A stretch of 64,000 nucleotides of DNA from a virus: positions 28,564-92,563 of IMG/VR virus record IMGVR_UViG_3300049855_000609; one strand, given 5' to 3'. This document shows positions 1 to 64,000 of this stretch, piece after piece. Position 1 is the first letter of the stretch; every line of letters starts with the position of its first letter. Position numbers and translations under genes: made by a program. The notes beneath the pieces are model-generated. The model saw nothing but the letters and a program-made list of their open reading frames with translations, was not told the origin of the DNA and made no database searches.

Positions 1-1
1 A

Positions 2-226
2 AAGGCTGAAGCTGACTGGCATTGGTACTGTAAACAGGCCGGCAACTACTCTAAGATGATCCGGGGAATAGATGAGCATCAGAACTTCCTGGAACAGAGG
101 AGCTACCTGATACCTCACCAAAATCGATACTACGGCTTCTTTGGGAAGCTTTCCAGGCCGGAGAGCAGGAGATTCAATGATCCAAATAATACTACCCAGC
201 ACAGCTCTTACTTCAGAGGATTATGA
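2..226 (+). CDS. Tail tubular/ring protein, C-terminal fragment (runs off the window)
   Basis: Open frame from nt 2: KAEADWHWYCKQAGNYSKM...FRGL*. The WxWYCxQA motif resembles crAss-like ring protein C-termini. The stop overlaps the next ATG (ATGA, 223-226). Confidence 0.6.
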   Translation, partial: KAEADWHWYCKQAGNYSKMIRGIDEHQNFLEQRSYLIPHQNRYYGFFGKLSRPESRRFNDPNNTTQHSSYFRGL

Positions 227-3200
227 TAGACAAGAACACCGATATAAATAAACCCCTCATAGGTCTTTCCACAGACACACATCCTGGGGAACAGCCTAAG
301 CATACATACAGGTATGCCCTGAATGCTGTGGACCAGGCAGAAAATGGAAACAGCCGGGATCTGTCCAATGAGAACGGTTTTGATCTGTGTGGAACTATTA
401 CCTCCGGGTACTACCCTATAGGAAAGGTGTACATGAATGATGATACCCTGGTGATCTTCTCTGCCAATCCTACTATTGATGGCTCTGAGATAGGGATACT
501 GGATAAGAATTGCAACTATACTGCTGTGGTCAATACCCGTTACCGGGAAGTAGTGGTTGATGAAGTGACCACAGTGCTGGAAACCAACTGCCTGAACTTC
601 AGCATAGAGTATCAGATAGATGTGCAATACCGGCTCCGCAGAGGTTGTGAACATACTGTGTATTTTGCCAATGGTAAACATAACCCGGTGAGGTATTTCA
701 ACTTTTCCCGGCTTTCAGATTTTCAAACTGAAGACTATAATACCTGGGTAGCCGGTGGCTCCATAGGAGCTGCTCCGGATCAGAGATGGGACTGTGCTAA
801 GTTCAGGCTATATCCGGAATACAGCATTCCTTCCATGGACTCCGTAGAGCAGATCACCGGAGGTGCTATTCCCAGCTGTACTTTAAACTTCAGTATTCGT
901 TACCTGGATGCTGACTTCAATCCTACTCCCTGGATATACTCCTCTATGCTGGTAGACGTTTACCGCGATAATCAGAACTCCGGATTTGAAAATATATTGG
1001 GATCTTCCAACCTGGCTGCAGATGAGCTGGCAGGAAGCCCTCCTACCAATAAAGCAGTAAAGTTGTTTTTAAGTGATCTGGATACCCGGTATCCGTATTA
1101 CCAGATAGCCGTAGCTGTAGCCAAAGACTCCAATGGCCTGGTCAGCAAGGTTTATCAGAGCCCTTATCAGAACATAGACCGTGAGGAATTTGTCTTTGAT
1201 GGTTTGCTGGAAGGATATTCAGAGATACCACGCGAGGATCTTCTGGTAAAAAGGATAGACTACGATTTTGCAGATCATATTGAGCAGATGGAAAACAGGC
1301 TGTTACTACTGTCCATGTATGGCCGGCAGGTGAATTGGTGTTCTTTTCAGCAGTATGCCTCTAAGATAGCCACCAAGTACATCATTGAAACGGTGCCTTC
1401 CCGGGATCAGTTTTCTGCAGGAAACCCTAAATGTCCGGACACCTATTTTGTAAAAGAAGGGTATATGGGAGATGAGGTATATGCCATGGGCATAGTTTAT
1501 GTTTTCCGGGATGGTTTTGAGTCTCCGGCTTTCCATATTCCTGGCAGGCCCCTGAATAAATACCCGATCCTTGTAGATAATGATGTGACCTGTGAAGATC
1601 TTCCTGATGATGATGAGGAAGAATTATTGTGGTCAGAAGACCTGATACCCTGGTTTGAGGATGAGACGGCCTATAATAATGATGGCCCTATTCCTTTTTG
1701 GAAAGTATTTGACAGCTCTTACAGGACAAGTGGCAGTGCCTCCGGTGATGCCACCGGTGCCATGCAGTACCATGAGAATGAGAATTTTGTATATCCTCCA
1801 AGAACAGATTGTGAAGGCAGTGACTTCTGGGGTGTAGACTTCTGTGGAAATCCCCTGGCCGGAGAAAAGGTCAGGCATCATAAGTTTCCTTCCCGGGCCA
1901 AGGAACCTCATATATCCGGTACCACGACCACTACCAGTGACATGGGAGTGTTTATCAACATCGCGTTGAAAGAAGATGTAGCCTGGGGAGATGTGGGAGC
2001 TGCTTCCGTAGTGTGGACAGTGAACTTTGAACAGCCTATAGGAGTACCTCAGTCCATAGACATTACCATATTCGAAAATGGTGCTGCCCTTCCTGGAACA
2101 GCTGTACCTCCTGATAAGGAAAGCAATGAGCCTGTCAATGAGCTGATGATATACAGCTTCACCGGAGATCTTTTGGATATACAACTGGATGCCAGCACCG
2201 GGGATCTGATAAGTACCTACTCTCAATATTTTGATTTTTACATAGACATCCGGCCATTGAATGAAGCCCATACTGATAACATCAGCCTGAGACCTTTAGG
2301 CATACAGTTCATGGGAGTAGAATATCCTCATCCTGATATTGTAGGACATTACTTTGTCCGGGCAGAGAGAACAGAGGGACAGAGAACTATACTTGACAAA
2401 GGCATCTTTGGAAGGCTCCGGGAAGAGGCTACAGCTTGTAGTGCCAACTACCATACCTTCAGCTATTTCACGAAAGGCAATGATGATGAAAGTAATGCCT
2501 ATCTGTTCTCTCCCAAATTCATGTTCAATAAAGAGGTAGCTAAACCGGATTACATAAAGAATGAATGTAAGTTTGACATAGACCATATAAATCATTCCGG
2601 TAAGAATGTTGATGATCCTGACCATAAAAGGGCCTGGGGTAATGAAACGGACATGATCATAGAAGTCCGGGGACAGGTTTACAGTGGAGTAACGGCTTCA
2701 GATGACGGACATAACTATGCCGTAGACAAAATAGTAGTATTGGATGGCTTGTCCAATGATGAGGTTATCATTCCCGGGGATGAGGTATATAATTTGAGCT
2801 GGACACAGAGAATGCAAATGCTTAAAATGATGACCGGTGTCACTGTACCTTACAACAGTGATGATATTTATTATGCTTCCTTAAAGGTAAACAGAGATGT
2901 CTACGGTGTACTGGATAATATCAAATACTACCGGATACATAACTCTCTCTTTAAAAGGGATGAAGGAACAGATATACCGGAGCAGATTGCTCCTGTAGTG
3001 TATGGGGGAGATACCTTTATCTCTGAACTTGATCTTTCTAACTCTTTGTGGAGAAATCAGAAGAAGGGAATAGGAATGAAGATCTGGCTGATCATAGGTT
3101 CTGTGGTATTAGCTGTAGCTTCTGTATTTACCGGTGGAGCTGTAGTAGGATTAGTAGGTCCTATTTTAGCCGCGGTAATATCTACCACAGCCTTAACTGC

Positions 3201-5088
3201 TCTTGCTGCCAGTGCAGCTACCATAATAGCTGCAACAGTAGAATTGGTACTAAAGAAGTATGATGAGAATTGCCTGGATGAAATGGTGACAGACACTGAT
3301 CTGGCAAGCATACACAATCTTCGAAAATGGAATGGTTATATAAACTTTGCCAATGAGTACCTGAAAGGTATCTATGTTGAAAATGAGATCAATATAGCCC
3401 TTCGGCAGGAACAGGGATATGAGTGTGGACAATTCTATAAAGGCGGGTTATTAAAAGCTACTACTTTTTTCCGTGATCGGTGGTTATATGACAGGGATCA
3501 CAACGGAGAGTACAGGAAAAGAGGGGTCCCTTGTCCGGAAGTATATCAGTATAACAAGGACTTTTCCCGGATGAACAAGGAGTCTGAATACTATGCCCTT
3601 CCGCAGACCTATGATTGCTGTTCAGAATGCCTGGAGGAACATCCTCACAGGGCCATGTACTCGGAGCAGTCTTTTCAGGAAGAGCTGATAGACAACTACA
3701 AGATCTTCAAACCCATGAACTACCGGGATATAGAAGGGGAGCATGGTAAGATCACCGGGGTATTCAGAATGGGAGAGAAGCTGATGATACTCACAGAAGA
3801 GATGCTCTGGGAGATGGTGGCCTCTTTCCAGGAAAAGGTCATTGGAAGCATAGTATCCTATGTGGGAACCGGGGATTTCTTCTCCATTCCTCCACGCAAG
3901 ATGATCGATGACAAGCTCGGCGCCATAGGCACACAGCATAAATGGGGAGTGATAAAGACCCGGCATGGTACCCTGATCCCTTCAGAAAGGGAGAGTAAGA
4001 TGATCCTGCTTTCAGATACCCTGCATGATCTGGGAAGGGAGGGGGAAATAGTAAACGATCTGGAGCTATTGTTGCATGATTACCTGTCCAATCAGATGCT
4101 GACACTGGTAGGTATTCCATTCCCTTTTACCAACAACCCGGCTAACCCTTATGGAGTAGGTATACATTCAGCTTATGATGTAAGGCACAACAGGCTCATT
4201 ATCACTAAAAAGGATTACCTGATCATTGAAGACAATTACTCCCAGGAACCTCTGGAAGGATCTATGACCTGGCTTCCGCTGGGCCATCCTTATGGGGTTC
4301 TCTTCCCGGAAGGAAATGTCTTCATTACAGTAGCCAATAGCCAGGTTCTGACAGTGGCCCTGGGAGATCCTGACTTCTTTGAGAATAAGAGCTGGACCAT
4401 GAGCTACTCTTTCAACACCAACCGGTGGAGGAGCTACCACAGCTATATCCCGAACTTCTATGCTTTTACTCCCAATAACCTGTATTCTTTCATAGACAGC
4501 AATGTATGGAAGCATAATATTCCGGGTATCTACCAGACTTACTATGGTGTTACTTATCCATATATCATAGAGCCGGTGCTTACTCTTTCTGGTGTACAGA
4601 CTGCATTCTGGGAAGACCTGTCCATGCAGACCCTGGCATTTAAGATCTTGGACAACAACCATCCTGTAGAGCAGAGGTTTGTGACCTTCAACAAGATCAT
4701 AGCCTATAACTCCCGGCAGTCAACAGGACTGAAAACCATTACTCCCAAAGACAATGAGACCGCGGCAGACTTCCTGGAAAACCAGATTCTGGACCGGCAA
4801 GGGGATATGCTGGCAGAGAGAAGGGAGAGGGATTGGAGCATCAATGACCTCCGGGACCATGTGATCGATTATGATCTACCTCTGTTTTTGAAGAGCTGGG
4901 ATGACATCAAGGCCCAGTTTCCTATAGATAAGGTACCCAATGCCTTGTCAACAGATGTGGATAAGGAGTGGTATGAGCTGGAGATCCTGAGAGATAAATT
5001 CCTGACAGTCCGTTTTATTTTTGATAATTTTAATGATGTTCAGTTACTTGTGAAATATATTACCTCAGAGCCTCAAATATCAGAGTGA
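223..5088 (+). CDS. Tail stabilisation/muzzle protein (P22 gp10-like, crAss-like)
   Basis: 1621 aa. N-terminal GLxTD..P..QP..TYRYALNA; central DEVYAMGIVYVF.DG.ESP.FHIPGR; YGGDTFIS; C-terminal WTMSYS...W.SYHSYIP. Lies between the ring protein and cargo genes. Confidence 0.8.
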   Translation: MIDKNTDINKPLIGLSTDTHPGEQPKHTYRYALNAVDQAENGNSRDLSNENGFDLCGTITSGYYPIGKVYMNDDTLVIFSANPTIDGSEIGILDKNCNYTAVVNTRYREVVVDEVTTVLETNCLNFSIEYQIDVQYRLRRGCEHTVYFANGKHNPVRYFNFSRLSDFQTEDYNTWVAGGSIGAAPDQRWDCAKFRLYPEYSIPSMDSVEQITGGAIPSCTLNFSIRYLDADFNPTPWIYSSMLVDVYRDNQNSGFENILGSSNLAADELAGSPPTNKAVKLFLSDLDTRYPYYQIAVAVAKDSNGLVSKVYQSPYQNIDREEFVFDGLLEGYSEIPREDLLVKRIDYDFADHIEQMENRLLLLSMYGRQVNWCSFQQYASKIATKYIIETVPSRDQFSAGNPKCPDTYFVKEGYMGDEVYAMGIVYVFRDGFESPAFHIPGRPLNKYPILVDNDVTCEDLPDDDEEELLWSEDLIPWFEDETAYNNDGPIPFWKVFDSSYRTSGSASGDATGAMQYHENENFVYPPRTDCEGSDFWGVDFCGNPLAGEKVRHHKFPSRAKEPHISGTTTTTSDMGVFINIALKEDVAWGDVGAASVVWTVNFEQPIGVPQSIDITIFENGAALPGTAVPPDKESNEPVNELMIYSFTGDLLDIQLDASTGDLISTYSQYFDFYIDIRPLNEAHTDNISLRPLGIQFMGVEYPHPDIVGHYFVRAERTEGQRTILDKGIFGRLREEATACSANYHTFSYFTKGNDDESNAYLFSPKFMFNKEVAKPDYIKNECKFDIDHINHSGKNVDDPDHKRAWGNETDMIIEVRGQVYSGVTASDDGHNYAVDKIVVLDGLSNDEVIIPGDEVYNLSWTQRMQMLKMMTGVTVPYNSDDIYYASLKVNRDVYGVLDNIKYYRIHNSLFKRDEGTDIPEQIAPVVYGGDTFISELDLSNSLWRNQKKGIGMKIWLIIGSVVLAVASVFTGGAVVGLVGPILAAVISTTALTALAASAATIIAATVELVLKKYDENCLDEMVTDTDLASIHNLRKWNGYINFANEYLKGIYVENEINIALRQEQGYECGQFYKGGLLKATTFFRDRWLYDRDHNGEYRKRGVPCPEVYQYNKDFSRMNKESEYYALPQTYDCCSECLEEHPHRAMYSEQSFQEELIDNYKIFKPMNYRDIEGEHGKITGVFRMGEKLMILTEEMLWEMVASFQEKVIGSIVSYVGTGDFFSIPPRKMIDDKLGAIGTQHKWGVIKTRHGTLIPSERESKMILLSDTLHDLGREGEIVNDLELLLHDYLSNQMLTLVGIPFPFTNNPANPYGVGIHSAYDVRHNRLIITKKDYLIIEDNYSQEPLEGSMTWLPLGHPYGVLFPEGNVFITVANSQVLTVALGDPDFFENKSWTMSYSFNTNRWRSYHSYIPNFYAFTPNNLYSFIDSNVWKHNIPGIYQTYYGVTYPYIIEPVLTLSGVQTAFWEDLSMQTLAFKILDNNHPVEQRFVTFNKIIAYNSRQSTGLKTITPKDNETAADFLENQILDRQGDMLAERRERDWSINDLRDHVIDYDLPLFLKSWDDIKAQFPIDKVPNALSTDVDKEWYELEILRDKFLTVRFIFDNFNDVQLLVKYITSEPQISE

Positions 5089-7322
5089 TGGCAAAAATAC
5101 TTAAAAACCAAATAAAAATAACCTCTCCAAATTTGTCTCCTCAGCAACAAGCAGAAGTGGGCAGAGAAATGCAGGCATATTCAGAACTGGATGAGATCCT
5201 GAGACCTTATGCAGATCAATTTGACCAGGCAGATATTGCTTACAAAAAAGGAATGAGTGTGGCTGATAAAGAGTATTATTTGGATAAAGATGCTTTGACT
5301 TTAAGTGCTGGTAAATTGAGGGGGGCTAAGGTACCAAAGCAGATGATATTAGATGCTATTGCAGCTGCAGATGCTAATGGAGTTGATAGGGCTGATATGC
5401 TGGCTCTTTTAGCCCGGGAGTCTACTTTTACACAAAGAGATTTTGAAAACGAAAAAGGAACTTACACTAAAGCCAGGGATTCCGTTTCAGGCTGGAATTT
5501 AGATGAAGCCTACAGACCTTATCAATTAACCCGTTTTTTAGCAGATAAAAAAGTACCTGGAGTAGCTTTTAAAAAATCTCCTCATGGCTATTTATATCAT
5601 TTGGAAGAACCTATTAAAGTACTGGAATATTTAAAAGCTAATCCTAATTTGCTTTCTCAGTATGGAGAAAAAATTAAAAGTTATTCTGGAATACCAAAAG
5701 GCTTTAGTTTTTATGATGCAGCAGCAAAACAGTTAAAAACTAAAGGGGTACAAAGTTATAATCCGGGAGACAAGAACTATGTCAATGATTTTAATGCAAG
5801 CCGGACAGAAATAGTGTCTGATCCTATTCTACAAGAGTATTTAAATAATAAACAAGACTGGCCTATAAAAAGAGAGAAAGGTGTTGTATCTCCCTGGAAA
5901 GCTAATTTTCAGCCTCCACAAAAAGGATTTGGAACAGGAGGAACAACAGGAAAAAGATCCATAGATCAGTTCCTTCTTTCAAAACAGGAAGCACAGCAGA
6001 TACTCAGTGATCCGGAGATACAGGCCCTGGGAGTAACTAAGATCAAACACTCTAAAAGATACCAGGGGGTTGTACCTATTCTCTCTCGCGGAAACATGCA
6101 CTTAGTAGAGGTAGATGACGAAGAAGATATTCCACAATATGGTTTTGGAGATTGGTTAGAAAAAACAACAGGTAAAGTAAAAACAGCTATAAAATCTGCT
6201 GCTAATACTATGGTAAAACCTGCAGAAGAAGCTAATACAGCTCCAGAACCAAAAGTTAATTTTCATCCTTGGGGGGTAGTTCCTAAAAATCCTCAAAATG
6301 TAAACAGTTCTCCCAATGATACTGTCTATTTGGATATGCGTACTGGTAGTCTTGAATATGAAAAGCAATTTGAAAAAGCAAAGAAAAATGGACAGTATCC
6401 GGATTACATAATCCAAAATATGCATTCTTCTCATACACCAACAATTCCGGTAAAAAAGAATGGAATATGGGACTATATAGATGCAGGATTATCAGCTCCT
6501 CAAAGAGCTATGGTGTGGGCTTTAACCGGACAATATGAAGATCCTTCAGAAGCTTTAGGTATAGAAAACAAGTGGGCAAAATTAGCTGCAGATATTGTGT
6601 TAGATCCGCTGAACCTGTTAGGTGTTGGCTTTGCTACAAAAACTTTGAAGGGGTTGAAAGGAGTAGATACAGCAAAAGACATAACAAAAGGGTTAGATAC
6701 TGCCGGGGACCTTGGAAAAGGAGTAGGAGGATTTACTGATTTTAGTAAGTACATGAAGGGAGCTCAATTTGAAAAGTATTTAAAACCACAGGATTTTAAT
6801 AAAATACCAGAGTTTAAAAACATACTGAAAGAGTCTATACCTACTTATGAAAAAGTGATAAAACTGGATAAAGCAGGGGCTTCTGCAGCTTTGATTAATG
6901 ATATTATAAAACAAGATCCTGGTGCCAGCGGAGATTATTATTTCTGGAGAACTTTCAGACCACATTACTCTGATAGTAAAATTGATTCCGGAGAGCAAAA
7001 ACAATCTGGAACTAATTTAAAATACACAAAAGAAATTTCAGTGAAAGAAGATCTGAATACAAATAAAAAGAAAGGCATAAAGCCTACACCCTTTGACCTG
7101 GAACCGGAAGCAGGAAGAATAGATTTGATATTAGGAAGAGCAAAAGTTCCTCCTTTAGGATACACTTTTAAAAGAACACCGAAAGGGTATGACAATGTCT
7201 ATTTAAAAGGAAAGTTGGTTGGGTACTCTATAGATGGGAAAAACATGATTCCCGGAGAACCACCTGAGGATATTAAAGTGGATCCGAAGACAGGAAAAAA
7301 GCTGTATCTTGTAAAACATTAA
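5085..7322 (+). CDS. Virion cargo protein with a putative lysozyme/lytic transglycosylase-like domain
   Basis: 745 aa. AA..NGVD..DMLALLARESTF (SLT-like catalytic ES motif) and a later YNPG; FGTGG and YGFG motifs. Confidence 0.5.
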   Translation: MMAKILKNQIKITSPNLSPQQQAEVGREMQAYSELDEILRPYADQFDQADIAYKKGMSVADKEYYLDKDALTLSAGKLRGAKVPKQMILDAIAAADANGVDRADMLALLARESTFTQRDFENEKGTYTKARDSVSGWNLDEAYRPYQLTRFLADKKVPGVAFKKSPHGYLYHLEEPIKVLEYLKANPNLLSQYGEKIKSYSGIPKGFSFYDAAAKQLKTKGVQSYNPGDKNYVNDFNASRTEIVSDPILQEYLNNKQDWPIKREKGVVSPWKANFQPPQKGFGTGGTTGKRSIDQFLLSKQEAQQILSDPEIQALGVTKIKHSKRYQGVVPILSRGNMHLVEVDDEEDIPQYGFGDWLEKTTGKVKTAIKSAANTMVKPAEEANTAPEPKVNFHPWGVVPKNPQNVNSSPNDTVYLDMRTGSLEYEKQFEKAKKNGQYPDYIIQNMHSSHTPTIPVKKNGIWDYIDAGLSAPQRAMVWALTGQYEDPSEALGIENKWAKLAADIVLDPLNLLGVGFATKTLKGLKGVDTAKDITKGLDTAGDLGKGVGGFTDFSKYMKGAQFEKYLKPQDFNKIPEFKNILKESIPTYEKVIKLDKAGASAALINDIIKQDPGASGDYYFWRTFRPHYSDSKIDSGEQKQSGTNLKYTKEISVKEDLNTNKKKGIKPTPFDLEPEAGRIDLILGRAKVPPLGYTFKRTPKGYDNVYLKGKLVGYSIDGKNMIPGEPPEDIKVDPKTGKKLYLVKH

Positions 7323-7332
7323 ACTCTGTAGT

Positions 7333-9402
7333 ATGGCAAAGAAACTAAAATGGGTAACAGAAGAGGAACTTCAGCAAATGAATGGGGATCCTTCTTTTGG
7401 CTTAGGGGGTAAAATGACCCCGGAAATGGCCAATAACCTTTCAGGAGTAAACTCCATGATCTCCGGGATGAGTACTTCTTTGTTTACAACAGAGCTGGCC
7501 AGCTTGTTTGATACCTTACAAAACCGCGGTAAAAATGATTATGCCATCAATACCAACTCTAACCGGGTGATGGGTATGGGAGGAGAGACAGATGCCAATG
7601 CCATTGTGGAAAGTGGGGAGATGATCCAGCTTCCTGATGGGAATGTGGGTGAAATTCCTAAAGAAGCTGGCATCCATGGAAATCAAAAGCAAGGCCAGGG
7701 AGCTTATAATTTCCCGGAAGGGACCCAGATATTTTCTGATCGGATATCCATAGGTGGGGAAAAGATCTCAGATATTAAAAAGAAAACCGCGGCTTATACA
7801 GCCAGGATCCACAAGACCCTGGATTCCCGGCCTACAGATGCAATAGCTTTATATGGTGCAAAAAGGGCTGCTAAACAGGAAGTGGCCCAGGATAAGATCC
7901 TTTTGGAAACACAGAAAAAGGTAACTGAAAAAGCCAATATGATCAAACAGAATAAAAAGATGCAGAATGCAGTTGCTTTAATGGAGATGCTGAAAGGAGC
8001 ACCACAGTTTGGTGGTGGAGGAAAAATCCCTTCCTATGGCTTAGGAACTGTTTTATCCAATGGCATAGATGTTTCTACAACAGGCCCTAAGGATCTGAAA
8101 GAGTTGCTCTACAGTAATAAAGCTATAACAAAAGAGGATATGGCAATTATTGATGCAGAGCTAAAAAGAACAGATCCGGCTTATGCTGCTTTAGTTGCTA
8201 AAACTACTGTTCCGGCTACTAATATAACAGACCCTTCTGAAGTGCCTGTTTTATCGGGGAATCTTTCTGGTGTTACTTATGGCTCTGCATTAAAATCTTA
8301 TCCGGAAGAAGAAATGCTATCTGGAGAACAAGATTTGATAGATGCTTATTTAGATGGAAGTTATAATAAAGCTCCGGAAGTATTAAATACTTCTGATCCA
8401 AATAGCTTTCTTTTTGCAACTACCACAACTCCTTCAGCAACAACTACTGTTTCTACAGCTCCGCCTAAAGCTGTTGTAGGAAAAATGCCACCTTCTTTCT
8501 GGTCCAATTCCCAGCAAGGAGATCCTGAAGACTGGGTTGATCCTGTTACCGGTTTAAATGTTAATCCTTTACCTGTAACAGCAAAAAGAGGAGGTAATGG
8601 AATCAATGCTTCCAAAGCTGAAGGAACTGTGATACCCCCTAAATTTAAGGTACTCCCTTCTATCGGAGAAAAAGACGGAAAGATGGGTGCAGAAGAGGAT
8701 CCTATGATACCTCTTACTTTAGGAGATAAAATGGGTCTGGCTGGCACTGGAGTAAATCTTATGGGGGGATTTGCTACTACCATGGCCAATGCCGCGAAGA
8801 CCAAAGTGCCTGTAAATCCGGCACTGGGAAAATTTGATGATGCTAAAAGAAGGATGAGTGATGCCTGGGGTTTCTTAGCCGGTCAGCAAGACCTGGCTAA
8901 TGCCGATATCCTTCTTCAGGAAGCCGGAGATAATGCCAAGAACCTGGGCCGGGGATATTCCCAGGTAAGAGCAGGACAGATGGCAAACAGTATGATAGCC
9001 AACCAGGCTCGGGGAAAAGTGGCTGGTACTTATGATGCCATGAGAGCACAGCAATTGACAGGAGAAGCTCAATTCCTGGAAGGAATAGGCAGGGCTATGA
9101 TGGCCGGAGACCAATGGCAACAGGATGCTGAACAGGCTAACATAGACAACCTTTATTCCAATCTGTCACAGAACCTGGTATCAGGAGGAAAGACATTGCA
9201 GGAAGGTGGTGCAGCTTTAAATACCAAAAAGTTGGCTGATGAGTCCATAGCCTGGGCTTCTCAAATAGGTAAGTATGTGGGTATAGATTCTTCAAGAAAG
9301 TCAAAACTCAAAGGTTTTACTCCGGGAAGTACACAAACTCCTATGCCGAATACTGGAAAAAAAGAAGACTGGTTGAAATGGATAGAAGAAAATATGAGCT
9401 AA
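7333..9402 (+). CDS. Virion cargo/ejection protein
   Basis: 689 aa. Contains NAIVESGE...G.H...G....P.GT.IFSDR, typical of crAss-like cargo proteins, and an Ala/Gln-rich helical C-terminus. Confidence 0.6.
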   Translation: MAKKLKWVTEEELQQMNGDPSFGLGGKMTPEMANNLSGVNSMISGMSTSLFTTELASLFDTLQNRGKNDYAINTNSNRVMGMGGETDANAIVESGEMIQLPDGNVGEIPKEAGIHGNQKQGQGAYNFPEGTQIFSDRISIGGEKISDIKKKTAAYTARIHKTLDSRPTDAIALYGAKRAAKQEVAQDKILLETQKKVTEKANMIKQNKKMQNAVALMEMLKGAPQFGGGGKIPSYGLGTVLSNGIDVSTTGPKDLKELLYSNKAITKEDMAIIDAELKRTDPAYAALVAKTTVPATNITDPSEVPVLSGNLSGVTYGSALKSYPEEEMLSGEQDLIDAYLDGSYNKAPEVLNTSDPNSFLFATTTTPSATTTVSTAPPKAVVGKMPPSFWSNSQQGDPEDWVDPVTGLNVNPLPVTAKRGGNGINASKAEGTVIPPKFKVLPSIGEKDGKMGAEEDPMIPLTLGDKMGLAGTGVNLMGGFATTMANAAKTKVPVNPALGKFDDAKRRMSDAWGFLAGQQDLANADILLQEAGDNAKNLGRGYSQVRAGQMANSMIANQARGKVAGTYDAMRAQQLTGEAQFLEGIGRAMMAGDQWQQDAEQANIDNLYSNLSQNLVSGGKTLQEGGAALNTKKLADESIAWASQIGKYVGIDSSRKSKLKGFTPGSTQTPMPNTGKKEDWLKWIEENMS

Positions 9403-9403
9403 T

Positions 9404-11815
9404 ATGGGAAGATTTTATAAAACCGCGATACCTGCTGATACCATAGACTTTATGTATCAGCCTCCACTGGCCCTGGCTATGAAAGCCCAGGAATATAATG
9501 ATCAGCAGATAGAAGAGCAGTACAAACAGCAACAGCTGATGAATGAGCACCTCATTCAGATCAAAAATCTTGCCCAGGATGATGAAATAGCAAAAGCAGA
9601 AATAGAAAAGTGGCAGAAAGGAATTGAGGCTTTGGCCGGGAATCTGAATAAAGATCCCCTGAACTGGAGAAAACAGAGTCCGATAATGGATACTGTTTCC
9701 AAGCAACTGGAGTATGATCTGACAAAAGGAAAGCTGGCCAGCATACAGGCTCAGTATGATACCCGCATGAATTTTGAAAAGAAGATGGATGAGGGTGTAA
9801 AGCTGTGGATGGAAGATCCAAAACATGAAAAGGGGATTTCCCCGGAACAGAAAACCCACATGCTCAATTACTTTGATCAGCAGTACAAGCAAAAGGGGGG
9901 ATTCAAATGGGACGACACCAAAAAGACAACTCTGAATACCTATCAGACAGAAGATCCTACAGCTTACATGGACATCAATAAAGTTCTCTCTGAGGCAGTA
10001 AAAGATTATAAACCTGATGAGTGGGAAAAAACCAGGGATATTGAAACGGGAAAATGGATATACCGCAATAAAGTAAGCAATGAAAGTATTGAAGAAGAAA
10101 AGCTTTGGCTGACAGGATTGCAGTATGCTCAGTCAGATCCTGCTTTTATGGCTTATCTGAAACAAGGCAGTAAAGTAGGATATGCACCAGGGTATTTTTA
10201 TCCGGATGACTATGGAAAGGATGAAACAGATCCGGTTAAAAAAGCTGAAATGGAAAAGCTGGCCGGCACCATGATCAATCCGGTAAAAGTGGTGGAGACA
10301 GAAGTAGAGGATCCAAATGATCCTACTAAAAAGGTCAAGGTACAAAGCCTGGAACTCAACTACGAAACTCCCATGGCTAAAGCCTTATCTGCCATGTCTG
10401 ACAGGGTAGGATACACTAAGACTGTAGACGATGTTACCATACAACGGGCAAATGATTATGGCCTTGCCGGATATAACAGCAGTCTTAGAAAGTCTGAAAA
10501 ACAGTTTGAACATGATCTGAAGATGCAGGAGCAGGAAGCAGAAGCTAAAGCAAAAGCTGAATTGGAAGCACAAACAGCTGCTGGTGATACTACAGGTACA
10601 GGATTAAGTCCCAATGTTTTAAGTCCTTCGGGTTATTCTTCTTCTTTAATGATAGGAGAGAAGTCGGTTCCTTTGGACAAAGAAGAACTGGATAAGCTGG
10701 AGGAGAACCTGGCAGTTGTAAATGGTATTTTGAAAAAAAATCCAAACAACCTGAATGCCAAATTCTTACAGGCCAGGTATATAACCCTGAAAGAGAACCT
10801 TAATGTGGCAGTATCTGAACAGATGAACCCTTCAGAAAGGAACTTATTTAACATGTATCAGAAAGAAGTTCTGAATCCCGGAATCCTGAAAACCTTTGGG
10901 AAGCCTACAGATACCAAGAACTACAATCCAAAGATATGGAAGCCGGTAAACCTGGCTGTAGGAACAGTATGGGACCTTACAGATCTGGGAGAACAGTTAC
11001 AAGATGTCGCGGAAAAATATGAGGACATTAAAAAAGATGTAATAAAGAAAGAGAAAGAGAGCACCTATAACCAGAAAGTCTTTAACTTAGGGGATGATGA
11101 AGTTTCCACAAAAATGAAAACAGAGATCATGGCCCAGATAGAGACTCCGGGAGATGTTGTTTTCATCAACTCTAAAGGAAAGCAGACCACTTTGAAACTG
11201 GATGCTAAAAAATGGGGAGGAGGAGAAACTAAAGATCTCAGTCTGATCACACCTTATCTGGTTCCTCAGACCTATTCTCCCCAAGCCGGAGAGCAGGCTT
11301 ATGTATATTTGAAGTTTGATAAAAGCCTGGTACCTGATGGAACCCGTATTGAAGATGCTGATGGGAATGACCTTAAAGACGGAGAGACATTTAAAGTGGA
11401 AGTAAACAGAAAAAATCTGAATCAAAAAATGATGAGCATTTTAGGACCTGATGCTACTCCGGCACAAAAAGCTATATTTTACAGGACAGATCCTATCTTT
11501 AATAAGGCAGAGTATTTCGTTCACCAGGCTTTAGAAGAGAATCTGGGGAAAGAAGATCTTTCTGCACCAAAGGTAGCAGAAATAGTCCCAGGAGAGTTTG
11601 AGGTTTATATAAAAAATCTCAACGAACAGGGAGTTACTTATGCCATATATGATATGACAACCGGGCAGTTTACTGATGAACAGACTGAAGTTACTACAAC
11701 AGATGCCAATGGAAATATGTACAAAGCTAAGGATAAGTTCTCTGCTAAAATTACAGAGCTTTTATACAATGGTATTGAAGCCCATAAAGCTGTAGCAGCG
11801 AAAAAGAACAAGTAA
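9404..11815 (+). CDS. Virion cargo protein preceding the RNA polymerase
   Basis: 803 aa; starts MGRFY...FMYQPP; coiled-coil rich; position matches crAss-like cargo genes. Confidence 0.55.
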   Translation: MGRFYKTAIPADTIDFMYQPPLALAMKAQEYNDQQIEEQYKQQQLMNEHLIQIKNLAQDDEIAKAEIEKWQKGIEALAGNLNKDPLNWRKQSPIMDTVSKQLEYDLTKGKLASIQAQYDTRMNFEKKMDEGVKLWMEDPKHEKGISPEQKTHMLNYFDQQYKQKGGFKWDDTKKTTLNTYQTEDPTAYMDINKVLSEAVKDYKPDEWEKTRDIETGKWIYRNKVSNESIEEEKLWLTGLQYAQSDPAFMAYLKQGSKVGYAPGYFYPDDYGKDETDPVKKAEMEKLAGTMINPVKVVETEVEDPNDPTKKVKVQSLELNYETPMAKALSAMSDRVGYTKTVDDVTIQRANDYGLAGYNSSLRKSEKQFEHDLKMQEQEAEAKAKAELEAQTAAGDTTGTGLSPNVLSPSGYSSSLMIGEKSVPLDKEELDKLEENLAVVNGILKKNPNNLNAKFLQARYITLKENLNVAVSEQMNPSERNLFNMYQKEVLNPGILKTFGKPTDTKNYNPKIWKPVNLAVGTVWDLTDLGEQLQDVAEKYEDIKKDVIKKEKESTYNQKVFNLGDDEVSTKMKTEIMAQIETPGDVVFINSKGKQTTLKLDAKKWGGGETKDLSLITPYLVPQTYSPQAGEQAYVYLKFDKSLVPDGTRIEDADGNDLKDGETFKVEVNRKNLNQKMMSILGPDATPAQKAIFYRTDPIFNKAEYFVHQALEENLGKEDLSAPKVAEIVPGEFEVYIKNLNEQGVTYAIYDMTTGQFTDEQTEVTTTDANGNMYKAKDKFSAKITELLYNGIEAHKAVAAKKNK

Positions 11816-11842
11816 AAAAAGATAAGATATTAAAAATTTTAT

Positions 11843-14800
11843 ATGGCTGGTACTAAATCAGAAGTTGTAACCGAAAAAGGTCAGAAGACTGCAGTAGAGG
11901 TCATGAATGATCTGATGAAAGGGACTGCAGATACTCCAAAACCTGTAGTTAAAACAACAGAGCCTCCTGTACTAAGTGCAGTGGATGTAATGAATAAGCT
12001 GATGCGCGGAGAATCTGTAGAAGTAAAATCTCCGGCTACTTCCGGTTTTCTTTCTGCTGATGCCCCGGTATCTACGTCTTCCACAGGGCATACTCCTGAT
12101 CTCCAAAAGAAACTGGAGGAAGGAATGGATATCAGTAACGACATAGACAACTACTACATAAATAAAGCCCATGACCAGTCTTTTGTAGAGCAGTCTTTAC
12201 TGACTACGGGAAGAATGGTATCTAATTTTTTGTATGGAGCTGTATCAGCAGCAGGAAGTACTTTAGATATGATCGATACTCCTATGATGCTTACTGGGGT
12301 GATCAAAGAGTATGGTAATATCCTGGGAGATGCTGCTAAATCAGCACAAGAATGGGAAGAGGAGAAATATCCTATTTACAAAAAAGATCCAAATACAACC
12401 ATCTTATCCGGAGGGTTACTGGATCCGGGATGGTGGGGAAATATTATGGTAGGGGTATCACACTCTGCCGGTATATGGGGAGAATCTGTGGCTGCAACTT
12501 TAGGTGCTGGAGCTTTGACTGGCCCTACAGGATATCTGGCCGGCATAGGAGCTGGAATAAAAGCTATGAAATCTGCAAAAGGGTTGAGTAATATCTTGAA
12601 AGTAGCCAAGAACAGTGACCAGATCCGGAGATCAATCATGCTCTCTACTGCCCTTCGTGGTATGAATGAGCTTCAAATGGAAGGTGTGGACAGTTATCAC
12701 CAGGTATATAAAGGGATGATAGATAAAGGCATGTCCCATGAGGAAGCTGTCAAATATGCTTCTGTGGCTGCTGCTAATACTGCCAGGCTTAACTTGCCTA
12801 AGGTAGCTTTGGATCTATTGCAAGCCAAGCTCCTTTTGGTGAATCCCATGTCAGGATCCACAGAAGGACTTTTAGAAAGTTTTCTTGGCAAACTACCAAC
12901 AAAAATAGGAACTCCAACAAAGTGGATTGCAAATATGGGTGGAGAGTCTTTTGAAGAATATTACCAGGCTATAGCTCAGAATGAAAGTGTGTATAAAGCA
13001 GAGATGATGGCCGGCTTAACTCCTAAAACCACTTTGGGAGAGAGACTTAAAAAATATAACCGGGATGGTAATACCTGGGATGCTGCTTTCAGTGGCGCCG
13101 TAGGTGGCCTGGTATTAGGTAAACTGCAACAGAGTTTCCAGAAATGGGGAGAAGGTAAAGGAATCAAGGATCTTCGTTCTGAGCAAGAGAAGTTTGTACA
13201 GAATATGTCTGCCGGCATGACCCTGGAAATGGTGGAAAAAATAAGCCAGGCTGTACAGGAAGGGAAGCCGGAGAAAGCAAAAGCCCTTTTAAGAGATCTT
13301 TCAGAACATAAGGCTATCACTGCTACACATCTGGATGCCCTCACGGATAGGGATACTGCCTTCAACTCTTATATGACCTACCTGGATAAGACCATAGAGG
13401 CCGCGGAAAAAGGGGATATGGATGCTTTAGAAGGGTTGATTGTACCAGGAATGGATCTGCAGGATGTAAAGGAAAGATTTAAGGTCTACCGGGAAGATGC
13501 TCTTGCAATCAAAGAGTTATACGACAACAATACAGAAAAACATTCCCGGGAAGCAGTAGTACCTATAACCCGGCTGGAGTATGACATTAAACGCCTGGGG
13601 GAAGAGCAAAAGACTTTTCCTGCAAGACTGGCTGCTGAAAAAGCCAATATAGCCGATTATGACAGCCTTTCTACTATTGGCAAGCAACTGTATGACCTGC
13701 ATGCAGAAAGGGCAGCTAAGAGTGTAAAGGGGCTTCCTGTGGAAGATCTGACCCAAGCTATCAATACTTTAACCCAAACACTCACTCCTGAGCAAAAGGC
13801 CCAGGACCAGAAGATCCTCAATTCCATTTCCTGGAATAATGGATATACCAGAACAGTAGATGCCCAGATAGCCAATCAAAAGGCTTTGGATAACAAAAGG
13901 GAAAACCTGATCCTGTGGAAAGACAGCAAGTACCAGGAGATGTCTGTGGAGCAGAAAGATGAAAAGCTTATCCGGGATGCAAAAAGTTTGAAAGAGCTGG
14001 ATGCCATAAGAATAGCCTTGGCTACTCAAAAGAGGCTTACCCAGAATAAAAGGAATATGATAGGAGAGAAAAGGAAAAACCTTTTATTGGAAGAAAAAGA
14101 CAAGCCTGCCAGTTTAACAGCTTCTCCTACGGTGCCGGCTTTTGTAGCAAACCCAGCTACCATTACTCCTTTGGCCCCTGATGCTTTTGATACAGCTAAT
14201 ACCACGAACTCTATCCCCTCTGTTGAAGATACTACGACAACAGCTACAGCAATACCTTCTCCGTCACCGGCAAATACCTCCATGACACAACCTACTGTGG
14301 AAGAGTTAAGCGCCATATTGAACCAGGCTATTGAACAGGGAGTACAGGAAGAAGATGAAGATAGTGATGACATCTTTGATACTGATGCCATTCCTGAAAA
14401 GGAGTTCCGCGACAAAATGAAAACCCTGGTGAAAAAAAGGGTGGAGGAATTGACAGCAGAACTGGGACACAGACCAAGTTTCACGGAATTCTTCCAGGAC
14501 TTTGTAGACAAGACCTCTGAGCAAAAAGGGGATCAGCACTTTGAGGCTTTAAAAACTGCCTGGCTGGACAATGGATACCCTAAGGTCAACTTTGATGCTA
14601 TCAGGAATGCCATATCCCGGTCCAAAGTCACTTTCAGTGAGTTGTTGGGAACACTGGATCAGCAATCAGGAGAAGTAGTACAACAGCCGGCTTCTCAGGA
14701 AGCTGCCGGAGTAGAGTCTGTGTTATATGATACCAAGCTTTATCCACTTCCGGAGGGCCACAAGAACAGGTACAAGATAGACGATTTTACAAAATATAAA

Positions 14801-17800
14801 CCGGGGACTAAGTTGTCCATGGAAATGATGGAAGATCCGGGAGAAACCATCACTATCTGGGACCAGGAACAGCCACGGGAAGTATCCCTGGCTAAATGGG
14901 TAGCAGAGAGTGGGGGATCTACACAGGATTATGTGGATGATGTTCCTATTTTGGTGAAAGATGAGTCCGGTGAACCTGTTGCCACCATTCCTCAGGTATC
15001 TTTTTTTAAACGAGAATCCTGGGGAAGGGATTTACCTGAATCCATCCGGGAAGCAAAAAGACAGGATGCCATAAACAATGTCCGCAAACTTCGAACAGAG
15101 TTATATGGTGCTCCCTATAAAAAGGTCAGCATAGAGATCACAGAAAGGAATTACGGCACTATGCTTACTTTCCCCGGGAAGGAGAAAAGACAAGTAAGTA
15201 AAGCAGATCCTACAGCTCCTATAGGGGTGAAAAACTCCGGCCCCAGTTTCACTACTACAGAGGGGATCATATCCACAGACCAGATATATAATCCGGGCAA
15301 CACCCTGAAAATATCAGATGGTCACAAATATGAGTTTCGTAAAATGGGGGAGAAAAATGGTAAACCATTCTATTGGGCACAAAGGGTGCACTATGGCAAT
15401 ATCAGCCAGCAGGAAGCCCAGTCTGTTTACTATGCCTGTGCTTCTTATATCTTCCAGGATATCAGCGCGGAGCAAAACCCTAAGGCCAAGGAATTGTCTC
15501 ACAAAATAAAAGACAAAGTAAAAGCTGCAGGAGGAGATGCCGGTATGAATATCCACTGGGTATCTAACCTGGAGACTTACATTTCCCAGTTTGTGGATCT
15601 GTCTAATTTGAGTATTGCAGATGATGAGGCTCTTTTGATAGCTTTACATTCTACTGCAGATCCCAGCCTTTTTAAAACAGAAGAAGAAAAAGAACAAGCT
15701 AAAGCAAGAATAGGAAAACCTTATATCATCACCCAGCATGGAACTATTTTATTTGGAAGGCTTGGACAACAGATACAGGTAGAACAGTATGATAGCAATG
15801 GAGTGAAAAAATGGGTTACTCTTTCTTACCTGGAGAATAACATGAAACTGTTTAAGGTAAGGTCACAGGATACTGCCATACAGGTAAAGAACAAAGGCTT
15901 ATTGCTGGAAGCTTTGCAGAGACTGTTAAATGATACTACGGAAAACGGGTTTAAGCAGGGAATGACCAAAAAGGAAAACCATCTGAAATCAAAGATACCT
16001 GTTTCCCTGATATCCCGTTCTGCGAATAATGTGGTGGATGTTACTACTTATACCGGAACTGATGGTAAAAGTGATTATGCTTCTTATCTGAAGGACACCA
16101 TGTATACAGTACTGGATGCTGTCAATGTGGGAACAAAGGAAGAACCCCGGTTTGTCAGCATGGTGAATAATGAGATCAAATTCAAGGCTTTTGTTCCTGA
16201 GGAAGCCCGGTTAAAAGCTGTACAAAAAACAGAACAGGTGATTGCGGAAGAGGTAAAAACCCCTGAGGGTGTAGCAGACATGTTCACAGAGCAGTACATG
16301 AGGGACCATGGTTACTCTGAAGAAGCTATCAGAAAATTTTTAAGCGGGGATAACTTATATGATGTAGACCTGGAGAACTACAAAAGGGTGACAGATGAGA
16401 TGATGCAACGGGTCAAAAAAAGAATGACCTCCATATCTGATCTGGACTCTTCTGACCGGCAGGAGTTAATCAACTATATTTCTCGTCAGATAGAACAGCG
16501 CTTAGATGGAAAAAACAAAGAGGTGATCTCCCGGGAAGATACCATAGGAGAAGTCACCCACTCTTTTGAGAATATCATACAGCCTAAAATGGATTTCTGG
16601 AGATCGGAGGTCAAGAAGCTGAAAGAGATCCTGGCAGCTAACCCGGCTTCCACCAGACTTCAATACCTCATTGATGATATGGAGTTAAACATCCATAATG
16701 TCATGATGGTCAGAAAGCATTGGAAATCCCTGATGGAAGACGTAGAACTGGAGCTGGAAAGGAATATTAATCTGAAGATAAAGGATTTCTCCGAGGAGTC
16801 TTACTCTAAAACAGCCATGGAAAGAGATCCGAAAAGCTCTGTCAGGCTGATGGTAAAACGTTTTCTTTCCCGGATCCCAAGATATGAGAACGGATACCGG
16901 AAAATAGGCTTCCTTGGTGTAGAGTCTTATCCCGGATTTGACTATTACTTTGATCTCTTGGGAGAAGTGCTTAGTCCTCAGGCTGCAGAACAAGAAGGCA
17001 AAGCTACCAATATCAGTGTCCGGGCAGAGTGGGATGATATTATTGCGCGGTTAAAACAGAACCAGGAGAGGTATCCCTGGATAAAATATCTGTTGGAACA
17101 GCTGGAAACAGCTCCCCAGCAGTTGAAAATACAGTTTACTGTGGGCCTTGCCGGTAAACACAATATCCACCCGGAGTTTGTAATGATCAGCAAACACGGA
17201 ACTGGAGTGTATCTCAGAAGCTGGGAAACCAACTACTCAGATAAGGTAAAGGTAATACGCCGGCAGTGGGAAAGCAACTCCAAAGACATTGATCTGTTCA
17301 CCTATTCTGATGGAGAATACCGTATTAACATTGACCATGCCAAATATCTTTTGGGTCAATACCAGATGTTCCTGAAAAGAGGACTTCATAAACTGAAAGA
17401 AGCTCAGGAGTGGCTGTCAGAGTTTGGTATAAACCTGTCCATGGATGCCATGGAATTCCTTAAAACAGATGGGTACACTTTATTTGATGGGAGTACCCGG
17501 ATGAGGATCAAGGACCTGTTCCCGCAAGCAGAAACAGAAAAGAATAAAACAGCTTTTTCCGAGACAAACAATATCTTTAAAAAGCTGGCCTCTGTGCTTA
17601 CCCTGGCTATAGCAGCTAATGAAGCTAATCCGACAAGGGCACTTTCCATAAGAGAAAGAAAGGACCTGGACCCTTTTGCCGCGGCACATGGCCTCATAGG
17701 AAGGCTGGCTTCTGTAGAAGCAAGGTTTTCCCTGGTAGTATCACCAAATGCTTACAGGGACTCTGGAAAGAATATTTATGCCATTACCCAGAACAAACTG

Positions 17801-20800
17801 GCTTGTCAGCAGGTAGAAGATCTTATCCGTAATGATGAAAGTGGAAAGGCACTGATAGACAGTAAACTGGAGCAGGTATTTGATGGAAAATCCATGATCC
17901 TGAAGCTGATGAAGGAGTCTCCGGAATTTGCTAAAAGCTTCCAGATAAGCCACATCAGCCTGGAGGCCCTGAAAGAAGAAAGACGGGATTCTCCTTTTAA
18001 CATGGAAGTCACCCGGTTATCAGATGCAGATAAGCACATGATGACTATGGGCTTCATGCAAAGCACTACCCAGGGTTCTATTATGGTCTCCGATGAGATG
18101 AAGAAGATCTTCATGGGTATCCCTGTAAGAATGGCCAGGATGCTTCTTCCTACTATGTCAGACAAAGAACTGATGCTGGAGGTGCTTACTGCTATTTTAG
18201 CTCCTAATTCCAATAATTTCCGGGATTTAGAAGGAAATACAGGACTCAGTGATAACCTTCTTCGGCTAATGTACTCCCAAATGGTAGAGCCGGAGCTGGA
18301 TAGGATCATAGACTATCATATCCGCAAGGCCAGGGGAGAACAGTTCAATCAAAAAGACTACGATAAAGCTGCCCAGATATTTCATTTTATCCCGGAAATG
18401 AATAATGTTACCCGGATGGTACATGGGCAAGAGGTCAGGGTGATAGAATATTTGCAGGCCAATGCACACAATATGACTGCAGAGGAGATAGCAAGGGAAA
18501 AACAGAGATTGCAAATAGCCTCTTACAGGAAGATGGAAGATGTAGTTACTGATGAGGTGACCAATGTAGTGCACAACTGGTTCAAATGGGGCTTTGCCGT
18601 ACAGGAGAAAAATGGATCTGTTTCTTTCCCTTATATGGACAAGAACTATGTGAATGATGCCGGGTGGAAAGGTACCTCAGAGGAGAAGCTGATGCACTTT
18701 GCCTATGACTATGTGGTAAATAACATGCTGACCAATGCCAACCACTTCATGATGTTTGCCGGTGATGTAGCCAATTTTGGAAAGGCAAATGCCTTTAGCA
18801 CCAAAGATTTCGAAGACGGGAATCCCACCAGGCCCTTAGGTGATGGCTCTGTTTACAGGATGAACAGTGAGAATATTATTGGCAGAAACGTAGGAAAAAG
18901 GTTGGCCATGCTGATTGCCCCCGGGGATCCCCTGTTCAACAGTGAAAATGACAATTACATACAACTGTTCCTGGAGGATGCTAAAGTAGTGGCCCCTAAT
19001 GCAGAGTACATGATCGATCTGCACTATGAAGGTAAAAGGACAGATAAAGTAAACGAGCTTTTATACCAGGCCAGAAATGAAGATGACAAGAAAAAAAGTG
19101 CCGTGGAAACCTTGTCAAAAATGTTTCCGGACATAGCCAGTTTTTTCAGCATAGAAAATACAGACAGCCAGGAAATGATGACTGCCGGAGAAGCTTTGAA
19201 TGTGGCTTACCGGAGAGGCAATCTTTCAGAAGAAAAATATAAAGAGCTGAAAGGAAAGATAAGAAGACAAAGAGCTGCAGAAAAGGAAGGAAAACCTATA
19301 GCAAAAGCTGATTTCATTTCCCATGAGGATATCAACCTGGTATTCCAGCCACAGAAGCCGGTTTATACAGGATATAAAATGGAAAATGGCAGGACCCGGA
19401 TGGTATACATCAAAACCTCTGCTATCTCTTTACTTCCCCAGTTGACCGGCGCTGATACCCAGCTGTATGGTCTCCGTAGAAAAATGGAGGAAATAGAGGA
19501 CAGTTCAGGGAGAAATGTAAGGGCTGTTTATGTTTCCGGGGCCAAGATAGGTTCTCCACAGAAAGCCTTCTCTGTCTGGAAAGCAAATGGGGATTTTAAA
19601 GAAGATGCCATCAATGTGCAAAGTGTGGTAGACAACCTCAATAGTGGAAATCCGGACTCCGCACTTATTTTACCAAGAAAGTTTTTCCGCATACAACAAG
19701 ATATACCATTTAAATCCCACTATAAAGAAGAAGACCTGACCAAGCTGGGTACACAGATGATGAAGACCATCTTCGGTAACGGAGTTTCAAAAATAAAAGA
19801 AAAAGTCTTCAGCTATAAAGGTGAGATGCTTTCAGGAGAAGAACTCTACAAGGAGTATAATAGCCTGATCGATACCTGGATAAAAACAGAAAAGACAAAA
19901 CTTTACCGGGAACTGGGGGTAGATGAACTTACCGGAAAGCCAAAGAACATGAGAAAATTCTCTGAGAAGCTTCATTCTATGTTGTTGAAAGAGGCCCGGA
20001 AAAGAGATTATCCTTTACAGGATCAGCAGGCCCTGGGACTGGATATAAAAAGAGATGACCTTACCGGAGAAGTTTTAGATGTCCGGTTTACCATTCCTTT
20101 GTGGCTGACACCTAACTCCAACAGATATGAGTCCCTGCTAAACTCTATTGTAGGCAACAGGATGCTGAACCTGGAACTCCCCGGGGTTGGTTTGGTTACA
20201 GCTTCCAGTCAGGGGTTTAAGTGGAAAGCTACTGATGATCTTACAGATGTTCAGAATTTCTCCGACATCATCTGGAGGAAAACCCGGTTCAATGGAGAAT
20301 TGAGGGCCTTTGATACTGATGCCGGCACTAAGGCACAGATACTGGTACCTTCTAAATTTCGTGGCAGAGATGGTAAGCTGATAGATCTTCTGGATCCAAA
20401 AAACGGATACTTTTATGAGGAAGGAGGAAGGAAATTTCTAAATGAAGACCGGATAAAGGCAGAGCTGCTGGAGTCTACCTCTTTCCGTATCCCTACTTCA
20501 GGACATGTGTCTATTGCTTCTGTAGAGATAGTCGGATTTCTGCCTCCACAGAATGGGGATATTATGGTGGTGCCTCCTAACTTTCTTCCTCAAAAGGGAC
20601 TTGACTTTGACGTAGATAAGGAATACCTGTACAACTTATGGCATGCCCTGGATGAAGAGGACAATATTGTTTCCCTGGAAGACGGTATAAAGATGACCTA
20701 CCAGGAAATAGAAATGCTGGAAAAGAACATCAATGATCAGATAGAATCCATGCGGGACTATTACAAGGACAACCAGGAAATGCTCAATGAGATAGATGAA

Positions 20801-23800
20801 TTGAAAACAGATCTGGAAGTCAGGAAGACCCTAAGCTTTGATGGAAAAGAGTCCAAGAAAGCTGTCCGGGAAATACACACCAAGATAAAAGAGCTGAAAG
20901 AAGAATTGCTTGTATTTGGCAATGAGGTATTGGATGAAAAAGTAGGTGGAAAATACTGGGAAGTAAATGATAACCTGAAAAAAGAGATCAAGAAAGCTTT
21001 GACCAAGCTGGCAGAAATGGAAGATTATAAAACCCAATTTCTGCAAAATGACCTGGTTAGAGTATACAGCTCTGTTATGTCTACAAAGGACAAAAGAGTT
21101 CAAAGAAAGATAAACAAGGTGCTGTCTATGGATTTTGTCCGTGACCAGGCTTCTTATATTGAGCAGACAGCTACCGGGAAAAAGACCCAGTTCTCTATGC
21201 TGACTCCCGGATTTCAAACAGAAAAAATGAAACAGGGAGCTGCAGGAAACGGAACCATAGGTGTGTACTCCAACTTCCTGGTAGTACACGGCCTGTCTCA
21301 GCAGACAGAAGCTCCTTTGAGGCTGATGACCAAGATATGGAATGAGGAAAAAGAGAAAATGGAAACGGTCCCTTACAGTCTTGTTATAGGAAAGTTCAAA
21401 TCTGATGGTTACCTGGGCAGAGGTCTTACCCTGGATGGTGCAAGAGATGTCTCTTCTGTTTATGAAGAAAGACAACAGACCTCATTGGATAATGAGAATG
21501 AAGGTATTCTGGGCCGGGTAGGGGTAAGTATGAGTACGATCAATGTAGACTGCATCCTGGTAGGACAAGGATATGACAGGGATACTTTTGAAATAGGGGA
21601 CCTGACAGATGTGAATGTTCAGAAAGAGATCCAGAGTAATCCTTTTGGGGTAATTGAGAAAAATGGAAAAGCTTACAGAGAGGTCAGTATTCCTTACTTG
21701 CTTTTATCTCAGCCACTGGTTAAAAAATATATTCAGGAGGTACAGGATTCAAACTCCATTACCCGGGGATATGAAAAAAATAAAAAGAGAAAGATACTGG
21801 AAAAGCTGATAGAAGAGTATGGTGGACTGGAAAACTTCGAGCTGGCAAAAGAGGATCATATCCGGAGAATGCTTACCGGTGAGAACCTGGCCAGGAACCT
21901 GGAAGGGCTTACAGATAATATGGTACAGCTTTCCGCGCTGGGGATAGTGGAGGAAATAGAAAGACTGTTCTCCAGTTCTATGACCTCTTTACAGCAAAGA
22001 TTGAATATACAGGGGAATGAGCTGGGTATTTCTAATCTGGAAGCCAGGCAGAAATACAAGAATCTCTTCAAGTTCAACAGCAACTTTCCTATCCAAAATG
22101 CTTCTAAGCTGGTAGGAGATTATCTGTCTAAAAAGAAAGCTGCCCAGTTACTTTCTACTGAAGCGGGTAAAGAGCTGATAAGAAAAAATGGATTTATCAT
22201 CCTGGAGTCTCCTGTTCCTGGAGAAAGAGAGGTGGTAATGAGGCCAACTTCATTCTCCGGTTCCCTGATGGTATATGCACCAATAGCCAACAAAGAGCTT
22301 TGGGATAATTTCTTTCCTTATAAGAGTGCTGTAGTGGAGGAGTCTGTTACTGCCCTGCTGAATATTTTCGGTGGTGTGAAAAAAGGATCAGACATCAGTG
22401 ATAAATCCATACTGGATACCACTTACCTCATCATGGAAGAGATGAAAAAATACCTCAACTCCAGTGAGGATCTGGGTACTTTCTCCGGAGATCCACAAAT
22501 GCAAAGGGCCAGGCTTACCATATCGGATGAGAATAATGTCTCTTTACCTAAATACATGCGGGAATTATTCAGCATGAACAAAGAGGGCCTCTCCGTAGAA
22601 GAATCCAAGGGCCTTGACATGGTAAAAAACAATAAGGTCACCTCCCGGCTATTCTACAATTTTGATAAGGGAGCTCCTTCTACCCTGAAATTTGATAATA
22701 ACCGCGGGGAAGACTCCAATGAGTCTTATAAATACCAGGCTATAGTGGAATTGCTGGAGAAGAATTTACCACTGCCGGCTTGGAATAAACAGCCTTATAC
22801 TACCCGGCAGCTGGGCATAGACCTGATCAGCTATGCTTACCTGGAAGGAGGAGTGCAGAAAGCTATCCAGTACATCAAATACATTTCTATACCTGTTCTG
22901 GAAGAGATCGGGTATGCTACCACTTCCCGGAAATGGCAGGAAGCCATAGTCTATGGAGATGAGCATGTCATAGAAGGTCTTTTTGGTGGCCAGGGATATT
23001 ACTCCAATCTGGCAAAGCAGGTGGTACAGCATAACCCCGGAAAGGTAAAATACCAGCTGACCAAAGAACAGATCACAAATACAAAGGATGTGGAAGGTAA
23101 ACCTTCTGTGATCCTTGGAAATACAAACAGTTTTGTTCCGGAAGAGTTTTCCTTCATTGAAGATGATATGGTAGAACCTTATGCTACCATATACAATGAG
23201 CTGGGTACTGGCCGGGATAAGCTGATGCTCTTTCAATGGGATATGGAAAACAGCCGGTATACCAGGATCCCTACTTTCAACTACTTTGGGATGAGCCAGT
23301 ATTCCATGAAGACAAACCATGTGACTCCACTGACTGAAGTCAGATGGACACCGGTGAAGCCTTCTTCAGGACAGGTGCTGCCTACAGAAGATAATACAGA
23401 TCGGTCTTCTTTATTTGAACTGGGTACCGGGGATGCTATTAAGATCCTGGATGCCATTGCTAAAGCTGATTTTGGGACCACCTCTTTTCTGGCTTCTTAT
23501 ACGGCAGGTTTTGTAGACAAGACCCTCAAAATAGATATAGTAGATGAGACTAAAGAGGGAGATACTCCTTTCAGAGCTGTCTACAATCCAAGCAGTAACA
23601 CCCTCAGGATAAGCCGTAAATTCCTCAATAACCATAAATATTCCCCGGAGGAAATAGCTTACACGATAATGGAGGAGATGCTCCACTCTGTTATGAGCAG
23701 GGAGTTGATCAAGTACTTTGATGCAAAAGGAAAACTCCTGGTCCCGGAACAGTATCTTCCTCCACATATACTCCGGTTACACCGGCTTTTACTGGAAACA

Positions 23801-26296
23801 CAATCTTTCTTTGAAAAGATGCCACAGGAGCAAAGAGATGCCCTTTTTGGAGATGATATTTCGAAGGAAACCCGGGATATGCATGAAAGAGAGCTGTTTG
23901 TTTACACGCTGGGTAACATACATGAGTTTGTAGCCAAGATCCTGGCTAAGCCTCATATTCGGGAAGCCATGTCAAAAGTGCCCTATAAGAAGACAAATAT
24001 GAGCCTTTTGGAGAGGTTCTACCAGATCTTCCAGGAGTTCTTAGAGAAAGCCGGCATGAAGTTCGACAAGGATACAGTGGCTTTCCATGCTGTAGCAGAG
24101 ATATTTTCCTGGCTGGAGCAGAACAATGGAGATACTGTACAAAGTAATTCTATACAGGAACAGGTAAAAACTGCTCTCAGTAACAGCATCCTGACAGTAG
24201 AACAGGAGCTGGAAAACCGGAGATTAGAAGCAGAAGAGTTCCGCAAGAGCCTGAAAGGGGCACAGCCTACAGTAAGACAGAAAAAGGAATTCATCGTTTC
24301 CAAGCTGGAAAATGGAGAGGAGATCTTAGGGACTATTCAGCAGGGGTTCAATGGAGGATATGATTTCGTGGACAAGAAAGGCTCCCGGGTAAGGTTCTAT
24401 AATCACTCCGGGAATATTACCCAGGAAGATTACAATAAGACTGTGAGATTGGTACTGGCCCCTGAAGTGAAAGCTGAAGACGGGAAAGTTTTCCGTGATG
24501 TGATACAAGTATGGGCAGGGGATAAATTCTTTGGCAATGTACAGGAAACAGACTGGAAAGAAACTCCTGCTGTTGATCTGCTTAAAAAAATAGATCTGAT
24601 TGAAACCCGCATAGCTAATGGAACAGCTGATCCCCAGGAGTATAAGGATCTGGATGAATACCGGAAACAATTGGGTATGGCTCCCAGATATGGGATAACA
24701 GGAGCTAATTTTGAAACTCAAAGAGAGCAATTACCAAAAGATCCTACCGACAAACTAATCTATGTATTTGAAAAGCTGGGGAAGAAAAATGTAGATAAGA
24801 TTCTGGAAGGCAGAGATGAAGATGGAAATGCTGATTATTTGGTAGCTTATATTCCGGATAACATGACCAAAGAAGAATTTGAAAATACGGATCTTGATGA
24901 GTTTGAATTTGAAGATGCTACTTATGATACAATTATGCGTCTTTTAAAAGGAGTAAAAAAGTTTAACGGAACTGCAAGCTTTTATATAGAAGAGGCTATT
25001 TCTGACCCTGATAATTATAGGTCTATTGCTGCAGAAAATTTTCTTTTACAGATAGCAGATAAAATAAATGAGATCAACCCAACCATACTAAACCCTGATC
25101 AAGGGAGTTTATTTGACCGGGCTTTACCTGAAAAAAGGGATGATTTCCTTTTTGATGTGGATATGCCTGAAATGGGGGCTGCCTTGGAGATCGTTTATGG
25201 TCAGTGGCCTGGATTGGAACAAGAACTCCCTAAAGAAAAGTATATGGAATGGGTTAACACTATCTGGCCGGACTCCTATGTGAAAAGGGTGGTCTATCAT
25301 GGAACAGGTTCAGATATAGAAAAACTGGAACCTTCTCCTAATTCCGGGCTTATCTTCTTCGCGGCTAATCATGAATACAGTGCTGTTTACGCTGAGTGGA
25401 GAAAACAGAATTTGGAGCATGAAAAGTCTTGGAGGAAAGAAACTGCTAAAGTATATGACTTTTGGAATAAAGCTTTATTCCGGACAGATGTAGATGCTAT
25501 TCCTGCACAAATGCTGGTGGATGAGACTATTGATGTTTTACTGAAATACAAGAAAGAAACTCCTGAACGGATATTCAAGGGCCTTTTTGGTGATCTTCCT
25601 TCTAATTTAGTTGAGTTACAAAAAGAGATCATAGAGAACTACAATGAAAAGCAATTTATATGGGATAACGGGGATGAAGATGTTGCAGACTATGAGGACT
25701 ATGTAGAGATGCAGGAAAGACAAAACTGGACAGAAGAACAGTGGCAGGCTTCTTATATAGCAGAACAAAAAGAACTGGAAAAAGAGGCTTTTGTTTATCA
25801 AAGGGATAAGGAAGAAGTATACAGACTGATGAGAAAGAATTTCTATAAATTAGAAAATCAGATCAATGGCCCGGCATACAAGAAGGTAAAAAAATATTTT
25901 GAGGTTCCGGCAAAAGCTAAGGTGCTTCCTGTACTTTTAAATGTAAAAAACCCACAAATAATTGATGAAGAGATCACCACTTACAACATAACAAGTGGTA
26001 TTATCCCTATAGATCCTGCAGCAGATGCCATAATAGGAAAGGATGCTCCTTTATATGCAGACTCTTTTACCGGCAAGGATTGGAAAGAAGAAGAGGTTTT
26101 TGTGATCAAGAACCCGGATCAGATATATTACTTAGGATCCCCGGAGGATATAGCCATGGCCAAGCAGTTTGCTAATGGCAATAAATACATCTCCGTAAAT
26201 GACCCTACTCTGTTCTCTGATAATGTGGAAGATGTGGCTGAAGAGGAAAAATTAAGCTGGAAAGACCGGGAAAATAAAACAGATTGTCCGTTTTAA
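11843..26296 (+). CDS. Virion-packaged DNA-dependent RNA polymerase polyprotein with zincin-like and ART-like domains
   Basis: 4817 aa. FRIPTSGH...QKGLDFDVDK (DxDxD at 20603-20617), plus KRL....APG, TDSQ and QQD motifs of crAss-like RNAPs; EEMLH...HEFVA zincin-like segment; C-terminal VYHGT...LNVKNP ART-like domain. Confidence 0.9.
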   Translation: MAGTKSEVVTEKGQKTAVEVMNDLMKGTADTPKPVVKTTEPPVLSAVDVMNKLMRGESVEVKSPATSGFLSADAPVSTSSTGHTPDLQKKLEEGMDISNDIDNYYINKAHDQSFVEQSLLTTGRMVSNFLYGAVSAAGSTLDMIDTPMMLTGVIKEYGNILGDAAKSAQEWEEEKYPIYKKDPNTTILSGGLLDPGWWGNIMVGVSHSAGIWGESVAATLGAGALTGPTGYLAGIGAGIKAMKSAKGLSNILKVAKNSDQIRRSIMLSTALRGMNELQMEGVDSYHQVYKGMIDKGMSHEEAVKYASVAAANTARLNLPKVALDLLQAKLLLVNPMSGSTEGLLESFLGKLPTKIGTPTKWIANMGGESFEEYYQAIAQNESVYKAEMMAGLTPKTTLGERLKKYNRDGNTWDAAFSGAVGGLVLGKLQQSFQKWGEGKGIKDLRSEQEKFVQNMSAGMTLEMVEKISQAVQEGKPEKAKALLRDLSEHKAITATHLDALTDRDTAFNSYMTYLDKTIEAAEKGDMDALEGLIVPGMDLQDVKERFKVYREDALAIKELYDNNTEKHSREAVVPITRLEYDIKRLGEEQKTFPARLAAEKANIADYDSLSTIGKQLYDLHAERAAKSVKGLPVEDLTQAINTLTQTLTPEQKAQDQKILNSISWNNGYTRTVDAQIANQKALDNKRENLILWKDSKYQEMSVEQKDEKLIRDAKSLKELDAIRIALATQKRLTQNKRNMIGEKRKNLLLEEKDKPASLTASPTVPAFVANPATITPLAPDAFDTANTTNSIPSVEDTTTTATAIPSPSPANTSMTQPTVEELSAILNQAIEQGVQEEDEDSDDIFDTDAIPEKEFRDKMKTLVKKRVEELTAELGHRPSFTEFFQDFVDKTSEQKGDQHFEALKTAWLDNGYPKVNFDAIRNAISRSKVTFSELLGTLDQQSGEVVQQPASQEAAGVESVLYDTKLYPLPEGHKNRYKIDDFTKYKPGTKLSMEMMEDPGETITIWDQEQPREVSLAKWVAESGGSTQDYVDDVPILVKDESGEPVATIPQVSFFKRESWGRDLPESIREAKRQDAINNVRKLRTELYGAPYKKVSIEITERNYGTMLTFPGKEKRQVSKADPTAPIGVKNSGPSFTTTEGIISTDQIYNPGNTLKISDGHKYEFRKMGEKNGKPFYWAQRVHYGNISQQEAQSVYYACASYIFQDISAEQNPKAKELSHKIKDKVKAAGGDAGMNIHWVSNLETYISQFVDLSNLSIADDEALLIALHSTADPSLFKTEEEKEQAKARIGKPYIITQHGTILFGRLGQQIQVEQYDSNGVKKWVTLSYLENNMKLFKVRSQDTAIQVKNKGLLLEALQRLLNDTTENGFKQGMTKKENHLKSKIPVSLISRSANNVVDVTTYTGTDGKSDYASYLKDTMYTVLDAVNVGTKEEPRFVSMVNNEIKFKAFVPEEARLKAVQKTEQVIAEEVKTPEGVADMFTEQYMRDHGYSEEAIRKFLSGDNLYDVDLENYKRVTDEMMQRVKKRMTSISDLDSSDRQELINYISRQIEQRLDGKNKEVISREDTIGEVTHSFENIIQPKMDFWRSEVKKLKEILAANPASTRLQYLIDDMELNIHNVMMVRKHWKSLMEDVELELERNINLKIKDFSEESYSKTAMERDPKSSVRLMVKRFLSRIPRYENGYRKIGFLGVESYPGFDYYFDLLGEVLSPQAAEQEGKATNISVRAEWDDIIARLKQNQERYPWIKYLLEQLETAPQQLKIQFTVGLAGKHNIHPEFVMISKHGTGVYLRSWETNYSDKVKVIRRQWESNSKDIDLFTYSDGEYRINIDHAKYLLGQYQMFLKRGLHKLKEAQEWLSEFGINLSMDAMEFLKTDGYTLFDGSTRMRIKDLFPQAETEKNKTAFSETNNIFKKLASVLTLAIAANEANPTRALSIRERKDLDPFAAAHGLIGRLASVEARFSLVVSPNAYRDSGKNIYAITQNKLACQQVEDLIRNDESGKALIDSKLEQVFDGKSMILKLMKESPEFAKSFQISHISLEALKEERRDSPFNMEVTRLSDADKHMMTMGFMQSTTQGSIMVSDEMKKIFMGIPVRMARMLLPTMSDKELMLEVLTAILAPNSNNFRDLEGNTGLSDNLLRLMYSQMVEPELDRIIDYHIRKARGEQFNQKDYDKAAQIFHFIPEMNNVTRMVHGQEVRVIEYLQANAHNMTAEEIAREKQRLQIASYRKMEDVVTDEVTNVVHNWFKWGFAVQEKNGSVSFPYMDKNYVNDAGWKGTSEEKLMHFAYDYVVNNMLTNANHFMMFAGDVANFGKANAFSTKDFEDGNPTRPLGDGSVYRMNSENIIGRNVGKRLAMLIAPGDPLFNSENDNYIQLFLEDAKVVAPNAEYMIDLHYEGKRTDKVNELLYQARNEDDKKKSAVETLSKMFPDIASFFSIENTDSQEMMTAGEALNVAYRRGNLSEEKYKELKGKIRRQRAAEKEGKPIAKADFISHEDINLVFQPQKPVYTGYKMENGRTRMVYIKTSAISLLPQLTGADTQLYGLRRKMEEIEDSSGRNVRAVYVSGAKIGSPQKAFSVWKANGDFKEDAINVQSVVDNLNSGNPDSALILPRKFFRIQQDIPFKSHYKEEDLTKLGTQMMKTIFGNGVSKIKEKVFSYKGEMLSGEELYKEYNSLIDTWIKTEKTKLYRELGVDELTGKPKNMRKFSEKLHSMLLKEARKRDYPLQDQQALGLDIKRDDLTGEVLDVRFTIPLWLTPNSNRYESLLNSIVGNRMLNLELPGVGLVTASSQGFKWKATDDLTDVQNFSDIIWRKTRFNGELRAFDTDAGTKAQILVPSKFRGRDGKLIDLLDPKNGYFYEEGGRKFLNEDRIKAELLESTSFRIPTSGHVSIASVEIVGFLPPQNGDIMVVPPNFLPQKGLDFDVDKEYLYNLWHALDEEDNIVSLEDGIKMTYQEIEMLEKNINDQIESMRDYYKDNQEMLNEIDELKTDLEVRKTLSFDGKESKKAVREIHTKIKELKEELLVFGNEVLDEKVGGKYWEVNDNLKKEIKKALTKLAEMEDYKTQFLQNDLVRVYSSVMSTKDKRVQRKINKVLSMDFVRDQASYIEQTATGKKTQFSMLTPGFQTEKMKQGAAGNGTIGVYSNFLVVHGLSQQTEAPLRLMTKIWNEEKEKMETVPYSLVIGKFKSDGYLGRGLTLDGARDVSSVYEERQQTSLDNENEGILGRVGVSMSTINVDCILVGQGYDRDTFEIGDLTDVNVQKEIQSNPFGVIEKNGKAYREVSIPYLLLSQPLVKKYIQEVQDSNSITRGYEKNKKRKILEKLIEEYGGLENFELAKEDHIRRMLTGENLARNLEGLTDNMVQLSALGIVEEIERLFSSSMTSLQQRLNIQGNELGISNLEARQKYKNLFKFNSNFPIQNASKLVGDYLSKKKAAQLLSTEAGKELIRKNGFIILESPVPGEREVVMRPTSFSGSLMVYAPIANKELWDNFFPYKSAVVEESVTALLNIFGGVKKGSDISDKSILDTTYLIMEEMKKYLNSSEDLGTFSGDPQMQRARLTISDENNVSLPKYMRELFSMNKEGLSVEESKGLDMVKNNKVTSRLFYNFDKGAPSTLKFDNNRGEDSNESYKYQAIVELLEKNLPLPAWNKQPYTTRQLGIDLISYAYLEGGVQKAIQYIKYISIPVLEEIGYATTSRKWQEAIVYGDEHVIEGLFGGQGYYSNLAKQVVQHNPGKVKYQLTKEQITNTKDVEGKPSVILGNTNSFVPEEFSFIEDDMVEPYATIYNELGTGRDKLMLFQWDMENSRYTRIPTFNYFGMSQYSMKTNHVTPLTEVRWTPVKPSSGQVLPTEDNTDRSSLFELGTGDAIKILDAIAKADFGTTSFLASYTAGFVDKTLKIDIVDETKEGDTPFRAVYNPSSNTLRISRKFLNNHKYSPEEIAYTIMEEMLHSVMSRELIKYFDAKGKLLVPEQYLPPHILRLHRLLLETQSFFEKMPQEQRDALFGDDISKETRDMHERELFVYTLGNIHEFVAKILAKPHIREAMSKVPYKKTNMSLLERFYQIFQEFLEKAGMKFDKDTVAFHAVAEIFSWLEQNNGDTVQSNSIQEQVKTALSNSILTVEQELENRRLEAEEFRKSLKGAQPTVRQKKEFIVSKLENGEEILGTIQQGFNGGYDFVDKKGSRVRFYNHSGNITQEDYNKTVRLVLAPEVKAEDGKVFRDVIQVWAGDKFFGNVQETDWKETPAVDLLKKIDLIETRIANGTADPQEYKDLDEYRKQLGMAPRYGITGANFETQREQLPKDPTDKLIYVFEKLGKKNVDKILEGRDEDGNADYLVAYIPDNMTKEEFENTDLDEFEFEDATYDTIMRLLKGVKKFNGTASFYIEEAISDPDNYRSIAAENFLLQIADKINEINPTILNPDQGSLFDRALPEKRDDFLFDVDMPEMGAALEIVYGQWPGLEQELPKEKYMEWVNTIWPDSYVKRVVYHGTGSDIEKLEPSPNSGLIFFAANHEYSAVYAEWRKQNLEHEKSWRKETAKVYDFWNKALFRTDVDAIPAQMLVDETIDVLLKYKKETPERIFKGLFGDLPSNLVELQKEIIENYNEKQFIWDNGDEDVADYEDYVEMQERQNWTEEQWQASYIAEQKELEKEAFVYQRDKEEVYRLMRKNFYKLENQINGPAYKKVKKYFEVPAKAKVLPVLLNVKNPQIIDEEITTYNITSGIIPIDPAADAIIGKDAPLYADSFTGKDWKEEEVFVIKNPDQIYYLGSPEDIAMAKQFANGNKYISVNDPTLFSDNVEDVAEEEKLSWKDRENKTDCPF

Positions 26297-26312
26297 CCAT
26301 TAAATTTGAACC

Positions 26313-29300
26313 ATGAGTACAGATTGCGGAGGAAGAAAATTACCCTTTAAAACAGCAGAAGCTAATGCTAAATCCTGGATGAGATCCGAGGGTTTTATCA
26401 ATAATTTTTTGGAGATCACAGCAGCCCCGGAGGAAAAAGAAAAGGAGTTTTTCCGGATAGCAGAGAGCCTTAAAAAACAAGGGATTCAGAAGTATGGCAT
26501 TCTGACAGACTGGGTATACATGGCCGGCCAGGGGAAGATAACTGTAAACCGCGAGGCTTTTAAAGCTGCAGATGTACTCAATGGGGTTATCTATAATAAC
26601 GAAGTAGATCCTTCTAAATACCTGGATTCCCGCAAAGATCAGAACCTCTATGATGTGGATGATGAGAACTTTTTTCAGGCCCAGGATACTCCCCAGGATG
26701 ACTTTGATATAGAAAGTACCACAGACACCAATATCAGGGCCAGCCTTCCCCGGTTATTACAGTTAAAGGAAAAGCTTGCTGCTATAATAAGAAGGGAAAT
26801 AGCTGAGATGAACAGCATCATGGAGAATTTCAAGGAAGACAAGGAGGTTTATACCAAAGCTTTGAAGAGAAGAGGAGAGCTTCAAAAGAAGCTGGATGGG
26901 ACTGTTATTGTAAACTCCCTGGGAATAGATCCGGTGATAGAAAAGGGTTTGCTCAAAGAAATAGAAGAACTGAAAGCCTGGAACAGCCATGATCCGGCAA
27001 TGTTTGGGCCCATGATAGAGTCTGAACTGCACAGGCTGGAAAAGATCATGGAACATGACCTGGACTCTTCCGAGAAAATAGAAGAAGCCAACCTGATCAT
27101 TGATTTTGTTCTTGCCATGAATAACTTTGACCGGCAGTTTGTGGAGAAGGATAACCATCCTATCTATCATGCCGGAGAATTGTATGTAGGGGAAACCCTG
27201 GTGCTGACAGATACTGACCGGGAATACTATGCCAGGTGGGCTGTAAGGGCTTATGAAGCCAAGAGTAAACTATTCAGTGCGGAAAAGAGAGAAATAGAAA
27301 GAAGGGTGAACTCTGATGTAAATGTCCAAAAGATGTTTGACGGAAAGCAGTTTACTTTTGAAGAGATCACAGAACTGAAAGATGGGTTAAAAGATATAGA
27401 CTGGATATCCAGTGCCGTGCTGGATATCACTTCCGGGTATATGACCCATAATGGTATGCTGCCCCATGTAATGCTGAAAATGCTCTCTGATGCCCTGGCA
27501 GATGCCCAGATAGAGCAGAGGGCTTTGGAAGAAACCCTGGACCAGACAGTAGAAAAGGCACAGGAAGTGCTTTCCAGTAAGAAATTTGAAGGAGGAAAGT
27601 ATCGATTAGCTTCCCTGGGTATCATTGGAATAAAAGGGGTTTCCTGGAGCCTGTACTGGCAAGAAGGAGAAAATGGCCTGCGGACAGGTTTTCTGGTAAA
27701 CAAACTTTCATCCAAATGGATGAACCTTCAGGAAGAAATAGAAAAGAAATACAGGAAGATGACCTATGGTCCAAAGACAAAAGCAGAGCTGGACCTGGCT
27801 AATAAAAAGAGAAATGACTGGCTGACAGAAAACGCCAAGCTCATCCAGTCTTCTTTGCTCCCGGAGATCAGGGATGAAGTATTCAAAGTCCCTCCTGCCG
27901 GCCAGGAAAATCCCCTGGCTGTTCTTCAGAAATATTTTCAGGCACCGGATAACCAGCAAAAAGCAACCCAGCATAAAGCAGAGCTGATATCCATTATAGG
28001 AGAAGAATATTATAAGGAAAGAGTAGAAAAACAAAAAGAATTACTCTTGGAATTTGTCACCCAGAGGGAGATCTTCATAGAAAGTAAGCTAAAAGAATAT
28101 GCTATTCCAGCAGGGGCCACAGAACAGGACCTGAGAAATCTTTATCCGGATCTGGACAAAGCCATCAATTTCTGGGAAGCAAAATATGATCCTTTTATTG
28201 CAGAAGAGTACTCTAAGACAGGATATCCTTCCAGTAAGGCTGCCGGACAAAACCACTCTTTCCACTCTTATTATACCTATAACCAGCATATTCCTCTCCG
28301 GCATAAGCCGGATGCCTCAGGAAGTATGGTGGAAACAGGTTTTTACGATAATAACTTTGAGCTGATAGAAAATAATCAAGCTCTGCTGGATTTTTACCGG
28401 GTAGCCAGAAAGTGGGCCACTACTATGAGAAATAACTTTGGCCTGGGTATCAAAAAGATGTTGCCGGAAGGCTTTATCCCTTTTATGGAAAGGACCCTGG
28501 GAGAGCAGATATGGAACTCCGGAGAGGTATCTGAAATGCTCACTCTGGCAGGAAAAATAAAAGCAATCTATACCCATGTATTTGATTATTTGAAAATGGG
28601 TATGGGAGTGAGGGAAGAAGATACTTTTGACTATGCGGAGAGAGATCCGTTGACGGGAAAGAAAACTTACAAAATAAACGACACCTTTATAAAACAAAGC
28701 CGGAAGAAAACAGAAAATGCCTTTGCTTTGAACCAGGCTGTTTTTGTAAAGAATTATAAAGGACTACGCGGAAGAGATTATCTGGGGCTTATAAAAAGGA
28801 ACTCAAAAAGAATGGTTTACATAGACCATCCGGATCCTAAATTCAATAATGCGGATGCCATGGCACAGCTTATCTCTCCTTACCTGGGACTGGAGACTCC
28901 TCTTACGGGGAAAGAGCTGATAGAAAGATATGGGGTACTGGAAGACAGGGATAGGTCAGGAGCCATGAAAGCTACTATACCCTTAGGAGAGATCCTTTAT
29001 GATTTTTCCCAGCACCAGGTAGTACAGGAACAGTCTTTTGATTTACCGAAGATCATCCGTTTTTATGGTAAAGCAGCTGCAGATTATAAAGCCCGGACAA
29101 CAGTGTTACCCACTCTGGCCTTTATGAAAAGGTATTATGAAGAGATCAATGATATTGAGACCACGAATACCGGGGAGCAGAAAAAAGGGAATTTCCGGGG
29201 AAGAGAAAAGCCTATTACCCGGGGTTTCAGAAAAAATGCCATAGCCCAGCTGGAAAGCTGGTTCAACATGCGTGTTTTAGGAGATGAAAGTATAGACCAT

Positions 29301-31313
29301 TTTGGTACAACAACCCCTTCTGAGAAAAACATCAATGATGAGGCCAGTGTTGTAAAGAGGACTCTAAAGGGTTTTGGCATAGGAAAGAAAATGATGACTG
29401 CCCGGGAGGTAGAACTCAGCAAACAGATAGATGAGCTCCTTCTTACAGAGAAAAATGTAGAAAGAATTGAAACTCTGAATACTATTAAAAAAGGCTTGGG
29501 AAGGGTAGTTGCAGTTTCTGCTATCCTGGAATCCATAGGTACTTTTCTGAGAACAAAAGGTTTGGCAGTAAACCTGAATTCAGCAACTACCAACTTGGTA
29601 GAAGGACAGCTGGCCAATGGCCTGATGGCAGAGACCTGGGATGATCCGGATTCCATAAACACGGTTACCCTGTCTGAGATAGTGGCTTCAGATCTGAGGA
29701 AAAAAGTAGGGGCAAATGGGATAGAAAAAGTGCTTATTGTACAGCACATGCAGGATTTCTGGAACTTGCTTCAGGACTCTTCCAATGACCTGCAACGGTC
29801 TACTATAAAATCCTCTCTGTCAAAAATAGACAAATATGGTATCTATTATCCGCAAAGAAAAACAGAGAGTTATAACCAGATACCTCTGATAGCTGCAAAG
29901 CTGAAGCAGTTCAAGATAAAAGATAAAGACGGAAACGAAGCTCCTATACTGGATGCCACCGGGGAAAACTCCGCTATGGAATGGAATTTTGAAGAAGGCC
30001 GGCCAAGGTTAAAAGCTGCTTTTCGTACAAAGGAGAATATCGATAACTGGGAGCATGCCAATGGAAAGCAGTTCAAGGACTTTCAATCGGAGACCAGAAC
30101 ACTTATCCGGAGAACACACGGGGATTTTGACCCTATAACAGGACAAAGGATCAAAAGGAATGTCTTTGGTAAGCTGGCCATGATGTTTAAAACCTGGCTT
30201 CCTATGGAGGTCTGGAAGCGTATTGCAGCAGAGCATGTGGATATTATGGGTGGTACCAGATTCAAAGGCCGGTGGAGAAGCCATACCATGATCACGGCTT
30301 CCCTGATGGGGGCCATAGGTGTGGCTCCATTTTTAGGCATTCTTCCCGGGGCTATAACTGCAGGAACCATAGGCGCCATAGCAGGAAGGGCAGTAGGTAA
30401 AAAACCCTCTATTGGAGTTCTTAAAGAGTTGTTATATGTTACAAAGATACAAATCCGGAAGCTGATCGGATTACCTGTCAATTACACCAGCCGGATATTT
30501 GTCAAAAAAGATATTTTAGGGACAAGGCTTACTAAAAAGGAGTTTGCCAAAATGCAAAATGAAGCCAAAAAGCAAGGCTTCGATGAGCTGGATTTTAAGA
30601 ACTGGCAGTCCAATATGCAGGAGATCTCCAATATGCTGGTGTTTTTAGCACTTATTCTGTTTGTCAAAGGGCTTACCTGGGATGATGATGATGATGAAGA
30701 AGATCCGCGGAGATACACCCACAACATGCTGATCAACATGCTCATCAATTTTGCCGGCAATCAGTACAGCTTTATTAACCCGGCTACCTTATACAAAGAC
30801 CATGTAGCCGGAGTAGCCATAGTGCGGTTTATTGGAGATATTGAAAAAACCCTGAGGTTAGTAGAGCCTTACCTCAATGATGAGGACTATGAAACAAAAG
30901 GCATTCACCGGGGAGAGCACCGGTTTCCAAGGCAGTTAAGAAAAACTTTCCTCCCTTCTTTGTTCAGAGAACCATGGACCCTTGGCTTTGGTACTTTGAT
31001 GGAAGACCAGTTCACTCCTTTGCCAATGGATAAGATGTTCTATTCCGAAGACAAAAAAGACAAAACCTGGGTAATGCAGCAAAGGGCAAAATATGATCTG
31101 ATGTTGGAAAAAGAAATGGGTATCACAGATGAGGCAAAGAGAAAGAAGATGCTGGATTATGTCTTTAAAAAGAAACAGGACAAGAAAAAAGACATCAATG
31201 AAAGCTATACAGATGTCAAAAACAGGACAGAGAATGTAGAAGAGGAACAACTTCTGGAAGGGCTGATGATCCTGGACAAGCAAGGTAAATTCGAAAAGAA
31301 AAAGAAAAAATAA
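26313..31313 (+). CDS. Large virion cargo (polyvalent-type) protein
   Basis: 1666 aa, helical. RTHGDFD...KRNVFGKLAMMFKTWLP motif and hydrophobic segments near the C-terminus; follows the RNAP as in crAss-like phages. Confidence 0.65.
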   Translation: MSTDCGGRKLPFKTAEANAKSWMRSEGFINNFLEITAAPEEKEKEFFRIAESLKKQGIQKYGILTDWVYMAGQGKITVNREAFKAADVLNGVIYNNEVDPSKYLDSRKDQNLYDVDDENFFQAQDTPQDDFDIESTTDTNIRASLPRLLQLKEKLAAIIRREIAEMNSIMENFKEDKEVYTKALKRRGELQKKLDGTVIVNSLGIDPVIEKGLLKEIEELKAWNSHDPAMFGPMIESELHRLEKIMEHDLDSSEKIEEANLIIDFVLAMNNFDRQFVEKDNHPIYHAGELYVGETLVLTDTDREYYARWAVRAYEAKSKLFSAEKREIERRVNSDVNVQKMFDGKQFTFEEITELKDGLKDIDWISSAVLDITSGYMTHNGMLPHVMLKMLSDALADAQIEQRALEETLDQTVEKAQEVLSSKKFEGGKYRLASLGIIGIKGVSWSLYWQEGENGLRTGFLVNKLSSKWMNLQEEIEKKYRKMTYGPKTKAELDLANKKRNDWLTENAKLIQSSLLPEIRDEVFKVPPAGQENPLAVLQKYFQAPDNQQKATQHKAELISIIGEEYYKERVEKQKELLLEFVTQREIFIESKLKEYAIPAGATEQDLRNLYPDLDKAINFWEAKYDPFIAEEYSKTGYPSSKAAGQNHSFHSYYTYNQHIPLRHKPDASGSMVETGFYDNNFELIENNQALLDFYRVARKWATTMRNNFGLGIKKMLPEGFIPFMERTLGEQIWNSGEVSEMLTLAGKIKAIYTHVFDYLKMGMGVREEDTFDYAERDPLTGKKTYKINDTFIKQSRKKTENAFALNQAVFVKNYKGLRGRDYLGLIKRNSKRMVYIDHPDPKFNNADAMAQLISPYLGLETPLTGKELIERYGVLEDRDRSGAMKATIPLGEILYDFSQHQVVQEQSFDLPKIIRFYGKAAADYKARTTVLPTLAFMKRYYEEINDIETTNTGEQKKGNFRGREKPITRGFRKNAIAQLESWFNMRVLGDESIDHFGTTTPSEKNINDEASVVKRTLKGFGIGKKMMTAREVELSKQIDELLLTEKNVERIETLNTIKKGLGRVVAVSAILESIGTFLRTKGLAVNLNSATTNLVEGQLANGLMAETWDDPDSINTVTLSEIVASDLRKKVGANGIEKVLIVQHMQDFWNLLQDSSNDLQRSTIKSSLSKIDKYGIYYPQRKTESYNQIPLIAAKLKQFKIKDKDGNEAPILDATGENSAMEWNFEEGRPRLKAAFRTKENIDNWEHANGKQFKDFQSETRTLIRRTHGDFDPITGQRIKRNVFGKLAMMFKTWLPMEVWKRIAAEHVDIMGGTRFKGRWRSHTMITASLMGAIGVAPFLGILPGAITAGTIGAIAGRAVGKKPSIGVLKELLYVTKIQIRKLIGLPVNYTSRIFVKKDILGTRLTKKEFAKMQNEAKKQGFDELDFKNWQSNMQEISNMLVFLALILFVKGLTWDDDDDEEDPRRYTHNMLINMLINFAGNQYSFINPATLYKDHVAGVAIVRFIGDIEKTLRLVEPYLNDEDYETKGIHRGEHRFPRQLRKTFLPSLFREPWTLGFGTLMEDQFTPLPMDKMFYSEDKKDKTWVMQQRAKYDLMLEKEMGITDEAKRKKMLDYVFKKKQDKKKDINESYTDVKNRTENVEEEQLLEGLMILDKQGKFEKKKKK

Positions 31314-31340
31314 CAGGACACCTGCTGGCATCCTGTTATT
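31309..31340. terminator. Bidirectional terminator between the convergent gene blocks
   Basis: 10-bp stem aataacagga / tcctgttatt with A/T-rich flanks at the strand switch. Confidence 0.75.
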
Positions 31341-31345
31341 AAATC

Positions 31346-31630
31346 CTATACTATGGTAAGAATGTCTTTGAGGGCATCCAGGGTTCCTCCATTTACGAAG
31401 TACCGGATATTTTTCCCTTCTCTTTCCGTGGTCACCAGGTCAGATCTTCGAAGCTGGGCCAGGAACTGGGAACAGACAGACTGCTCCAGTTTAAGGGTCT
31501 TGTACAGGTCTGTGACTATGGTTCCTGGCTTGTTATCCAGGTAAACCAGGATCTTCTGGTTGGTGGGATGCAGGGCTGCTCTGACCAGCAGTTGCAGTTC
31601 CCGGAGTTTAAGTTGATTTGGCAGTTTCAT
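31346..31630 (-). CDS. ArsR/SmtB-family HTH transcriptional regulator
   Basis: RAALHPTNQKIL..L......VTDLY..LKLEQSVCSQFLAQLRRSDLVTTEREGKNIRY matches the ArsR winged helix. Confidence 0.85.
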   Translation of the reverse strand: MKLPNQLKLRELQLLVRAALHPTNQKILVYLDNKPGTIVTDLYKTLKLEQSVCSQFLAQLRRSDLVTTEREGKNIRYFVNGGTLDALKDILTIV

Positions 31631-31968
31631 TTGATATTTGTTAGTGGATACGCGTTAAGAATAGATTGTTTTGAAACGGTGATAACCTGAAAAGTACAGT
31701 CTCCGTGTCCGTAGCTGTTGTTTTTGATACAGTCTTTTTCTTCTTTGGAGGATGCAGTCCCATCCTGGGTTTCATAGGTACCATACCCGGACTCTTCCAG
31801 GATCTTGGCTTTTTCACTGGCTTCTTTAAGGGCATCTTGCACACAAAGCTTGGCAAACTCTGCCATCATTTCTATTTCTTGATCTATAGTCAAGGAGCCT
31901 GTATATCTTTTCCCTATTCTGTATCTGTAATTAAAATTCGCCTCTTCTGCTGTTGGTAGTCTACTCAT
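31627..31968 (-). CDS. Hypothetical phage protein (paralog of 55482-55709)
   Basis: Likely start MSRLPTAEE; EFAKL.V..AL..A and SILNAYPLTNIK motifs. Confidence 0.6.
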   Translation of the reverse strand: MSRLPTAEEANFNYRYRIGKRYTGSLTIDQEIEMMAEFAKLCVQDALKEASEKAKILEESGYGTYETQDGTASSKEEKDCIKNNSYGHGDCTFQVITVSKQSILNAYPLTNIK

Positions 31969-31972
31969 GTTA

Positions 31973-32218
31973 TTATTTTGTAGTGAGTAATTGGTATAAA
32001 GTTTCAAACGTAAGGCAGTTATAAGCCGGAGCTGCATAGTATAAGACACCATCCATTCCCAGCCTGTAAACTCCTCCTGATATTTTATAAAGACTGTTTC
32101 TCAAACCATTGTTGACAGCAAACCCATGGATATCTTTAGCTGTTCTTACCTGGTCATTAGGCTTCACCTTTCTTGGCCGGCCATTGGTGCAAGAGCCTGT
32201 CCACTGCACATCATTCAT
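31973..32218 (-). CDS. Hypothetical protein
   Basis: 81-aa ORF with ATGA coupling to the upstream gene. Confidence 0.5.
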   Translation of the reverse strand: MNDVQWTGSCTNGRPRKVKPNDQVRTAKDIHGFAVNNGLRNSLYKISGGVYRLGMDGVLYYAAPAYNCLTFETLYQLLTTK

Positions 32219-32619
32219 GGTACTTCTTTTTTGATTCTCTCAATTGTTTGAGCAACTTTGATGGCTTCCTGCAAACCTTTTAGCAAAGCTTCAGGTCTGG
32301 AATTGACCATTGGCCCAGTTGAAAACTCACAAGCTTCTCCTCTTGTACTGGTTACAGCAATATCCCATTTATTTACAGCATACCTTAAAGATTCCACAGA
32401 CAGGTCATACTTTTCCAGAATAAACCAAAAAGCCTGCTGCCATAGTGGAGCTGGCAGACACCAATCATGTTCAAAGGGCCTGCCTAAAATAAGAATAGGA
32501 CTTTTGAAAACATGATCCATATTATAGTAGGCAAAACAGTGTGCAGTAAACCCCAGTTGCTTTAGAGCCTGTGCCTCTTCCTGAGGCACAAACTCATCTT
32601 TTGGTTCTCTTCCTTTCAT
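32215..32619 (-). CDS. Hypothetical phage protein (paralog of 55063-55485)
   Basis: FV..E.A..LK.LGF...C...Y...AP.WQQA..W/F motif. Confidence 0.65.
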   Translation of the reverse strand: MKGREPKDEFVPQEEAQALKQLGFTAHCFAYYNMDHVFKSPILILGRPFEHDWCLPAPLWQQAFWFILEKYDLSVESLRYAVNKWDIAVTSTRGEACEFSTGPMVNSRPEALLKGLQEAIKVAQTIERIKKEVP

Positions 32620-32643
32620 CTTTAAATTTTTACTGGTTTACAA

Positions 32644-33312
32644 TCAGGATTCTGCGGTGATCAGGCTCTCATATTCCTCCGGACTTAAATGCCTGTCATG
32701 AGAGTTATCAGGCAATTTGGGATCTATCTTCTTGACCAGAATACAGTCTCCTTGTCTAAGTATCCTTTCTATATTTCCTTTGGGTACCGGGGTAGTGATG
32801 GTCCAGGCTATGGCTTCCCGGGCTGTAATAGGTCTTACCCGGTCATTGTATGGCCTCATGGACATAATGGAATTAGGAGAGATCCAGATACGGTATATCC
32901 TGTCTGTGGAGGTGTCCTTACAGCTGATAAAATAGGCATCCTCGGCATATTTATCTTCCGGGAACAGGATTTCCTTAGAAACTTTGAACAGCTCATAGGT
33001 ATCCTCATAATCCCGGCTTTCCAGCCCTCCCTGTTCATTTACCCAGGTGGTGAATTTGTAATAGGTCACACTGTCTGCCAGCTCAGCCCCGGACTCTGCT
33101 ATGAATTTCTCCATATCATAATACAGGAAAGCCACCCGGCGGTGTTCCACATTCTCTATTTTGGCTATCTCGGCAAAGGTCAGAGGCTGTACTTCACTCC
33201 AGATACTCTGGGCCTCAGTTTCAGGAAAAGGACAGTGGTCTCCGAATTTCGTTTTGGCTATGCGAAGCCCGGTGTTAAAATCCATTTCTACATTCTGTAT
33301 GATCGTTTTCAT
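32644..33312 (-). CDS. DUF6745-like protein with C-terminal RQGD motif
   Basis: IENVEHRRVA...CKDTSTDRIY.IW...AREAIAWT...RQGDCILVK. Confidence 0.6.
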   Translation of the reverse strand: MKTIIQNVEMDFNTGLRIAKTKFGDHCPFPETEAQSIWSEVQPLTFAEIAKIENVEHRRVAFLYYDMEKFIAESGAELADSVTYYKFTTWVNEQGGLESRDYEDTYELFKVSKEILFPEDKYAEDAYFISCKDTSTDRIYRIWISPNSIMSMRPYNDRVRPITAREAIAWTITTPVPKGNIERILRQGDCILVKKIDPKLPDNSHDRHLSPEEYESLITAES

Positions 33313-33331
33313 GATGATGTTGGTTTAATGA

Positions 33332-34054
33332 TTATTCGGAATCTCTGTATATTCTTCCGGAGTAGCTGACAGAAAGTTTAAGCCATGGATCTCCATTGGT
33401 TTCACTGATAATAAGAGGGGTTATCTCATTCCACTCTCCACCGGTGCTGATGTTTCTTAGTTCCACATCTTCCATTTCCTCATTCACTACTATGGGATTA
33501 TCAGACAGGTCATCCATGAGCCTGTGCAGTTTACCTTCCAAAGAGGTTACTACTTTTTCCTCTTCATCTGTAAGGATGCAATCCCCTTTGTAAACAAACA
33601 GGACCACTCCAGAATTCCCGGATATGGATAACATTTTATCAGTAAGGAACCGGCATTCTTTCTCATCCAGGCAGATACCAGTCTCACAGATCTCAGATTC
33701 ATTGTATTCTGCTTTGGCATCTTTGTAAAACTGTAGTTGTTTAGGCTCTTCATTATCACTCAGGGTAACAGTAACAGTGCCGGCTTCTCCCTGGTAGTAG
33801 CCATCTGAGTTGACGTAGAACTCCACTTTATCAAAGACAAGGTCATCCAATAAAAGTCCCAGGTCCTCATTTTCAATTTCTTCCTCCTCTTCTGTACCAA
33901 AGTGGTCTCCGTAGAATTTCCACTCCATGTTTCCCATGGAGTCCCCTCCACAGTCAAAAGTCAGGATGGCCCTGGTGATGCCGGTCTTTTCCCAAATGGA
34001 TATGATCTCCTGTTCCTCTTCATCCATTTTCTTTTTTTTCTCTAAAACTGTCAT
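33332..34054 (-). CDS. DUF6878-like acidic protein
   Basis: FDCGGDSMG...FY.NSDG.Y.GE.G.V.V motif; adjacent to the DUF6915-like gene. Confidence 0.6.
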   Translation of the reverse strand: MTVLEKKKKMDEEEQEIISIWEKTGITRAILTFDCGGDSMGNMEWKFYGDHFGTEEEEEIENEDLGLLLDDLVFDKVEFYVNSDGYYQGEAGTVTVTLSDNEEPKQLQFYKDAKAEYNESEICETGICLDEKECRFLTDKMLSISGNSGVVLFVYKGDCILTDEEEKVVTSLEGKLHRLMDDLSDNPIVVNEEMEDVELRNISTGGEWNEITPLIISETNGDPWLKLSVSYSGRIYRDSE

Positions 34055-34056
34055 GA

Positions 34057-34452
34057 TTATAATTTTTGCATAAGTTCTTTAAATTTCTCTTCTCCTTCAG
34101 GCTGCGGGTTATCTACTGGCTTCACTCCATTGTTCATCCAGGGTTGTACCTCCATGTGTTTCAGGTAATCCTGTGGTGTAGGAATGAACTTCATCCTAAA
34201 GTCTTCTGCCACATGAAGCATGGCTATATCCACGGTGTCCACACTCCGGCCATCAGAATTAGTGATGTTGTAACCAAAGATGCGCGGGATGATATGATAA
34301 CAGAACCAGGTATTGTGGGTAAGTGTCCTGGCTGTGTTGTTGTTCATGGACTCCTTAGGGCTGTCTATTAAAATGTGTATATCTATGTAGTCGCTGATTT
34401 TACCACCCCAGCGCTTGACAGAACTGCGGGCATGAATTTCCGGATTAGCCAT
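34057..34452 (-). CDS. DUF6915-like protein
   Basis: MANP..HA.SS.KRWGG...DY..IH..IDS.K...R.LTH...HV.ED...IPT..DYL. Confidence 0.75.
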   Translation of the reverse strand: MANPEIHARSSVKRWGGKISDYIDIHILIDSPKESMNNNTARTLTHNTWFCYHIIPRIFGYNITNSDGRSVDTVDIAMLHVAEDFRMKFIPTPQDYLKHMEVQPWMNNGVKPVDNPQPEGEEKFKELMQKL

Positions 34453-35059
34453 CTTGTTTTCTTTTTATTTTGTAATTGTATATTTTTTCAATTTGACTTA
34501 GAAAAGCCGAATACTCCTGAGACATTTTCATTCTGTTACATATCTCACAACAGGATACTGAATTACTGTTAGTATATCCTATTTTATTATCAACTCTATC
34601 AACACCATTATAGACAATAGGTATTCCAGCTCTCGTCTCCCCTGTTTTAGAGTTTTTGATATTATAAATGCTGGAAGGACTACTATTACAATAATGACAA
34701 TTTCCTGCTATAAGCATTTTAAACCCCTCTATTGTTAGGACAAAAGATAAGCCTCTATTTTGTGCACCTCTTTTATATGCATTAAATAAACCTTTGTACG
34801 AAGTCTCTATACTTCTTCTTCCCTTATTTGAGGGAATCTTACAGGTGCCAATTCCACAACAGACAGAATGTCCAGCAGCAATATTATTATATTGAACAAC
34901 TTTTTTATTACCACAATTACAAAGAACCTCTATGAGTCTACGAACAGTCTTTCCGTATTTCTTGTACTCAGCATCTTTGATAAATATAAAGCTGGTCTCT
35001 TTGCCCGAATTTGTAAATAGTCGTTGGCCTTCTTGCAGTATGTGTCTCACTCTTTTCAT
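34445..35059 (-). CDS. HNH homing endonuclease (free-standing)
   Basis: Likely start MKRVRH. C.CG N-terminal domain, CHYC...YNGVDRVDN..GY...N.VSCC..CNRMK; AT-rich relative to its neighbours. Confidence 0.85.
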   Translation of the reverse strand: MKRVRHILQEGQRLFTNSGKETSFIFIKDAEYKKYGKTVRRLIEVLCNCGNKKVVQYNNIAAGHSVCCGIGTCKIPSNKGRRSIETSYKGLFNAYKRGAQNRGLSFVLTIEGFKMLIAGNCHYCNSSPSSIYNIKNSKTGETRAGIPIVYNGVDRVDNKIGYTNSNSVSCCEICNRMKMSQEYSAFLSQIEKIYNYKIKRKQDG

Positions 35060-35088
35060 GACACAATATACAAAGATTACTTCAGTTT

Positions 35089-35175
35089 TTAATAATAAAA
35101 GATAGGGAGGTAGTCTTCCACCTTGCCTCCCCACCTTTTTACTGAACTCTTTGAATGGATCATAGGATTAGCCAT
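35089..35175 (-). pseudogene. Orphaned original 5' end of the DUF6915-like gene
   Basis: Translates MANPMIHSKSSVKRWGGKVEDYLPIFYY*, matching the N-terminus of 34057-34452 (MANPEIHARSSVKRWGGKISDYIDI). Confidence 0.85.
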
Positions 35176-35322
35176 ACATTTATTTTTTTTTAGTTTGAGA
35201 TACTACCAGGTAGCAATACCACTTTCAAAGTGCTTTCGTGTCTGTTCATACGAGGATGAAGTGGTTCAGAAATTTTATCACTACTTTGCACAATGTACTA
35301 CCTGGTAGCGTCAACAAACTAA

Positions 35323-35574
35323 TTAGTCCCAGATTTGAGTGATCTCCCTTTTAAAAGGATTGTATTCCACCTGTTTTCCCAGGCTCCAGTTCCCCGGCAG
35401 TACCTGTAAAGGCTGGTGCTCATTGGAGAACTGGCCGAGAGGGGTTTCATGCTTCAGCACAGAGTTGTCTTCCACCAACAGGTCAGTTTCAGAGAGATCT
35501 GTAAAATCTCCATAGAGAGTGTGCTGGTTGGTGCCTTCTCCTTTGAGGAGGACTTTTTTGTTTTGCTCTTTCAT
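35323..35574 (-). CDS. Small His-rich protein of the family that usually partners DUF6745
   Basis: LLKGEGTNQHTL...LKHE.....EH..L....G.W....QVEYNPF; likely start MKEQNKK. Confidence 0.6.
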   Translation of the reverse strand: MKEQNKKVLLKGEGTNQHTLYGDFTDLSETDLLVEDNSVLKHETPLGQFSNEHQPLQVLPGNWSLGKQVEYNPFKREITQIWD

Positions 35575-35584
35575 GTTAGTTGTT

Positions 35585-35818
35585 TTAAGATTTATCAAGA
35601 TTTTTATCTTTGATCAGTTGTTTAAATGATTCTGCTGCATACCGGGAAGCAGTTTCTGTCCCAAAAGCTTTCATGGCATCCATTTCCAGATAGACGGTAT
35701 GCAGGCTCTGCACCAGGGTTTCATCTGTCATGGCCTGGAGGATCCTCTCAAACATCTTGTAGGATCTCCGGGATCGTATTCTTTCTTCATTGCTCATCTT
35801 CCACCTCCTCTTTTGCAT
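35585..35818 (-). CDS. Hypothetical protein
   Basis: ORF within the co-oriented cluster; probable start MSNEE. Confidence 0.5.
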   Translation of the reverse strand: MQKRRWKMSNEERIRSRRSYKMFERILQAMTDETLVQSLHTVYLEMDAMKAFGTETASRYAAESFKQLIKDKNLDKS

Positions 35819-36140
35819 TGTTTCTATCCCAGTAAATAATGGTTTCCGGCGTGGACTGCTCTATATAGAACAGCATCAGATCTTTCTTCAAAACTTCCTG
35901 GACAAAGGCCCAGAACATCCTGGCCTGGTAATCGGAGTTTTTTGAACTCTGTGCATACATTTTCACGGTGATCTCCGTGTCATGTATTTGGATATCCTTC
36001 ACCGGTTCTATCCAGGTAGGGAGTTTCTCTTTCTCTTCTACCCATTTGGGAAAGTCCTGTATGGCTCTCTGTGCGTTGATTGCTTCTTGCTGGGAATCGT
36101 AGGTCATGCCTATCTCCAGCTGAGTAAATTGTCCCATCAA
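35787..36140 (-). CDS. Hypothetical protein
   Basis: 117-aa ORF overlapping its neighbours. Confidence 0.6.
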   Translation of the reverse strand: MMGQFTQLEIGMTYDSQQEAINAQRAIQDFPKWVEEKEKLPTWIEPVKDIQIHDTEITVKMYAQSSKNSDYQARMFWAFVQEVLKKDLMLFYIEQSTPETIIYWDRNNAKEEVEDEQ

Positions 36141-36304
36141 TGTATCACGATTTTAAAGATGAATAAAAAGGCAATAATAGTCCTTCCTTGCTGATGATCT
36201 ACGCAAAGTAAAGGATAAACGTCTTCTGTTGTTTCAAAACTGAAAAAGCTGAACCCATACCACCCATAAGAAGAAATGATAAGCAGATCAAATTGTACTT
36301 CCAT
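36137..36304 (-). CDS. Small hypothetical protein (55 aa, below the ORF-track cutoff)
   Basis: MEVQFDLLIISSYGWYGFSFF...AFLFIFKIVIH*; fills the gap between two genes exactly. Confidence 0.5.
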   Translation of the reverse strand: MEVQFDLLIISSYGWYGFSFFSFETTEDVYPLLCVDHQQGRTIIAFLFIFKIVIH

Positions 36305-36306
36305 CG

Positions 36307-36657
36307 TTATTCTCCTTTATCTTTTTCCGGAATGAAGTCTTCTGTGCTCCCATCTTTATTTACTATCCTTATACCAACAATCTCTGTTTTTCCTTTTTTG
36401 TATCCGAGGTTTTCTGAAGGTATAAGTATAGGATGATCTTCAGTTTGAGGTAAAGGATATGTAAGATGCACTCCCTCTTTCTGATTAGCCCAAAGCTTGG
36501 AGAAATCATGATCTGGTTTTAATTCTCCACCAGTACCAGTAATATGAACATTTCCTATCAACTTAGGCTTAATTTCTTCCCAGAGCATCAGGAAAGCCTC
36601 CGGGACACCAACTGCATCCACTATTGGATCCAGTTCATCGTACACTTTTTTTTTCAT
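36307..36657 (-). CDS. Hypothetical protein
   Basis: 116-aa ORF with an AT-rich leader. Confidence 0.55.
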   Translation of the reverse strand: MKKKVYDELDPIVDAVGVPEAFLMLWEEIKPKLIGNVHITGTGGELKPDHDFSKLWANQKEGVHLTYPLPQTEDHPILIPSENLGYKKGKTEIVGIRIVNKDGSTEDFIPEKDKGE

Positions 36658-36764
36658 AATTCTTTTTTAGGTTAAAAATCGGCTTCCTTTGCGAATGTTG
36701 ATATGGTTAGAAATCTATACATGGCGTATATGTTATGGCGTGTAGCGACAAGTTATGTGCAAGG

Positions 36765-36950
36765 CTACGAAACTGCTTCGATTAAAGTTTTTACTTCTTT
36801 CCAATAGCTTTGTTTTGCAGTTCTTCCACCTTCATTCATCCACTCTTTTATCATTTCATCACAAAATGAAGTAGCTAATCTTTTATTTTCATTCAGTAAA
36901 GGAACTTTAAATAATTCCATTAAGTAGTTTGCTTTTTCTTGAGTATTCAT
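36765..36950 (-). CDS. Cassette-borne hypothetical protein
   Basis: 61 aa, M.T.EKA..L...F...YW.EVK..I type phage protein; lies inside cassette 1. Confidence 0.6.
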   Translation of the reverse strand: MNTQEKANYLMELFKVPLLNENKRLATSFCDEMIKEWMNEGGRTAKQSYWKEVKTLIEAVS

Positions 36951-37089
36951 CGTTTCAAATTAAATTTAGTGCTGATAAACCGCCCAGCACATAACAGCGT
37001 ATAAAAGATATGGCACATTTGGCTTTGTACCTTGATTAAACATTCGTATAAGTGCCACATCTCTTATACGCAACCCGTTACCAGCAATG

Positions 37090-37326
37090 CTAAAACAGTA
37101 AGTCTATTGTTTCTTTATCGTAATATCTAACCGTGTTTTTACTTCCACAATTTCCACATTCATCCTCAAACGGAATATTACATCCTTCCATGTGGCAATC
37201 TTTACACCAAGTAAAAACACTATGTATATTTCTACCAACAAGTTTTTGCTCCCAAGCACTGCTGGTAACAACAGGTTTATTCAATGCGGGTTTCCTGCTT
37301 TTAAAAATCTTTTGTAGTAAATTCAT
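37090..37326 (-). CDS. Cassette-borne small Zn-ribbon protein
   Basis: CxxC...CxxC; the N-terminus (KPALNKPVVTSS) is encoded by the attC arm. Confidence 0.6.
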   Translation of the reverse strand: MNLLQKIFKSRKPALNKPVVTSSAWEQKLVGRNIHSVFTWCKDCHMEGCNIPFEDECGNCGSKNTVRYYDKETIDLLF

Positions 37327-37397
37327 ATTTTCTGCTTTTAAGTTAATTCATCTGTAAAATCCCGCACTAAATAAACCTGCGGACGTTATATGAAATT

Positions 37398-37667
37398 TTA
37401 TTTTTTCCCACCCTCTCCGTTCATCCAAGTATTCCATGCCTTATTATAGTTTTCGTGCTATAATTTTTGCAACCTTACATCTTCATCACTCCAATTATGT
37501 TTTGCTTTTAATTCGGCATAGGAAGCATCATCCCAACCCATTACAATTGCATACATAAAGGCAATCATTTTGTCCTCACTGCAATCTCTTGAAGTAAAAG
37601 CAAATGTTTCCCTTAATCTTTGTAATGGGTTTGGCAGAAGAAACAGGACAGAGTATATTAATTTCAT
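37398..37667 (-). pseudogene. Hypothetical protein with an internal TAG (truncated third cassette)
   Basis: The frame continues past the TAG at 37458-37460: QKL*HENYNKAWNTWMNGEGGKK*. Confidence 0.45.
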
Positions 37668-38170
37668 TCGTTTTCTTTTTTAAATTTTGTATTGGCCATC
37701 TGGTTCAGGTGTTCACACAGATCCCGAAACCTGATCCGGTAACTTTCATCTGTATCTATGGAATTGTCATGTGCCCTTATCTGATTCATTATAGTGGCAT
37801 GGTCTCTTCCTCCCTGTATATCTCCAATTTGCTGGAAGATCAGCTTCTTTATCCTGCGAAGAAGGACACTGAGGGCAAACCTGGCAATCATGATAGTATG
37901 AACCCGGATAGGAGAGGATATCTGCTCCCGGGTAACCTGGAAATAAGAGCAGACCCCGTCTATTATTTCCTGGGAGGTGAGGCTTTCCATATCCAAAACA
38001 GGGATAAAGGAACTTTCAAAGTCTTCTTTTCTCCTGACATAGAATTCCTCCGGCTTCTCCTGGTTCCTGTAGATGATCACAACCTCCCAGGTCTTTTCAT
38101 CAATCCGGAATTTTCCCTCTCCTACCAGGACATAAAGATTTTTCTTGTGCTCGTATTTTTTCTGTAACAT
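37664..38170 (-). CDS. DUF1653-like domain fused to a DnaA C-terminal (domain IV) HTH
   Basis: Y.H.K.LY.....W.VVIIY.....FYVR...DF...F, followed by II..VC.YF.VT...I.S..R......AR.....IG...GGRDHATIM. Confidence 0.75.
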   Translation of the reverse strand: MLQKKYEHKKNLYVLVGEGKFRIDEKTWEVVIIYRNQEKPEEFYVRRKEDFESSFIPVLDMESLTSQEIIDGVCSYFQVTREQISSPIRVHTIMIARFALSVLLRRIKKLIFQQIGDIQGGRDHATIMNQIRAHDNSIDTDESYRIRFRDLCEHLNQMANTKFKKENE

Positions 38171-38180
38171 GGTTTTAGAT

Positions 38181-38462
38181 TTAGTCGAATAATGATAATT
38201 GAACATGAGGAAGCCAGGTAACCAGCCTGGATTTATGAATGCCTATGGGAAGAATGTATTCTCTTTGAACCACCTCTTCTCCTATCCATTCTCCATGGCC
38301 ACTTTCCTCTAACCGAGAGACAAAAATATCATCCGTCTCTCCTATGATGGTGTAAACTTCTTCTTTCAGCACCCATCCATCTGGGCCATATTCATCGGTG
38401 GTGATCTGGAAGACCCCTGATCTGGGAGCAGGATATCTCTTGAAGTCATATAGTATTTCCAT
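38181..38462 (-). CDS. Hypothetical protein
   Basis: 93 aa; ends QLSLFD, a beta-clamp-binding-like motif. Confidence 0.6.
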   Translation of the reverse strand: MEILYDFKRYPAPRSGVFQITTDEYGPDGWVLKEEVYTIIGETDDIFVSRLEESGHGEWIGEEVVQREYILPIGIHKSRLVTWLPHVQLSLFD

Positions 38463-38467
38463 AAGAA

Positions 38468-38968
38468 TTATTTAGTTCCTGTACTTCCAAATCCTCCTTC
38501 TCCCCTCTCTGTTTCAGACAGATCTGTGATGATCTCAAACTCTGCCTGTGGTGCCGGAATAATACCAGCCTGTGCTACCCTGTCCCCCAGGTCTATCTTG
38601 GCCAGGAAAGGGGTAGTGTTCATCAGGATGAGGTGCAGTTCCCCGCGGTAATCAGAGTCTACGGTCCCTGGCTGGTTGGCAATGACTATTCCGGTCTTTA
38701 AAGTGGTGCCACTACGACTTTTTATTTCCAGCTGATAGCCTTCCGGGATCTCCATGAACAGGCCAGTGCCGGCAAGTAATCTTTCTCCCGGCCTCATCTG
38801 GATGAAACCCTGACGGATAGAGTGCCTCAGGGTGGTGGCAAAATCCACTTCCTGGTCTCCCTTATACAGCTTTTTGAAGCTGTGGATGTGCAGATCAAAA
38901 CAGGCAGCACCCTTGCTCTGGTACTTGGGCATGATAGCCCCTTCCAGCAATTTTATCTTGATGATCAT
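38468..38968 (-). CDS. dut: dUTP diphosphatase
   Basis: AACFDL, RSG, GTVDSDYRGE, RVAQ and RGEGGFGSTG motifs. Confidence 0.95.
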   Translation of the reverse strand: MIIKIKLLEGAIMPKYQSKGAACFDLHIHSFKKLYKGDQEVDFATTLRHSIRQGFIQMRPGERLLAGTGLFMEIPEGYQLEIKSRSGTTLKTGIVIANQPGTVDSDYRGELHLILMNTTPFLAKIDLGDRVAQAGIIPAPQAEFEIITDLSETERGEGGFGSTGTK

Positions 38969-39003
38969 AAACGATTTTTAGATGTTTAAATATAATAAAT
39001 TTC

Positions 39004-39465
39004 TTATACAATAGCACTCACTCCCAGCTGAACCCCTTCTTTATGCAGGGATAATATCTGCAGATTGGGATCTGCTTTCAGGTACTTTCTAAGCTTATGA
39101 GTGTATACATCCAGGCTCCTCCGGTAAATACCCTCTTCATCTTTCCAGACCTTTTCCAGAAGGTAGTCATAGGTAAAGAGCTTGCCCGGTTGTTTCATCA
39201 GAAGAAGCAGGTATTCGAATTCTATGCGGGTGAGGTTGGTGATGAAGGTTATCTCATCAATGTCAGAATAATAGGATAGCCTTCTGGTATTCAGCTCCAG
39301 TATTATCTTTCCTATTTGAAGAAAGCCGTGATTGTTGCTGATGGCTATGGCCTCCAGTTCCTTTTGCTGCTTAATCTGAAGCTGTATCCTCTGTGCTGTC
39401 AGCTGCAGTTCCAGCAGTTTCTCTCTCACTTCCTGCAGCCCACTGATCAATTGTTCCATCTCCAT
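39004..39465 (-). CDS. OmpR/PhoB-type winged-helix protein lacking a receiver domain
   Basis: LTRIEFEYLLLLM..PG.LFT...LLEKVW......RSLDVY.HKLRK.L, with an N-terminal coiled coil. Confidence 0.8.
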   Translation of the reverse strand: MEMEQLISGLQEVREKLLELQLTAQRIQLQIKQQKELEAIAISNNHGFLQIGKIILELNTRRLSYYSDIDEITFITNLTRIEFEYLLLLMKQPGKLFTYDYLLEKVWKDEEGIYRRSLDVYTHKLRKYLKADPNLQILSLHKEGVQLGVSAIV

Positions 39466-39634
39466 AACTTTTAAATTTAGGTGTTAAATATTCGATCAGG
39501 TATTTGGCATAGCCGGTCACCAGTTCTCTCTCTTTAAACAGGAAGCTTTCTTTTTTTTGCTCTACTGCTTTTTTGTATTTGGAGACCAGCTTTTTATAGT
39601 CCCCATAACTCACTGTCATTGTTTCCGTTGTCAT
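39371..39634 (-). CDS. Hypothetical phage protein
   Basis: Y.KAV....ESF.F...E.V..YAKYLIEYL. Confidence 0.6.
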   Translation of the reverse strand: MTTETMTVSYGDYKKLVSKYKKAVEQKKESFLFKERELVTGYAKYLIEYLTPKFKSYGDGTIDQWAAGSERETAGTAADSTEDTASD

Positions 39635-39708
39635 GTTGTTGTTTTATGATTGGTAAATCAGCTTTCACTTCCCGGAGCCTTTATGGTCCCGGGAAGTTTA
39701 GCTATGGG

Positions 39709-40320
39709 TTAACTTTTCTTTTTGTGGCCATTGGTCAGATGGGCATTGAATATCTCATCTTCCTTTCTCAGGGGCATGTCCAGCTCCCCTTCAAACTCTT
39801 CAGGGTCTACCGTAGTGCCAAACATCTCATTAAGGCTTTTGACAAACTCTATACGGTAGCTGTGATCTTTGATCAGCACTTTTTTGATCTCCGGTCTCTT
39901 GTTGAAGAACTTATCCAGGTCCTCCTTGTCGTACATCTTGGAGAACTGGCTCATCCTGAAGGTCTCGTAAGTGTAATAGTATTTCTCGGGCAGCTTTATG
40001 ACAACCATGTGAAGGTGGCCTTTTCGGACATCATCAAACACATAGTCATCCTCATACATCATCTCATCGCGGAGCCAGTCCAGGAATTTCTTGAACTCCC
40101 TTTTACCGGTTCCCTGTGGCTTTGGTGATGTATCGATGAGGATGAAAATGTGTTTCTCAAAGCGGATCCCGCTTTTTATGGTGATGATGTCCCCTATGCC
40201 TATGGCTACTTTCACTACTCCGTTCATTCTCTTCTCAAACTCCTGTCCATACTCACGGATACAGGGAGTGAGGTACTTCTTGGTCCTGTTCAACAGGATC
40301 TTTCCTACCTGTAGTTTCAT
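39709..40320 (-). CDS. Hypothetical conserved phage protein
   Basis: 203-aa ORF in the operon; HM.V...P..Y....F....FS.MY. Confidence 0.65.
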   Translation of the reverse strand: MKLQVGKILLNRTKKYLTPCIREYGQEFEKRMNGVVKVAIGIGDIITIKSGIRFEKHIFILIDTSPKPQGTGKREFKKFLDWLRDEMMYEDDYVFDDVRKGHLHMVVIKLPEKYYYTYETFRMSQFSKMYDKEDLDKFFNKRPEIKKVLIKDHSYRIEFVKSLNEMFGTTVDPEEFEGELDMPLRKEDEIFNAHLTNGHKKKS

Positions 40321-40331
40321 AGGCTGACGGA

Positions 40332-41387
40332 TTAAGGATAATAAGAATCGAAGCTCAGGGGCAGATCTCCATTACACTCTGCCACTATTTTCTCCGTATT
40401 AAAGCCGTTTTCCACATACCACTCATACAGGTTCAGGGCCTGCTCAAAGCCACTGGTCTGTCTTTGCAGCAGTCTCTGCTCTTCATGGATGACAGCCCCC
40501 CTTCCCCACCTGCCAATCTTCAACAGGTCCCGGGTACAGGTGTATACCAGTGGCTTCCCCTGTGCTCCGGCCTTGGTGGTCTCCACTATGAACTTGAATG
40601 GCAGTACATCGTAATCCGGGAAAGTGATCTGCAGTCCCAGGGTATAGAAAGCTGCCTGTATGTCATACCGGAATTTCTTCATCTCTCCGGGGAACTGCAA
40701 AGTAGCCCTGCCGGTGCTCTTGGCATCTATTGGCTGTATCTGCTTTTTGTTGTGGTCTATGATGACCTGGTCCAGCAGCATCTTGCATTCATGGCCCCGG
40801 TAGGTGAAGAAAACAGGATATTGGAATTCCACCTCTACTCCCTCTCCACCCATCATGGTCAGGTATTTGGAGGTGTTGTCACTGGTCAGCAGGCTGTCAT
40901 GAATAGCCTCTGCTATGTCCATCTCTTCCCCGCTGAGGATACTTTTCCCCTGGGCCAGGTACAGGTCACTCCAGTATTCATGTCCTTTTTCAATGAGGTT
41001 CTTTACCCGGGTCTCTGCTTTCCAGTTGGTGGCAAACTCATGGCTGTTAGCAGCCTCCAGTATTTCTGTACCATAGTTCTCTGCAGTAAAGGCTCTGGTT
41101 TTATCCACCACTTTGGCAAACACTTCCTGTACTATGGACATGACGGCATCTGAGGGTTTCTCTGCCCGGGAGACATAGAACATGGCTTCAAAGGCATCCT
41201 TGCTCTCCGTGATCAGCATGTCCACTGCTGTGCCGATGAGCAGGTGTGTCTTCTCCTCATAGAAAAGCTCACTTTCTTCTTCTTTTCCCCAGTTCTCCAC
41301 TCCCAGCAGGAGGGCTTTCAGGGAACTCTGGTTGAGGCCGGCATGAGATCTGTACTCTTCGCGCCTCTGTTGTATGGAATTGATCAT
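40332..41387 (-). CDS. PD-(D/E)XK exonuclease (RecB/RecE-like)
   Basis: LNQSSLK, G.AVD..I, K.LLD.....IDAKST, YDIQAAFY. Confidence 0.85.
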   Translation of the reverse strand: MINSIQQRREEYRSHAGLNQSSLKALLLGVENWGKEEESELFYEEKTHLLIGTAVDMLITESKDAFEAMFYVSRAEKPSDAVMSIVQEVFAKVVDKTRAFTAENYGTEILEAANSHEFATNWKAETRVKNLIEKGHEYWSDLYLAQGKSILSGEEMDIAEAIHDSLLTSDNTSKYLTMMGGEGVEVEFQYPVFFTYRGHECKMLLDQVIIDHNKKQIQPIDAKSTGRATLQFPGEMKKFRYDIQAAFYTLGLQITFPDYDVLPFKFIVETTKAGAQGKPLVYTCTRDLLKIGRWGRGAVIHEEQRLLQRQTSGFEQALNLYEWYVENGFNTEKIVAECNGDLPLSFDSYYP

Positions 41388-41782
41388 AGATATTCTTTGT
41401 TTGGATATGCTTTATTAAAAATGATGATGAAATCTTCCAGGGTCATGTGCACCAGGCTCTGGTAAGGGGTCTTTTTCTTTCCTCCCTTGCTCCTTTTCAG
41501 GTGTATCAGCACCTTGGGGGCTTTCAGCCTGGGGCCTTCCAGGAGCTCATTCATCCTGTCCTGTATGTACTGCAGTTCCCCTCCCGGGTTCAGCCCTTTG
41601 TGAATGCCTGTCTTGACCTGGATATTGACCGGGATAAAATCCAGGTCAATACCGCAGTCGTCAAGCAATTTGGAGCTTAACCTCGTAGTCTTGCATTTGT
41701 CAAATACTGTGTTTTCCCGGAACAGGATGGCCATCTCCCGTTCTCCGTTGTGTCCCTTGGTTCTGTTAGTATTACTGCTCAT
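41384..41782 (-). CDS. PD-(D/E)XK Holliday-junction resolvase-like nuclease
   Basis: R.KGH.GERE...DD.GIDL....NIQVK. Confidence 0.75.
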   Translation of the reverse strand: MSSNTNRTKGHNGEREMAILFRENTVFDKCKTTRLSSKLLDDCGIDLDFIPVNIQVKTGIHKGLNPGGELQYIQDRMNELLEGPRLKAPKVLIHLKRSKGGKKKTPYQSLVHMTLEDFIIIFNKAYPNKEYL

Positions 41783-42413
41783 AGATCAGATTTTGCTGTT
41801 GTGTCATGTATTCCGTTTGTTCTTTTACAGACCTAAAGTTAGGAGCTTTGAAGGAACTCTGGAATATCCACTGGTCTACATTATCGGTCTCGAGCATATT
41901 TAACTTTTTTATCCTGGCCTCCCTGATATAAGACATAAAGACCCTCTTCACCGGAAGCAGGGCCCTGTCTTCCAGTAGCCGGTAATTCCAGATCAGGGCA
42001 AACTGGGTGTGGTCCAGAGGGCTGTCTTTTTTGATGTTGAAAACATAGTCTCCCCGGACAGCCAGGCTGAGCAGGGTGTGCTTGATCTTCTGATGTTCCT
42101 CTGTGTAGGTCTGGGCCATATAGCCTTTCATGGCCATTATCTTGTACTGCTGAGTATTATTCCACAGGCCATGAAACACCATTTTATTCATGAATGAATC
42201 CGGAAGTAAGCTGTAGACTGTATTAACCCTGCCGTAACTGGCCTTTGGTTTTTGCCACATCAGCAGTTTATCCTTGTAATCCAGCTCTACAGTCTTGCCG
42301 GTGAAGGCAGCAAACCAGGGAACATACAGGCAGGCAGAGCTGTCATACCACTGCTCTCCCCAGGTGATAGGCTGCCCACTCTCATTTTGCTGTTCAAAGC
42401 TTATTATCTCCAT
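41772..42413 (-). CDS. Hypothetical protein overlapping the end of the E1 gene
   Basis: Likely start MEIISFEQ, 20 nt inside the E1 gene. Confidence 0.55.
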   Translation of the reverse strand: MEIISFEQQNESGQPITWGEQWYDSSACLYVPWFAAFTGKTVELDYKDKLLMWQKPKASYGRVNTVYSLLPDSFMNKMVFHGLWNNTQQYKIMAMKGYMAQTYTEEHQKIKHTLLSLAVRGDYVFNIKKDSPLDHTQFALIWNYRLLEDRALLPVKRVFMSYIREARIKKLNMLETDNVDQWIFQSSFKAPNFRSVKEQTEYMTQQQNLIYEQ

Positions 42414-43122
42414 AGCTCGGGATTTCAGAGGTGAGTAAATCCAGCGGGATATGGTACTTCCACGAAAAGGGAAGCTCCCTGCTGTCTGGTTCTTCTTCAT
42501 TGGTCAGCCAGTTTGTTATAAAGGCTGTCATGTGGGAGGCTATCATGGCTGCTGCATGCGAGGTCTGCTTCATGGTGCATGGATCATCAGGAACATCACT
42601 GCTGTCAAACAGGGTAGCTTCATACAATTCTTCTCTTCCGGGAGTGACCAGGTAGATCTCCATGTGCTCGGCGCCAAGCCTGCCATCTATGAACAGTCCC
42701 CGATCCCCCTCTTTTTTCCATACATTGAACATGTCCCTTCTGGCCTCCATGTTGTCAAAGCAGGATGCCATTACAGGAGAGTAGATACCATGAACTTCAT
42801 CAAACCGGACTGTATAAGTGTGTATAACCTTTTCTGCCAGCATGGATACATGCTCCAGCAGGGCAGAGGTCTTTCTTTTCCCGAGGTCATCCCGGCAATA
42901 CAGCTGTCCTCCTATGTTATGCACTTCCACGGTGTCCATGTCGTAGACATAACAGCTCAGTCCTGCCCGGGACAGCAGCAGTGTCAGCCAGGATCCTATG
43001 CCTCCAGCACCACCTATGACAATCTGGGTATCATAGGCTTTCTGGAACCAGGGGGCATCCTTGAACCTGGCCCTGGTGGTACTGTGCGTGTACATCATAG
43101 CATCTTGTGGTGCTTCTCTCAT
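42394..43122 (-). CDS. ThiF/E1-like ubiquitin-activating adenylyltransferase
   Basis: IVIGGAGGIGSW, D.DTVE.HN..GQ, G..K, CFDN..AR and IDGR motifs; candidate catalytic Cys in DDPCTMKQT. Confidence 0.92.
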   Translation of the reverse strand: MREAPQDAMMYTHSTTRARFKDAPWFQKAYDTQIVIGGAGGIGSWLTLLLSRAGLSCYVYDMDTVEVHNIGGQLYCRDDLGKRKTSALLEHVSMLAEKVIHTYTVRFDEVHGIYSPVMASCFDNMEARRDMFNVWKKEGDRGLFIDGRLGAEHMEIYLVTPGREELYEATLFDSSDVPDDPCTMKQTSHAAAMIASHMTAFITNWLTNEEEPDSRELPFSWKYHIPLDLLTSEIPSYGDNKL

Positions 43123-44429
43123 AGTATACCCTCCCTTAGTTTTTGTTGAGTTAATAATTTTTCACGGAATTTTTCCAGCCCATCCACTATATCCAGCAGC
43201 ATGGGATAGGTATCCATGTTGTACTCCATATCCGATATCACAGCCTCCAGGAACTCTATAAAGAAATTCATATCGTCTTTGAAAGGAGCCCGGTTCATGG
43301 TCATGAAGGTGTCATAACACTCCGTATATTTCTGCAGGACAAAAGCTGCCGGAGAGATGATGTCTAATCTGTCTTCCAGGGCACTGGTAGCATAGTAGAG
43401 GTTATCATACAGCTCCTCTTCTCCTCCCCTCAGAAGAAACAGGATAAACTCCTTTGCCGTTTCCTCTATATCTGTCAGGTCTTTTTTCTTCTCTACCTCT
43501 CTTTCCATGTCCCTGTTAAAACTGGACAGCAGGCTGCCGGCAGTGAACCGGGGATCCTTTCTGGAGAAGTCTGTGTTTCCTACAGGTGGAAGGTCCTTGT
43601 CATCTTCGAATATCCTTTTCTGCCCCGGTTTTGATTTTGACTTATTATTGTATCCACTCTTCTTTGGAAATACGGCTTTCTCATACCCCATCTTCTTATA
43701 CCAGTCCAGCTCATCCCCCACAGCAAAAGTCTTCTTCTCTGCTTTCTCACAGACCTCTGTAACTTTCTTACGAAAGGTTTCCGGGACCAGCAGAGCCTCC
43801 TGCTCTACGATGATATTGCAGTCATAGACATACATCCTGTCCTTTTTATAGGTCAGCTCCACAGTGTCCAGCTCATAAGGCTGTCCCTGTTCATCTTTTG
43901 CCAGCCAAGGGACAGTCACTTTATCCAGCTCCACTTTGGAGTGTATGGCTATCTTCGCAGTGAAGTCCATGAAGTTGTTGACGATCAGGGACAGGTAATA
44001 AAAGTGGTTCACGCAGTTGTCTTCCAGCTCTTCCATGTCTGTGCCACTGAAAAACACCCTCATTACATTATGGGAGTGGATGTGGCCGATGCTGAGCTTT
44101 CCATCCTGGTAATCTTTTTCCACCTGGGGATCACATTCATCGAAATACTGCATCAGCTCTCCCATGTTCTCATACTCGGTATAGGCAGAGCTTCCCTTGT
44201 CCATGGGGATGATGTCCTCCAGGATGATCTTAAATTCCCCAGGATTCTTGATACTCCCCACTGGCCGGAATAGTAGTATCCCAGACCACTCCTCCTTCGG
44301 TATCATGTGGCACAGGTACTTCACTTTCTGCAGGAAGCTTTCCGGCATCTGGATATCTACGATAGGCTTTAATTGCACTGTTTCTATAGAGGTTGAAGTC
44401 GGTTTCCTCTTTGATTCTGTTGTTGACAT
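43119..44429 (-). CDS. JAB/MPN metalloprotease with long C-terminal extension
   Basis: EWSG...GHIHSHNVMRVFFSGTD is an intact E-HxH-x7-S-x2-D JAMM motif; ATGA-coupled to E1. Confidence 0.88.
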   Translation of the reverse strand: MSTTESKRKPTSTSIETVQLKPIVDIQMPESFLQKVKYLCHMIPKEEWSGILLFRPVGSIKNPGEFKIILEDIIPMDKGSSAYTEYENMGELMQYFDECDPQVEKDYQDGKLSIGHIHSHNVMRVFFSGTDMEELEDNCVNHFYYLSLIVNNFMDFTAKIAIHSKVELDKVTVPWLAKDEQGQPYELDTVELTYKKDRMYVYDCNIIVEQEALLVPETFRKKVTEVCEKAEKKTFAVGDELDWYKKMGYEKAVFPKKSGYNNKSKSKPGQKRIFEDDKDLPPVGNTDFSRKDPRFTAGSLLSSFNRDMEREVEKKKDLTDIEETAKEFILFLLRGGEEELYDNLYYATSALEDRLDIISPAAFVLQKYTECYDTFMTMNRAPFKDDMNFFIEFLEAVISDMEYNMDTYPMLLDIVDGLEKFREKLLTQQKLREGIL

Positions 44430-45585
44430 AACTTACAAGATTAGGATTGATTAAATAGTTGGGTCTTTGCTGGTTCTGATGATCTTCAAAGTCCTCCGGA
44501 ACAGAGACAGAGAAGATGACCTCTTTTCCCTGGAAATACAGGAAGTTCTGGAAATGAGACAGATCAGGGATGATGCTGTCACCCTGGCTGTCGTTCATAG
44601 TACGATACTCTCCACCTACCATAATGCACAGGGGATTTATTCCCACTGCTTCTTCATAGGCTTCCGATATCATGTCTACTCCATAGAGTTGGTAAGCCTC
44701 CTGGTTCTGTGCTACTGGATAAACAGTTATACAGGTCTCCGGCCCCTCTCCTTCAGAGAAATCTATGACCTCTACATGAACATTGGTCCTTATTGCAGGA
44801 ATACAGCCATGAGCAACAACCTCTGTTGTCATCAGCATTTTCCAGTGCTGATAATAATTCTCCATTTGATCCCTTGTAAAATAAATAAGGCTTCGCGTTT
44901 TCATATTGGCATTTATATTTCCAAGTTTGTCTATGTTCCGGTAAGGTACTCCTTCCAGGGACTCCCACTCCATCATATCTTTTATGTGGATCAGGATCAT
45001 CTGAAAGAGGTCACAGTCAAAGTCATTGCCTATGTCCACCATCATATCCCGGATATGGCCCTCTCCCAAACAGAAGTTACACCATTCATTCTGGTAATTA
45101 TGATAAGGACGATCTGGATCATCGGAGTCTTTATACCAGGAAATATGAGAATGAAAGTAGTTGTTTATCCACTCCGCTATAGTGACTGTCCCCCGGGTTC
45201 CTGACAGGTTCAGCATGGAAAGCTGTCCCTCATTTATGTCCATGTGGATCCTGACATACAGATCCCGGATAACATGCTCATTGCCATTTGAATTGGTGAT
45301 ATGCAGCTCATCAAAGTAGATGACCGGGTGAAACTGGATGTTTACCTGTCTTCTCTCCAGTACCTCATACTTGTATCCTACCAGGTTGGTCTTTTTGACT
45401 GTCTCTACTGTAGTACGGCATTCTACTGCAAGATCCCAGTTGCCGGGATAGATGTCTTCCAGGCAGGAGATGATCTGTGGGAGCAGGGTTATCCACAAGG
45501 GGTTCATGGAGCCGTCAGAGGCTTTTTCTTTTATCCATTTGCCGCTTTTCCAGACTTGCTGTAAAGTTAAATCTTTGTCTATCAT
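44230..45585 (-). CDS. Prokaryotic E2-like (ubiquitin-conjugating fold) protein
   Basis: YFHSHISW...WCNFCLGEG...WESLEGVPY resembles the Prok-E2 H-x-H...C-L-G signature; lies between Ubl and JAB; likely start MIDKD. Confidence 0.65.
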   Translation of the reverse strand: MIDKDLTLQQVWKSGKWIKEKASDGSMNPLWITLLPQIISCLEDIYPGNWDLAVECRTTVETVKKTNLVGYKYEVLERRQVNIQFHPVIYFDELHITNSNGNEHVIRDLYVRIHMDINEGQLSMLNLSGTRGTVTIAEWINNYFHSHISWYKDSDDPDRPYHNYQNEWCNFCLGEGHIRDMMVDIGNDFDCDLFQMILIHIKDMMEWESLEGVPYRNIDKLGNINANMKTRSLIYFTRDQMENYYQHWKMLMTTEVVAHGCIPAIRTNVHVEVIDFSEGEGPETCITVYPVAQNQEAYQLYGVDMISEAYEEAVGINPLCIMVGGEYRTMNDSQGDSIIPDLSHFQNFLYFQGKEVIFSVSVPEDFEDHQNQQRPNYLINPNLVSYVNNRIKEETDFNLYRNSAIKAYRRYPDAGKLPAESEVPVPHDTEGGVVWDTTIPASGEYQESWGI

Positions 45586-45592
45586 GGCTGTT

Positions 45593-45627
45593 AAATAAAA
45601 GGGATGCCGCACATTATACGGCATCCC
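45593..45627 (-). terminator. Intrinsic terminator directly after the Ubl gene
   Basis: Perfect 9-bp stem gggatgccg / cggcatccc followed on the - strand by TTTTATTT. Confidence 0.85.
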
Positions 45628-45646
45628 TGTGATAAAATCAGGTTTG

Positions 45647-46189
45647 TTATCCTCCCATTTCCATTCTGAGGTCTTCAGCTTCCCTGGCCAGCTGTTCCAT
45701 GGTCAGCTCAGCAGCTTTTTGGGCCACTTTCTGCATGGAATCTTTTTTGGGTGCTTCCTTTACCACCGGTGCAGTGGGTTTCAGGGAAACAGCACCAGGA
45801 AAGGTGTTCACCAGTTTACGGAGTTTCTCCGTAGATTTCCTGGTATAGTTGTCTCCCTTGTTAAAATGCTTCAGGGCAGCATCTCCATATTTTTCAATGG
45901 CAGCCTGGATGAACTGCTTGCACTGCTTGTGAGGCCATGTGGAGGCATCTACACCGGACTTGGTCTTCTCCGGCATCAGATAGATGAGGAAATCCCCTTC
46001 CGGCAACACAGACTCGTTTACCGTGAAGGCATTCTTGGAGGTCCTCTCTACAGCAGTCATGCCGTCATAGGATACACCGTTGTCATCCATGTCATTTTTG
46101 AGGTCTCCCCAGGTTTTGGCAGAGGACGGGAAAGTTACCTTTCTGTTATTCCCTCCCGTAGAGAATACAGTTACATTACGTTGTGCCAT
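45647..46189 (-). CDS. Ubiquitin-like (beta-grasp) protein with C-terminal extension
   Basis: 79-aa N-domain RNVTVFST...AKTWGDLK..M...GV.Y.GM......LPEGDF.IYL.P.KTKSG, then a ~100-aa tail ending MEMGG. Confidence 0.65.
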   Translation of the reverse strand: MAQRNVTVFSTGGNNRKVTFPSSAKTWGDLKNDMDDNGVSYDGMTAVERTSKNAFTVNESVLPEGDFLIYLMPEKTKSGVDASTWPHKQCKQFIQAAIEKYGDAALKHFNKGDNYTRKSTEKLRKLVNTFPGAVSLKPTAPVVKEAPKKDSMQKVAQKAAELTMEQLAREAEDLRMEMGG

Positions 46190-46222
46190 GGGCAAATAAA
46201 ATTTAGTGATTATAAAAATGGA

Positions 46223-47176
46223 TCAGATCGATTGGAGAAACTCCATAAGCAGGGCTTTATCTGTCTTGTACAGCTGTGCAGGATCTTTACCGGGCAGAGT
46301 GAGTATCTCTGTGGGATGGATGGCTGATAGGTCTTGGTGGACCCTGAGTGCAGCCTTGATCCCGGCTTCATCTCCGTCAAAGAGGATCTTCCAGGTCTTG
46401 AACCCCATAAGCGGGGTCAGCAGGTCTGTATGAGGGATCATACCCTCATTCTGGAACCAGATCACACTGTGGACACCGAGGTTTCTGAGTACCCGGCAGT
46501 CCTTGTAGGACTTGGTGATGACCAGGACCTCTCCGTACTCCTCTATGTTAGTAATATTTCCGATGTCATCCTGTGTGCAGTTGGTCAGAAACCGGTGATC
46601 CCTGTTTGTGGGCCGGTATACTTTGGTGTGGACACCGAATTCGGTATAAGCATAGCATATGTCCACCGGCCTCACTACTATAAAGGTCTTCAGCTTCCGG
46701 CTGAAGAACTTATACCATACCAAGGCAAATACCCTGTCTTCCATGAGCTGTGCGGTGGTGATGTCATACTTCCCCCAGTATTCGATATCCCGGGGTTCCC
46801 AGAGCCTGGTCCTGAAAGTAATAGGATGGGACTGTGCCTTTTCTTTTTCCGTGGGGATAACAACAGGGAACTGCTGTCCCCGGAAGCTATCTGAGATCAG
46901 CTTCAGTGTCTTGTCAAAGGGGAGATGTCCGTATTTACGGCTTACCATGTCAAAACAGTCTAAAGGCTTTCTCAGGAAGGCAAAGTCCTTGAACATCAGC
47001 TTGCCGCCTACCCATTCAAAGAAACAACCAGGGTGTTTGTCTTCCCTGATCGGGGAGTACACCTTCTCATAGCAGACTATGGGATAGCCGGTGACCAGCT
47101 TCTCCAGGATCAGCTCCTGGGGGATGGTATCCAGTATCTCCTGCTTGCTTAGGGAGGATTCTTCGTATGAGTACAT
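46223..47176 (-). CDS. DNA primase (TOPRIM)
   Basis: SP.RED.HP.C, ITKS.KD...L, FDGDEAG and KDP motifs. Confidence 0.88.
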   Translation of the reverse strand: MYSYEESSLSKQEILDTIPQELILEKLVTGYPIVCYEKVYSPIREDKHPGCFFEWVGGKLMFKDFAFLRKPLDCFDMVSRKYGHLPFDKTLKLISDSFRGQQFPVVIPTEKEKAQSHPITFRTRLWEPRDIEYWGKYDITTAQLMEDRVFALVWYKFFSRKLKTFIVVRPVDICYAYTEFGVHTKVYRPTNRDHRFLTNCTQDDIGNITNIEEYGEVLVITKSYKDCRVLRNLGVHSVIWFQNEGMIPHTDLLTPLMGFKTWKILFDGDEAGIKAALRVHQDLSAIHPTEILTLPGKDPAQLYKTDKALLMEFLQSI

Positions 47177-47190
47177 GACAGCAGTTTAAT

Positions 47191-47224
47191 GGAAGAGGCC
47201 CCAATGCTATCAGGGCCTCTTTCC
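47191..47224 (-). terminator. Hairpin after the SSB gene
   Basis: Stem ggaagaggccc / gggcctctttcc; weak U-tail. Confidence 0.55.
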
Positions 47225-47233
47225 GGTTAAAAA

Positions 47234-47989
47234 TTATTCTGTTACTGCGACTTCCCACGGAAAATCACCTGTGGACTCCGGATTGGCTGTGGTAGTAGCC
47301 ACTGCCTCTTCTCCGTCACTCTGCAGTTTGGCATAGTTGGAGTTCATGTACCACCCTGTCCGGGTGAACAGGTGCATGTTGCCGGCATCATCCTTGTACA
47401 TCAATGCCCGGGATTCCTTGTTATCGGGGTTCTCGGACTTGATCTCATTCCATTTACCTATTGCCTCCATGGCCTTGCAGATCCATTTACCCTGCTTTAC
47501 CTTTCCGGGTACCTGGAGGTAAGTCCTGGTACTCTCTCCGGAGGGTTGCCACTGGTATTCCATGAAGATGTCCAATGGGATCTCAGCATGGTTAGGTGGT
47601 ATCAGCGCAGTGATGAGGTCACAATACTGCTTGAAGCTGGTGATCTCCCTGCTCAGCGCTTTTTTGATGTCCTCTTCGGACACATAGCACTTTACAATGG
47701 ACACCACCCAGGCACTCAGTTCGGCATAAGCCTTGGCAAAAGCTTCCGGGGCTTCACTTTCATCTGTTACTTCCCTGCCTTCCACGAACACCTTGTTCAC
47801 CGGGAACTTCCGGCAACTGACATCTCTTCCATTGATGTCAAATACTACATCCAGAGCCTGCATAGCTGCTCCTTCTTTTCCTCCTTTGTCGGTGTACTCA
47901 AACTTTTTCAGCTTTGCAGCACCCGCGTTTAATCCAAAGTGATAAGGCGAGGATTTCACCTCATCACTGGCATAGCCATATCCTGACAT
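47234..47989 (-). CDS. Putative single-stranded DNA-binding protein
   Basis: Between the Sak4-like ATPase and primase; acidic tail with DFPW. Confidence 0.55.
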   Translation of the reverse strand: MSGYGYASDEVKSSPYHFGLNAGAAKLKKFEYTDKGGKEGAAMQALDVVFDINGRDVSCRKFPVNKVFVEGREVTDESEAPEAFAKAYAELSAWVVSIVKCYVSEEDIKKALSREITSFKQYCDLITALIPPNHAEIPLDIFMEYQWQPSGESTRTYLQVPGKVKQGKWICKAMEAIGKWNEIKSENPDNKESRALMYKDDAGNMHLFTRTGWYMNSNYAKLQSDGEEAVATTTANPESTGDFPWEVAVTE

Positions 47990-48011
47990 AATTGTAGATC
48001 GGTTTTAGTGA

Positions 48012-48299
48012 TTAAATATTGTTTTCTGATAGGGGGGCTTCAGTTACCCGGGTAGCTTTGGTTGGAGGAGCCACAGTGCCGTCAAAATCATCTACCAGCT
48101 CGAAGCCATCTTCGATCTCCTTGGCTGTCTTACGGCCTTTGAGTTGTGGGTTCTGGAAGATCTTCTTCACTTCCTTCATTTTGAGGCCATACTTCTCAGC
48201 GATAGCTTTTCTGTCTAAACCTGCTTTCAGGTCCAGGAGGATTCCGTTCACGGTTACTTTTACCTTTTCCGTGGTTGTTGGTGTTGTTACTGTTGACAT
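48012..48299 (-). CDS. Small HTH-like protein
   Basis: IL.DL..GL.R..IA.KYGL...EV..IF..P.LKG. Confidence 0.55.
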   Translation of the reverse strand: MSTVTTPTTTEKVKVTVNGILLDLKAGLDRKAIAEKYGLKMKEVKKIFQNPQLKGRKTAKEIEDGFELVDDFDGTVAPPTKATRVTEAPLSENNI

Positions 48300-48361
48300 G
48301 ATGTCTTTACAATTTAAGAATTAAAATAATAACTTATAGCGCTTTTCAGCTTCGCCTCTTC

Positions 48362-49093
48362 CTATTGTCCTTCGTAATACTTTTTGATGTCTGCTACCAG
48401 CACCCCTAAATCGTTGGGGATGGTTATTGGCAGCATACCCGGGGCTGATTTGGCTCCGGGAGTCTCTCCATCGTCATTGGTCACAAAATACCTTTCCACC
48501 TTTTTATCGGCACCGGTTCCTGTTACCCTGGATTTTCCCACCAGGGTAATGTCAAACTTGCCACCGGGAGTCAGGTATTCATCCACCATCTTGCCGGTGG
48601 TCTTCATCTGGTACTCCATCCTGGTCTCATCCACACCGGTTTTTACTGTTTGGTAGTGGGCCAGAACAATAACATTCTTGTTGTCGATCTTCTCCAGGGT
48701 CTTGAATATGGCCCCGATGTCATAACCGATCTTTTTGGGTGCATCCCAGCCCTGTTTGAGGGCATTGTCCATGAACCAGTCCTGCATGATGTAGTTGAAG
48801 TCATCCAGCACGATATTCTCTATCGTGGGATGTACAGCCAGCAGGGACAACACTTTGGTTATCTCCGCGGCATTGTTGGAGATGAATCTCCTGGCTTTGT
48901 TCAGAGATGCCGGATCTGAGTTCCTGGTGGATGGATACTGTTTTGCTGAGCCGGGAAACGGAAGCTCTTTGGAGGTTACAGTGATGAGGTAGGTCTTCTC
49001 CGGGTCTAACCCGACAATTCCCAGGGCCTCATTCTTACCTATGGAAGTGGATTTCCCGAATCCACTATGAGCTAAGACTAAAATTTTGGACAT
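48362..49093 (-). CDS. AAA_24/Sak4-like ATPase
   Basis: ILVLAHSGFGKSTS (Walker A), IVLDDFNY (Walker B), K.TGKM.D, AKS.PG. Confidence 0.85.
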   Translation of the reverse strand: MSKILVLAHSGFGKSTSIGKNEALGIVGLDPEKTYLITVTSKELPFPGSAKQYPSTRNSDPASLNKARRFISNNAAEITKVLSLLAVHPTIENIVLDDFNYIMQDWFMDNALKQGWDAPKKIGYDIGAIFKTLEKIDNKNVIVLAHYQTVKTGVDETRMEYQMKTTGKMVDEYLTPGGKFDITLVGKSRVTGTGADKKVERYFVTNDDGETPGAKSAPGMLPITIPNDLGVLVADIKKYYEGQ

Positions 49094-51052
49094 GTTGTTC
49101 AGCTTTTTTGTTATGAATGCTCTCGAATGTGTTCCTGTTTCCGAACATATTGGTCTGGATATGCCGCGGGCATTCTGTGTCACGGCTGTCTACCAGGTGT
49201 ATGCTTCTGTACTTCGGATACAGCAGTTTTCCTCCTTGTCCTACCAGGTTCAGGCCAAAGTGCTTGGCCAAATTGTACTTGTCGTCATTGGGGTTGAACA
49301 TCGTGATCAGGTAGTTGGCCTCTTCACTGATATTACCCGAATCCTTGACATCATCCCCATTCGGATACAGGCAGTCCTTCATGTACTTGATCCTTTCAAT
49401 GTTGGACATGCTCCTGTTCAAATGGACAATGTCCACGAAGATGAATTTACACCAGTTGCGGAGTTCCACCTGGTATTCCACCATCTTGTCCATGTTCTCT
49501 TTGAGAGTATACCCTCTTTCTTTATTCATCTTTCGAATGTGGTCTAAGATGACTATCAGGGTCTTGTCCGGATCATGGGGCTTATAGCCTACTATCCTGG
49601 CTCTCTCTTCCTTTTTCTTGTTCTCTCCTACATGAATGTACTTCTGCTCGATAAACTCCCCATGTTCCCTGGCATAGGAAAGCAAATAATTACGGATACC
49701 GGTGGGATTATCCCTCTGCTCTATGAAGTCCACTCTCCCTCTTTTCAGCTTGATCCCATTGTCATCATATTCTCCGAACAACGGGATTATCCTGTCTTCA
49801 TAGATCTTAAACAGGATCTCTCTGTGTTCATCCATCACCGGCACCAGTTCCTTGGTCTTGGGGTCTACCAGCTTCCCCATCAGGTAATCCGGCCCTATCT
49901 CATAGGTCTGGCCATTGTAGTGCCTGAATGCTGTCAGGTCATGGTCATGCCAGAAGAAGAAGCCGGCCAGCTTGAATTCCTTCTGTACCCGGTCAATCTC
50001 AAAGGAATAGTAGATCCAGTCCACATCCTTCTCCGGTGCCAGCACATAGGGTGACAGCAGAAAAGCAAAGTCTACCAGGGTGGTCTTACCCAGTGTGTTA
50101 TCTTGCAAGCTCTTTATCCTGCAATTCTGTGGCTTCTTGTTAAGTTATTACCACAGCTCAGACTATATCATCAACTACTTTCATTGTAGTTGTTGGGCGC
50201 TCTTGTCAGCTTCATCACCGTTCTGGTGGTATGCTGTTAGTCGTTGAACCTTCTAAACATTCCTGTTTAGCTTGGCTGCTGATTGACCTCTCCAGGTTTT
50301 TCCAGCAATTCACCCAATTTTACAAGGTCAGTGTATTGTTGTTTAAAATACCACTTATATCCCTTCATTTGTTGGTAGATTCCTCTCAGTACCCTTTGTA
50401 CAGCACTTTTGTCAATACTATGTGCAGTACAGGCCTTTCTAATAGACTCATACTCCACAATTTCTCCTGTTGCAATGTGTACCCCTATTACTGCTTTTGC
50501 GCAATTAGGCTTTAACCCCTCCTGATACAGCCGCAGTCTTGTTTCTGACATCTTCTTTTTTGAAGCCTCAGATGGGGTATTGTTTATTACATCAGTAGTG
50601 ATATTAAACTCTGGTTTATACAAATTGACAAAGAACTGTTCTCGTACTACAAGATCCTCTGTAAACTCTAAGATGAATAGCTTAAAAGCTTTCATTCCAT
50701 GAATTATAGCTGATCCCTGCAGCCTCGAGTTTTGATGTTTGCCATGCTTCAACAAGCTAAAATGTTTGTCTCTTCTTCCTCCAATATTAGTGGAGCTTCC
50801 GATATACATCTGACCTGTTATTACATTTTTAATGGCATATACACCTTTGTTTTGAAAATCTACCATCTCGTAAAGGTAATACTAATAGCAGTACCAAACA
50901 AGTTTTCTTCTTTTAACCTTGGGGGCAGCAGCTATACCATAGATGGAGGATTTCTGAATACCATTCAGGGCTGCTTCCAGCTCCGGGATACCCATAGGCA
51001 GTCCCACGGCTTTGCCCTGCTGGCCTCTTTGAAAGGCTGTCTTGAAATTCAT
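49065..51052 (-). CDS. DnaB-like replicative helicase, spliced (exons 51052-50915 and 50090-49065)
   Basis: Exon 1 MNFKTAFQRG...IYGIAAAPKV joined to exon 2 GKTTLVDF restores Walker A; also YSFEI, ILDH, HLNR and KDSG motifs. Confidence 0.9.
50091..50914 (-). mobile_element. Group I self-splicing intron in the helicase
   Basis: 5' exon ends in U and the intron ends in G. Conserved core on the - strand: AATCAGCAGCC, GTTCAACGACTA and GATATAGTC. Confidence 0.9.
50267..50866 (-). CDS. Intron-encoded GIY-YIG homing endonuclease
   Basis: GVYAIKN......YIGSS....R...H...L..GKH.N..LQ; C-terminal NUMOD1-like HTH. Confidence 0.92.
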   Translation of the reverse strand: MVDFQNKGVYAIKNVITGQMYIGSSTNIGGRRDKHFSLLKHGKHQNSRLQGSAIIHGMKAFKLFILEFTEDLVVREQFFVNLYKPEFNITTDVINNTPSEASKKKMSETRLRLYQEGLKPNCAKAVIGVHIATGEIVEYESIRKACTAHSIDKSAVQRVLRGIYQQMKGYKWYFKQQYTDLVKLGELLEKPGEVNQQPS

Positions 51053-51642
51053 AGGTCCTCCTCTTTAATAAGCCCTGACTGAAACCGGTTCTGTTCCGTG
51101 ATACCCTCCTTCTTGTTCCTCCTCGCGATCTCGATGTACTGTTCCAGCCTGGAGGATTTGGCTGAAGTCCCCGCTGCCCTGTTCATCTTGGAGATAAAAT
51201 ACTCCGCATTCTGCATGTAGGTAAGCCTTGCTGTGTCATACCTGAATTCCTCCAGGTACAGATCTGCGGCCTCCATTACTTCTTCCTTTCTCACATCGGG
51301 GTTGGCAGCAAAGAACTTCTTCATCTTCTCCACACAGCTACTGTAGGAACCACCTGCATTGGTCCTCAGTCCCATGAACAGCTCCCGGTAATCCTGGATC
51401 CAGCTCCAGGCATCTGTCGCGGTGACTCCTATGAACAGGGGGAGGTTCCACACCACCTCATTTCTCTGCTCATCCTCATAGGATCTGTCAATAATACGGC
51501 TGAAGTTGACCTGTTTCATGGTCTTCTCCGGGATGATGTCGGTTTTTATGTCAAAGAACAGCGCCAACAGGTACAGCAGACCTTCATCTGCCTCAATGTT
51601 GTGCCTCTCCAGGGTCTGAATGATCTCAGGATTGATCTGCAT
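51049..51642 (-). CDS. Hypothetical replication-associated protein
   Basis: Likely start MQINPE; ATGA-coupled to the helicase; Y.Q.A.YFISK motif. Confidence 0.6.
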   Translation of the reverse strand: MQINPEIIQTLERHNIEADEGLLYLLALFFDIKTDIIPEKTMKQVNFSRIIDRSYEDEQRNEVVWNLPLFIGVTATDAWSWIQDYRELFMGLRTNAGGSYSSCVEKMKKFFAANPDVRKEEVMEAADLYLEEFRYDTARLTYMQNAEYFISKMNRAAGTSAKSSRLEQYIEIARRNKKEGITEQNRFQSGLIKEEDL

Positions 51643-51655
51643 TTCAGATAGGTTT

Positions 51656-52942
51656 TTAGAATGATAAATTCTGGTTTCCCGATACCAGATTTGAAAGCCT
51701 GATGAACCTGACCTTTTCCGGATCCAGGTTCTCCAATGCACTCTTGGCCCATTTCTCATCCACAGTATTTGCTACCGTCAAGATGACTATTCTGGCCTCA
51801 TGCCCTTTTCTGTACCTGATCAGCCTTCCTATTCTCTGTACCAGGTTTCTCTCCTTGCTTGTCAGCTGGACTACCAGGGCATTGTCCAGCTTCACGTTGA
51901 TGTCATGGCCCTCATTGATGCTCTTCACACAGGAAAGACGGTTTATCATCCCCCTTTTGAAGAGCTGAAAGCTGTGATCACTCTCGGAGTCACTGTGAAA
52001 GCTGTGCCTGCACAGGGCTTTGGCCTGCTCAATACTGCCACAGAATATCAGGGTCTTCTCCTCTGCAGGGAGGAGGTTCTCCAGGATAAACTCCGCGGCT
52101 TTCTTTTTGCTGGCCAGGTTGTAGATGAACCTCATCCTCTCCAGGATACGGAACTTCAGGGCAGTCTCATTCTGCACCGTTTTCACCGGGTTAAACATGA
52201 TCCGGTTGATGGTTTGGGTGAGATAATCATACTGCTTCTTCTCCGTGGTCATGAAGGGCTTTGCCTTACTGCCGGCTTTTACATACCTGACAGTATCATC
52301 GAGGTCCATCTCCACCACATACACCTTATAGGGAGATACCAGCCTCAGCTTGACAGCCATATCCAGTGGCAGCTCATATACCACCGGCAGTTCCCTGTCC
52401 CGCAGAAGCTCTTTTTTCAGTTTCTCTACAGGAGGGGTAGCCGTCAGGGCTATGCATCTCTCCACTTCATTTTGCTTGAAGAACTCCGCATTGGCTTCCG
52501 TGATATTGTGGGCCTCATCGAAGACCACCAGATCATAGTGCTGGTCTTTTATCTTGGCCATGGAAACATGGCAGGTCCTCTCCACATTTTTGGTGTAAAT
52601 TTTTGTGAGCTTCCACTTCTTGAACTCCTGTTTCCAGTTCTCATCGCGGAGCTTCTCCGTGGGTACACAGATCAGGATCCGGGCATCTTTTTTCATGGCC
52701 ACCTCTTTCTGGATGGCATTAATGGCTATCTTGGATTTCCCTACACCGGTGGCAGCTACTATCATACCCCAGCCACCCTCTACTTTCCAGTAGCTCAGGG
52801 CATCCTGCTGTATCTTGTCTTTGATCCCGGAGGCCATTTCATCTGTGAATTCTCCATTCATGGAGGAGATGAGGGTATCCAGAGCATCAGCATGATCTCT
52901 GAGATCCGGCTGTTGCATGTAATAATTGATGTCCATTAGCAA
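51656..52942 (-). CDS. Superfamily 2 DEAH helicase
   Basis: ATGVGKS, DEAH, ALTATP and QRIGRLIR motifs. Confidence 0.92.
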   Translation of the reverse strand: MLMDINYYMQQPDLRDHADALDTLISSMNGEFTDEMASGIKDKIQQDALSYWKVEGGWGMIVAATGVGKSKIAINAIQKEVAMKKDARILICVPTEKLRDENWKQEFKKWKLTKIYTKNVERTCHVSMAKIKDQHYDLVVFDEAHNITEANAEFFKQNEVERCIALTATPPVEKLKKELLRDRELPVVYELPLDMAVKLRLVSPYKVYVVEMDLDDTVRYVKAGSKAKPFMTTEKKQYDYLTQTINRIMFNPVKTVQNETALKFRILERMRFIYNLASKKKAAEFILENLLPAEEKTLIFCGSIEQAKALCRHSFHSDSESDHSFQLFKRGMINRLSCVKSINEGHDINVKLDNALVVQLTSKERNLVQRIGRLIRYRKGHEARIVILTVANTVDEKWAKSALENLDPEKVRFIRLSNLVSGNQNLSF

Positions 52943-53169
52943 ATGTCTATTTTAACTGGTTTTATCATGTGTATGTATCCGATGATCTCCCCATATTTCT
53001 CGGGAAGACTGTTCTTCGCAACTGCAGTCAGATTCTCATCCGGGTGAATACTTCCTGCTACATAATAGTGAGGGAAAAATCCTTCTTTGGCTCCTTGTTC
53101 CACATGAAAGTCCTGGGGAGTTTTCTCAGTGACTATGCACACAGGACCAAAGTAAATGTGTTCGAACAT
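52936..53169 (-). CDS. Hypothetical protein
   Basis: 77-aa ORF between polymerase and helicase. Confidence 0.5.
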   Translation of the reverse strand: MFEHIYFGPVCIVTEKTPQDFHVEQGAKEGFFPHYYVAGSIHPDENLTAVAKNSLPEKYGEIIGYIHMIKPVKIDIC

Positions 53170-53203
53170 GGGGTATTAAATTTAAGAAAAAGTGATGAAT
53201 TAT

Positions 53204-55060
53204 TCAATGAATTTCAGCATAATTATTGCCGAATTGTACAGATATTCCCAGCTTTATATTGAGCTTCAGCATCCTGTTGACCTCATCTATACAGTCCTGC
53301 AGTGTCTGCTCTGTTTTCTTGATATCGTATTTAAAAACAGGAAATATGACCTCATCATGAAACTGCCCACATATAAGATAACTTCTTCTTACCTGGCTTA
53401 CCCAGGCATCAAAGCAGAACACTCCAGTACCCTGGTTCAAAGTAGAGAATTTGTCCTTTTCAAACCTGAGGGAATACCAGTACCGGGACACGGGATTGAA
53501 TATCCACATCTGAGAGTCTGAGGTCTTCTTCATCACAGTCAGCCTGGCTATCTTTTTTATGGCCCAGTTCCTTTCCCAGTATACCTTATGCAGTTTCTCA
53601 GCCTTGGCCAGCGGCATTCCTGAGCTGGCAGAGATCTTGGGTGGCCCTGCACCATAGGTGGCAGAGAAATTCACCTGCTTGGCATCCTTTCTGATCTTGG
53701 AGTAGTCCATCCTTTTGGCTTTATGGTCTTCCACCTGCTCATGGGTGAGCATTTCTGCCCTTTCCGCGATATCCAGGTGGGGATCGAATCCGGGTGTATT
53801 CATCTCCTCCACATATTTGGGATCATGGAAGTAGATGTAGTGCTGCTTGGTCTTATCTTCCAGGGCACTCATGTCAGCCCCACAGAGCACCATATCTTCT
53901 CCGGGAGCTATCAGACACCCTCTTACCTCCCTGCCATAGGGTTTATATATCCCCGGCAGGTTTACTATGGTGGTATGCTGGAATCTTAAAGTATTTGTGA
54001 AGCCTTTAATTTCTGCCTTTAAAAAATCATCACTGTCCCTGTTTTTCAGAAAACCTTTAAGGATCCCTATCCGGTGCCCGATGATGAAGAGGCTCTCCAG
54101 GTTTGCCAGCCTGGGTTCTTTTTCGAACAACAGCTGTACACTGGGACAGAGGCCATCCCCGGAGCTGTTGGAGATCTGCTCCACCTTTTTCACTTCATGG
54201 GTCTTCTTGTTCTTCACCATCTTATAGGTAGCCGGCTTCCATCCCAAAGAATACAGCCACTCTTTCAGCTGCTGGTGGGAAGCCGGGTTAGGCTCCTCAG
54301 GGGTGTCGGCTATTTCTATGGTATCTTCCGTGTCCAGTGGCAATCCCAGCTCTTCCAGCAGGGCTTTCCATTTTCTGCCTATGGCCGTCAGGGATCCGTC
54401 TATCTTATGGCATTTCACCGGCTTGGATATCTGCTTGTATACGGTCTTGGATGGCATGGCGGATTTCAGGAGTTCTATCCTCTTATCCTTCTCTTCCTCC
54501 AGGAATTTCAGGCTCTTCTCACAGGCTTTCACATCCAGCTTCCATTTCAGCTCTTCCTGTTCCCTAGCACATTTCATTTTGAAAGAAAGATAATCTATAA
54601 TGGAAGTGTAATTCTCTCCATATAATTCTGTAAGCAGTATCCTGCAGGAAAAGAACATCCTCCAGTTTATCTCCACATCAGCGCGGCATCTCTGTACATA
54701 TACGGTGATGTCTGCCTCTTTCCAGTCTTCCACTGCCGGTTTCTGCACATTTACCCGGTCTCCCCAGGCTTCCAGGCCATGCTTGTCATAGGAAGAAAAC
54801 AGGTACCAGCTCAGTGCCAGGGTATCGATCAAAGTCCCCTGCAGTTTGATGCCCAGTATCTTCTCTATTACCGGGCAGTCATACCTGATCAGGTTATGGG
54901 CCACCCAGACAGCTTTCTGGGAGAGAAAGGAGAACATCTCTTTAGGATCTGTGATAACCCCTTCCCGGTTATCCTGGTCCTTCCAGCACAGGCAGTGAAT
55001 AGTGGTAGCCTGTTCTATGAGGCCATCGGCTTCAATGTCTATGATGTAGTATTTATCCAT
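53204..55060 (-). CDS. DNA polymerase family A (3'-5' exonuclease plus polymerase)
   Basis: Exonuclease DIE.DG, HN...YD, DTL; polymerase motifs DMSALE, R..AK..NF...YG and FHDE. Confidence 0.95.
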   Translation of the reverse strand: MDKYYIIDIEADGLIEQATTIHCLCWKDQDNREGVITDPKEMFSFLSQKAVWVAHNLIRYDCPVIEKILGIKLQGTLIDTLALSWYLFSSYDKHGLEAWGDRVNVQKPAVEDWKEADITVYVQRCRADVEINWRMFFSCRILLTELYGENYTSIIDYLSFKMKCAREQEELKWKLDVKACEKSLKFLEEEKDKRIELLKSAMPSKTVYKQISKPVKCHKIDGSLTAIGRKWKALLEELGLPLDTEDTIEIADTPEEPNPASHQQLKEWLYSLGWKPATYKMVKNKKTHEVKKVEQISNSSGDGLCPSVQLLFEKEPRLANLESLFIIGHRIGILKGFLKNRDSDDFLKAEIKGFTNTLRFQHTTIVNLPGIYKPYGREVRGCLIAPGEDMVLCGADMSALEDKTKQHYIYFHDPKYVEEMNTPGFDPHLDIAERAEMLTHEQVEDHKAKRMDYSKIRKDAKQVNFSATYGAGPPKISASSGMPLAKAEKLHKVYWERNWAIKKIARLTVMKKTSDSQMWIFNPVSRYWYSLRFEKDKFSTLNQGTGVFCFDAWVSQVRRSYLICGQFHDEVIFPVFKYDIKKTEQTLQDCIDEVNRMLKLNIKLGISVQFGNNYAEIH

Positions 55061-55062
55061 TT

Positions 55063-55485
55063 TTATATCAATTCTTTTAAAATGTAATCAAGTGCTGCTG
55101 AGTAGGCTTTTTGTGGTGTATTATAAGATTTAGTATAACCTGATATTCTTTGTTCTGGTTCTATATTTTCTAAAGTCATTACTATATAATGACAAGTATA
55201 ACTTATACCTGAATTTGTCATTGTAGTACCATCACACATAGTAATCATTAAATGAATAGTATGATTAACCCTTAACCATTCAACTACTTGCCATTGTTCT
55301 GGTGCTGTAAAGTATTCTGAATTACCTGTCATATCAGTAAAATTATTCCAATCTGTCAATGAACAAATCTCTTGTCTTTCTGATAATTTAGGATAATGAT
55401 ATTTTGATTTTAAATCAAATCCTTTTTCTTTAAGCAATTTAGCTGTATTAAAATCCACATAATGTGGCTTTATTTCATTGTTCAT
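55063..55485 (-). CDS. Hypothetical phage protein (paralog of 32215-32619)
   Basis: YV.F.TAKLLKEKGF...AP.QWQVVEWLR; AT-rich. Confidence 0.7.
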   Translation of the reverse strand: MNNEIKPHYVDFNTAKLLKEKGFDLKSKYHYPKLSERQEICSLTDWNNFTDMTGNSEYFTAPEQWQVVEWLRVNHTIHLMITMCDGTTMTNSGISYTCHYIVMTLENIEPEQRISGYTKSYNTPQKAYSAALDYILKELI

Positions 55486-55709
55486 AATATATTAGTTTCA
55501 GGGTAAGCGTTATCAATTGATTCTTCCATTTTATCTTTATAGCCTGATAAGTTCCCATACTCATCAGAATCTACTTTGATATTTTCTTTAATAGCTTCTC
55601 TTTGTGCTTTAAGATGAAGTTTAGCGAATTCTATCAAATCAGATTCAGACATAACTTCTGATAAACCATAGTCTTGTAAATATTGTTTTGCTGTTGGTAT
55701 CTTATCCAT
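55482..55709 (-). CDS. Hypothetical phage protein (paralog of 31627-31968)
   Basis: IPTA...EFAKLH...SI.NAYP.TNI. Confidence 0.65.
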   Translation of the reverse strand: MDKIPTAKQYLQDYGLSEVMSESDLIEFAKLHLKAQREAIKENIKVDSDEYGNLSGYKDKMEESIDNAYPETNIL

Positions 55710-55887
55710 ATCTTATAATTTTATAAAGTTCTTTAAAAAAGTAAGGAATGGCTTCTAAGAGAATAAATCTTAGCCAAACAATTGGAAACAATATTGCTCT
55801 TACAAAGTTGTCTGTTGCAAATAAAGTAAGCAATACACAAATCATGTAAAATGGAAAAATTATTGCTATTTGTTCTGGTTGTATCAT
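55702..55887 (-). CDS. Small membrane protein
   Basis: 61 aa with two hydrophobic segments. Confidence 0.55.
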   Translation of the reverse strand: MIQPEQIAIIFPFYMICVLLTLFATDNFVRAILFPIVWLRFILLEAIPYFFKELYKIIRYG

Positions 55888-55904
55888 AATTTTAAATTTT
55901 TATT

Positions 55905-56595
55905 AGCACCCTCTTTCTTATCCTTTCCTGCGATTAAATCCAGGAGCCTCACAGACATTATAAGCCTGCCTTCCTAAGAGTAGGGTCACACAATGATGGG
56001 AAAACCAACGCTACTATTGAGTCTGCCTTCCAGGTTACATAATTCCACTCTTAACCCTTATCTTATACCTCAATCGCTTGACATCATTATTTGCCGAGAA
56101 CTCATTTGTGTTATATCAGATTATTGATATACCCTTTCGGGTTCTCCCCCTCTGGTTGGGAAAACTTTAAAGTCCTTTCTCAAGGGACAACAACACATAC
56201 AGACTTACATCTGTAATCTTTATGTAAATTAGAGCAAGACAAACTCTACTGGACTAATCGTAGATTTATAGTTACTTGACCTATTATGTGGTATTTCCAA
56301 AGCCCACCACTAACTTACAAAGGTATTCAATGTTTAACCTTTTATGTAGACTATAGAGGCTAAATACGTTAGCTTATAATCACTTCACTTTATTTTTAAA
56401 AAGAACTGACTGTCACCTCCAGATTGTGTGAATAATACGCAGTAGCCTTCTGTTTTATACAGCTTATTTAATTTCCTCATTTATCCCTCTATGAACAACT
56501 CCCTTCTGGTTGGGATTATAACAATTAACCCTACATACGTTCTTATGGTTGTAAAGGATATTTCGAGTTATTCGTTCACTTCAGGCAGTCAGCCT
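55905..56595. ncRNA. Putative structured non-coding RNA cluster
   Basis: No ORF of 60 aa or more; successive stem-closed domains; repeated motif ccc(c/t)tctggttggga at about 56147 and 56501. Confidence 0.4.
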
Positions 56596-56597
56596 TT

Positions 56598-57065
56598 CTA
56601 TAATAAGCCTTCTCCCCGGAAGGAATAATAACTCTCATCGGTGATGATCATGAAATCGATGACTGCTATTTCCAGTATCTTCCCCCCTTCTACCAGCTTT
56701 CTGGCCAGGTCCTTGTCTTCCCTGGATGGCTGGGTATTTCCTGAAGGATGGTTATGGGCTACGATGATACCTGATGTCCCCGGAACCTTCAATGCCAGGG
56801 AGAATATCACCTTAGGATCTACAATAGCGCCGGCAGTTCCTCCTGTGGATATCTTACAGAATCCCAGCATGGCATTTCTCCGGTTGACAAAGATAATGAA
56901 AACCTCCTCTATCCAGTCCATAGTGTCCTTGTTGAATACAGAACGGACAACAGTAGCTGCATCCTCATTGCTGACCACCTTGAATAGCTGGCTTTTCTTC
57001 ACCTTCTTGTCAAAGGATACAGAGAAAGTGATCTCCGGTATATATAGGTCTTGTTGCTTTGTCAT
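56598..57065 (-). CDS. RadC-family JAB domain protein
   Basis: E.......N..N..LG...IS.GG..G..VDP...AHNHPSGN..PS.ED. Confidence 0.9.
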   Translation of the reverse strand: MTKQQDLYIPEITFSVSFDKKVKKSQLFKVVSNEDAATVVRSVFNKDTMDWIEEVFIIFVNRRNAMLGFCKISTGGTAGAIVDPKVIFSLALKVPGTSGIIVAHNHPSGNTQPSREDKDLARKLVEGGKILEIAVIDFMIITDESYYSFRGEGLL

Positions 57066-57223
57066 AACAGTTGATTACAGGCGTTAATAAATATCTCCCT
57101 CTCATTGCTTTCACTTTCTCCCTGCTCTACCTCATCAAAGTAAAGCTGTAAAAGATCATGCACTTCTGATTGCAGTTCAGGATGCTTTATCAGGAACTCT
57201 GTGGCAAAATCCTGTGCTGTCAT
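57062..57223 (-). CDS. Small hypothetical protein
   Basis: Likely start MTAQDF, overlapping the stop of the upstream gene. Confidence 0.5.
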   Translation of the reverse strand: MTAQDFATEFLIKHPELQSEVHDLLQLYFDEVEQGESESNEREIFINACNQLL

Positions 57224-57501
57224 AATAAAGACCTTATTTGTTCCATGATATCTTTTCCCCATTTCTGTTCTATGAACTCCGCAGTAGATACTCCATCCGG
57301 AACACCCAGTATTTCATCCAGTTTGATAACATCGATAGCAAAGCTTCCCATGGAACAGACCACTCCATCCAGGGGAATACCCATATTTATCTTCTTCTGC
57401 ACTTCCATCCAGGTTTTTCTCTTTGCCAGGAACTCTTCTGTCATCTGGTCTTTTTTCATTTTTGCCAGCACTTCGCCAGCAGCTTCTATAGCTTCTTTCA
57501 T
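57220..57501 (-). CDS. Hypothetical protein
   Basis: 93 aa; D.IKLD......S...FI..K.G motif. Confidence 0.6.
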   Translation of the reverse strand: MKEAIEAAGEVLAKMKKDQMTEEFLAKRKTWMEVQKKINMGIPLDGVVCSMGSFAIDVIKLDEILGVPDGVSTAEFIEQKWGKDIMEQIRSLL

Positions 57502-57677
57502 GATTCAAATTTTAATCCGTAAATCAAACAAAATATTCCCCAGGCCCAGTATCCGTAGACAATAAGAGCCATCTTTTTATCCCGAAACTTGTATCCGTCT
57601 TCTATCAGGTCTTCAAAAGAGAAAAACAAATACCCCTGGACTATAGCGGTAATGAGAAAACAAATTATTCCTATCAT
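57498..57677 (-). CDS. Small membrane protein (59 aa, below the cutoff)
   Basis: MIGIICFLITAIVQGYLFF...YWAWGIFCLIYGLKFES*; ATGA overlap with the next gene. Confidence 0.55.
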   Translation of the reverse strand: MIGIICFLITAIVQGYLFFSFEDLIEDGYKFRDKKMALIVYGYWAWGIFCLIYGLKFES

Positions 57678-57699
57678 GTTGTTGTTTTTAATCGTTAAT

Positions 57700-58345
57700 A
57701 AAAAGGAAGAACAGGGAATTGCAGCTTTGCCTTTTCAGCTCAGGGCATCTTGTGCGATGTAAGTTCCCCAAACATACAGACAGTAATGGTGGCTATTATT
57801 CCAATTACGTCTTCATCCCTGTTCTTCAGAAGGCATGTGGCATAAAGATCCTAAGATAGTTACGGCATCATGGCTCCCTTTCTCCTCCTCGGCCTGCATA
57901 GATGAAACATCTCTACAAGTTCAGAGTACTACCCTCACCAATAACCGCGGAAACAACCGCTGATTGGAATCCTGGGTAATAACACCCGGCCAGGTATATC
58001 GCCATGTCAAATTTAAAATAAAATAATTTCTAAGCTTTGTTTTATCAGGCTCACTAAGATATAATTCTCCCTATATATCGGGATCATTGCATCTCTTTTA
58101 CAGGATATGTTTTCCATATCATTTGCCAGACAGGAATAAACTCAGCCGTCTTTCCTCTTTATGCCGGTACTTAGAAATCATACTCCCCCAAGGGATCAAG
58201 ACCTACCTCGTGGCTCTATAGTAGTGGTAGGAGTCTAAGACCCTGTCACAAAAGTGATCATGGCCATTACTCCCGGAATAAATCCGGAAGCCATCAGAAC
58301 TTTTATCCGTCTTTGGAACGGCATCCTGATGTGACAGGAGAGCAA
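57700..58345. ncRNA. Putative structured non-coding RNA cluster
   Basis: ORF-free; perfect long-range stems 57706-17/57816-27, 58026-34/58170-78 and 58242-50/58330-38. Confidence 0.45.
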
Positions 58346-58350
58346 CAACC

Positions 58351-58794
58351 CTACTTAGACTGTTCCACTACCGGTTGCTCTTGTTGGGTTTCATCTTTTC
58401 CGGGATCTACCCCGGATTTTCCTTTTGCCGGATCAAAGGCGTCTTTTACCTCATCCATAACCTTACCCAGCATGGCTAATTTCTCTTCATTCATCTTGAA
58501 GTAAAGGTCCTGAAGCTCTTTTATAGCCCGGAGCTTGTCTTCTTGCTCTTTCAGCTGGGTCTTCATGATAACCAATAAAAAGGCTATTTCCCTGACGGAA
58601 AGCCCCTTTTCTATTTCTTCCACCTCTATGGAAACTTTGGTTTTCCCCATTCCTTCTTCTGAGATACCACTTCTTTCTCTGATCTTCTCTTCAACAGCCT
58701 TCAGGTTTTGTATAAACTCTTCTTTGTCGATGCCTATGGCTTCGAATGCATCTTTTGCCTCATGATTGTAAGGCTTTGGTTCATTGTTGCTCAT
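58351..58794 (-). CDS. Hypothetical coiled-coil protein
   Basis: 147-aa ORF. Confidence 0.6.
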   Translation of the reverse strand: MSNNEPKPYNHEAKDAFEAIGIDKEEFIQNLKAVEEKIRERSGISEEGMGKTKVSIEVEEIEKGLSVREIAFLLVIMKTQLKEQEDKLRAIKELQDLYFKMNEEKLAMLGKVMDEVKDAFDPAKGKSGVDPGKDETQQEQPVVEQSK

Positions 58795-58858
58795 GTCTGC
58801 TTTTTTAATTTGAAATAATAAATTATAATTTGAACACCTGTTGCCGTAGGCGTAGCCG

Positions 58859-58891
58859 AAAAAAATCAGAGTGCCAATAATGACACTCTGA
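58859..58891 (-). terminator. Intrinsic terminator
   Basis: Stem tcagagtg / cactctga with a T7 tail on the - strand. Confidence 0.75.
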
Positions 58892-58913
58892 CTTTTACTT
58901 TAAGCCGGTTGGC

Positions 58914-59570
58914 TTATAAGCTTTGGTCTGCCTTCAGTCCGGGTACAGAGATACCCTCTCCCAGTTCTTCCGCGATCTCCGGGCTTGCATAGAAATCCGA
59001 AGGGTCTGCAGTACGCATGTCCTTCATGTCTGCATTTTCAGCAGCTTCGGCCACAAATACGTTCACCTTGTACATCGGCTTGTTGTTGAACAGGATGAGT
59101 TCACCGCTGTTCTCATGGTCTTCCGGATAACGCACTACCTGGCGGTTTGCAAATACATCCAAAGTTGTCAGACCACGGTCTATGCCGTTCTTCTGATTGT
59201 CTGTCAGGATTGGATGATTGGACAGTACTTTCACGATCCTGGCCTTTTTCAAAGCTTGCAGTTTCTTCATGACATCAGCCTCTGTAGCTGTGTCCGGAAC
59301 ATCCAGCCAGCATACCCGTGTTTCCACTGATTCGAAATCCGTGGTTCCGATATTGAAATCGGATACATCATACAGGCCCCCGGATTTTACCTGTGCACTG
59401 GGATAATGGCTGATCACAGACACTTTCTGCTCCAGTTCCGCAGTCAGTGTGTTCTTCTTTTGAAAATCAGACTTGTAAACCCGGCGAAGAGCTACGGGTT
59501 GAAAAGTTGTTTGTTTGGTGATCCGGTTTGCACCTGTGGCATTCCCGATCATGGTGGCTGTTGCTTCCAT
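58914..59570 (-). CDS. Hypothetical conserved phage protein
   Basis: 218 aa; E.RV.W.DVP motif. Confidence 0.7.
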   Translation of the reverse strand: MEATATMIGNATGANRITKQTTFQPVALRRVYKSDFQKKNTLTAELEQKVSVISHYPSAQVKSGGLYDVSDFNIGTTDFESVETRVCWLDVPDTATEADVMKKLQALKKARIVKVLSNHPILTDNQKNGIDRGLTTLDVFANRQVVRYPEDHENSGELILFNNKPMYKVNVFVAEAAENADMKDMRTADPSDFYASPEIAEELGEGISVPGLKADQSL

Positions 59571-59666
59571 CTTTTAAATTAGTTTTTTGAGTTACTCAAT
59601 ATTGAGTTAGACTTGTATCTGATATACAACTCTAACCCAAGGGACTGTGTCCCGTGAGTATGCACC

Positions 59667-59747
59667 TTAACTGGCATTGTGCAGAATGAATTCTGCTCCT
59701 GCGGCCAGCATCATACTGATGTGCATCAAGTACTGATCCCTTTTCAT
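59667..59747 (-). CDS. Putative 26-aa peptide
   Basis: MKRDQYLMHISMMLAAGAEFILHNAS* with an AT-rich leader. Confidence 0.3.
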   Translation of the reverse strand: MKRDQYLMHISMMLAAGAEFILHNAS

Positions 59748-59769
59748 GTGACAAACGGTTAAAGGTTAA

Positions 59770-59883
59770 TTAATCAATTTCATACCCTCCATCATCTTCC
59801 GATAATGGTTTACTCTCGTTAGCTATCTGCATGATCCTGTATAAACAGAATACCGCTATGGCTGTCATCCCAAATGTTAGCAT
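59770..59883 (-). CDS. Putative 37-aa membrane peptide
   Basis: MLTFGMTAIAVFCLYRIMQIANESKPLSEDDGGYEID*. Confidence 0.4.
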   Translation of the reverse strand: MLTFGMTAIAVFCLYRIMQIANESKPLSEDDGGYEID

Positions 59884-59914
59884 ATATTGGAAGTTTGATT
59901 TCAAAATAAAGGAA

Positions 59915-59952
59915 CTAACCGGTGCTTTAGTGACATTCATACCACCGGTTAG
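59915..59952 (-). terminator. Intrinsic terminator
   Basis: Stem ctaaccggtg / caccggttag followed by a T-rich tail on the - strand. Confidence 0.65.
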
Positions 59953-60126
59953 CCCTTGTTTATTGCGTTTGCTCTAATTGGCTACCTTTACAGGCCCGCA
60001 ACAAATCCATTGCCACAACTCTTTCTCACCGTTTGTCTTGAATACCGAAGTTCCCGATATTCGTCTGCATGGCCAAAATTCGTGGGGGGTTTCAAAGAGT
60101 AGGAGGGTAGACGGTAGAAGAAAAAC

Positions 60127-60164
60127 CCTGACAGACCACCACTGTAAATGGTGTATCTGTCAGG
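60127..60164 (-). terminator. Intrinsic terminator upstream of motif copy 1
   Basis: Stem cctgacaga / tctgtcagg plus a T run. Confidence 0.7.
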
Positions 60165-60333
60165 TTGTTTATCCTTTATCTGTATTTATCTTTGAAAAAA
60201 AACACCGGAGACGCTTTTACCTGTCCCCGGTGCTGAATCATACTATCCAAACCACCTTTATTAATTTACCTACTGATACAGTATTTTACAAGAGCTTATC
60301 CTTGTGGTAGTGGTTCCTGTCGTCATAGCACAA

Positions 60334-60606
60334 TTATACTTTTCTGCTGAAGAAACTCTTTACCCGGCTGGCTGCAGCCATCAGCTTGTTTTTCATACGA
60401 GCCAATATCCCGGTTTTCTCTTTGGCTTTGCCAATTTGCGGAATAGGTTTCTCCTGGGCCATCCTGGCAAAGGATTTGGCTACCCGGATACGGGTATTTA
60501 TCTGGCCACTGCCCATCCACCTTACTCTGCCGGAATTGTCTGCTACCGGTTGCAGGCTCTTATTGCCTTTAAGCATCTTTCTGGTTTCTGAATATGCAAT
60601 ACTCAT
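60334..60606 (-). CDS. Basic hypothetical protein
   Basis: 90 aa, Lys/Arg-rich. Confidence 0.55.
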   Translation of the reverse strand: MSIAYSETRKMLKGNKSLQPVADNSGRVRWMGSGQINTRIRVAKSFARMAQEKPIPQIGKAKEKTGILARMKNKLMAAASRVKSFFSRKV

Positions 60607-60621
60607 TTTATCCTCCTTTTT

Positions 60622-60906
60622 TTAAAAATTATTACTGATATTGTACGGATCCTTGTGATAACCTATGCTGTACTTTATGGTCTTATAACCACTCTGCCAA
60701 TAATCCCTGAAACCAGGACTCTCTTCCCATCCCAGGTCAAAATAAAAAGCCGCATCTACAGTCTCTATGTCAGAGTCTGTGATATTGGTAGTCTTCCATA
60801 TTACCCGGGTAGCCATAGCAAAATTACACCACCCCATAAATGCCGGGGTTAACAGCATAAACAGCAGGATGATCACCGGCCATTTGTAATTAATTACCTT
60901 TTTCAT
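60622..60906 (-). CDS. Hypothetical membrane-anchored protein
   Basis: N-terminal hydrophobic helix. Confidence 0.55.
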   Translation of the reverse strand: MKKVINYKWPVIILLFMLLTPAFMGWCNFAMATRVIWKTTNITDSDIETVDAAFYFDLGWEESPGFRDYWQSGYKTIKYSIGYHKDPYNISNNF

Positions 60907-61153
60907 ATTTGTCTGGTTTTGTGCCGTGGTATATGCACACGACTAAGTTAAGAAATAATGAGTAACTGACTGTTTGGTTTAAAATGTATATTTCCATAAA
61001 ATTGGTTTTGGTTCATAGGTACAACCTAAGCTGTACCTATGAGCCGGGAGATATACTCCCAACCCAATCTTAATAGTCGTTTACTGTTATCAGCTTTAAT
61101 TAACTCATATCGATGAATGGTTACACGGTCTATTAAGTTTTGGCTATTAAATG

Positions 61154-61429
61154 CTATCTGCCTACCCAGTTGTCTTCAAAGTCTATTTCATCTCTCATCT
61201 CTTCTGTTATCTCCATATCTACACTCATCTGGGCCATATCACCATTTAAACTCGGCCAATAGCCTACTTTCCAGCTCTTCAGTATCCCCTCTGCCTCCAA
61301 TTTCCGGATCCTGGCCTCTTCTGCCCTGACCAGCATCTTTAATGTGTTCCGTAAATGGGTAATATCCATTTTGTCAATGTCTATTTTATTCCCATCTCGC
61401 ATTGTCCAGTATACTTTGTTCCCTAACAT
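61154..61429 (-). CDS. Hypothetical phage protein
   Basis: W..RDG..I....M...HL.N...ML motif common in phages. Confidence 0.7.
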   Translation of the reverse strand: MLGNKVYWTMRDGNKIDIDKMDITHLRNTLKMLVRAEEARIRKLEAEGILKSWKVGYWPSLNGDMAQMSVDMEITEEMRDEIDFEDNWVGR

Positions 61430-61758
61430 GGCTTTTTCTTTTTGGCTATTTACACAATATTGTGGTTTTTGCTACTTTCTGTTATTGCAGGTTATAGGGT
61501 AAATGGGTCCTAAACAGCTTTTTCAAGCCTGTTTTATCATCCATAACCCTGTCATAATCAATAATTTAGGGTGCTATAATTCGTGGGGGGCTTCAGGGGG
61601 TAATTGGTAGAGTAAAAGTGGTAGAGAGTGAGGTAGAGAGGGGGCAAATTTGGGGGTTTCAGCCAGTATTTTTTATCTGGAGGGCTGTTTTCAACTCTAT
61701 TTTGGTCACTCAGGCTTATCTGGGAGGGGTTTATCTTAAAGAAAGCCGAAAAAAAGGA

Positions 61759-61784
61759 AACAGACCCCGGTTAGGGGGCCTGTT
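61759..61784 (-). terminator. Intrinsic terminator
   Basis: Imperfect stem aacagacccc / ggggcctgtt plus a T7 tail. Confidence 0.7.
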
Positions 61785-61796
61785 CCTGGATCAGGA

Positions 61797-62135
61797 TTAG
61801 AATTTCAGCCAGTAAGCCTTCATTGGTTTACCGAAGTTCTTGCTCTCTTCCCTGTCACAGATGTAATCTCTGCAATCACAGTTTTCTTCCGGGACATATT
61901 CAGCTGGGATTTGGAGGATTTCACCCACAGTTGGAGGTGTGCAATCCAGATCCACGCTGTAATGCCGGTATGTGAATACAGGTTTTGTGCTTGTACCCAG
62001 TCCCATAGGCAGGATCTTGACCACGGTTTCCGTGTTCAGGATAGATACATTGTACACAGGCTGGTGTTTCGTACCAGGAGACGGGTTTGAAATCGAGACT
62101 TTCTCGACCACAAACGGGATTGTGTTGTTATTCAT
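61797..62135 (-). CDS. Hypothetical protein (paralog of 63768-64000)
   Basis: Likely start MNNNTIPF just downstream of motif copy 3. Confidence 0.7.
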   Translation of the reverse strand: MNNNTIPFVVEKVSISNPSPGTKHQPVYNVSILNTETVVKILPMGLGTSTKPVFTYRHYSVDLDCTPPTVGEILQIPAEYVPEENCDCRDYICDREESKNFGKPMKAYWLKF

Positions 62136-62226
62136 TTTGTATAAATGTCCCAAACTCGTGGGGGGTTTCATCTGGGTATATCTGGTAGACGGCAGCTGTT
62201 ATCTGTAGATGGTAACAGAAAAGGGA

Positions 62227-62247
62227 TGCAGGCATTATCTGCCTGCA
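62227..62247 (-). terminator. Intrinsic terminator
   Basis: Stem tgcaggca / tgcctgca. Confidence 0.65.
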
Positions 62248-62253
62248 CTGTCC

Positions 62254-62541
62254 TTAATTCTTGGGAATGTAGATCTTAGTCCCGGATTCTACAATAATGT
62301 AGTGGCCACCTTTGGGGCCTACTTGCACCGGATACTGTTTCCCCTTGTATGTAGCCGTATTACCGGCAACTACAGGTTTAACTGTGGAGGAAATGTACAC
62401 TTTACCAGTTGGGGTGAGGATGTATTTTCCTCCTTTGGGTCCTATTTCCACTTTATAAGTGGTACCCTTATAGGTATAGGTAGTCTGGCTGAAACCTTCC
62501 AGGCACAATATGGCCAGGATAATGAACAAGTACTTTTTCAT
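62254..62541 (-). CDS. Secreted protein with two GPKGG basic-adaptor-like repeats
   Basis: Signal peptide MKKYLFIILAILCLEGFSQ; two copies of YKG..Y.V..GPKGG.YI. Confidence 0.7.
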   Translation of the reverse strand: MKKYLFIILAILCLEGFSQTTYTYKGTTYKVEIGPKGGKYILTPTGKVYISSTVKPVVAGNTATYKGKQYPVQVGPKGGHYIIVESGTKIYIPKN

Positions 62542-62620
62542 GATCAGTGATTTTGATTAAGGCAGTATTGCCCCAAATACGTGGGGGGCTTCACAAGAGG
62601 GTAGCTGAAGAGAGAAAAGA

Positions 62621-62639
62621 GCAGGCCATTACAGCCTGC
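62621..62639 (-). terminator. Intrinsic terminator
   Basis: Stem gcaggc / gcctgc plus TCTTTT. Confidence 0.6.
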
Positions 62640-62644
62640 ACTTG

Positions 62645-62866
62645 CTACACATAATGGGTTACCTCCCTAATACGGAATTTGAAAGTAGCCTCATTAGGGT
62701 ATGTTACCCGGAACTCGGTATCATTGAGCCAGACTATTTCAGCCTCTGTTGCCCCCCATTCCTTTACCTTTTCTATTACATCCTCCTCAAAGTCAAATAC
62801 TCCCAGTACTTCAGCCCCATATTTTCCTTCTCTGGTCAATACCAGTTTCTTTCCTGCATTTTCCAT
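62645..62866 (-). CDS. Hypothetical protein
   Basis: 73 aa, between motif copy 5 and a terminator. Confidence 0.65.
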   Translation of the reverse strand: MENAGKKLVLTREGKYGAEVLGVFDFEEDVIEKVKEWGATEAEIVWLNDTEFRVTYPNEATFKFRIREVTHYV

Positions 62867-63067
62867 AAATAGATTGATTTAGCAGTTAATGACAATATCG
62901 TCAAAAACTCGTGGGGGCATTCACTGCCTGGAGTATCCCGGTAGATGGTAAAAGGAAAAAAGAAAGGAGGGTTTTCAGTAGTCGGAGAACTCCAAAGGTT
63001 TCCCCTCGTGCTCCCCTTCCAATAGGGTTTCTTTTAAGATGAAACCTGTTTTCCTAAGAAGGATGCA

Positions 63068-63098
63068 CAAAGCTAAAGTTTTCCAGACATACTGTCAA
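63068..63098 (-). promoter_or_regulatory. Host sigma-type promoter
   Basis: - strand TTGACA-17 nt-TAGCTTTG; the latter matches the Bacteroidota -7 box TAnnTTTG. Confidence 0.6.
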
Positions 63099-63138
63099 TA
63101 CCACTTTACTAACATTTTGACTTAACTTATAAACAAAA

Positions 63139-63165
63139 AACAGGGAGCACTAATGGCTCCCTGTT
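63139..63165 (-). terminator. Intrinsic terminator
   Basis: Stem aacagggagc / gctccctgtt plus a T run. Confidence 0.8.
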
Positions 63166-63172
63166 CTCTGGA

Positions 63173-63487
63173 TTAGAGGATGTTCTCATCTACGGCCTCT
63201 TCTTCGGGTATCCTGTAGGCATCCCAGTTCTCCTTCAGGATATTGGCAATCAGGCTCCGGGTGTTGATGAAGTTGAGGGCAATCTGCTCAGCTTCCTGTA
63301 CTTTGCGGTTATCCCTTGCATCCTTCAGCTCATCAATGAGTTGGCTGATGATAGCATAAGGAGTAGCCCCTGATAAGGACCTTGCCAGGAGTTGCAGGGC
63401 CATCTTGGCAATACCTGCAGGCATGAGTGCTAATGGTTGGTCTTCCACAGCTTTGTTGGTGGTGAAATCAAATTGAATGTTCTTCAT
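63173..63487 (-). CDS. Hypothetical helical protein
   Basis: Likely start MKNIQF downstream of motif copy 6. Confidence 0.65.
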   Translation of the reverse strand: MKNIQFDFTTNKAVEDQPLALMPAGIAKMALQLLARSLSGATPYAIISQLIDELKDARDNRKVQEAEQIALNFINTRSLIANILKENWDAYRIPEEEAVDENIL

Positions 63488-63596
63488 GGTAAATGCATTT
63501 AATAATAAGGAAAGTGAATGTCTAAAATTCGAGGGGGGATTCATCTATAAATAGGAGAGAAAAAAGGAACAGCACTGAGCTGTCCCTACTGCTGGG

Positions 63597-63668
63597 CTAT
63601 ACCTTATCCCATTCCAGGAAATCCTGAAATGACATCAGCATGCCACAGTATATAACTGTCCTTTTCAT
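63597..63668 (-). CDS. Putative 23-aa peptide
   Basis: MKRTVIYCGMLMSFQDFLEWDKV*; the only ORF found between motif copy 7 and the hairpin at 63569-63583. Confidence 0.45.
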   Translation of the reverse strand: MKRTVIYCGMLMSFQDFLEWDKV

Positions 63669-63730
63669 AGGTCACACTATTTAAGGATGATTGCAATATT
63701 GCAAGAATTCGCGGGGGGTTTGAAAACAAA

Positions 63731-63756
63731 GAGGGAGCACCCTAAGATGCCCCCTC
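63731..63756 (-). terminator. Intrinsic terminator
   Basis: Imperfect stem gagggagca / tgccccctc plus TTTGTTTT. Confidence 0.6.
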
Positions 63757-63767
63757 CTTTACCCCTG

Positions 63768-64000
63768 CTACCACTTGATCCAGTGGCACTTGAAGGTTCT
63801 GCCGAAGTTCTTGCTGGATTCATCATCCACCAGGAATTCCTTCAGCTCACAGTTCTCCTCTGCCACATGCTCAGCAGGGATATCCAGTACTGTGCCCACT
63901 GCCGGAGGTGTTGCCGCTTTCCCCTCTGCATCCACCATATCCTGGTAGAAGTAGCGGAATGTCGGGATATTATCCGTGGTGGTGCCTAACCCGGCAGGCA
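63768..64000 (-). CDS. Hypothetical protein, C-terminal part (paralog of 61797-62135; missed by the ORF track)
   Basis: PAGLGTTT...FRYF...TPPAVGTVLDIPAEHVAEENC...SKNFGRTFKCHWIKW*. Confidence 0.75.
   Translation of the reverse strand, partial: PAGLGTTTDNIPTFRYFYQDMVDAEGKAATPPAVGTVLDIPAEHVAEENCELKEFLVDDESSKNFGRTFKCHWIKW

What the first reader, a model, noticed from the sequence alone, without database searches (positions are those of the whole stretch)
57700..58345. Array of back-to-back stem-closed RNA-like domains (cluster 2)
Seen: 650 ORF-free nt tiled by 100-175-nt segments whose two ends pair. These are gaagaacaggga/tccctgttcttc (57706-57827, 12 bp), an imperfect pair at about 57832-58008, atttctaag/cttagaaat (58026-58178), a long hairpin at about 58192-58243, and cctgtcaca/tgtgacagg (58242-58338). 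The interiors differ and contain short hairpins; two domains are followed on the - strand by U-rich runs. Inference: a polycistronic set of small structured RNAs processed at the closing stems (decoys, antitoxin or tRNA mimics, guides). Keeping this much non-coding DNA in a dense phage genome suggests function.
Basis: partly seen in the sequence, partly recalled or inferred. Interest (0 to 1): 0.7.

Follow-up and report, generated by a model that had tools for sequence, protein, structure and literature searches.

The report
Non-coding RNA island in crAss-like phage
A 673-base gene-free stretch of a crAss-like phage holds at least one real structured small RNA, from a family missing from Rfam that other phages carry among their tRNA and tmRNA genes; the other four proposed RNA domains are unconfirmed.

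Summary
The observation mostly holds. Window 57678-58350 has no credible ORF in any genetic code tested. It carries three perfect long-range inverted repeats at the stated coordinates (12, 9 and 9 bp). The minus strand, which is the strand of the flanking genes, folds better than shuffles (z about -5).

The domains are not equally supported. The middle domain, D3 (58181-58016, minus strand), is a real conserved RNA. A covariance model finds it in 10 other phage contigs, including a 321-kb jumbo phage. Those copies share a covarying closing stem, a covarying pseudoknot, three inner helices and long invariant unpaired blocks, and the closing stem is usually followed by a U-run. In one phage D3 lies 3 nt after tRNA-Lys and 4 nt before tRNA-Thr; in others it lies near tmRNA or tRNA genes. 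It has no Rfam match, and I found no copy in 185,000 prokaryote genomes.

D1 and D5 are unusually stable but have no homologues. D1's twister-ribozyme resemblance fails the family test. D2 and D4 fold no better than shuffles.

My reading is a phage RNA-gene island, the counterpart of the tRNA/tmRNA islands of related phages. It holds one new stable small RNA of unknown, probably trans-acting function. The scan's notes held no look-alike on other DNA.

The parts
57678..58350 (-). ORF-free RNA island between the 147-aa gene (58351-58794) and the 59-aa gene (57498-57677)
   Evidence: No ORF in any code tested. Six-frame translation has no match in about 100 related loci. Minus-strand MFE is -215 against -179/-182 kcal/mol for shuffles. 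A/T skew drops to about 0 here, unlike the coding flanks.
58016..58181 (-). D3: conserved structured small RNA (closing stem P0, core, U-run)
   Evidence: CM R1 scores it 130 bits and R3 91 bits. Ten homologous contigs were found. Covariation beat 500 of 500 shuffles.
58170..58181 (-). D3 P0, 5' arm (AUGAUUUCUAAG)
   Evidence: Pairs with 58023-58034. The equivalent stem is present, with a different sequence, in 10 of 11 members. Cognate duplexes average -12.4 kcal/mol against -6.0 for non-cognate pairs.
58023..58034 (-). D3 P0, 3' arm (CUUAGAAAUUAU), followed by the U-run 58025-58009
   Evidence: A U-run follows P0 in 9 of 11 members.
58165..58167 (-). D3 pseudoknot strand X (CCG); pairs with X' at 58146-58148 (CGG) in the loop of P1
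   Evidence: The same two places pair in other members as GUC/GAC, GGC/GCC, AUGC/GCAU, CACC/GGUG, CUCCAC/GUGGAG, CUCUAC/GUAGAG and CCUG/CAGG.
58132..58156 (-). D3 helix P1 (AGGAA 58156-58152 with UUCCU 58136-58132) and its loop
   Evidence: Two of its 6 pairs show compensatory change and none is broken.
58104..58127 (-). D3: GGC of P2 (58127-58125, pairs with GCC at 58050-58048), invariant AAAU, and hairpin P3 (58120-58115 with 58109-58104)
   Evidence: All 6 P3 pairs show compensatory change. P2 is invariant.
58242..58338 (-). D1: stem-closed domain with a weak twister-like core (58258-58329)
   Evidence: z is -4.6. The Rfam twister-P3 score is 22.3 bits against a cut-off of 39.9, with E 0.12 on 1.4 kb. 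The hit is below E 1 on the whole genome. No homologue was found.
58192..58243 (-). D2: hairpin, not distinguishable from chance
   Evidence: z is -0.9. No homologue was found.
57832..58008 (-). D4: weakly structured stretch. It holds a 30-codon ORF (58005-57913). Its first 13 nt (AAAUUUGACAUGG, 58014-58002) are shared with the sequence after D3 in two related phages.
   Evidence: z is -0.4. The ORF is listed. The 13-mer occurs once in the window and in L010/L068/L069, where it starts the next stem-closed module.
57697..57827 (-). D5: 12-bp closing stem, three inner hairpins, then CUUUUUAUU
   Evidence: (z -4.4). The single-sequence CM R2 finds nothing in 50 other phage genomes. The exact-word scan gave 0 hits.

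Best explanation
The 673-nt gap is a non-coding RNA-gene island read on the minus strand. It is the counterpart, in this phage, of the tRNA/tmRNA islands that related crAss-like phages carry in the same early/replication region.

Its central module D3 (about 155-165 nt) is a stand-alone structured small RNA of a family not in Rfam. The 5' and 3' ends pair in a 9-12 bp closing stem, P0. An H-type pseudoknot joins the segment after P0 to the loop of helix P1. A GGC/GCC helix (P2) encloses a covarying hairpin (P3) and a variable hairpin (P4). About 45 unpaired A-rich positions are nearly invariant.

Inferred steps: the island is transcribed with the upstream early operon. D3's 3' end is made at the P0 stem plus U-run, by termination or trimming. 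In phages where D3 sits between tRNAs, it is released by the tRNA-processing enzymes. The paired ends make the RNA stable. It then acts in trans, most likely by binding a protein or the translation apparatus, as its tRNA and tmRNA neighbours suggest.

D5 has the same build (12-bp closing stem plus U-run), and D1 is similarly stem-closed. They are candidate further RNAs of this kind, but both are orphans. D2 and D4 are probably linkers, or D4 may be a small ORF.
For: Shown:
- No ORF and no protein-level similarity.
- Strand-specific excess of structure.
- D3 was found by CM in 10 other contigs at 29-135 bits, always one copy per genome and always on the strand of the neighbouring genes where checked.
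- In the D3 family, 95.5% of cells are paired, 11 of 19 pairs have double changes, and 0 of 500 shuffles reach the covariation score. Slid controls give 32-45% paired.
- P0 and the pseudoknot pair in cognate but not in non-cognate combinations.
- D3 sits between tRNA-Lys and tRNA-Thr in L125/L119/L121, 132 nt before a tRNA in L123, about 200 nt before two tRNAs in G029, and 358 nt after a tmRNA in G003.
- Relatives carry tmRNA and tRNA genes in ORF-free islands of the same region. This genome has none.
- In the crAss-like phage phi14:2, two long intergenic regions of the early region are transcribed above most genes and stay abundant (10.1101/2020.03.07.982082). One of them holds a tmRNA.
- In G003/G004 the island after D3 is again a row of stem-closed modules, with conserved closing stems and diverged interiors.
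Against: - There is no expression data for this phage.
- D1, D2, D4 and D5 have no homologue in 50 related or D3-bearing genomes, or in exact-word scans of IMG/VR. Their status rests on folding energy alone, and D2 and D4 fail even that test.
- P0 stems are AU-rich next to the U-run, unlike the clear hairpin terminator after the 218-aa gene, so termination at P0 is uncertain.
- D3's function is unknown. The association with tRNA genes is incomplete: none lies within the loci of G049 and G052, and this genome has none at all.
- The family is small (11 members), and some members are close relatives.
Confidence: 0.6

Rival explanations
1. Only D3 is functional. The remaining roughly 500 nt are untranslated spacer: the 3' UTR of the 147-aa gene, the 5' UTR of the 59-aa gene, or decayed remains of tRNA/tmRNA or other genes. 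Their stems are chance or leftovers.
For: D1, D2, D4 and D5 have no homologue anywhere searched. D2 and D4 fold like shuffles. 3.5% of windows in this sequence have three or more such inverted repeats.
Against: D1 and D5 have z about -4.5, and no shuffle of 200 does as well. The 12-bp perfect stem of D5 followed by a U-run copies the build that is conserved in the D3 family. Phage genomes this dense rarely keep 500 nt of junk. Relaxed ARAGORN and Rfam searches see no tRNA or tmRNA remnant.
Confidence: 0.3
2. The whole 673 nt is one large ornate RNA of the GOLLD/ROOL type, and the 'domains' are its sub-structures.
For: The global fold pairs the extreme ends (GUUGUUG 58349-58343 with CAACAAC 57684-57678), and the whole region has z about -5. 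GOLLD and ROOL also lie near tRNAs in phages (PMC5737381).
Against: D3 occurs alone, closed by its own stem and its own U-run, in 10 other phages without the other four domains. U-runs lie inside the region. There is no Rfam GOLLD or ROOL signal even at E 10.
Confidence: 0.07
3. D1 is a type-P3 twister self-cleaving ribozyme. It cuts the transcript just after the 147-aa gene and frees the downstream RNAs.
For: The Rfam twister-P3 alignment covers the full model. It matches the P4 hairpin, the AUAAA linker, an 8-bp P1 hairpin and the UAA cleavage triplet, on the right strand and 10 nt after a stop codon.
Against: The score is 22.3 bits against a gathering score of 39.9, and the hit is not significant on the genome scale. 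The T2 pseudoknot partner is deleted in the alignment, and the loop U of T2 is replaced by A. T2 is described as the most critical tertiary contact (PMC5408937). T1 and P2 are weakened. None of the 50 other phage genomes searched has a twister.
Confidence: 0.1
4. Part of the region is coding after all. Short peptides, such as the 30-codon ORF 58005-57913 in D4 that encodes a hydrophobic peptide, explain some of the 'gap'.
For: D4 has no structural signal. The neighbouring genes are also very small, and the 59-aa product is hydrophobic.
Against: The 34-codon ORF inside D3 is not kept in homologues, because P3 and P4 differ in length and sequence. The ATG of D4 lies in a 13-mer whose counterparts in G003/G004 open only 6-7 codons. 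No protein similarity was found.
Confidence: 0.12
5. The stems are cis-acting signals: terminators, attenuators or RNA-stability caps that set the expression of the flanking small genes. They are not trans-acting RNAs.
For: P0 plus a U-run looks like a long-range terminator, and D5 ends 28 nt before the next start codon. In L085, D3 ends an operon that faces a convergent gene.
Against: About 45 invariant unpaired nucleotides and a pseudoknot are far more than a terminator needs. In L125, D3 lies between two tRNA genes with no mRNA to regulate.
Confidence: 0.1

Closest known systems
Stable small RNAs of unknown function in phage tRNA gene clusters (T4 RNAC and RNAD)
   Same: They are phage-encoded, non-coding and abundant, and their function is still unknown (PMC9697503). 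That they lie in the T4 tRNA cluster is from my own knowledge. D3 likewise lies inside or next to tRNA and tmRNA genes.
   Different: No sequence or model relationship was tested or seen. D3 has a pseudoknotted multi-helix core and occurs in phages of other lineages, including ones with no tRNA genes, such as this one.
GOLLD and ROOL large ornate RNAs
   Same: They are complex-folded, have conserved unpaired nucleotides, are often near tRNAs and in phage DNA, and have no known function (PMC5737381).
   Different: They are 580-800 nt against about 160 nt for D3. They are also found in bacterial genomes, whereas I found no D3 copy in 185,579 prokaryote species genomes. Rfam gives no match for D3.
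tRNA/tmRNA islands and abundant early 'long non-coding RNAs' of crAss-like phages (phi14:2, FpV4 group)
   Same: Same phage group, same early/replication region, and same ORF-free islands on the gene strand. In phi14:2 these are highly transcribed from the earliest time point (10.1101/2020.03.07.982082).
   Different: This phage's island has no tRNA or tmRNA. The phi14:2 and FpV4 loci examined have no D3.
Twister ribozyme, type P3 (RF03154)
   Same: D1 shares the P4 hairpin sequence, the AUAAA linker, the P1 hairpin and the UAA triplet.
   Different: D1 scores below the family threshold, lacks T2 and has weakened T1 and P2 (PMC5408937).
Candidate structured RNAs predicted in IMG/VR (Fremin et al. 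2023, PMC10690425)
   Same: The data source and kind of object are the same: covarying phage RNA motifs, many of them tRNA-like or terminator-containing.
   Different: I could not check whether D3 is among the 8,495 motifs, because no supplementary files are held.

Membership tests
D3 family (defined here: models R1 and R3) | Full-length match to the covariance model, far above noise | tested here: met
   The window's D3 scores 130 bits with R1 (though it was one of the 3 seed sequences) and 91 bits with R3. Independent members score 29-109 bits.
D3 family (defined here: models R1 and R3) | Closing stem P0 between the 5' flank and the 3' end, usually followed by a U-run | tested here: met
   58170-58181 pairs with 58023-58034 and is followed by UAUUUUAUUUU. 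P0 is cognate-specific in 10 of 11 members.
D3 family (defined here: models R1 and R3) | Pseudoknot between the segment after P0 and the loop of P1 | tested here: met
   CCG (58167-58165) pairs with CGG (58148-58146). This is short in the window but clear in L085, L123 and L122.
Twister ribozyme type P3 (RF03154) | Score at or above Rfam's gathering score | tested here: not met
   The score is 22.3 bits against 39.9. There is no match at E <= 1 per genome.
Twister ribozyme type P3 (RF03154) | T2 pseudoknot (two loop-L4 nucleotides paired with a dinucleotide after P2) | tested here: not met
   In the model alignment the AC partner falls in a 4-nt deletion, and the loop reads GA instead of GU. 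No UC follows P2 (the requirement is from PMC5408937).
Twister ribozyme type P3 (RF03154) | Self-cleavage at the U-A step | not testable with these tools
   This needs an in-vitro cleavage assay.
tRNA / tmRNA | Detection by ARAGORN or Rfam RF00005/RF00023 | tested here: not met
   ARAGORN finds 0 genes in the window. Rfam finds nothing in the region at E <= 10. The whole genome has no tmRNA candidate and only one 16-bit tRNA-like hit, inside an ORF. The hits from relaxed ARAGORN are noise.
GOLLD / ROOL / other Rfam families | Any Rfam 15 match | tested here: not met
   The only gathering-level hit in the window is the group I intron at 50142-50368. Nothing relevant appears at E <= 10 in 57300-58700.
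Intrinsic (Rho-independent) terminator | Short GC-rich hairpin with a 3-8 nt loop, directly followed by a T-run | tested here: not met
   No such site lies inside 57678-58350 on the minus strand. The P0 and D5 stems have 98-135 nt 'loops'. Whether they terminate cannot be told from sequence.

The most novel reading that the evidence does not exclude
D3 is a new functional class of phage RNA with biochemistry of its own. It could be a ligand-sensing or catalytic fold, or a decoy that neutralises a host RNA-targeting or translation-targeting defence. It travels horizontally between unrelated phages as a cargo gene of tRNA arrays. In this reading, the island in this phage is a battery of such RNAs (D1, D3, D5) that stands in for the tRNA/tmRNA set of its relatives.
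Probability: 0.15. Interest if true: 0.8.

Novelty: new variant of a known kind. Interest (0 to 1): 0.55.

Why it matters
Phage tRNA and tmRNA islands are usually annotated only for what ARAGORN finds. This work shows that they also carry at least one unrecognised, complex-folded RNA family that moves between unrelated phages, from crAss-like phages to a 321-kb jumbo phage. It also shows that a crAss-like phage with no tRNA genes still keeps two such islands.

The abundant early non-coding transcripts seen in phi14:2 have no assigned function. A defined, covarying 160-nt RNA with a pseudoknot is a concrete object to test for expression, protein partners and effect on infection. It is also a ready candidate for an Rfam family.

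Tried and rejected
- Alternative genetic codes (TAG=Q, TAA=Q, table 4) open no credible gene. The phage's giant ORFs are intact under table 11.
- Pseudogene of a neighbouring gene: six-frame tblastn against about 100 related loci gives nothing.
- tRNA, intron-bearing tRNA, or tmRNA including permuted forms: default ARAGORN and Rfam are negative, and relaxed settings give only noise.
- Known Rfam families: none.
- DNA similarity to cultured phages (INPHARED): none.
- Internal repeats between this region and the other ORF-free region: none.
- Close relatives of the phage: none exist in the collections. The best protein identity is about 50%.
- Homologues of D1, D2, D4 and D5: none by nhmmer, BLAST over whole related genomes, a single-sequence covariance model for D5, or exact-word scans of IMG/VR.
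- Hammerhead reading of D1 (CUGAUGG ... stem ...): by eye, there is no GAAA after stem II.
- The 13-mer AAAUUUGAYAUGG as a repeated promoter: it occurs once in the window.
- D3 in prokaryote genomes: 0 and then 35 pattern hits, and none of the 35 matches the model.
- L107, a metagenome pattern hit, is a chance match.

Full report
**Setting.** The window is the right-hand 64 kb of a complete 92.5-kb IMG/VR phage genome with direct terminal repeats.
- Giant virion proteins on the plus strand and a minus-strand replication block mark it as crAss-like.
- Its cultured relatives are the Flavobacterium psychrophilum FpV4 group, at about 43% identity for the neighbouring 218-aa protein.
- Genes around the finding are all on the minus strand.
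- The nearest copy of the phage's early-promoter motif is at 60081-60094 on the minus strand. The island therefore lies in an early or middle transcription unit.

**Observation.**
- The gap has no ORF of 40 aa or more on either strand under table 11. Reading TAG, TAA or TGA as sense gives nothing credible.
- Six-frame translations match nothing in about 100 related loci.
- Three or more such repeats per 673 nt occurred in 0.65% of simulations and in 3.5% of windows of this sequence.
- As RNA, the minus strand folds at -215 kcal/mol against about -180 for shuffles (z -4.6 to -5.2). The plus strand is weaker.
- Per domain on the minus strand, z is -4.6 for D1, -0.9 for D2, -3.3 for D3, -0.4 for D4 and -4.4 for D5. 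Three of the five domains stand out and two do not.
- U-runs follow D3 and D5.

**Known families.**
- ARAGORN finds no tRNA or tmRNA. Rfam finds only the group I intron at 50142-50368.
- At E <= 10, the one notable hit in the region is twister-P3 on D1, at 22.3 bits against a cut-off of 39.9.
- The alignment keeps P4, the AUAAA linker, P1 and the UAA triplet. It loses the T2 pseudoknot on both sides and weakens T1 and P2.
- T2 is described as the most critical tertiary contact (PMC5408937).
- On the genome scale the hit is not significant, and none of 50 other phage genomes has a twister. I do not file D1 as a twister.

**Relatives.**
- No close relative exists.
- An alignment of homologues of the 218-aa protein brought in 58 loci.
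- Many of them have ORF-free islands that hold tmRNA and tRNA genes.
- The same is true of FpV4 and phi14:2.
- In phi14:2, two long intergenic regions of this part of the genome were reported as transcribed above most genes, from the earliest time point, with stable abundance and unknown function (10.1101/2020.03.07.982082). ARAGORN places a tmRNA at 4031-4500, inside the ORF-free gap (2905-4601) that holds those junctions.
- The present genome has no tRNA and no tmRNA at all, yet it keeps two islands.

**D3 is a conserved RNA.**
- nhmmer linked nt 147-322 of the region to ORF-free DNA in L041/L042 and L010.
- A covariance model built from three sequences (R1) was combined with two exact-pattern scans of IMG/VR and one metagenome scan. 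Together they gave 11 members.
- Four members come from 48 crAss-like genomes: this one, G003, G004 and G029.
- Five come from phages with no homologue of this phage's DNA polymerase, including a 321-kb contig.
- Two more come from short contigs (L126, 21 kb, and L105, 3.9 kb) whose phage group was not tested.
- There is one copy per genome.
- On the model's structure, 95.5% of cells pair and 11 of 19 pairs show double changes. All six pairs of hairpin P3 covary, and no shuffle of 500 reaches the observed score.
- Reading the flanks showed two more elements.
  - A closing stem, P0, of 9-12 bp has a different sequence in almost every member. Cognate duplexes average -12.4 kcal/mol against -6.0 for non-cognate pairs. 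A U-run follows P0 in 9 of 11 members.
  - A pseudoknot joins the segment just after P0 to the loop of P1. Examples are GUC/GAC, GGC/GCC, AUGC/GCAU, CACC/GGUG, CUCCAC/GUGGAG, CUCUAC/GUAGAG and CCUG/CAGG; the window has CCG/CGG.
- Long unpaired blocks are nearly invariant: AAG, AUUAAAUUGA, GUCU, AAAU, CUGUAAAAG, AGUGA and AUAAACAAAG.

**Context of D3 elsewhere.**
- In L125 (and the equivalent L119 and L121) the RNA, including P0, starts 3 nt after tRNA-Lys and ends 4 nt before tRNA-Thr.
- In L123 a tRNA follows after 132 nt.
- In G029 two tRNAs follow after about 200 nt.
- In G003 a tmRNA precedes by 358 nt, and in G004 by about 900 nt.
- In L101 D3 lies between two same-strand genes. In the jumbo phage it closes an operon.
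- No member was found in 185,579 prokaryote species genomes. One pattern gave 0 hits and the other gave 35, and none of the 35 matches the model.
- D3 therefore behaves as a self-contained, mobile RNA gene of lytic phages and travels with tRNA arrays.

**The other domains.**
- D1, D2, D4 and D5 have no homologue by any method used: nhmmer on all loci, BLAST over 49 whole genomes, a single-sequence covariance model for D5 over 50 genomes, and exact-word scans.
- D5 copies the D3 build: a 12-bp closing stem, inner hairpins, then CUUUUUAUU.
- D4 has no structural signal. It holds a 30-codon ORF for a hydrophobic peptide.
- D4's first 13 nt are shared with the sequence after D3 in G003/G004. There they form the 5' arm of the next stem-closed module.
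- In those two phages the whole island downstream of D3 is a row of modules with conserved closing stems and diverged interiors. It also contains the homologue of this window's cluster-1 element.
- The 'array of stem-closed RNA domains' is thus a recurring architecture in this phage group. For this window's D1 and D5, though, it remains an inference.

**Mechanism.**
- Shown: a non-coding, strand-specific, structured region, and one conserved pseudoknotted RNA with paired ends.
- Inferred: transcription with the upstream operon; 3'-end formation at P0 plus the U-run, or by tRNA-processing enzymes where tRNAs flank it; stability from the paired ends; and action in trans on a protein or on the translation machinery.
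- A 12-bp closing helix is the length of a tRNA acceptor/T-arm stack (my own knowledge). This suggests, without evidence, that RNase P or RNase Z could recognise such stems.
- The function itself is unknown.

**Verdict.**
- The finding is real in part. The region is an RNA-gene island whose centre is a new family member.
It is shown for one domain only, and only by analogy with homologues.
- The scan's earlier notes hold no look-alike on other DNA.

Noticed in passing
window 55888-56597 (minus strand), especially about 55974-56242: The other ORF-free region ('cluster 1') also holds a conserved RNA element: AUGUGUUGUUCC...CAACACAAAUGAGUUCUCAGCAA...UGACCCUACUCUU. It matches L013 3873-4123 (nhmmer E 2e-7). 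The same blocks appear in the G003/G004 island about 600 nt after their D3. Short matches are also found in L012, L035 and L038.
   Followed up: partly
L141 5039-5453 (FpV4); L142 4031-4500 (phi14:2); many of L009-L059: tmRNA genes are widespread in this crAss-like group, with tag peptides ending ...ELAVAA, ...LAMVA and the like. They are not annotated in the FpV4 and phi14:2 records shown. The phi14:2 copy lies in the ORF-free gap (2905-4601) between g004 and g006, where the published highly expressed 'long non-coding RNAs' map.
   Followed up: partly
L042 7194-7360; L054 3550-3692: Rfam calls tRNAs of 167 and 143 nt (47-51 bits) that ARAGORN misses. These are tRNA genes with insertions of about 70-95 nt, too short for a group I intron.
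   Followed up: no
L068:700-1500 (minus) and L069:640-1500 (minus), alignment A11: In G003/G004 the roughly 900-nt ORF-free island after D3 is a row of stem-closed modules. Their closing stems are conserved while the interiors have diverged, with compensatory changes.
   Followed up: partly
L123 1425-1500; L052 3837-3913; L054 3701-3777; L123 6566-6641; L055 4549-4624: Relatives and other D3 carriers encode suppressor-type tRNAs (anticodons UUA and CUA) and tRNAs with 4-nt anticodons. This hints at stop-codon or frameshift suppression in some of these phages.
   Followed up: no
window 58858-58890 (minus strand): By eye, there is a clear hairpin terminator (CAGAGUGUC-AUUAUU-GGCACUCUG followed by AUUUUUUU) right after the 218-aa gene. 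The simple scan did not list it. The 147-aa gene and the RNA island may therefore need their own promoter or read-through.
   Followed up: no
window 58343-58349 and 57678-57684: The extreme ends of the island are complementary over 7 nt (GUUGUUG/CAACAAC) and pair in the global fold. This may be chance.
   Followed up: no
   Followed up: partly

Follow-up and report, generated by a model that had tools for sequence, protein, structure and literature searches.

A motif repeated where the replication arm of a crAss-like phage begins is a probable early promoter and a candidate target of its virion RNA polymerase

A crAss-like phage from freshwater sediment has a replication arm that begins with eight short units, and one copy of a conserved motif heads each of them. 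We regard this motif as a phage-specific early promoter, a reading to which we assign a probability of roughly 0.85; position, strand, the order of terminator, motif and gene, and conservation across the family support it well. We also favor, with less confidence, the proposal that the promoter is read by an injected virion polymerase; this assignment draws on the mismatch with the host consensus, the lack of enrichment in the host family and the analogy with phage phi14:2, in which early transcription is rifampicin-resistant. The most likely reader would be a two-barrel RNA polymerase within a 4817-aa virion protein, which would enter with the DNA and express the first genes without the host enzyme. 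An initial sequence-only reading had named the motif as the promoter of the virion-packaged polymerase; the promoter part of that proposal is sustained here, and the polymerase part is retained as the best guess.

Few known viruses are as abundant as the crAss-like phages. The genome analyzed here comprises 92.4 kb, of which a stretch of 64,000 nucleotides (the window) was the starting point, and a 127-nt terminal repeat closes the record as a circle. Its assignment is supported by the crAss muzzle protein (Pfam crAss_MUZ, 2e-21) and by phrog family matches for the major head, portal and terminase proteins. The genes form two divergent arms, and the minus-strand arm, which is the replication arm, begins at the divergent intergenic region.

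A motif repeated at the head of the replication arm

All seven copies listed in the sequence-only reading were found where it had placed them (Table 1). An eighth copy lies across the circular junction and past the window end; since the terminal repeat circularizes the record, this copy stands just upstream of the window end and is numbered copy 1. The eight copies occupy the minus strand within 4.1 kb and share a conserved block of ~25 nt, longer than first described, TGAAnCCCCCCaCGAaTTTtGG.CAT, with an invariant G 16 nt past the C that opens the C run. A pattern scan allowing up to two mismatches returned 9 matches against 1.33 expected, a count reached in 0 of 100 shuffles, and the extra matches obtained at this tolerance, at 35449 and 41526, were set aside as noise. 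When the whole genome was scored with a weight matrix, the copies reached 25-41 bits, compared with 9.8 bits for the next best site and a shuffle range of 8-16, these matrices being derived from the same sites that they score. The initial impression that the motif does not recur in the other 60 kb is thereby upheld. The motif is confined to the first 4 kb of the replication arm, a restriction that was counted against the promoter and virion-polymerase reading.

The units follow a common plan: the motif, with a CTACC pyrimidine-rich stretch upstream in five, is succeeded by a predicted leader of ~13-35 nt, then by a small gene or non-coding sequence and, in most units, by an intrinsic terminator. 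Transcription would start at the invariant G or a few bases beyond. The eight 50-nt upstream stretches contain 8 CTACC occurrences where 0.44 are expected (Poisson p ~2e-8), distributed over 5 of the 8, as had been suspected from the letters; three CTACC elements precede copy 7, and two lie between the unit 7 terminator and copy 8. The distance from ACG to ATG is 20-43 nt in six copies, one more than the five originally placed 17-38 nt before a start codon, and ~140-150 nt in the other two. About 6 of the 8 units are monocistronic, as had been supposed for all, and two continue through several genes.

Every copy has upstream of it either the divergent intergenic region or a terminator of the hairpin-plus-T type. 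The terminator scan identified four minus-strand terminators in the array, and the folded hairpins ahead of the copies at 63723, 60094 and 61595 have z-scores of -3.7 to -4.2, which agrees with the earlier observation that most copies follow a terminator; that of unit 1 ends 4 nt before copy 2. Because no gene lies upstream of copy 1, the motif cannot be a terminator accessory, and this reading was ruled out.

Contigs from sediment metatranscriptomes match units of the array at 100%, indicating that these units are transcribed in nature. One RNA contig, a single contig from one study, ends at 60065 in an adapter joint, 16 nt past the ACG of copy 8. The adapter joints share the same polarity (5 of 5), but another adapter-joined end, at 56585, falls at a place that lacks the motif, so that such RNA ends are not necessarily start sites.

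Table 1. Motif copies, associated signals and the candidate polymerase. Positions are those of the window unless marked as genome positions; the higher coordinate of each of the seven window copies is the T of its TGAA, read on the minus strand.
Feature	Position	Strand	Remarks
Motif copy 1, TGAAACCCCCCCTCGAATACTGG, and first-unit ORF start	genome ~292 and 257	-	25.1 bits
Unit 1 ORF (120 aa), 3' part	63768..64000	-	start beyond window end
Unit 1 intrinsic terminator	63728..63759	-	14-bp stem and T run; folding -23.8 kcal/mol, z -3.7
Motif copy 2, TCAAACCCCCCGCG	63698..63723	-	32.0 bits; heads 23-aa mini-ORF 63597-63668
Unit 2 intrinsic terminator	63565..63587	-	terminator scan
Motif copy 3, TGAATCCCCCCTCG	63518..63543	-	39.7 bits; heads 104-aa ORF 63173-63487
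Hairpin and T run past unit 3	63131..63166	-	read from sequence
Host-type promoter, TTG-N20-TAGCTTTG	63068..63098	-	within array; heads ~110-nt ORF-less unit
Motif copy 4, TGAATGCCCCCACG	62898..62923	-	33.1 bits; heads 73-aa ORF 62645-62866
Unit 4 intrinsic terminator	62621..62639	-	terminator scan
Motif copy 5	62568..62593	-	35.3 bits; heads 95-aa ORF 62254-62541
Unit 5 intrinsic terminator	62226..62248	-	terminator scan
Motif copy 6	62145..62170	-	40.5 bits; ATG 21 nt past ACG; 112-aa ORF 61797-62135
Unit 6 intrinsic terminator	61757..61786	-	terminator scan; folding -23.2 kcal/mol; precedes copy 61595
Motif copy 7	61570..61595	-	30.7 bits; long leader, then genes of 91, 94 and 90 aa
Unit 7 terminator	60127..60164	-	17-bp stem and TTTTT; folding -25.2 kcal/mol, z -4.2
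Motif copy 8, TGAAACCCCCCACGAATTTTGGCCAT, last of array	60069..60094	-	40.8 bits
4817-aa protein with crAss-type RNA polymerase module	11843..26296	+	candidate motif reader

The motif is conserved in related phages

A scan of relatives, as the sequence-only reading had suggested, recovered the family consensus tCAAAACCCnCACTnATTTnnAG in Flavobacterium phage FpV4 and in 34 IMG/VR relatives, at the same location and in the same orientation. FpV4 (88 kb) has five copies, all located where the early arm begins and all on its strand. The 34 IMG/VR loci, which were retrieved through the neighboring 218-aa protein (37-44% identity) and total 539 kb, hold 69 sites on the gene strand and 0 on the opposite strand. 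AAACCC and the invariant G stand 16 nt apart in the source phage and relatives alike, and the interior differs. The same element, of equal overall length, heads the same arm in FpV4-type Flavobacterium phages and uncultured relatives. Each of five complete relatives carries 3-7 clustered copies on one strand, and all 5 of those tested encode a 4344-4681-aa homolog of the giant protein with its DFDxD virion-polymerase-type signature. In one of the relatives (G003), the strongest polymerase match (E 1e-134) coincides with the closest motif variant, CCCCCAC.

A candidate polymerase in a giant virion protein

DFDVD occurs once in the 4817-aa protein, at residue 2921 (nt 20603-20617), and the protein thereby shares the signature described for crAss virion RNA polymerases, one DFDxD whose fourth residue is V or I (bioRxiv 10.1101/2020.03.07.982082). 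It matches phrog_16227 (E 8e-233), which is labeled 'virion structural protein', as is the FpV4 record. For the catalytic region, a tblastn search gave 25% identity over 87% of the query to a Kehishuvirus 'putative RNA polymerase' (E 9e-14), together with matches to proteins of crAss002 and Carjivirus annotated as putative RNA polymerase catalytic subunits. A direct phmmer comparison with the solved phi14:2 structure gave no match.

Alternative readers and functions of the motif

Bacteroidota sigma-A promoters combine TTG at -33 with TAnnTTTG at -7, ~19 nt apart (PMC9723704), and, like them, the motif places a T-rich stretch at a plausible distance before the start, with short leaders. Its 3' half, GAATTTTG in copy 8 and TAATTTGT in relatives, resembles a -7 box or SM5 element at such a distance, so that reading by the host enzyme, perhaps aided by a phage factor, is possible: GAATTTTG fits nAnnTTTG, and TAATTTGT fits the SM5 letters TAnnTTGY, -12 to -5 of the conserved A (PMC9723704). 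The T-rich half would then serve as the -7 box for a sigma-A or SM5-type factor, and the C-rich half would be an upstream element of the phage family, possibly bound by a phage factor, delivered in the virion or made very early, that replaces the -33 contact. A CC/CTACC element does lie near the expected -33 site, and late genes of crAss-like phages use the host polymerase (bioRxiv 10.1101/2020.03.07.982082). We nonetheless find host reading doubtful, since no TTG occurs at -33, nAnnTTTG fits only some copies, and the pattern of conservation is not that of a host -7 box: in the family matrix A9 is 98% conserved, the supposed 'n' position being 98% A, whereas the G of TTTG is at only 36%. Most of the information resides in an additional invariant block, CAAAACCCnCAC, which has no counterpart in any host promoter class of PMC9723704. 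In 301 Flavobacteriaceae genomes, matches to the motif were about as frequent as those to a reversed-pattern control and never clustered, giving no enrichment, and the strict consensus returned three single matches from 596 Gb of bacterial genomes. Canonical TTG-N20/21-TAnnTTTG promoters in the same genome look different; they precede the capsid operon and one ORF-less unit, and the latter, within the array, indicates that the Bacteroidota consensus is also in use in this genome. No sigma-70 domain was found in the genome. The initial statement that the motif does not resemble TAnnTTTG holds only in part, since the 3' half is T-rich and in certain copies agrees with nAnnTTTG. An SM6-type ECF-sigma promoter, with an AAC-type box at -35 and, after a spacer of ~16-17 nt, CGT at -10 (PMC9723704), was rejected because only 6 nt separate GAAAC from CG and the relatives lack CGT.

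It is improbable, in our view, that the motif serves mainly to bind a phage regulator or recombinase, whether as an operator or for the shuffling of units, with weak host-type signals nearby as the true promoters. Relatives do differ by whole units, homology in one case breaks off 28 nt upstream of a motif copy, the 112-aa ORF of copy 6 and the unit 1 protein are paralogs, and the first copy in relatives sits inside an imperfect palindrome. However, the other breakpoints between relatives do not coincide with copies, no recombinase was seen among the genes of the array, the strand bias is 69:0, the distances to the conserved G and gene start are fixed, and a recombination site would not need a single orientation relative to genes; the earlier suggestion that the repeats promote recombination remains weak. 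Least probable of all is a promoter for an undetected single-subunit RNA polymerase of the T7/T3 type. In that group the promoter consensus spans 23 nt, and a G-rich start lies 3 nt past CACTAA. The family consensus shares 12 identical bases, AACCCTCACTAA, with the core of the T3 promoter AATTAACCCTCACTAAAGGGAGA; in the T3 record, every one of the 14 annotated promoters includes (A/T)ACCCTCACTAA. Yet the flanks and start region differ, there is no GGGAGA 3 nt past the core, and the source phage's own variant, CCCCCCACGAA, deviates from it. Moreover, phmmer at maximum sensitivity against six-frame ORFs, with T7 RNA polymerase, the N4 virion RNA polymerase, its polymerase domain and both N4 RNAPII subunits as queries, gave a best E of 0.47, and Pfam RNA_pol had no match in the genome or its large virion proteins. 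A T7/T3-group promoter was rejected for want of the G-rich start and of the polymerase.

Comparison with known virion polymerase systems

In coliphage N4, a T7-like enzyme recognizes promoters that take the form of DNA hairpins. As with the motif described here, the N4 early promoters are few, co-oriented and phage-specific, and stand at the head of the early region near a genome end; small early genes are driven by a polymerase in a giant virion protein, as would be the case in the source phage (PMC4496689). Unlike in N4, the copies compared share no inverted repeat, no T7/N4-like polymerase is detectable, and the candidate is a two-barrel enzyme; an N4-type hairpin promoter was rejected on the first two counts. 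In Thermus phage P23-45, the two-barrel virion polymerase gp96 is part of a giant fusion protein (PMC10770324). There, too, a short conserved motif precedes the pre-early genes, at one end of the genome, and persists in polymerase-bearing relatives (PMC10770324), but that motif is AT-rich and accompanied by a special 26-nt terminator motif, whereas the source phage has a C-rich core and ordinary hairpin-plus-T terminators.

Cellulophaga phage phi14:2 resembles the source phage in the DFDxD signature of its gp66 polymerase (fourth residue V or I), its gene-arm layout and its abundant early non-coding RNAs (bioRxiv 10.1101/2020.03.07.982082). Its virion polymerase carries out early transcription, which resists rifampicin, and no common motif was reported upstream of its early transcripts (bioRxiv 10.1101/2020.03.07.982082); the source-phage motif is absent from its first 12 kb. 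The purified enzyme transcribed single-stranded and denatured DNA, and this sole biochemical study found no promoter-specific initiation on double-stranded DNA (bioRxiv 10.1101/2020.03.07.982082). The lack of the motif in that 12-kb region and the activity of the enzyme on such templates were counted against the virion-polymerase reading.

We found no description of the present promoter in the literature, and there is an even chance that it represents the first crAss-type virion RNA polymerase promoter with a defined consensus, contiguous over ~30 nt and with a core nearly that of T3. If so, a two-barrel polymerase, or a partner carried with it, reads a sequence resembling that of an unrelated single-subunit enzyme. 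FpV4 and F. psychrophilum, its host, form a cultivable pair that provides the motif in culture, so that the means by which injected polymerases find promoters on double-stranded DNA would then become directly testable. The motif also offers a defined template on which in vitro transcription, footprinting and structural studies could be carried out.

Gene content of the early units

The motif may mark an immediate-early gene set of small proteins and non-coding RNAs, probably for host takeover, and could help to annotate the early regions of metagenomic relatives. The small genes of the units are of unknown function, and some units have a non-coding stretch instead. The ORF-less unit behind the host-type promoter lacks the C-rich motif. 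The 95-aa ORF of copy 5 has a signal-peptide-like N-terminus, and copy 8 is followed by an ORF-less stretch of ~130 nt, a 56-aa ORF and the gene for the 218-aa protein (phrog_16309).

C-rich motif copies and their genomic context

All seven copies of the roughly 25-nt C-rich motif listed by the sequence-only reading were recovered at the same positions, and an eighth copy was located on the circular genome a short distance upstream of where the window ends (Table). With a matrix built from the copies themselves, the copies scored 25–41 bits across the whole genome, compared with 9.8 bits for the next best site and 8–16 bits for shuffled genomes. Conservation extends over TGAAnCCCCCCaCGAaTTTtGG and the CAT-like bases that come next, and the G located 16 nt after the first C is invariant. 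A hairpin and T run, described earlier as terminators, precede seven copies, whereas the first copy is preceded by a divergent intergenic region instead. The CTACC element noted upstream is enriched (8 seen, 0.44 expected). The short spacing between motif and start codon also stood, except that it applies to six copies rather than five, at 20–43 nt rather than 17–38 nt.

Comparison of the small array proteins to PHROGs and Pfam revealed nothing informative except phrog_16309 as the match of the 218-aa protein, and Rfam and tRNA scans of the array region gave no match. A single array unit lacks the C-rich motif; it lies behind a canonical Bacteroidota promoter and consists of about 110 ORF-less nt with a T-rich end.

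A terminal repeat of 127 nt closes the record into a circle. This length matches an assembler's word overlap, and a common assembler has 127 as its maximum word length; the record was therefore probably circularised during assembly and probably opened at an arbitrary point. The plus-strand arm encodes terminase, portal, major capsid protein, a crAss muzzle protein and a giant 4817-aa protein. The minus-strand arm begins with small genes without assigned function and ORF-free stretches, followed by genes for RadC, a family A DNA polymerase, a helicase and a PD-(D/E)XK protein.

Coordinates of features; the window is bases 28564–92563 of the 92,563-nt virus record
Feature	Location	Strand	Remarks
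Seven motif copies	window 60075, 61576, 62152, 62575, 62904, 63524, 63704	-	
Eighth motif copy	genome about 292	-	seven C; heads a 120-aa ORF extending into the window
TTG-N20-TAGCTTTG	window 63068–63098	-	canonical Bacteroidota promoter inside the array
Paralog in motif-headed unit	window 61797–62135	-	
Paralog in motif-headed unit	genome 257 down to window 63768	-	
Terminal repeat	window 63874–64000 = genome 1–127		
Divergence of the two arms	genome about 300–780		
TTG-N21-TAAATTTG	genome 9647–9685 (L073:3647–3685)	+	host-type promoter, outside the window
RNA contig	window 50133–50621		depth 42; adapter-joined end 50133
ORF-free RNA cluster	window 55939–56585		adapter-joined ends 55939, 56585
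ORF-free RNA cluster	window from 57713		adapter-joined end 57713
RNA contig	window 59665–60065		adapter at 60065
Three paralogs of 90–91-aa protein	L041:4238–5957	+	each about 23–25 nt behind its own motif copy
Palindromic upstream-most copy	L037:14–60, L054:4830–4880, L059:5630–5680, others		CCCCCAC form
Region without annotated gene	L034:11440–13768 = FpV4 record 81439–83767		about 2.3 kb; motif copy at record 83708

The motif in related phages

A blastn search of the region against a phage collection gave no match, and a search of IMG/VR for the exact 17-nt form returned single chance matches only (25 contigs) and no close relative of this phage. A repeat search in the cultured Flavobacterium phage FpV4, a relative, independently yielded TTCAAAACCCTCACTTATT, of which five copies occur in 88 kb, all at the head of the early arm and on its strand. 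In addition, 34 related loci were collected from IMG/VR by alignment of the neighboring 218-aa protein (37–44% identity). A matrix search of these loci (539 kb) identified 69 sites, every one on the gene strand, that cluster upstream of the gene for the 218-aa protein, usually with one located 1.3–2.5 kb before it. The family consensus is (CC)-N6-tCAAAACCCnCACTnATTtnnAGnAtTA; this phage differs by one extra C and one base fewer in the T-rich part, although AAACCC and the invariant G are 16 nt apart in both. The five complete relatives tested all encode a polymerase-type ORF of 4344–4681 aa and carry 3–7 clustered motif copies on one strand, and one relative, whose polymerase match is the strongest, also has the CCCCCAC variant. 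No such motif was found in the first 12 kb of Cellulophaga phage phi14:2, and a literature search found no paper describing it. Overall, the motif, which is shared across the family, is very likely a phage-specific early promoter element, a reading to which we assign a probability of about 0.85.

One locus, L051, was considered as lacking the motif but was rejected as such, as three copies lie about 12 kb away in the same genome, beyond the fetched stretch. In several relatives an imperfect palindrome, TGTGATCCT...AGGATTACA, encloses the upstream-most copy, and a second C run comes next; this copy might have a particular role, for example as an operator, genome end or origin. One FpV4 copy heads a stretch without annotated genes, a candidate for the kind of long non-coding RNA region that the window also has.

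Host promoter, phage promoter or recombination site

In a start-site map of F. psychrophilum, the sigma-A box TAnnTTTG occupies -12 to -5; the map also reports TAnnTTGY as a variant, as well as an ECF type in which CGT stands at -10 (PMC9723704). The earlier statement that the motif does not resemble TAnnTTTG requires qualification: its 3' half is similar in letters to these boxes, but in the family matrix the G of TTTG is only 36% conserved and a supposed free position is 98% A. The matrix also has no TTG at -33. The strict consensus matched three times in 596 Gb of bacterial genomes, each time singly, and a looser form occurred in 301 Flavobacteriaceae genomes about as often as a reversed control, without clusters. 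A textbook host-type promoter is located 7 nt upstream of the start codon (ATG) of a gene that lies between those for portal and major capsid protein, in agreement with the transcription of late genes by host polymerase in crAss-like phages (bioRxiv 10.1101/2020.03.07.982082). A likeness to T3 promoters was also seen: all 14 annotated promoters of the T3 record contain (A/T)ACCCTCACTAA and share the 12-mer AACCCTCACTAA with the family consensus, but their flanks and start region differ, and no T7-, N4- or N4 RNAPII-like protein was detectable in this phage. As for the proposed shuffling of units by recombination at the motif, close relatives do differ by whole units, and 28 nt separate one of the homology boundaries from the motif that follows it, but other boundaries are not at motifs.

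If the motif is a phage-specific early promoter, a candidate for its reader is the 4817-aa protein, which contains DFDVD once, at residue 2921. Its catalytic region matches annotated RNA polymerase catalytic subunits of crAss002, Kehishuvirus and Carjivirus, and its best match is to FpV4-type Flavobacterium phages (31% identity); a search of IMG/VR with polymerase peptide patterns found no near relative. A Pfam RNA_pol search of the genome gave no match anywhere, controls included, and is uninformative on its own. On balance, and by a slight margin, the motif is probably the promoter that this crAss-type polymerase, injected with the DNA, would read. No sigma-70 domain was found encoded in the phage genome; a Sigma70_r2 match within the giant protein scored 13 bits (E 0.007) but was not recovered by Pfam on the excised part, and we regard it as chance.

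Two motif-headed units encode paralogs of each other (40% identity, E 3e-18). A 91-aa protein is common to this phage and the relative L041, whose three paralogs gave no PHROG family match; the 112-aa paralog was tried as kin of the 90-aa paralogs in L041 and rejected as not related.

Expression in a sediment metatranscriptome

A sediment metatranscriptome contains contigs identical to this phage. The DNA polymerase gene has a depth of zero, array units have 5–47 and one ORF-free cluster has about 600; such very uneven depth points to RNA rather than to contaminating DNA. A single contig runs into sequencing adapter 16 nt downstream of ACG in the last motif copy, which is only a hint of a start at the motif because no motif precedes a comparable end at 56585. 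All five adapter joints share the same polarity, which fits minus-strand RNAs if the library is of the usual strand-specific type. The RNA contigs span neither motif copies nor terminators, and lack of contig cover carries no weight. The most abundant phage RNAs are the ORF-free clusters, at depths of about 600 and 370 compared with 5–77 for genes, and in this they recall phi14:2, whose early non-coding RNAs are likewise abundant.
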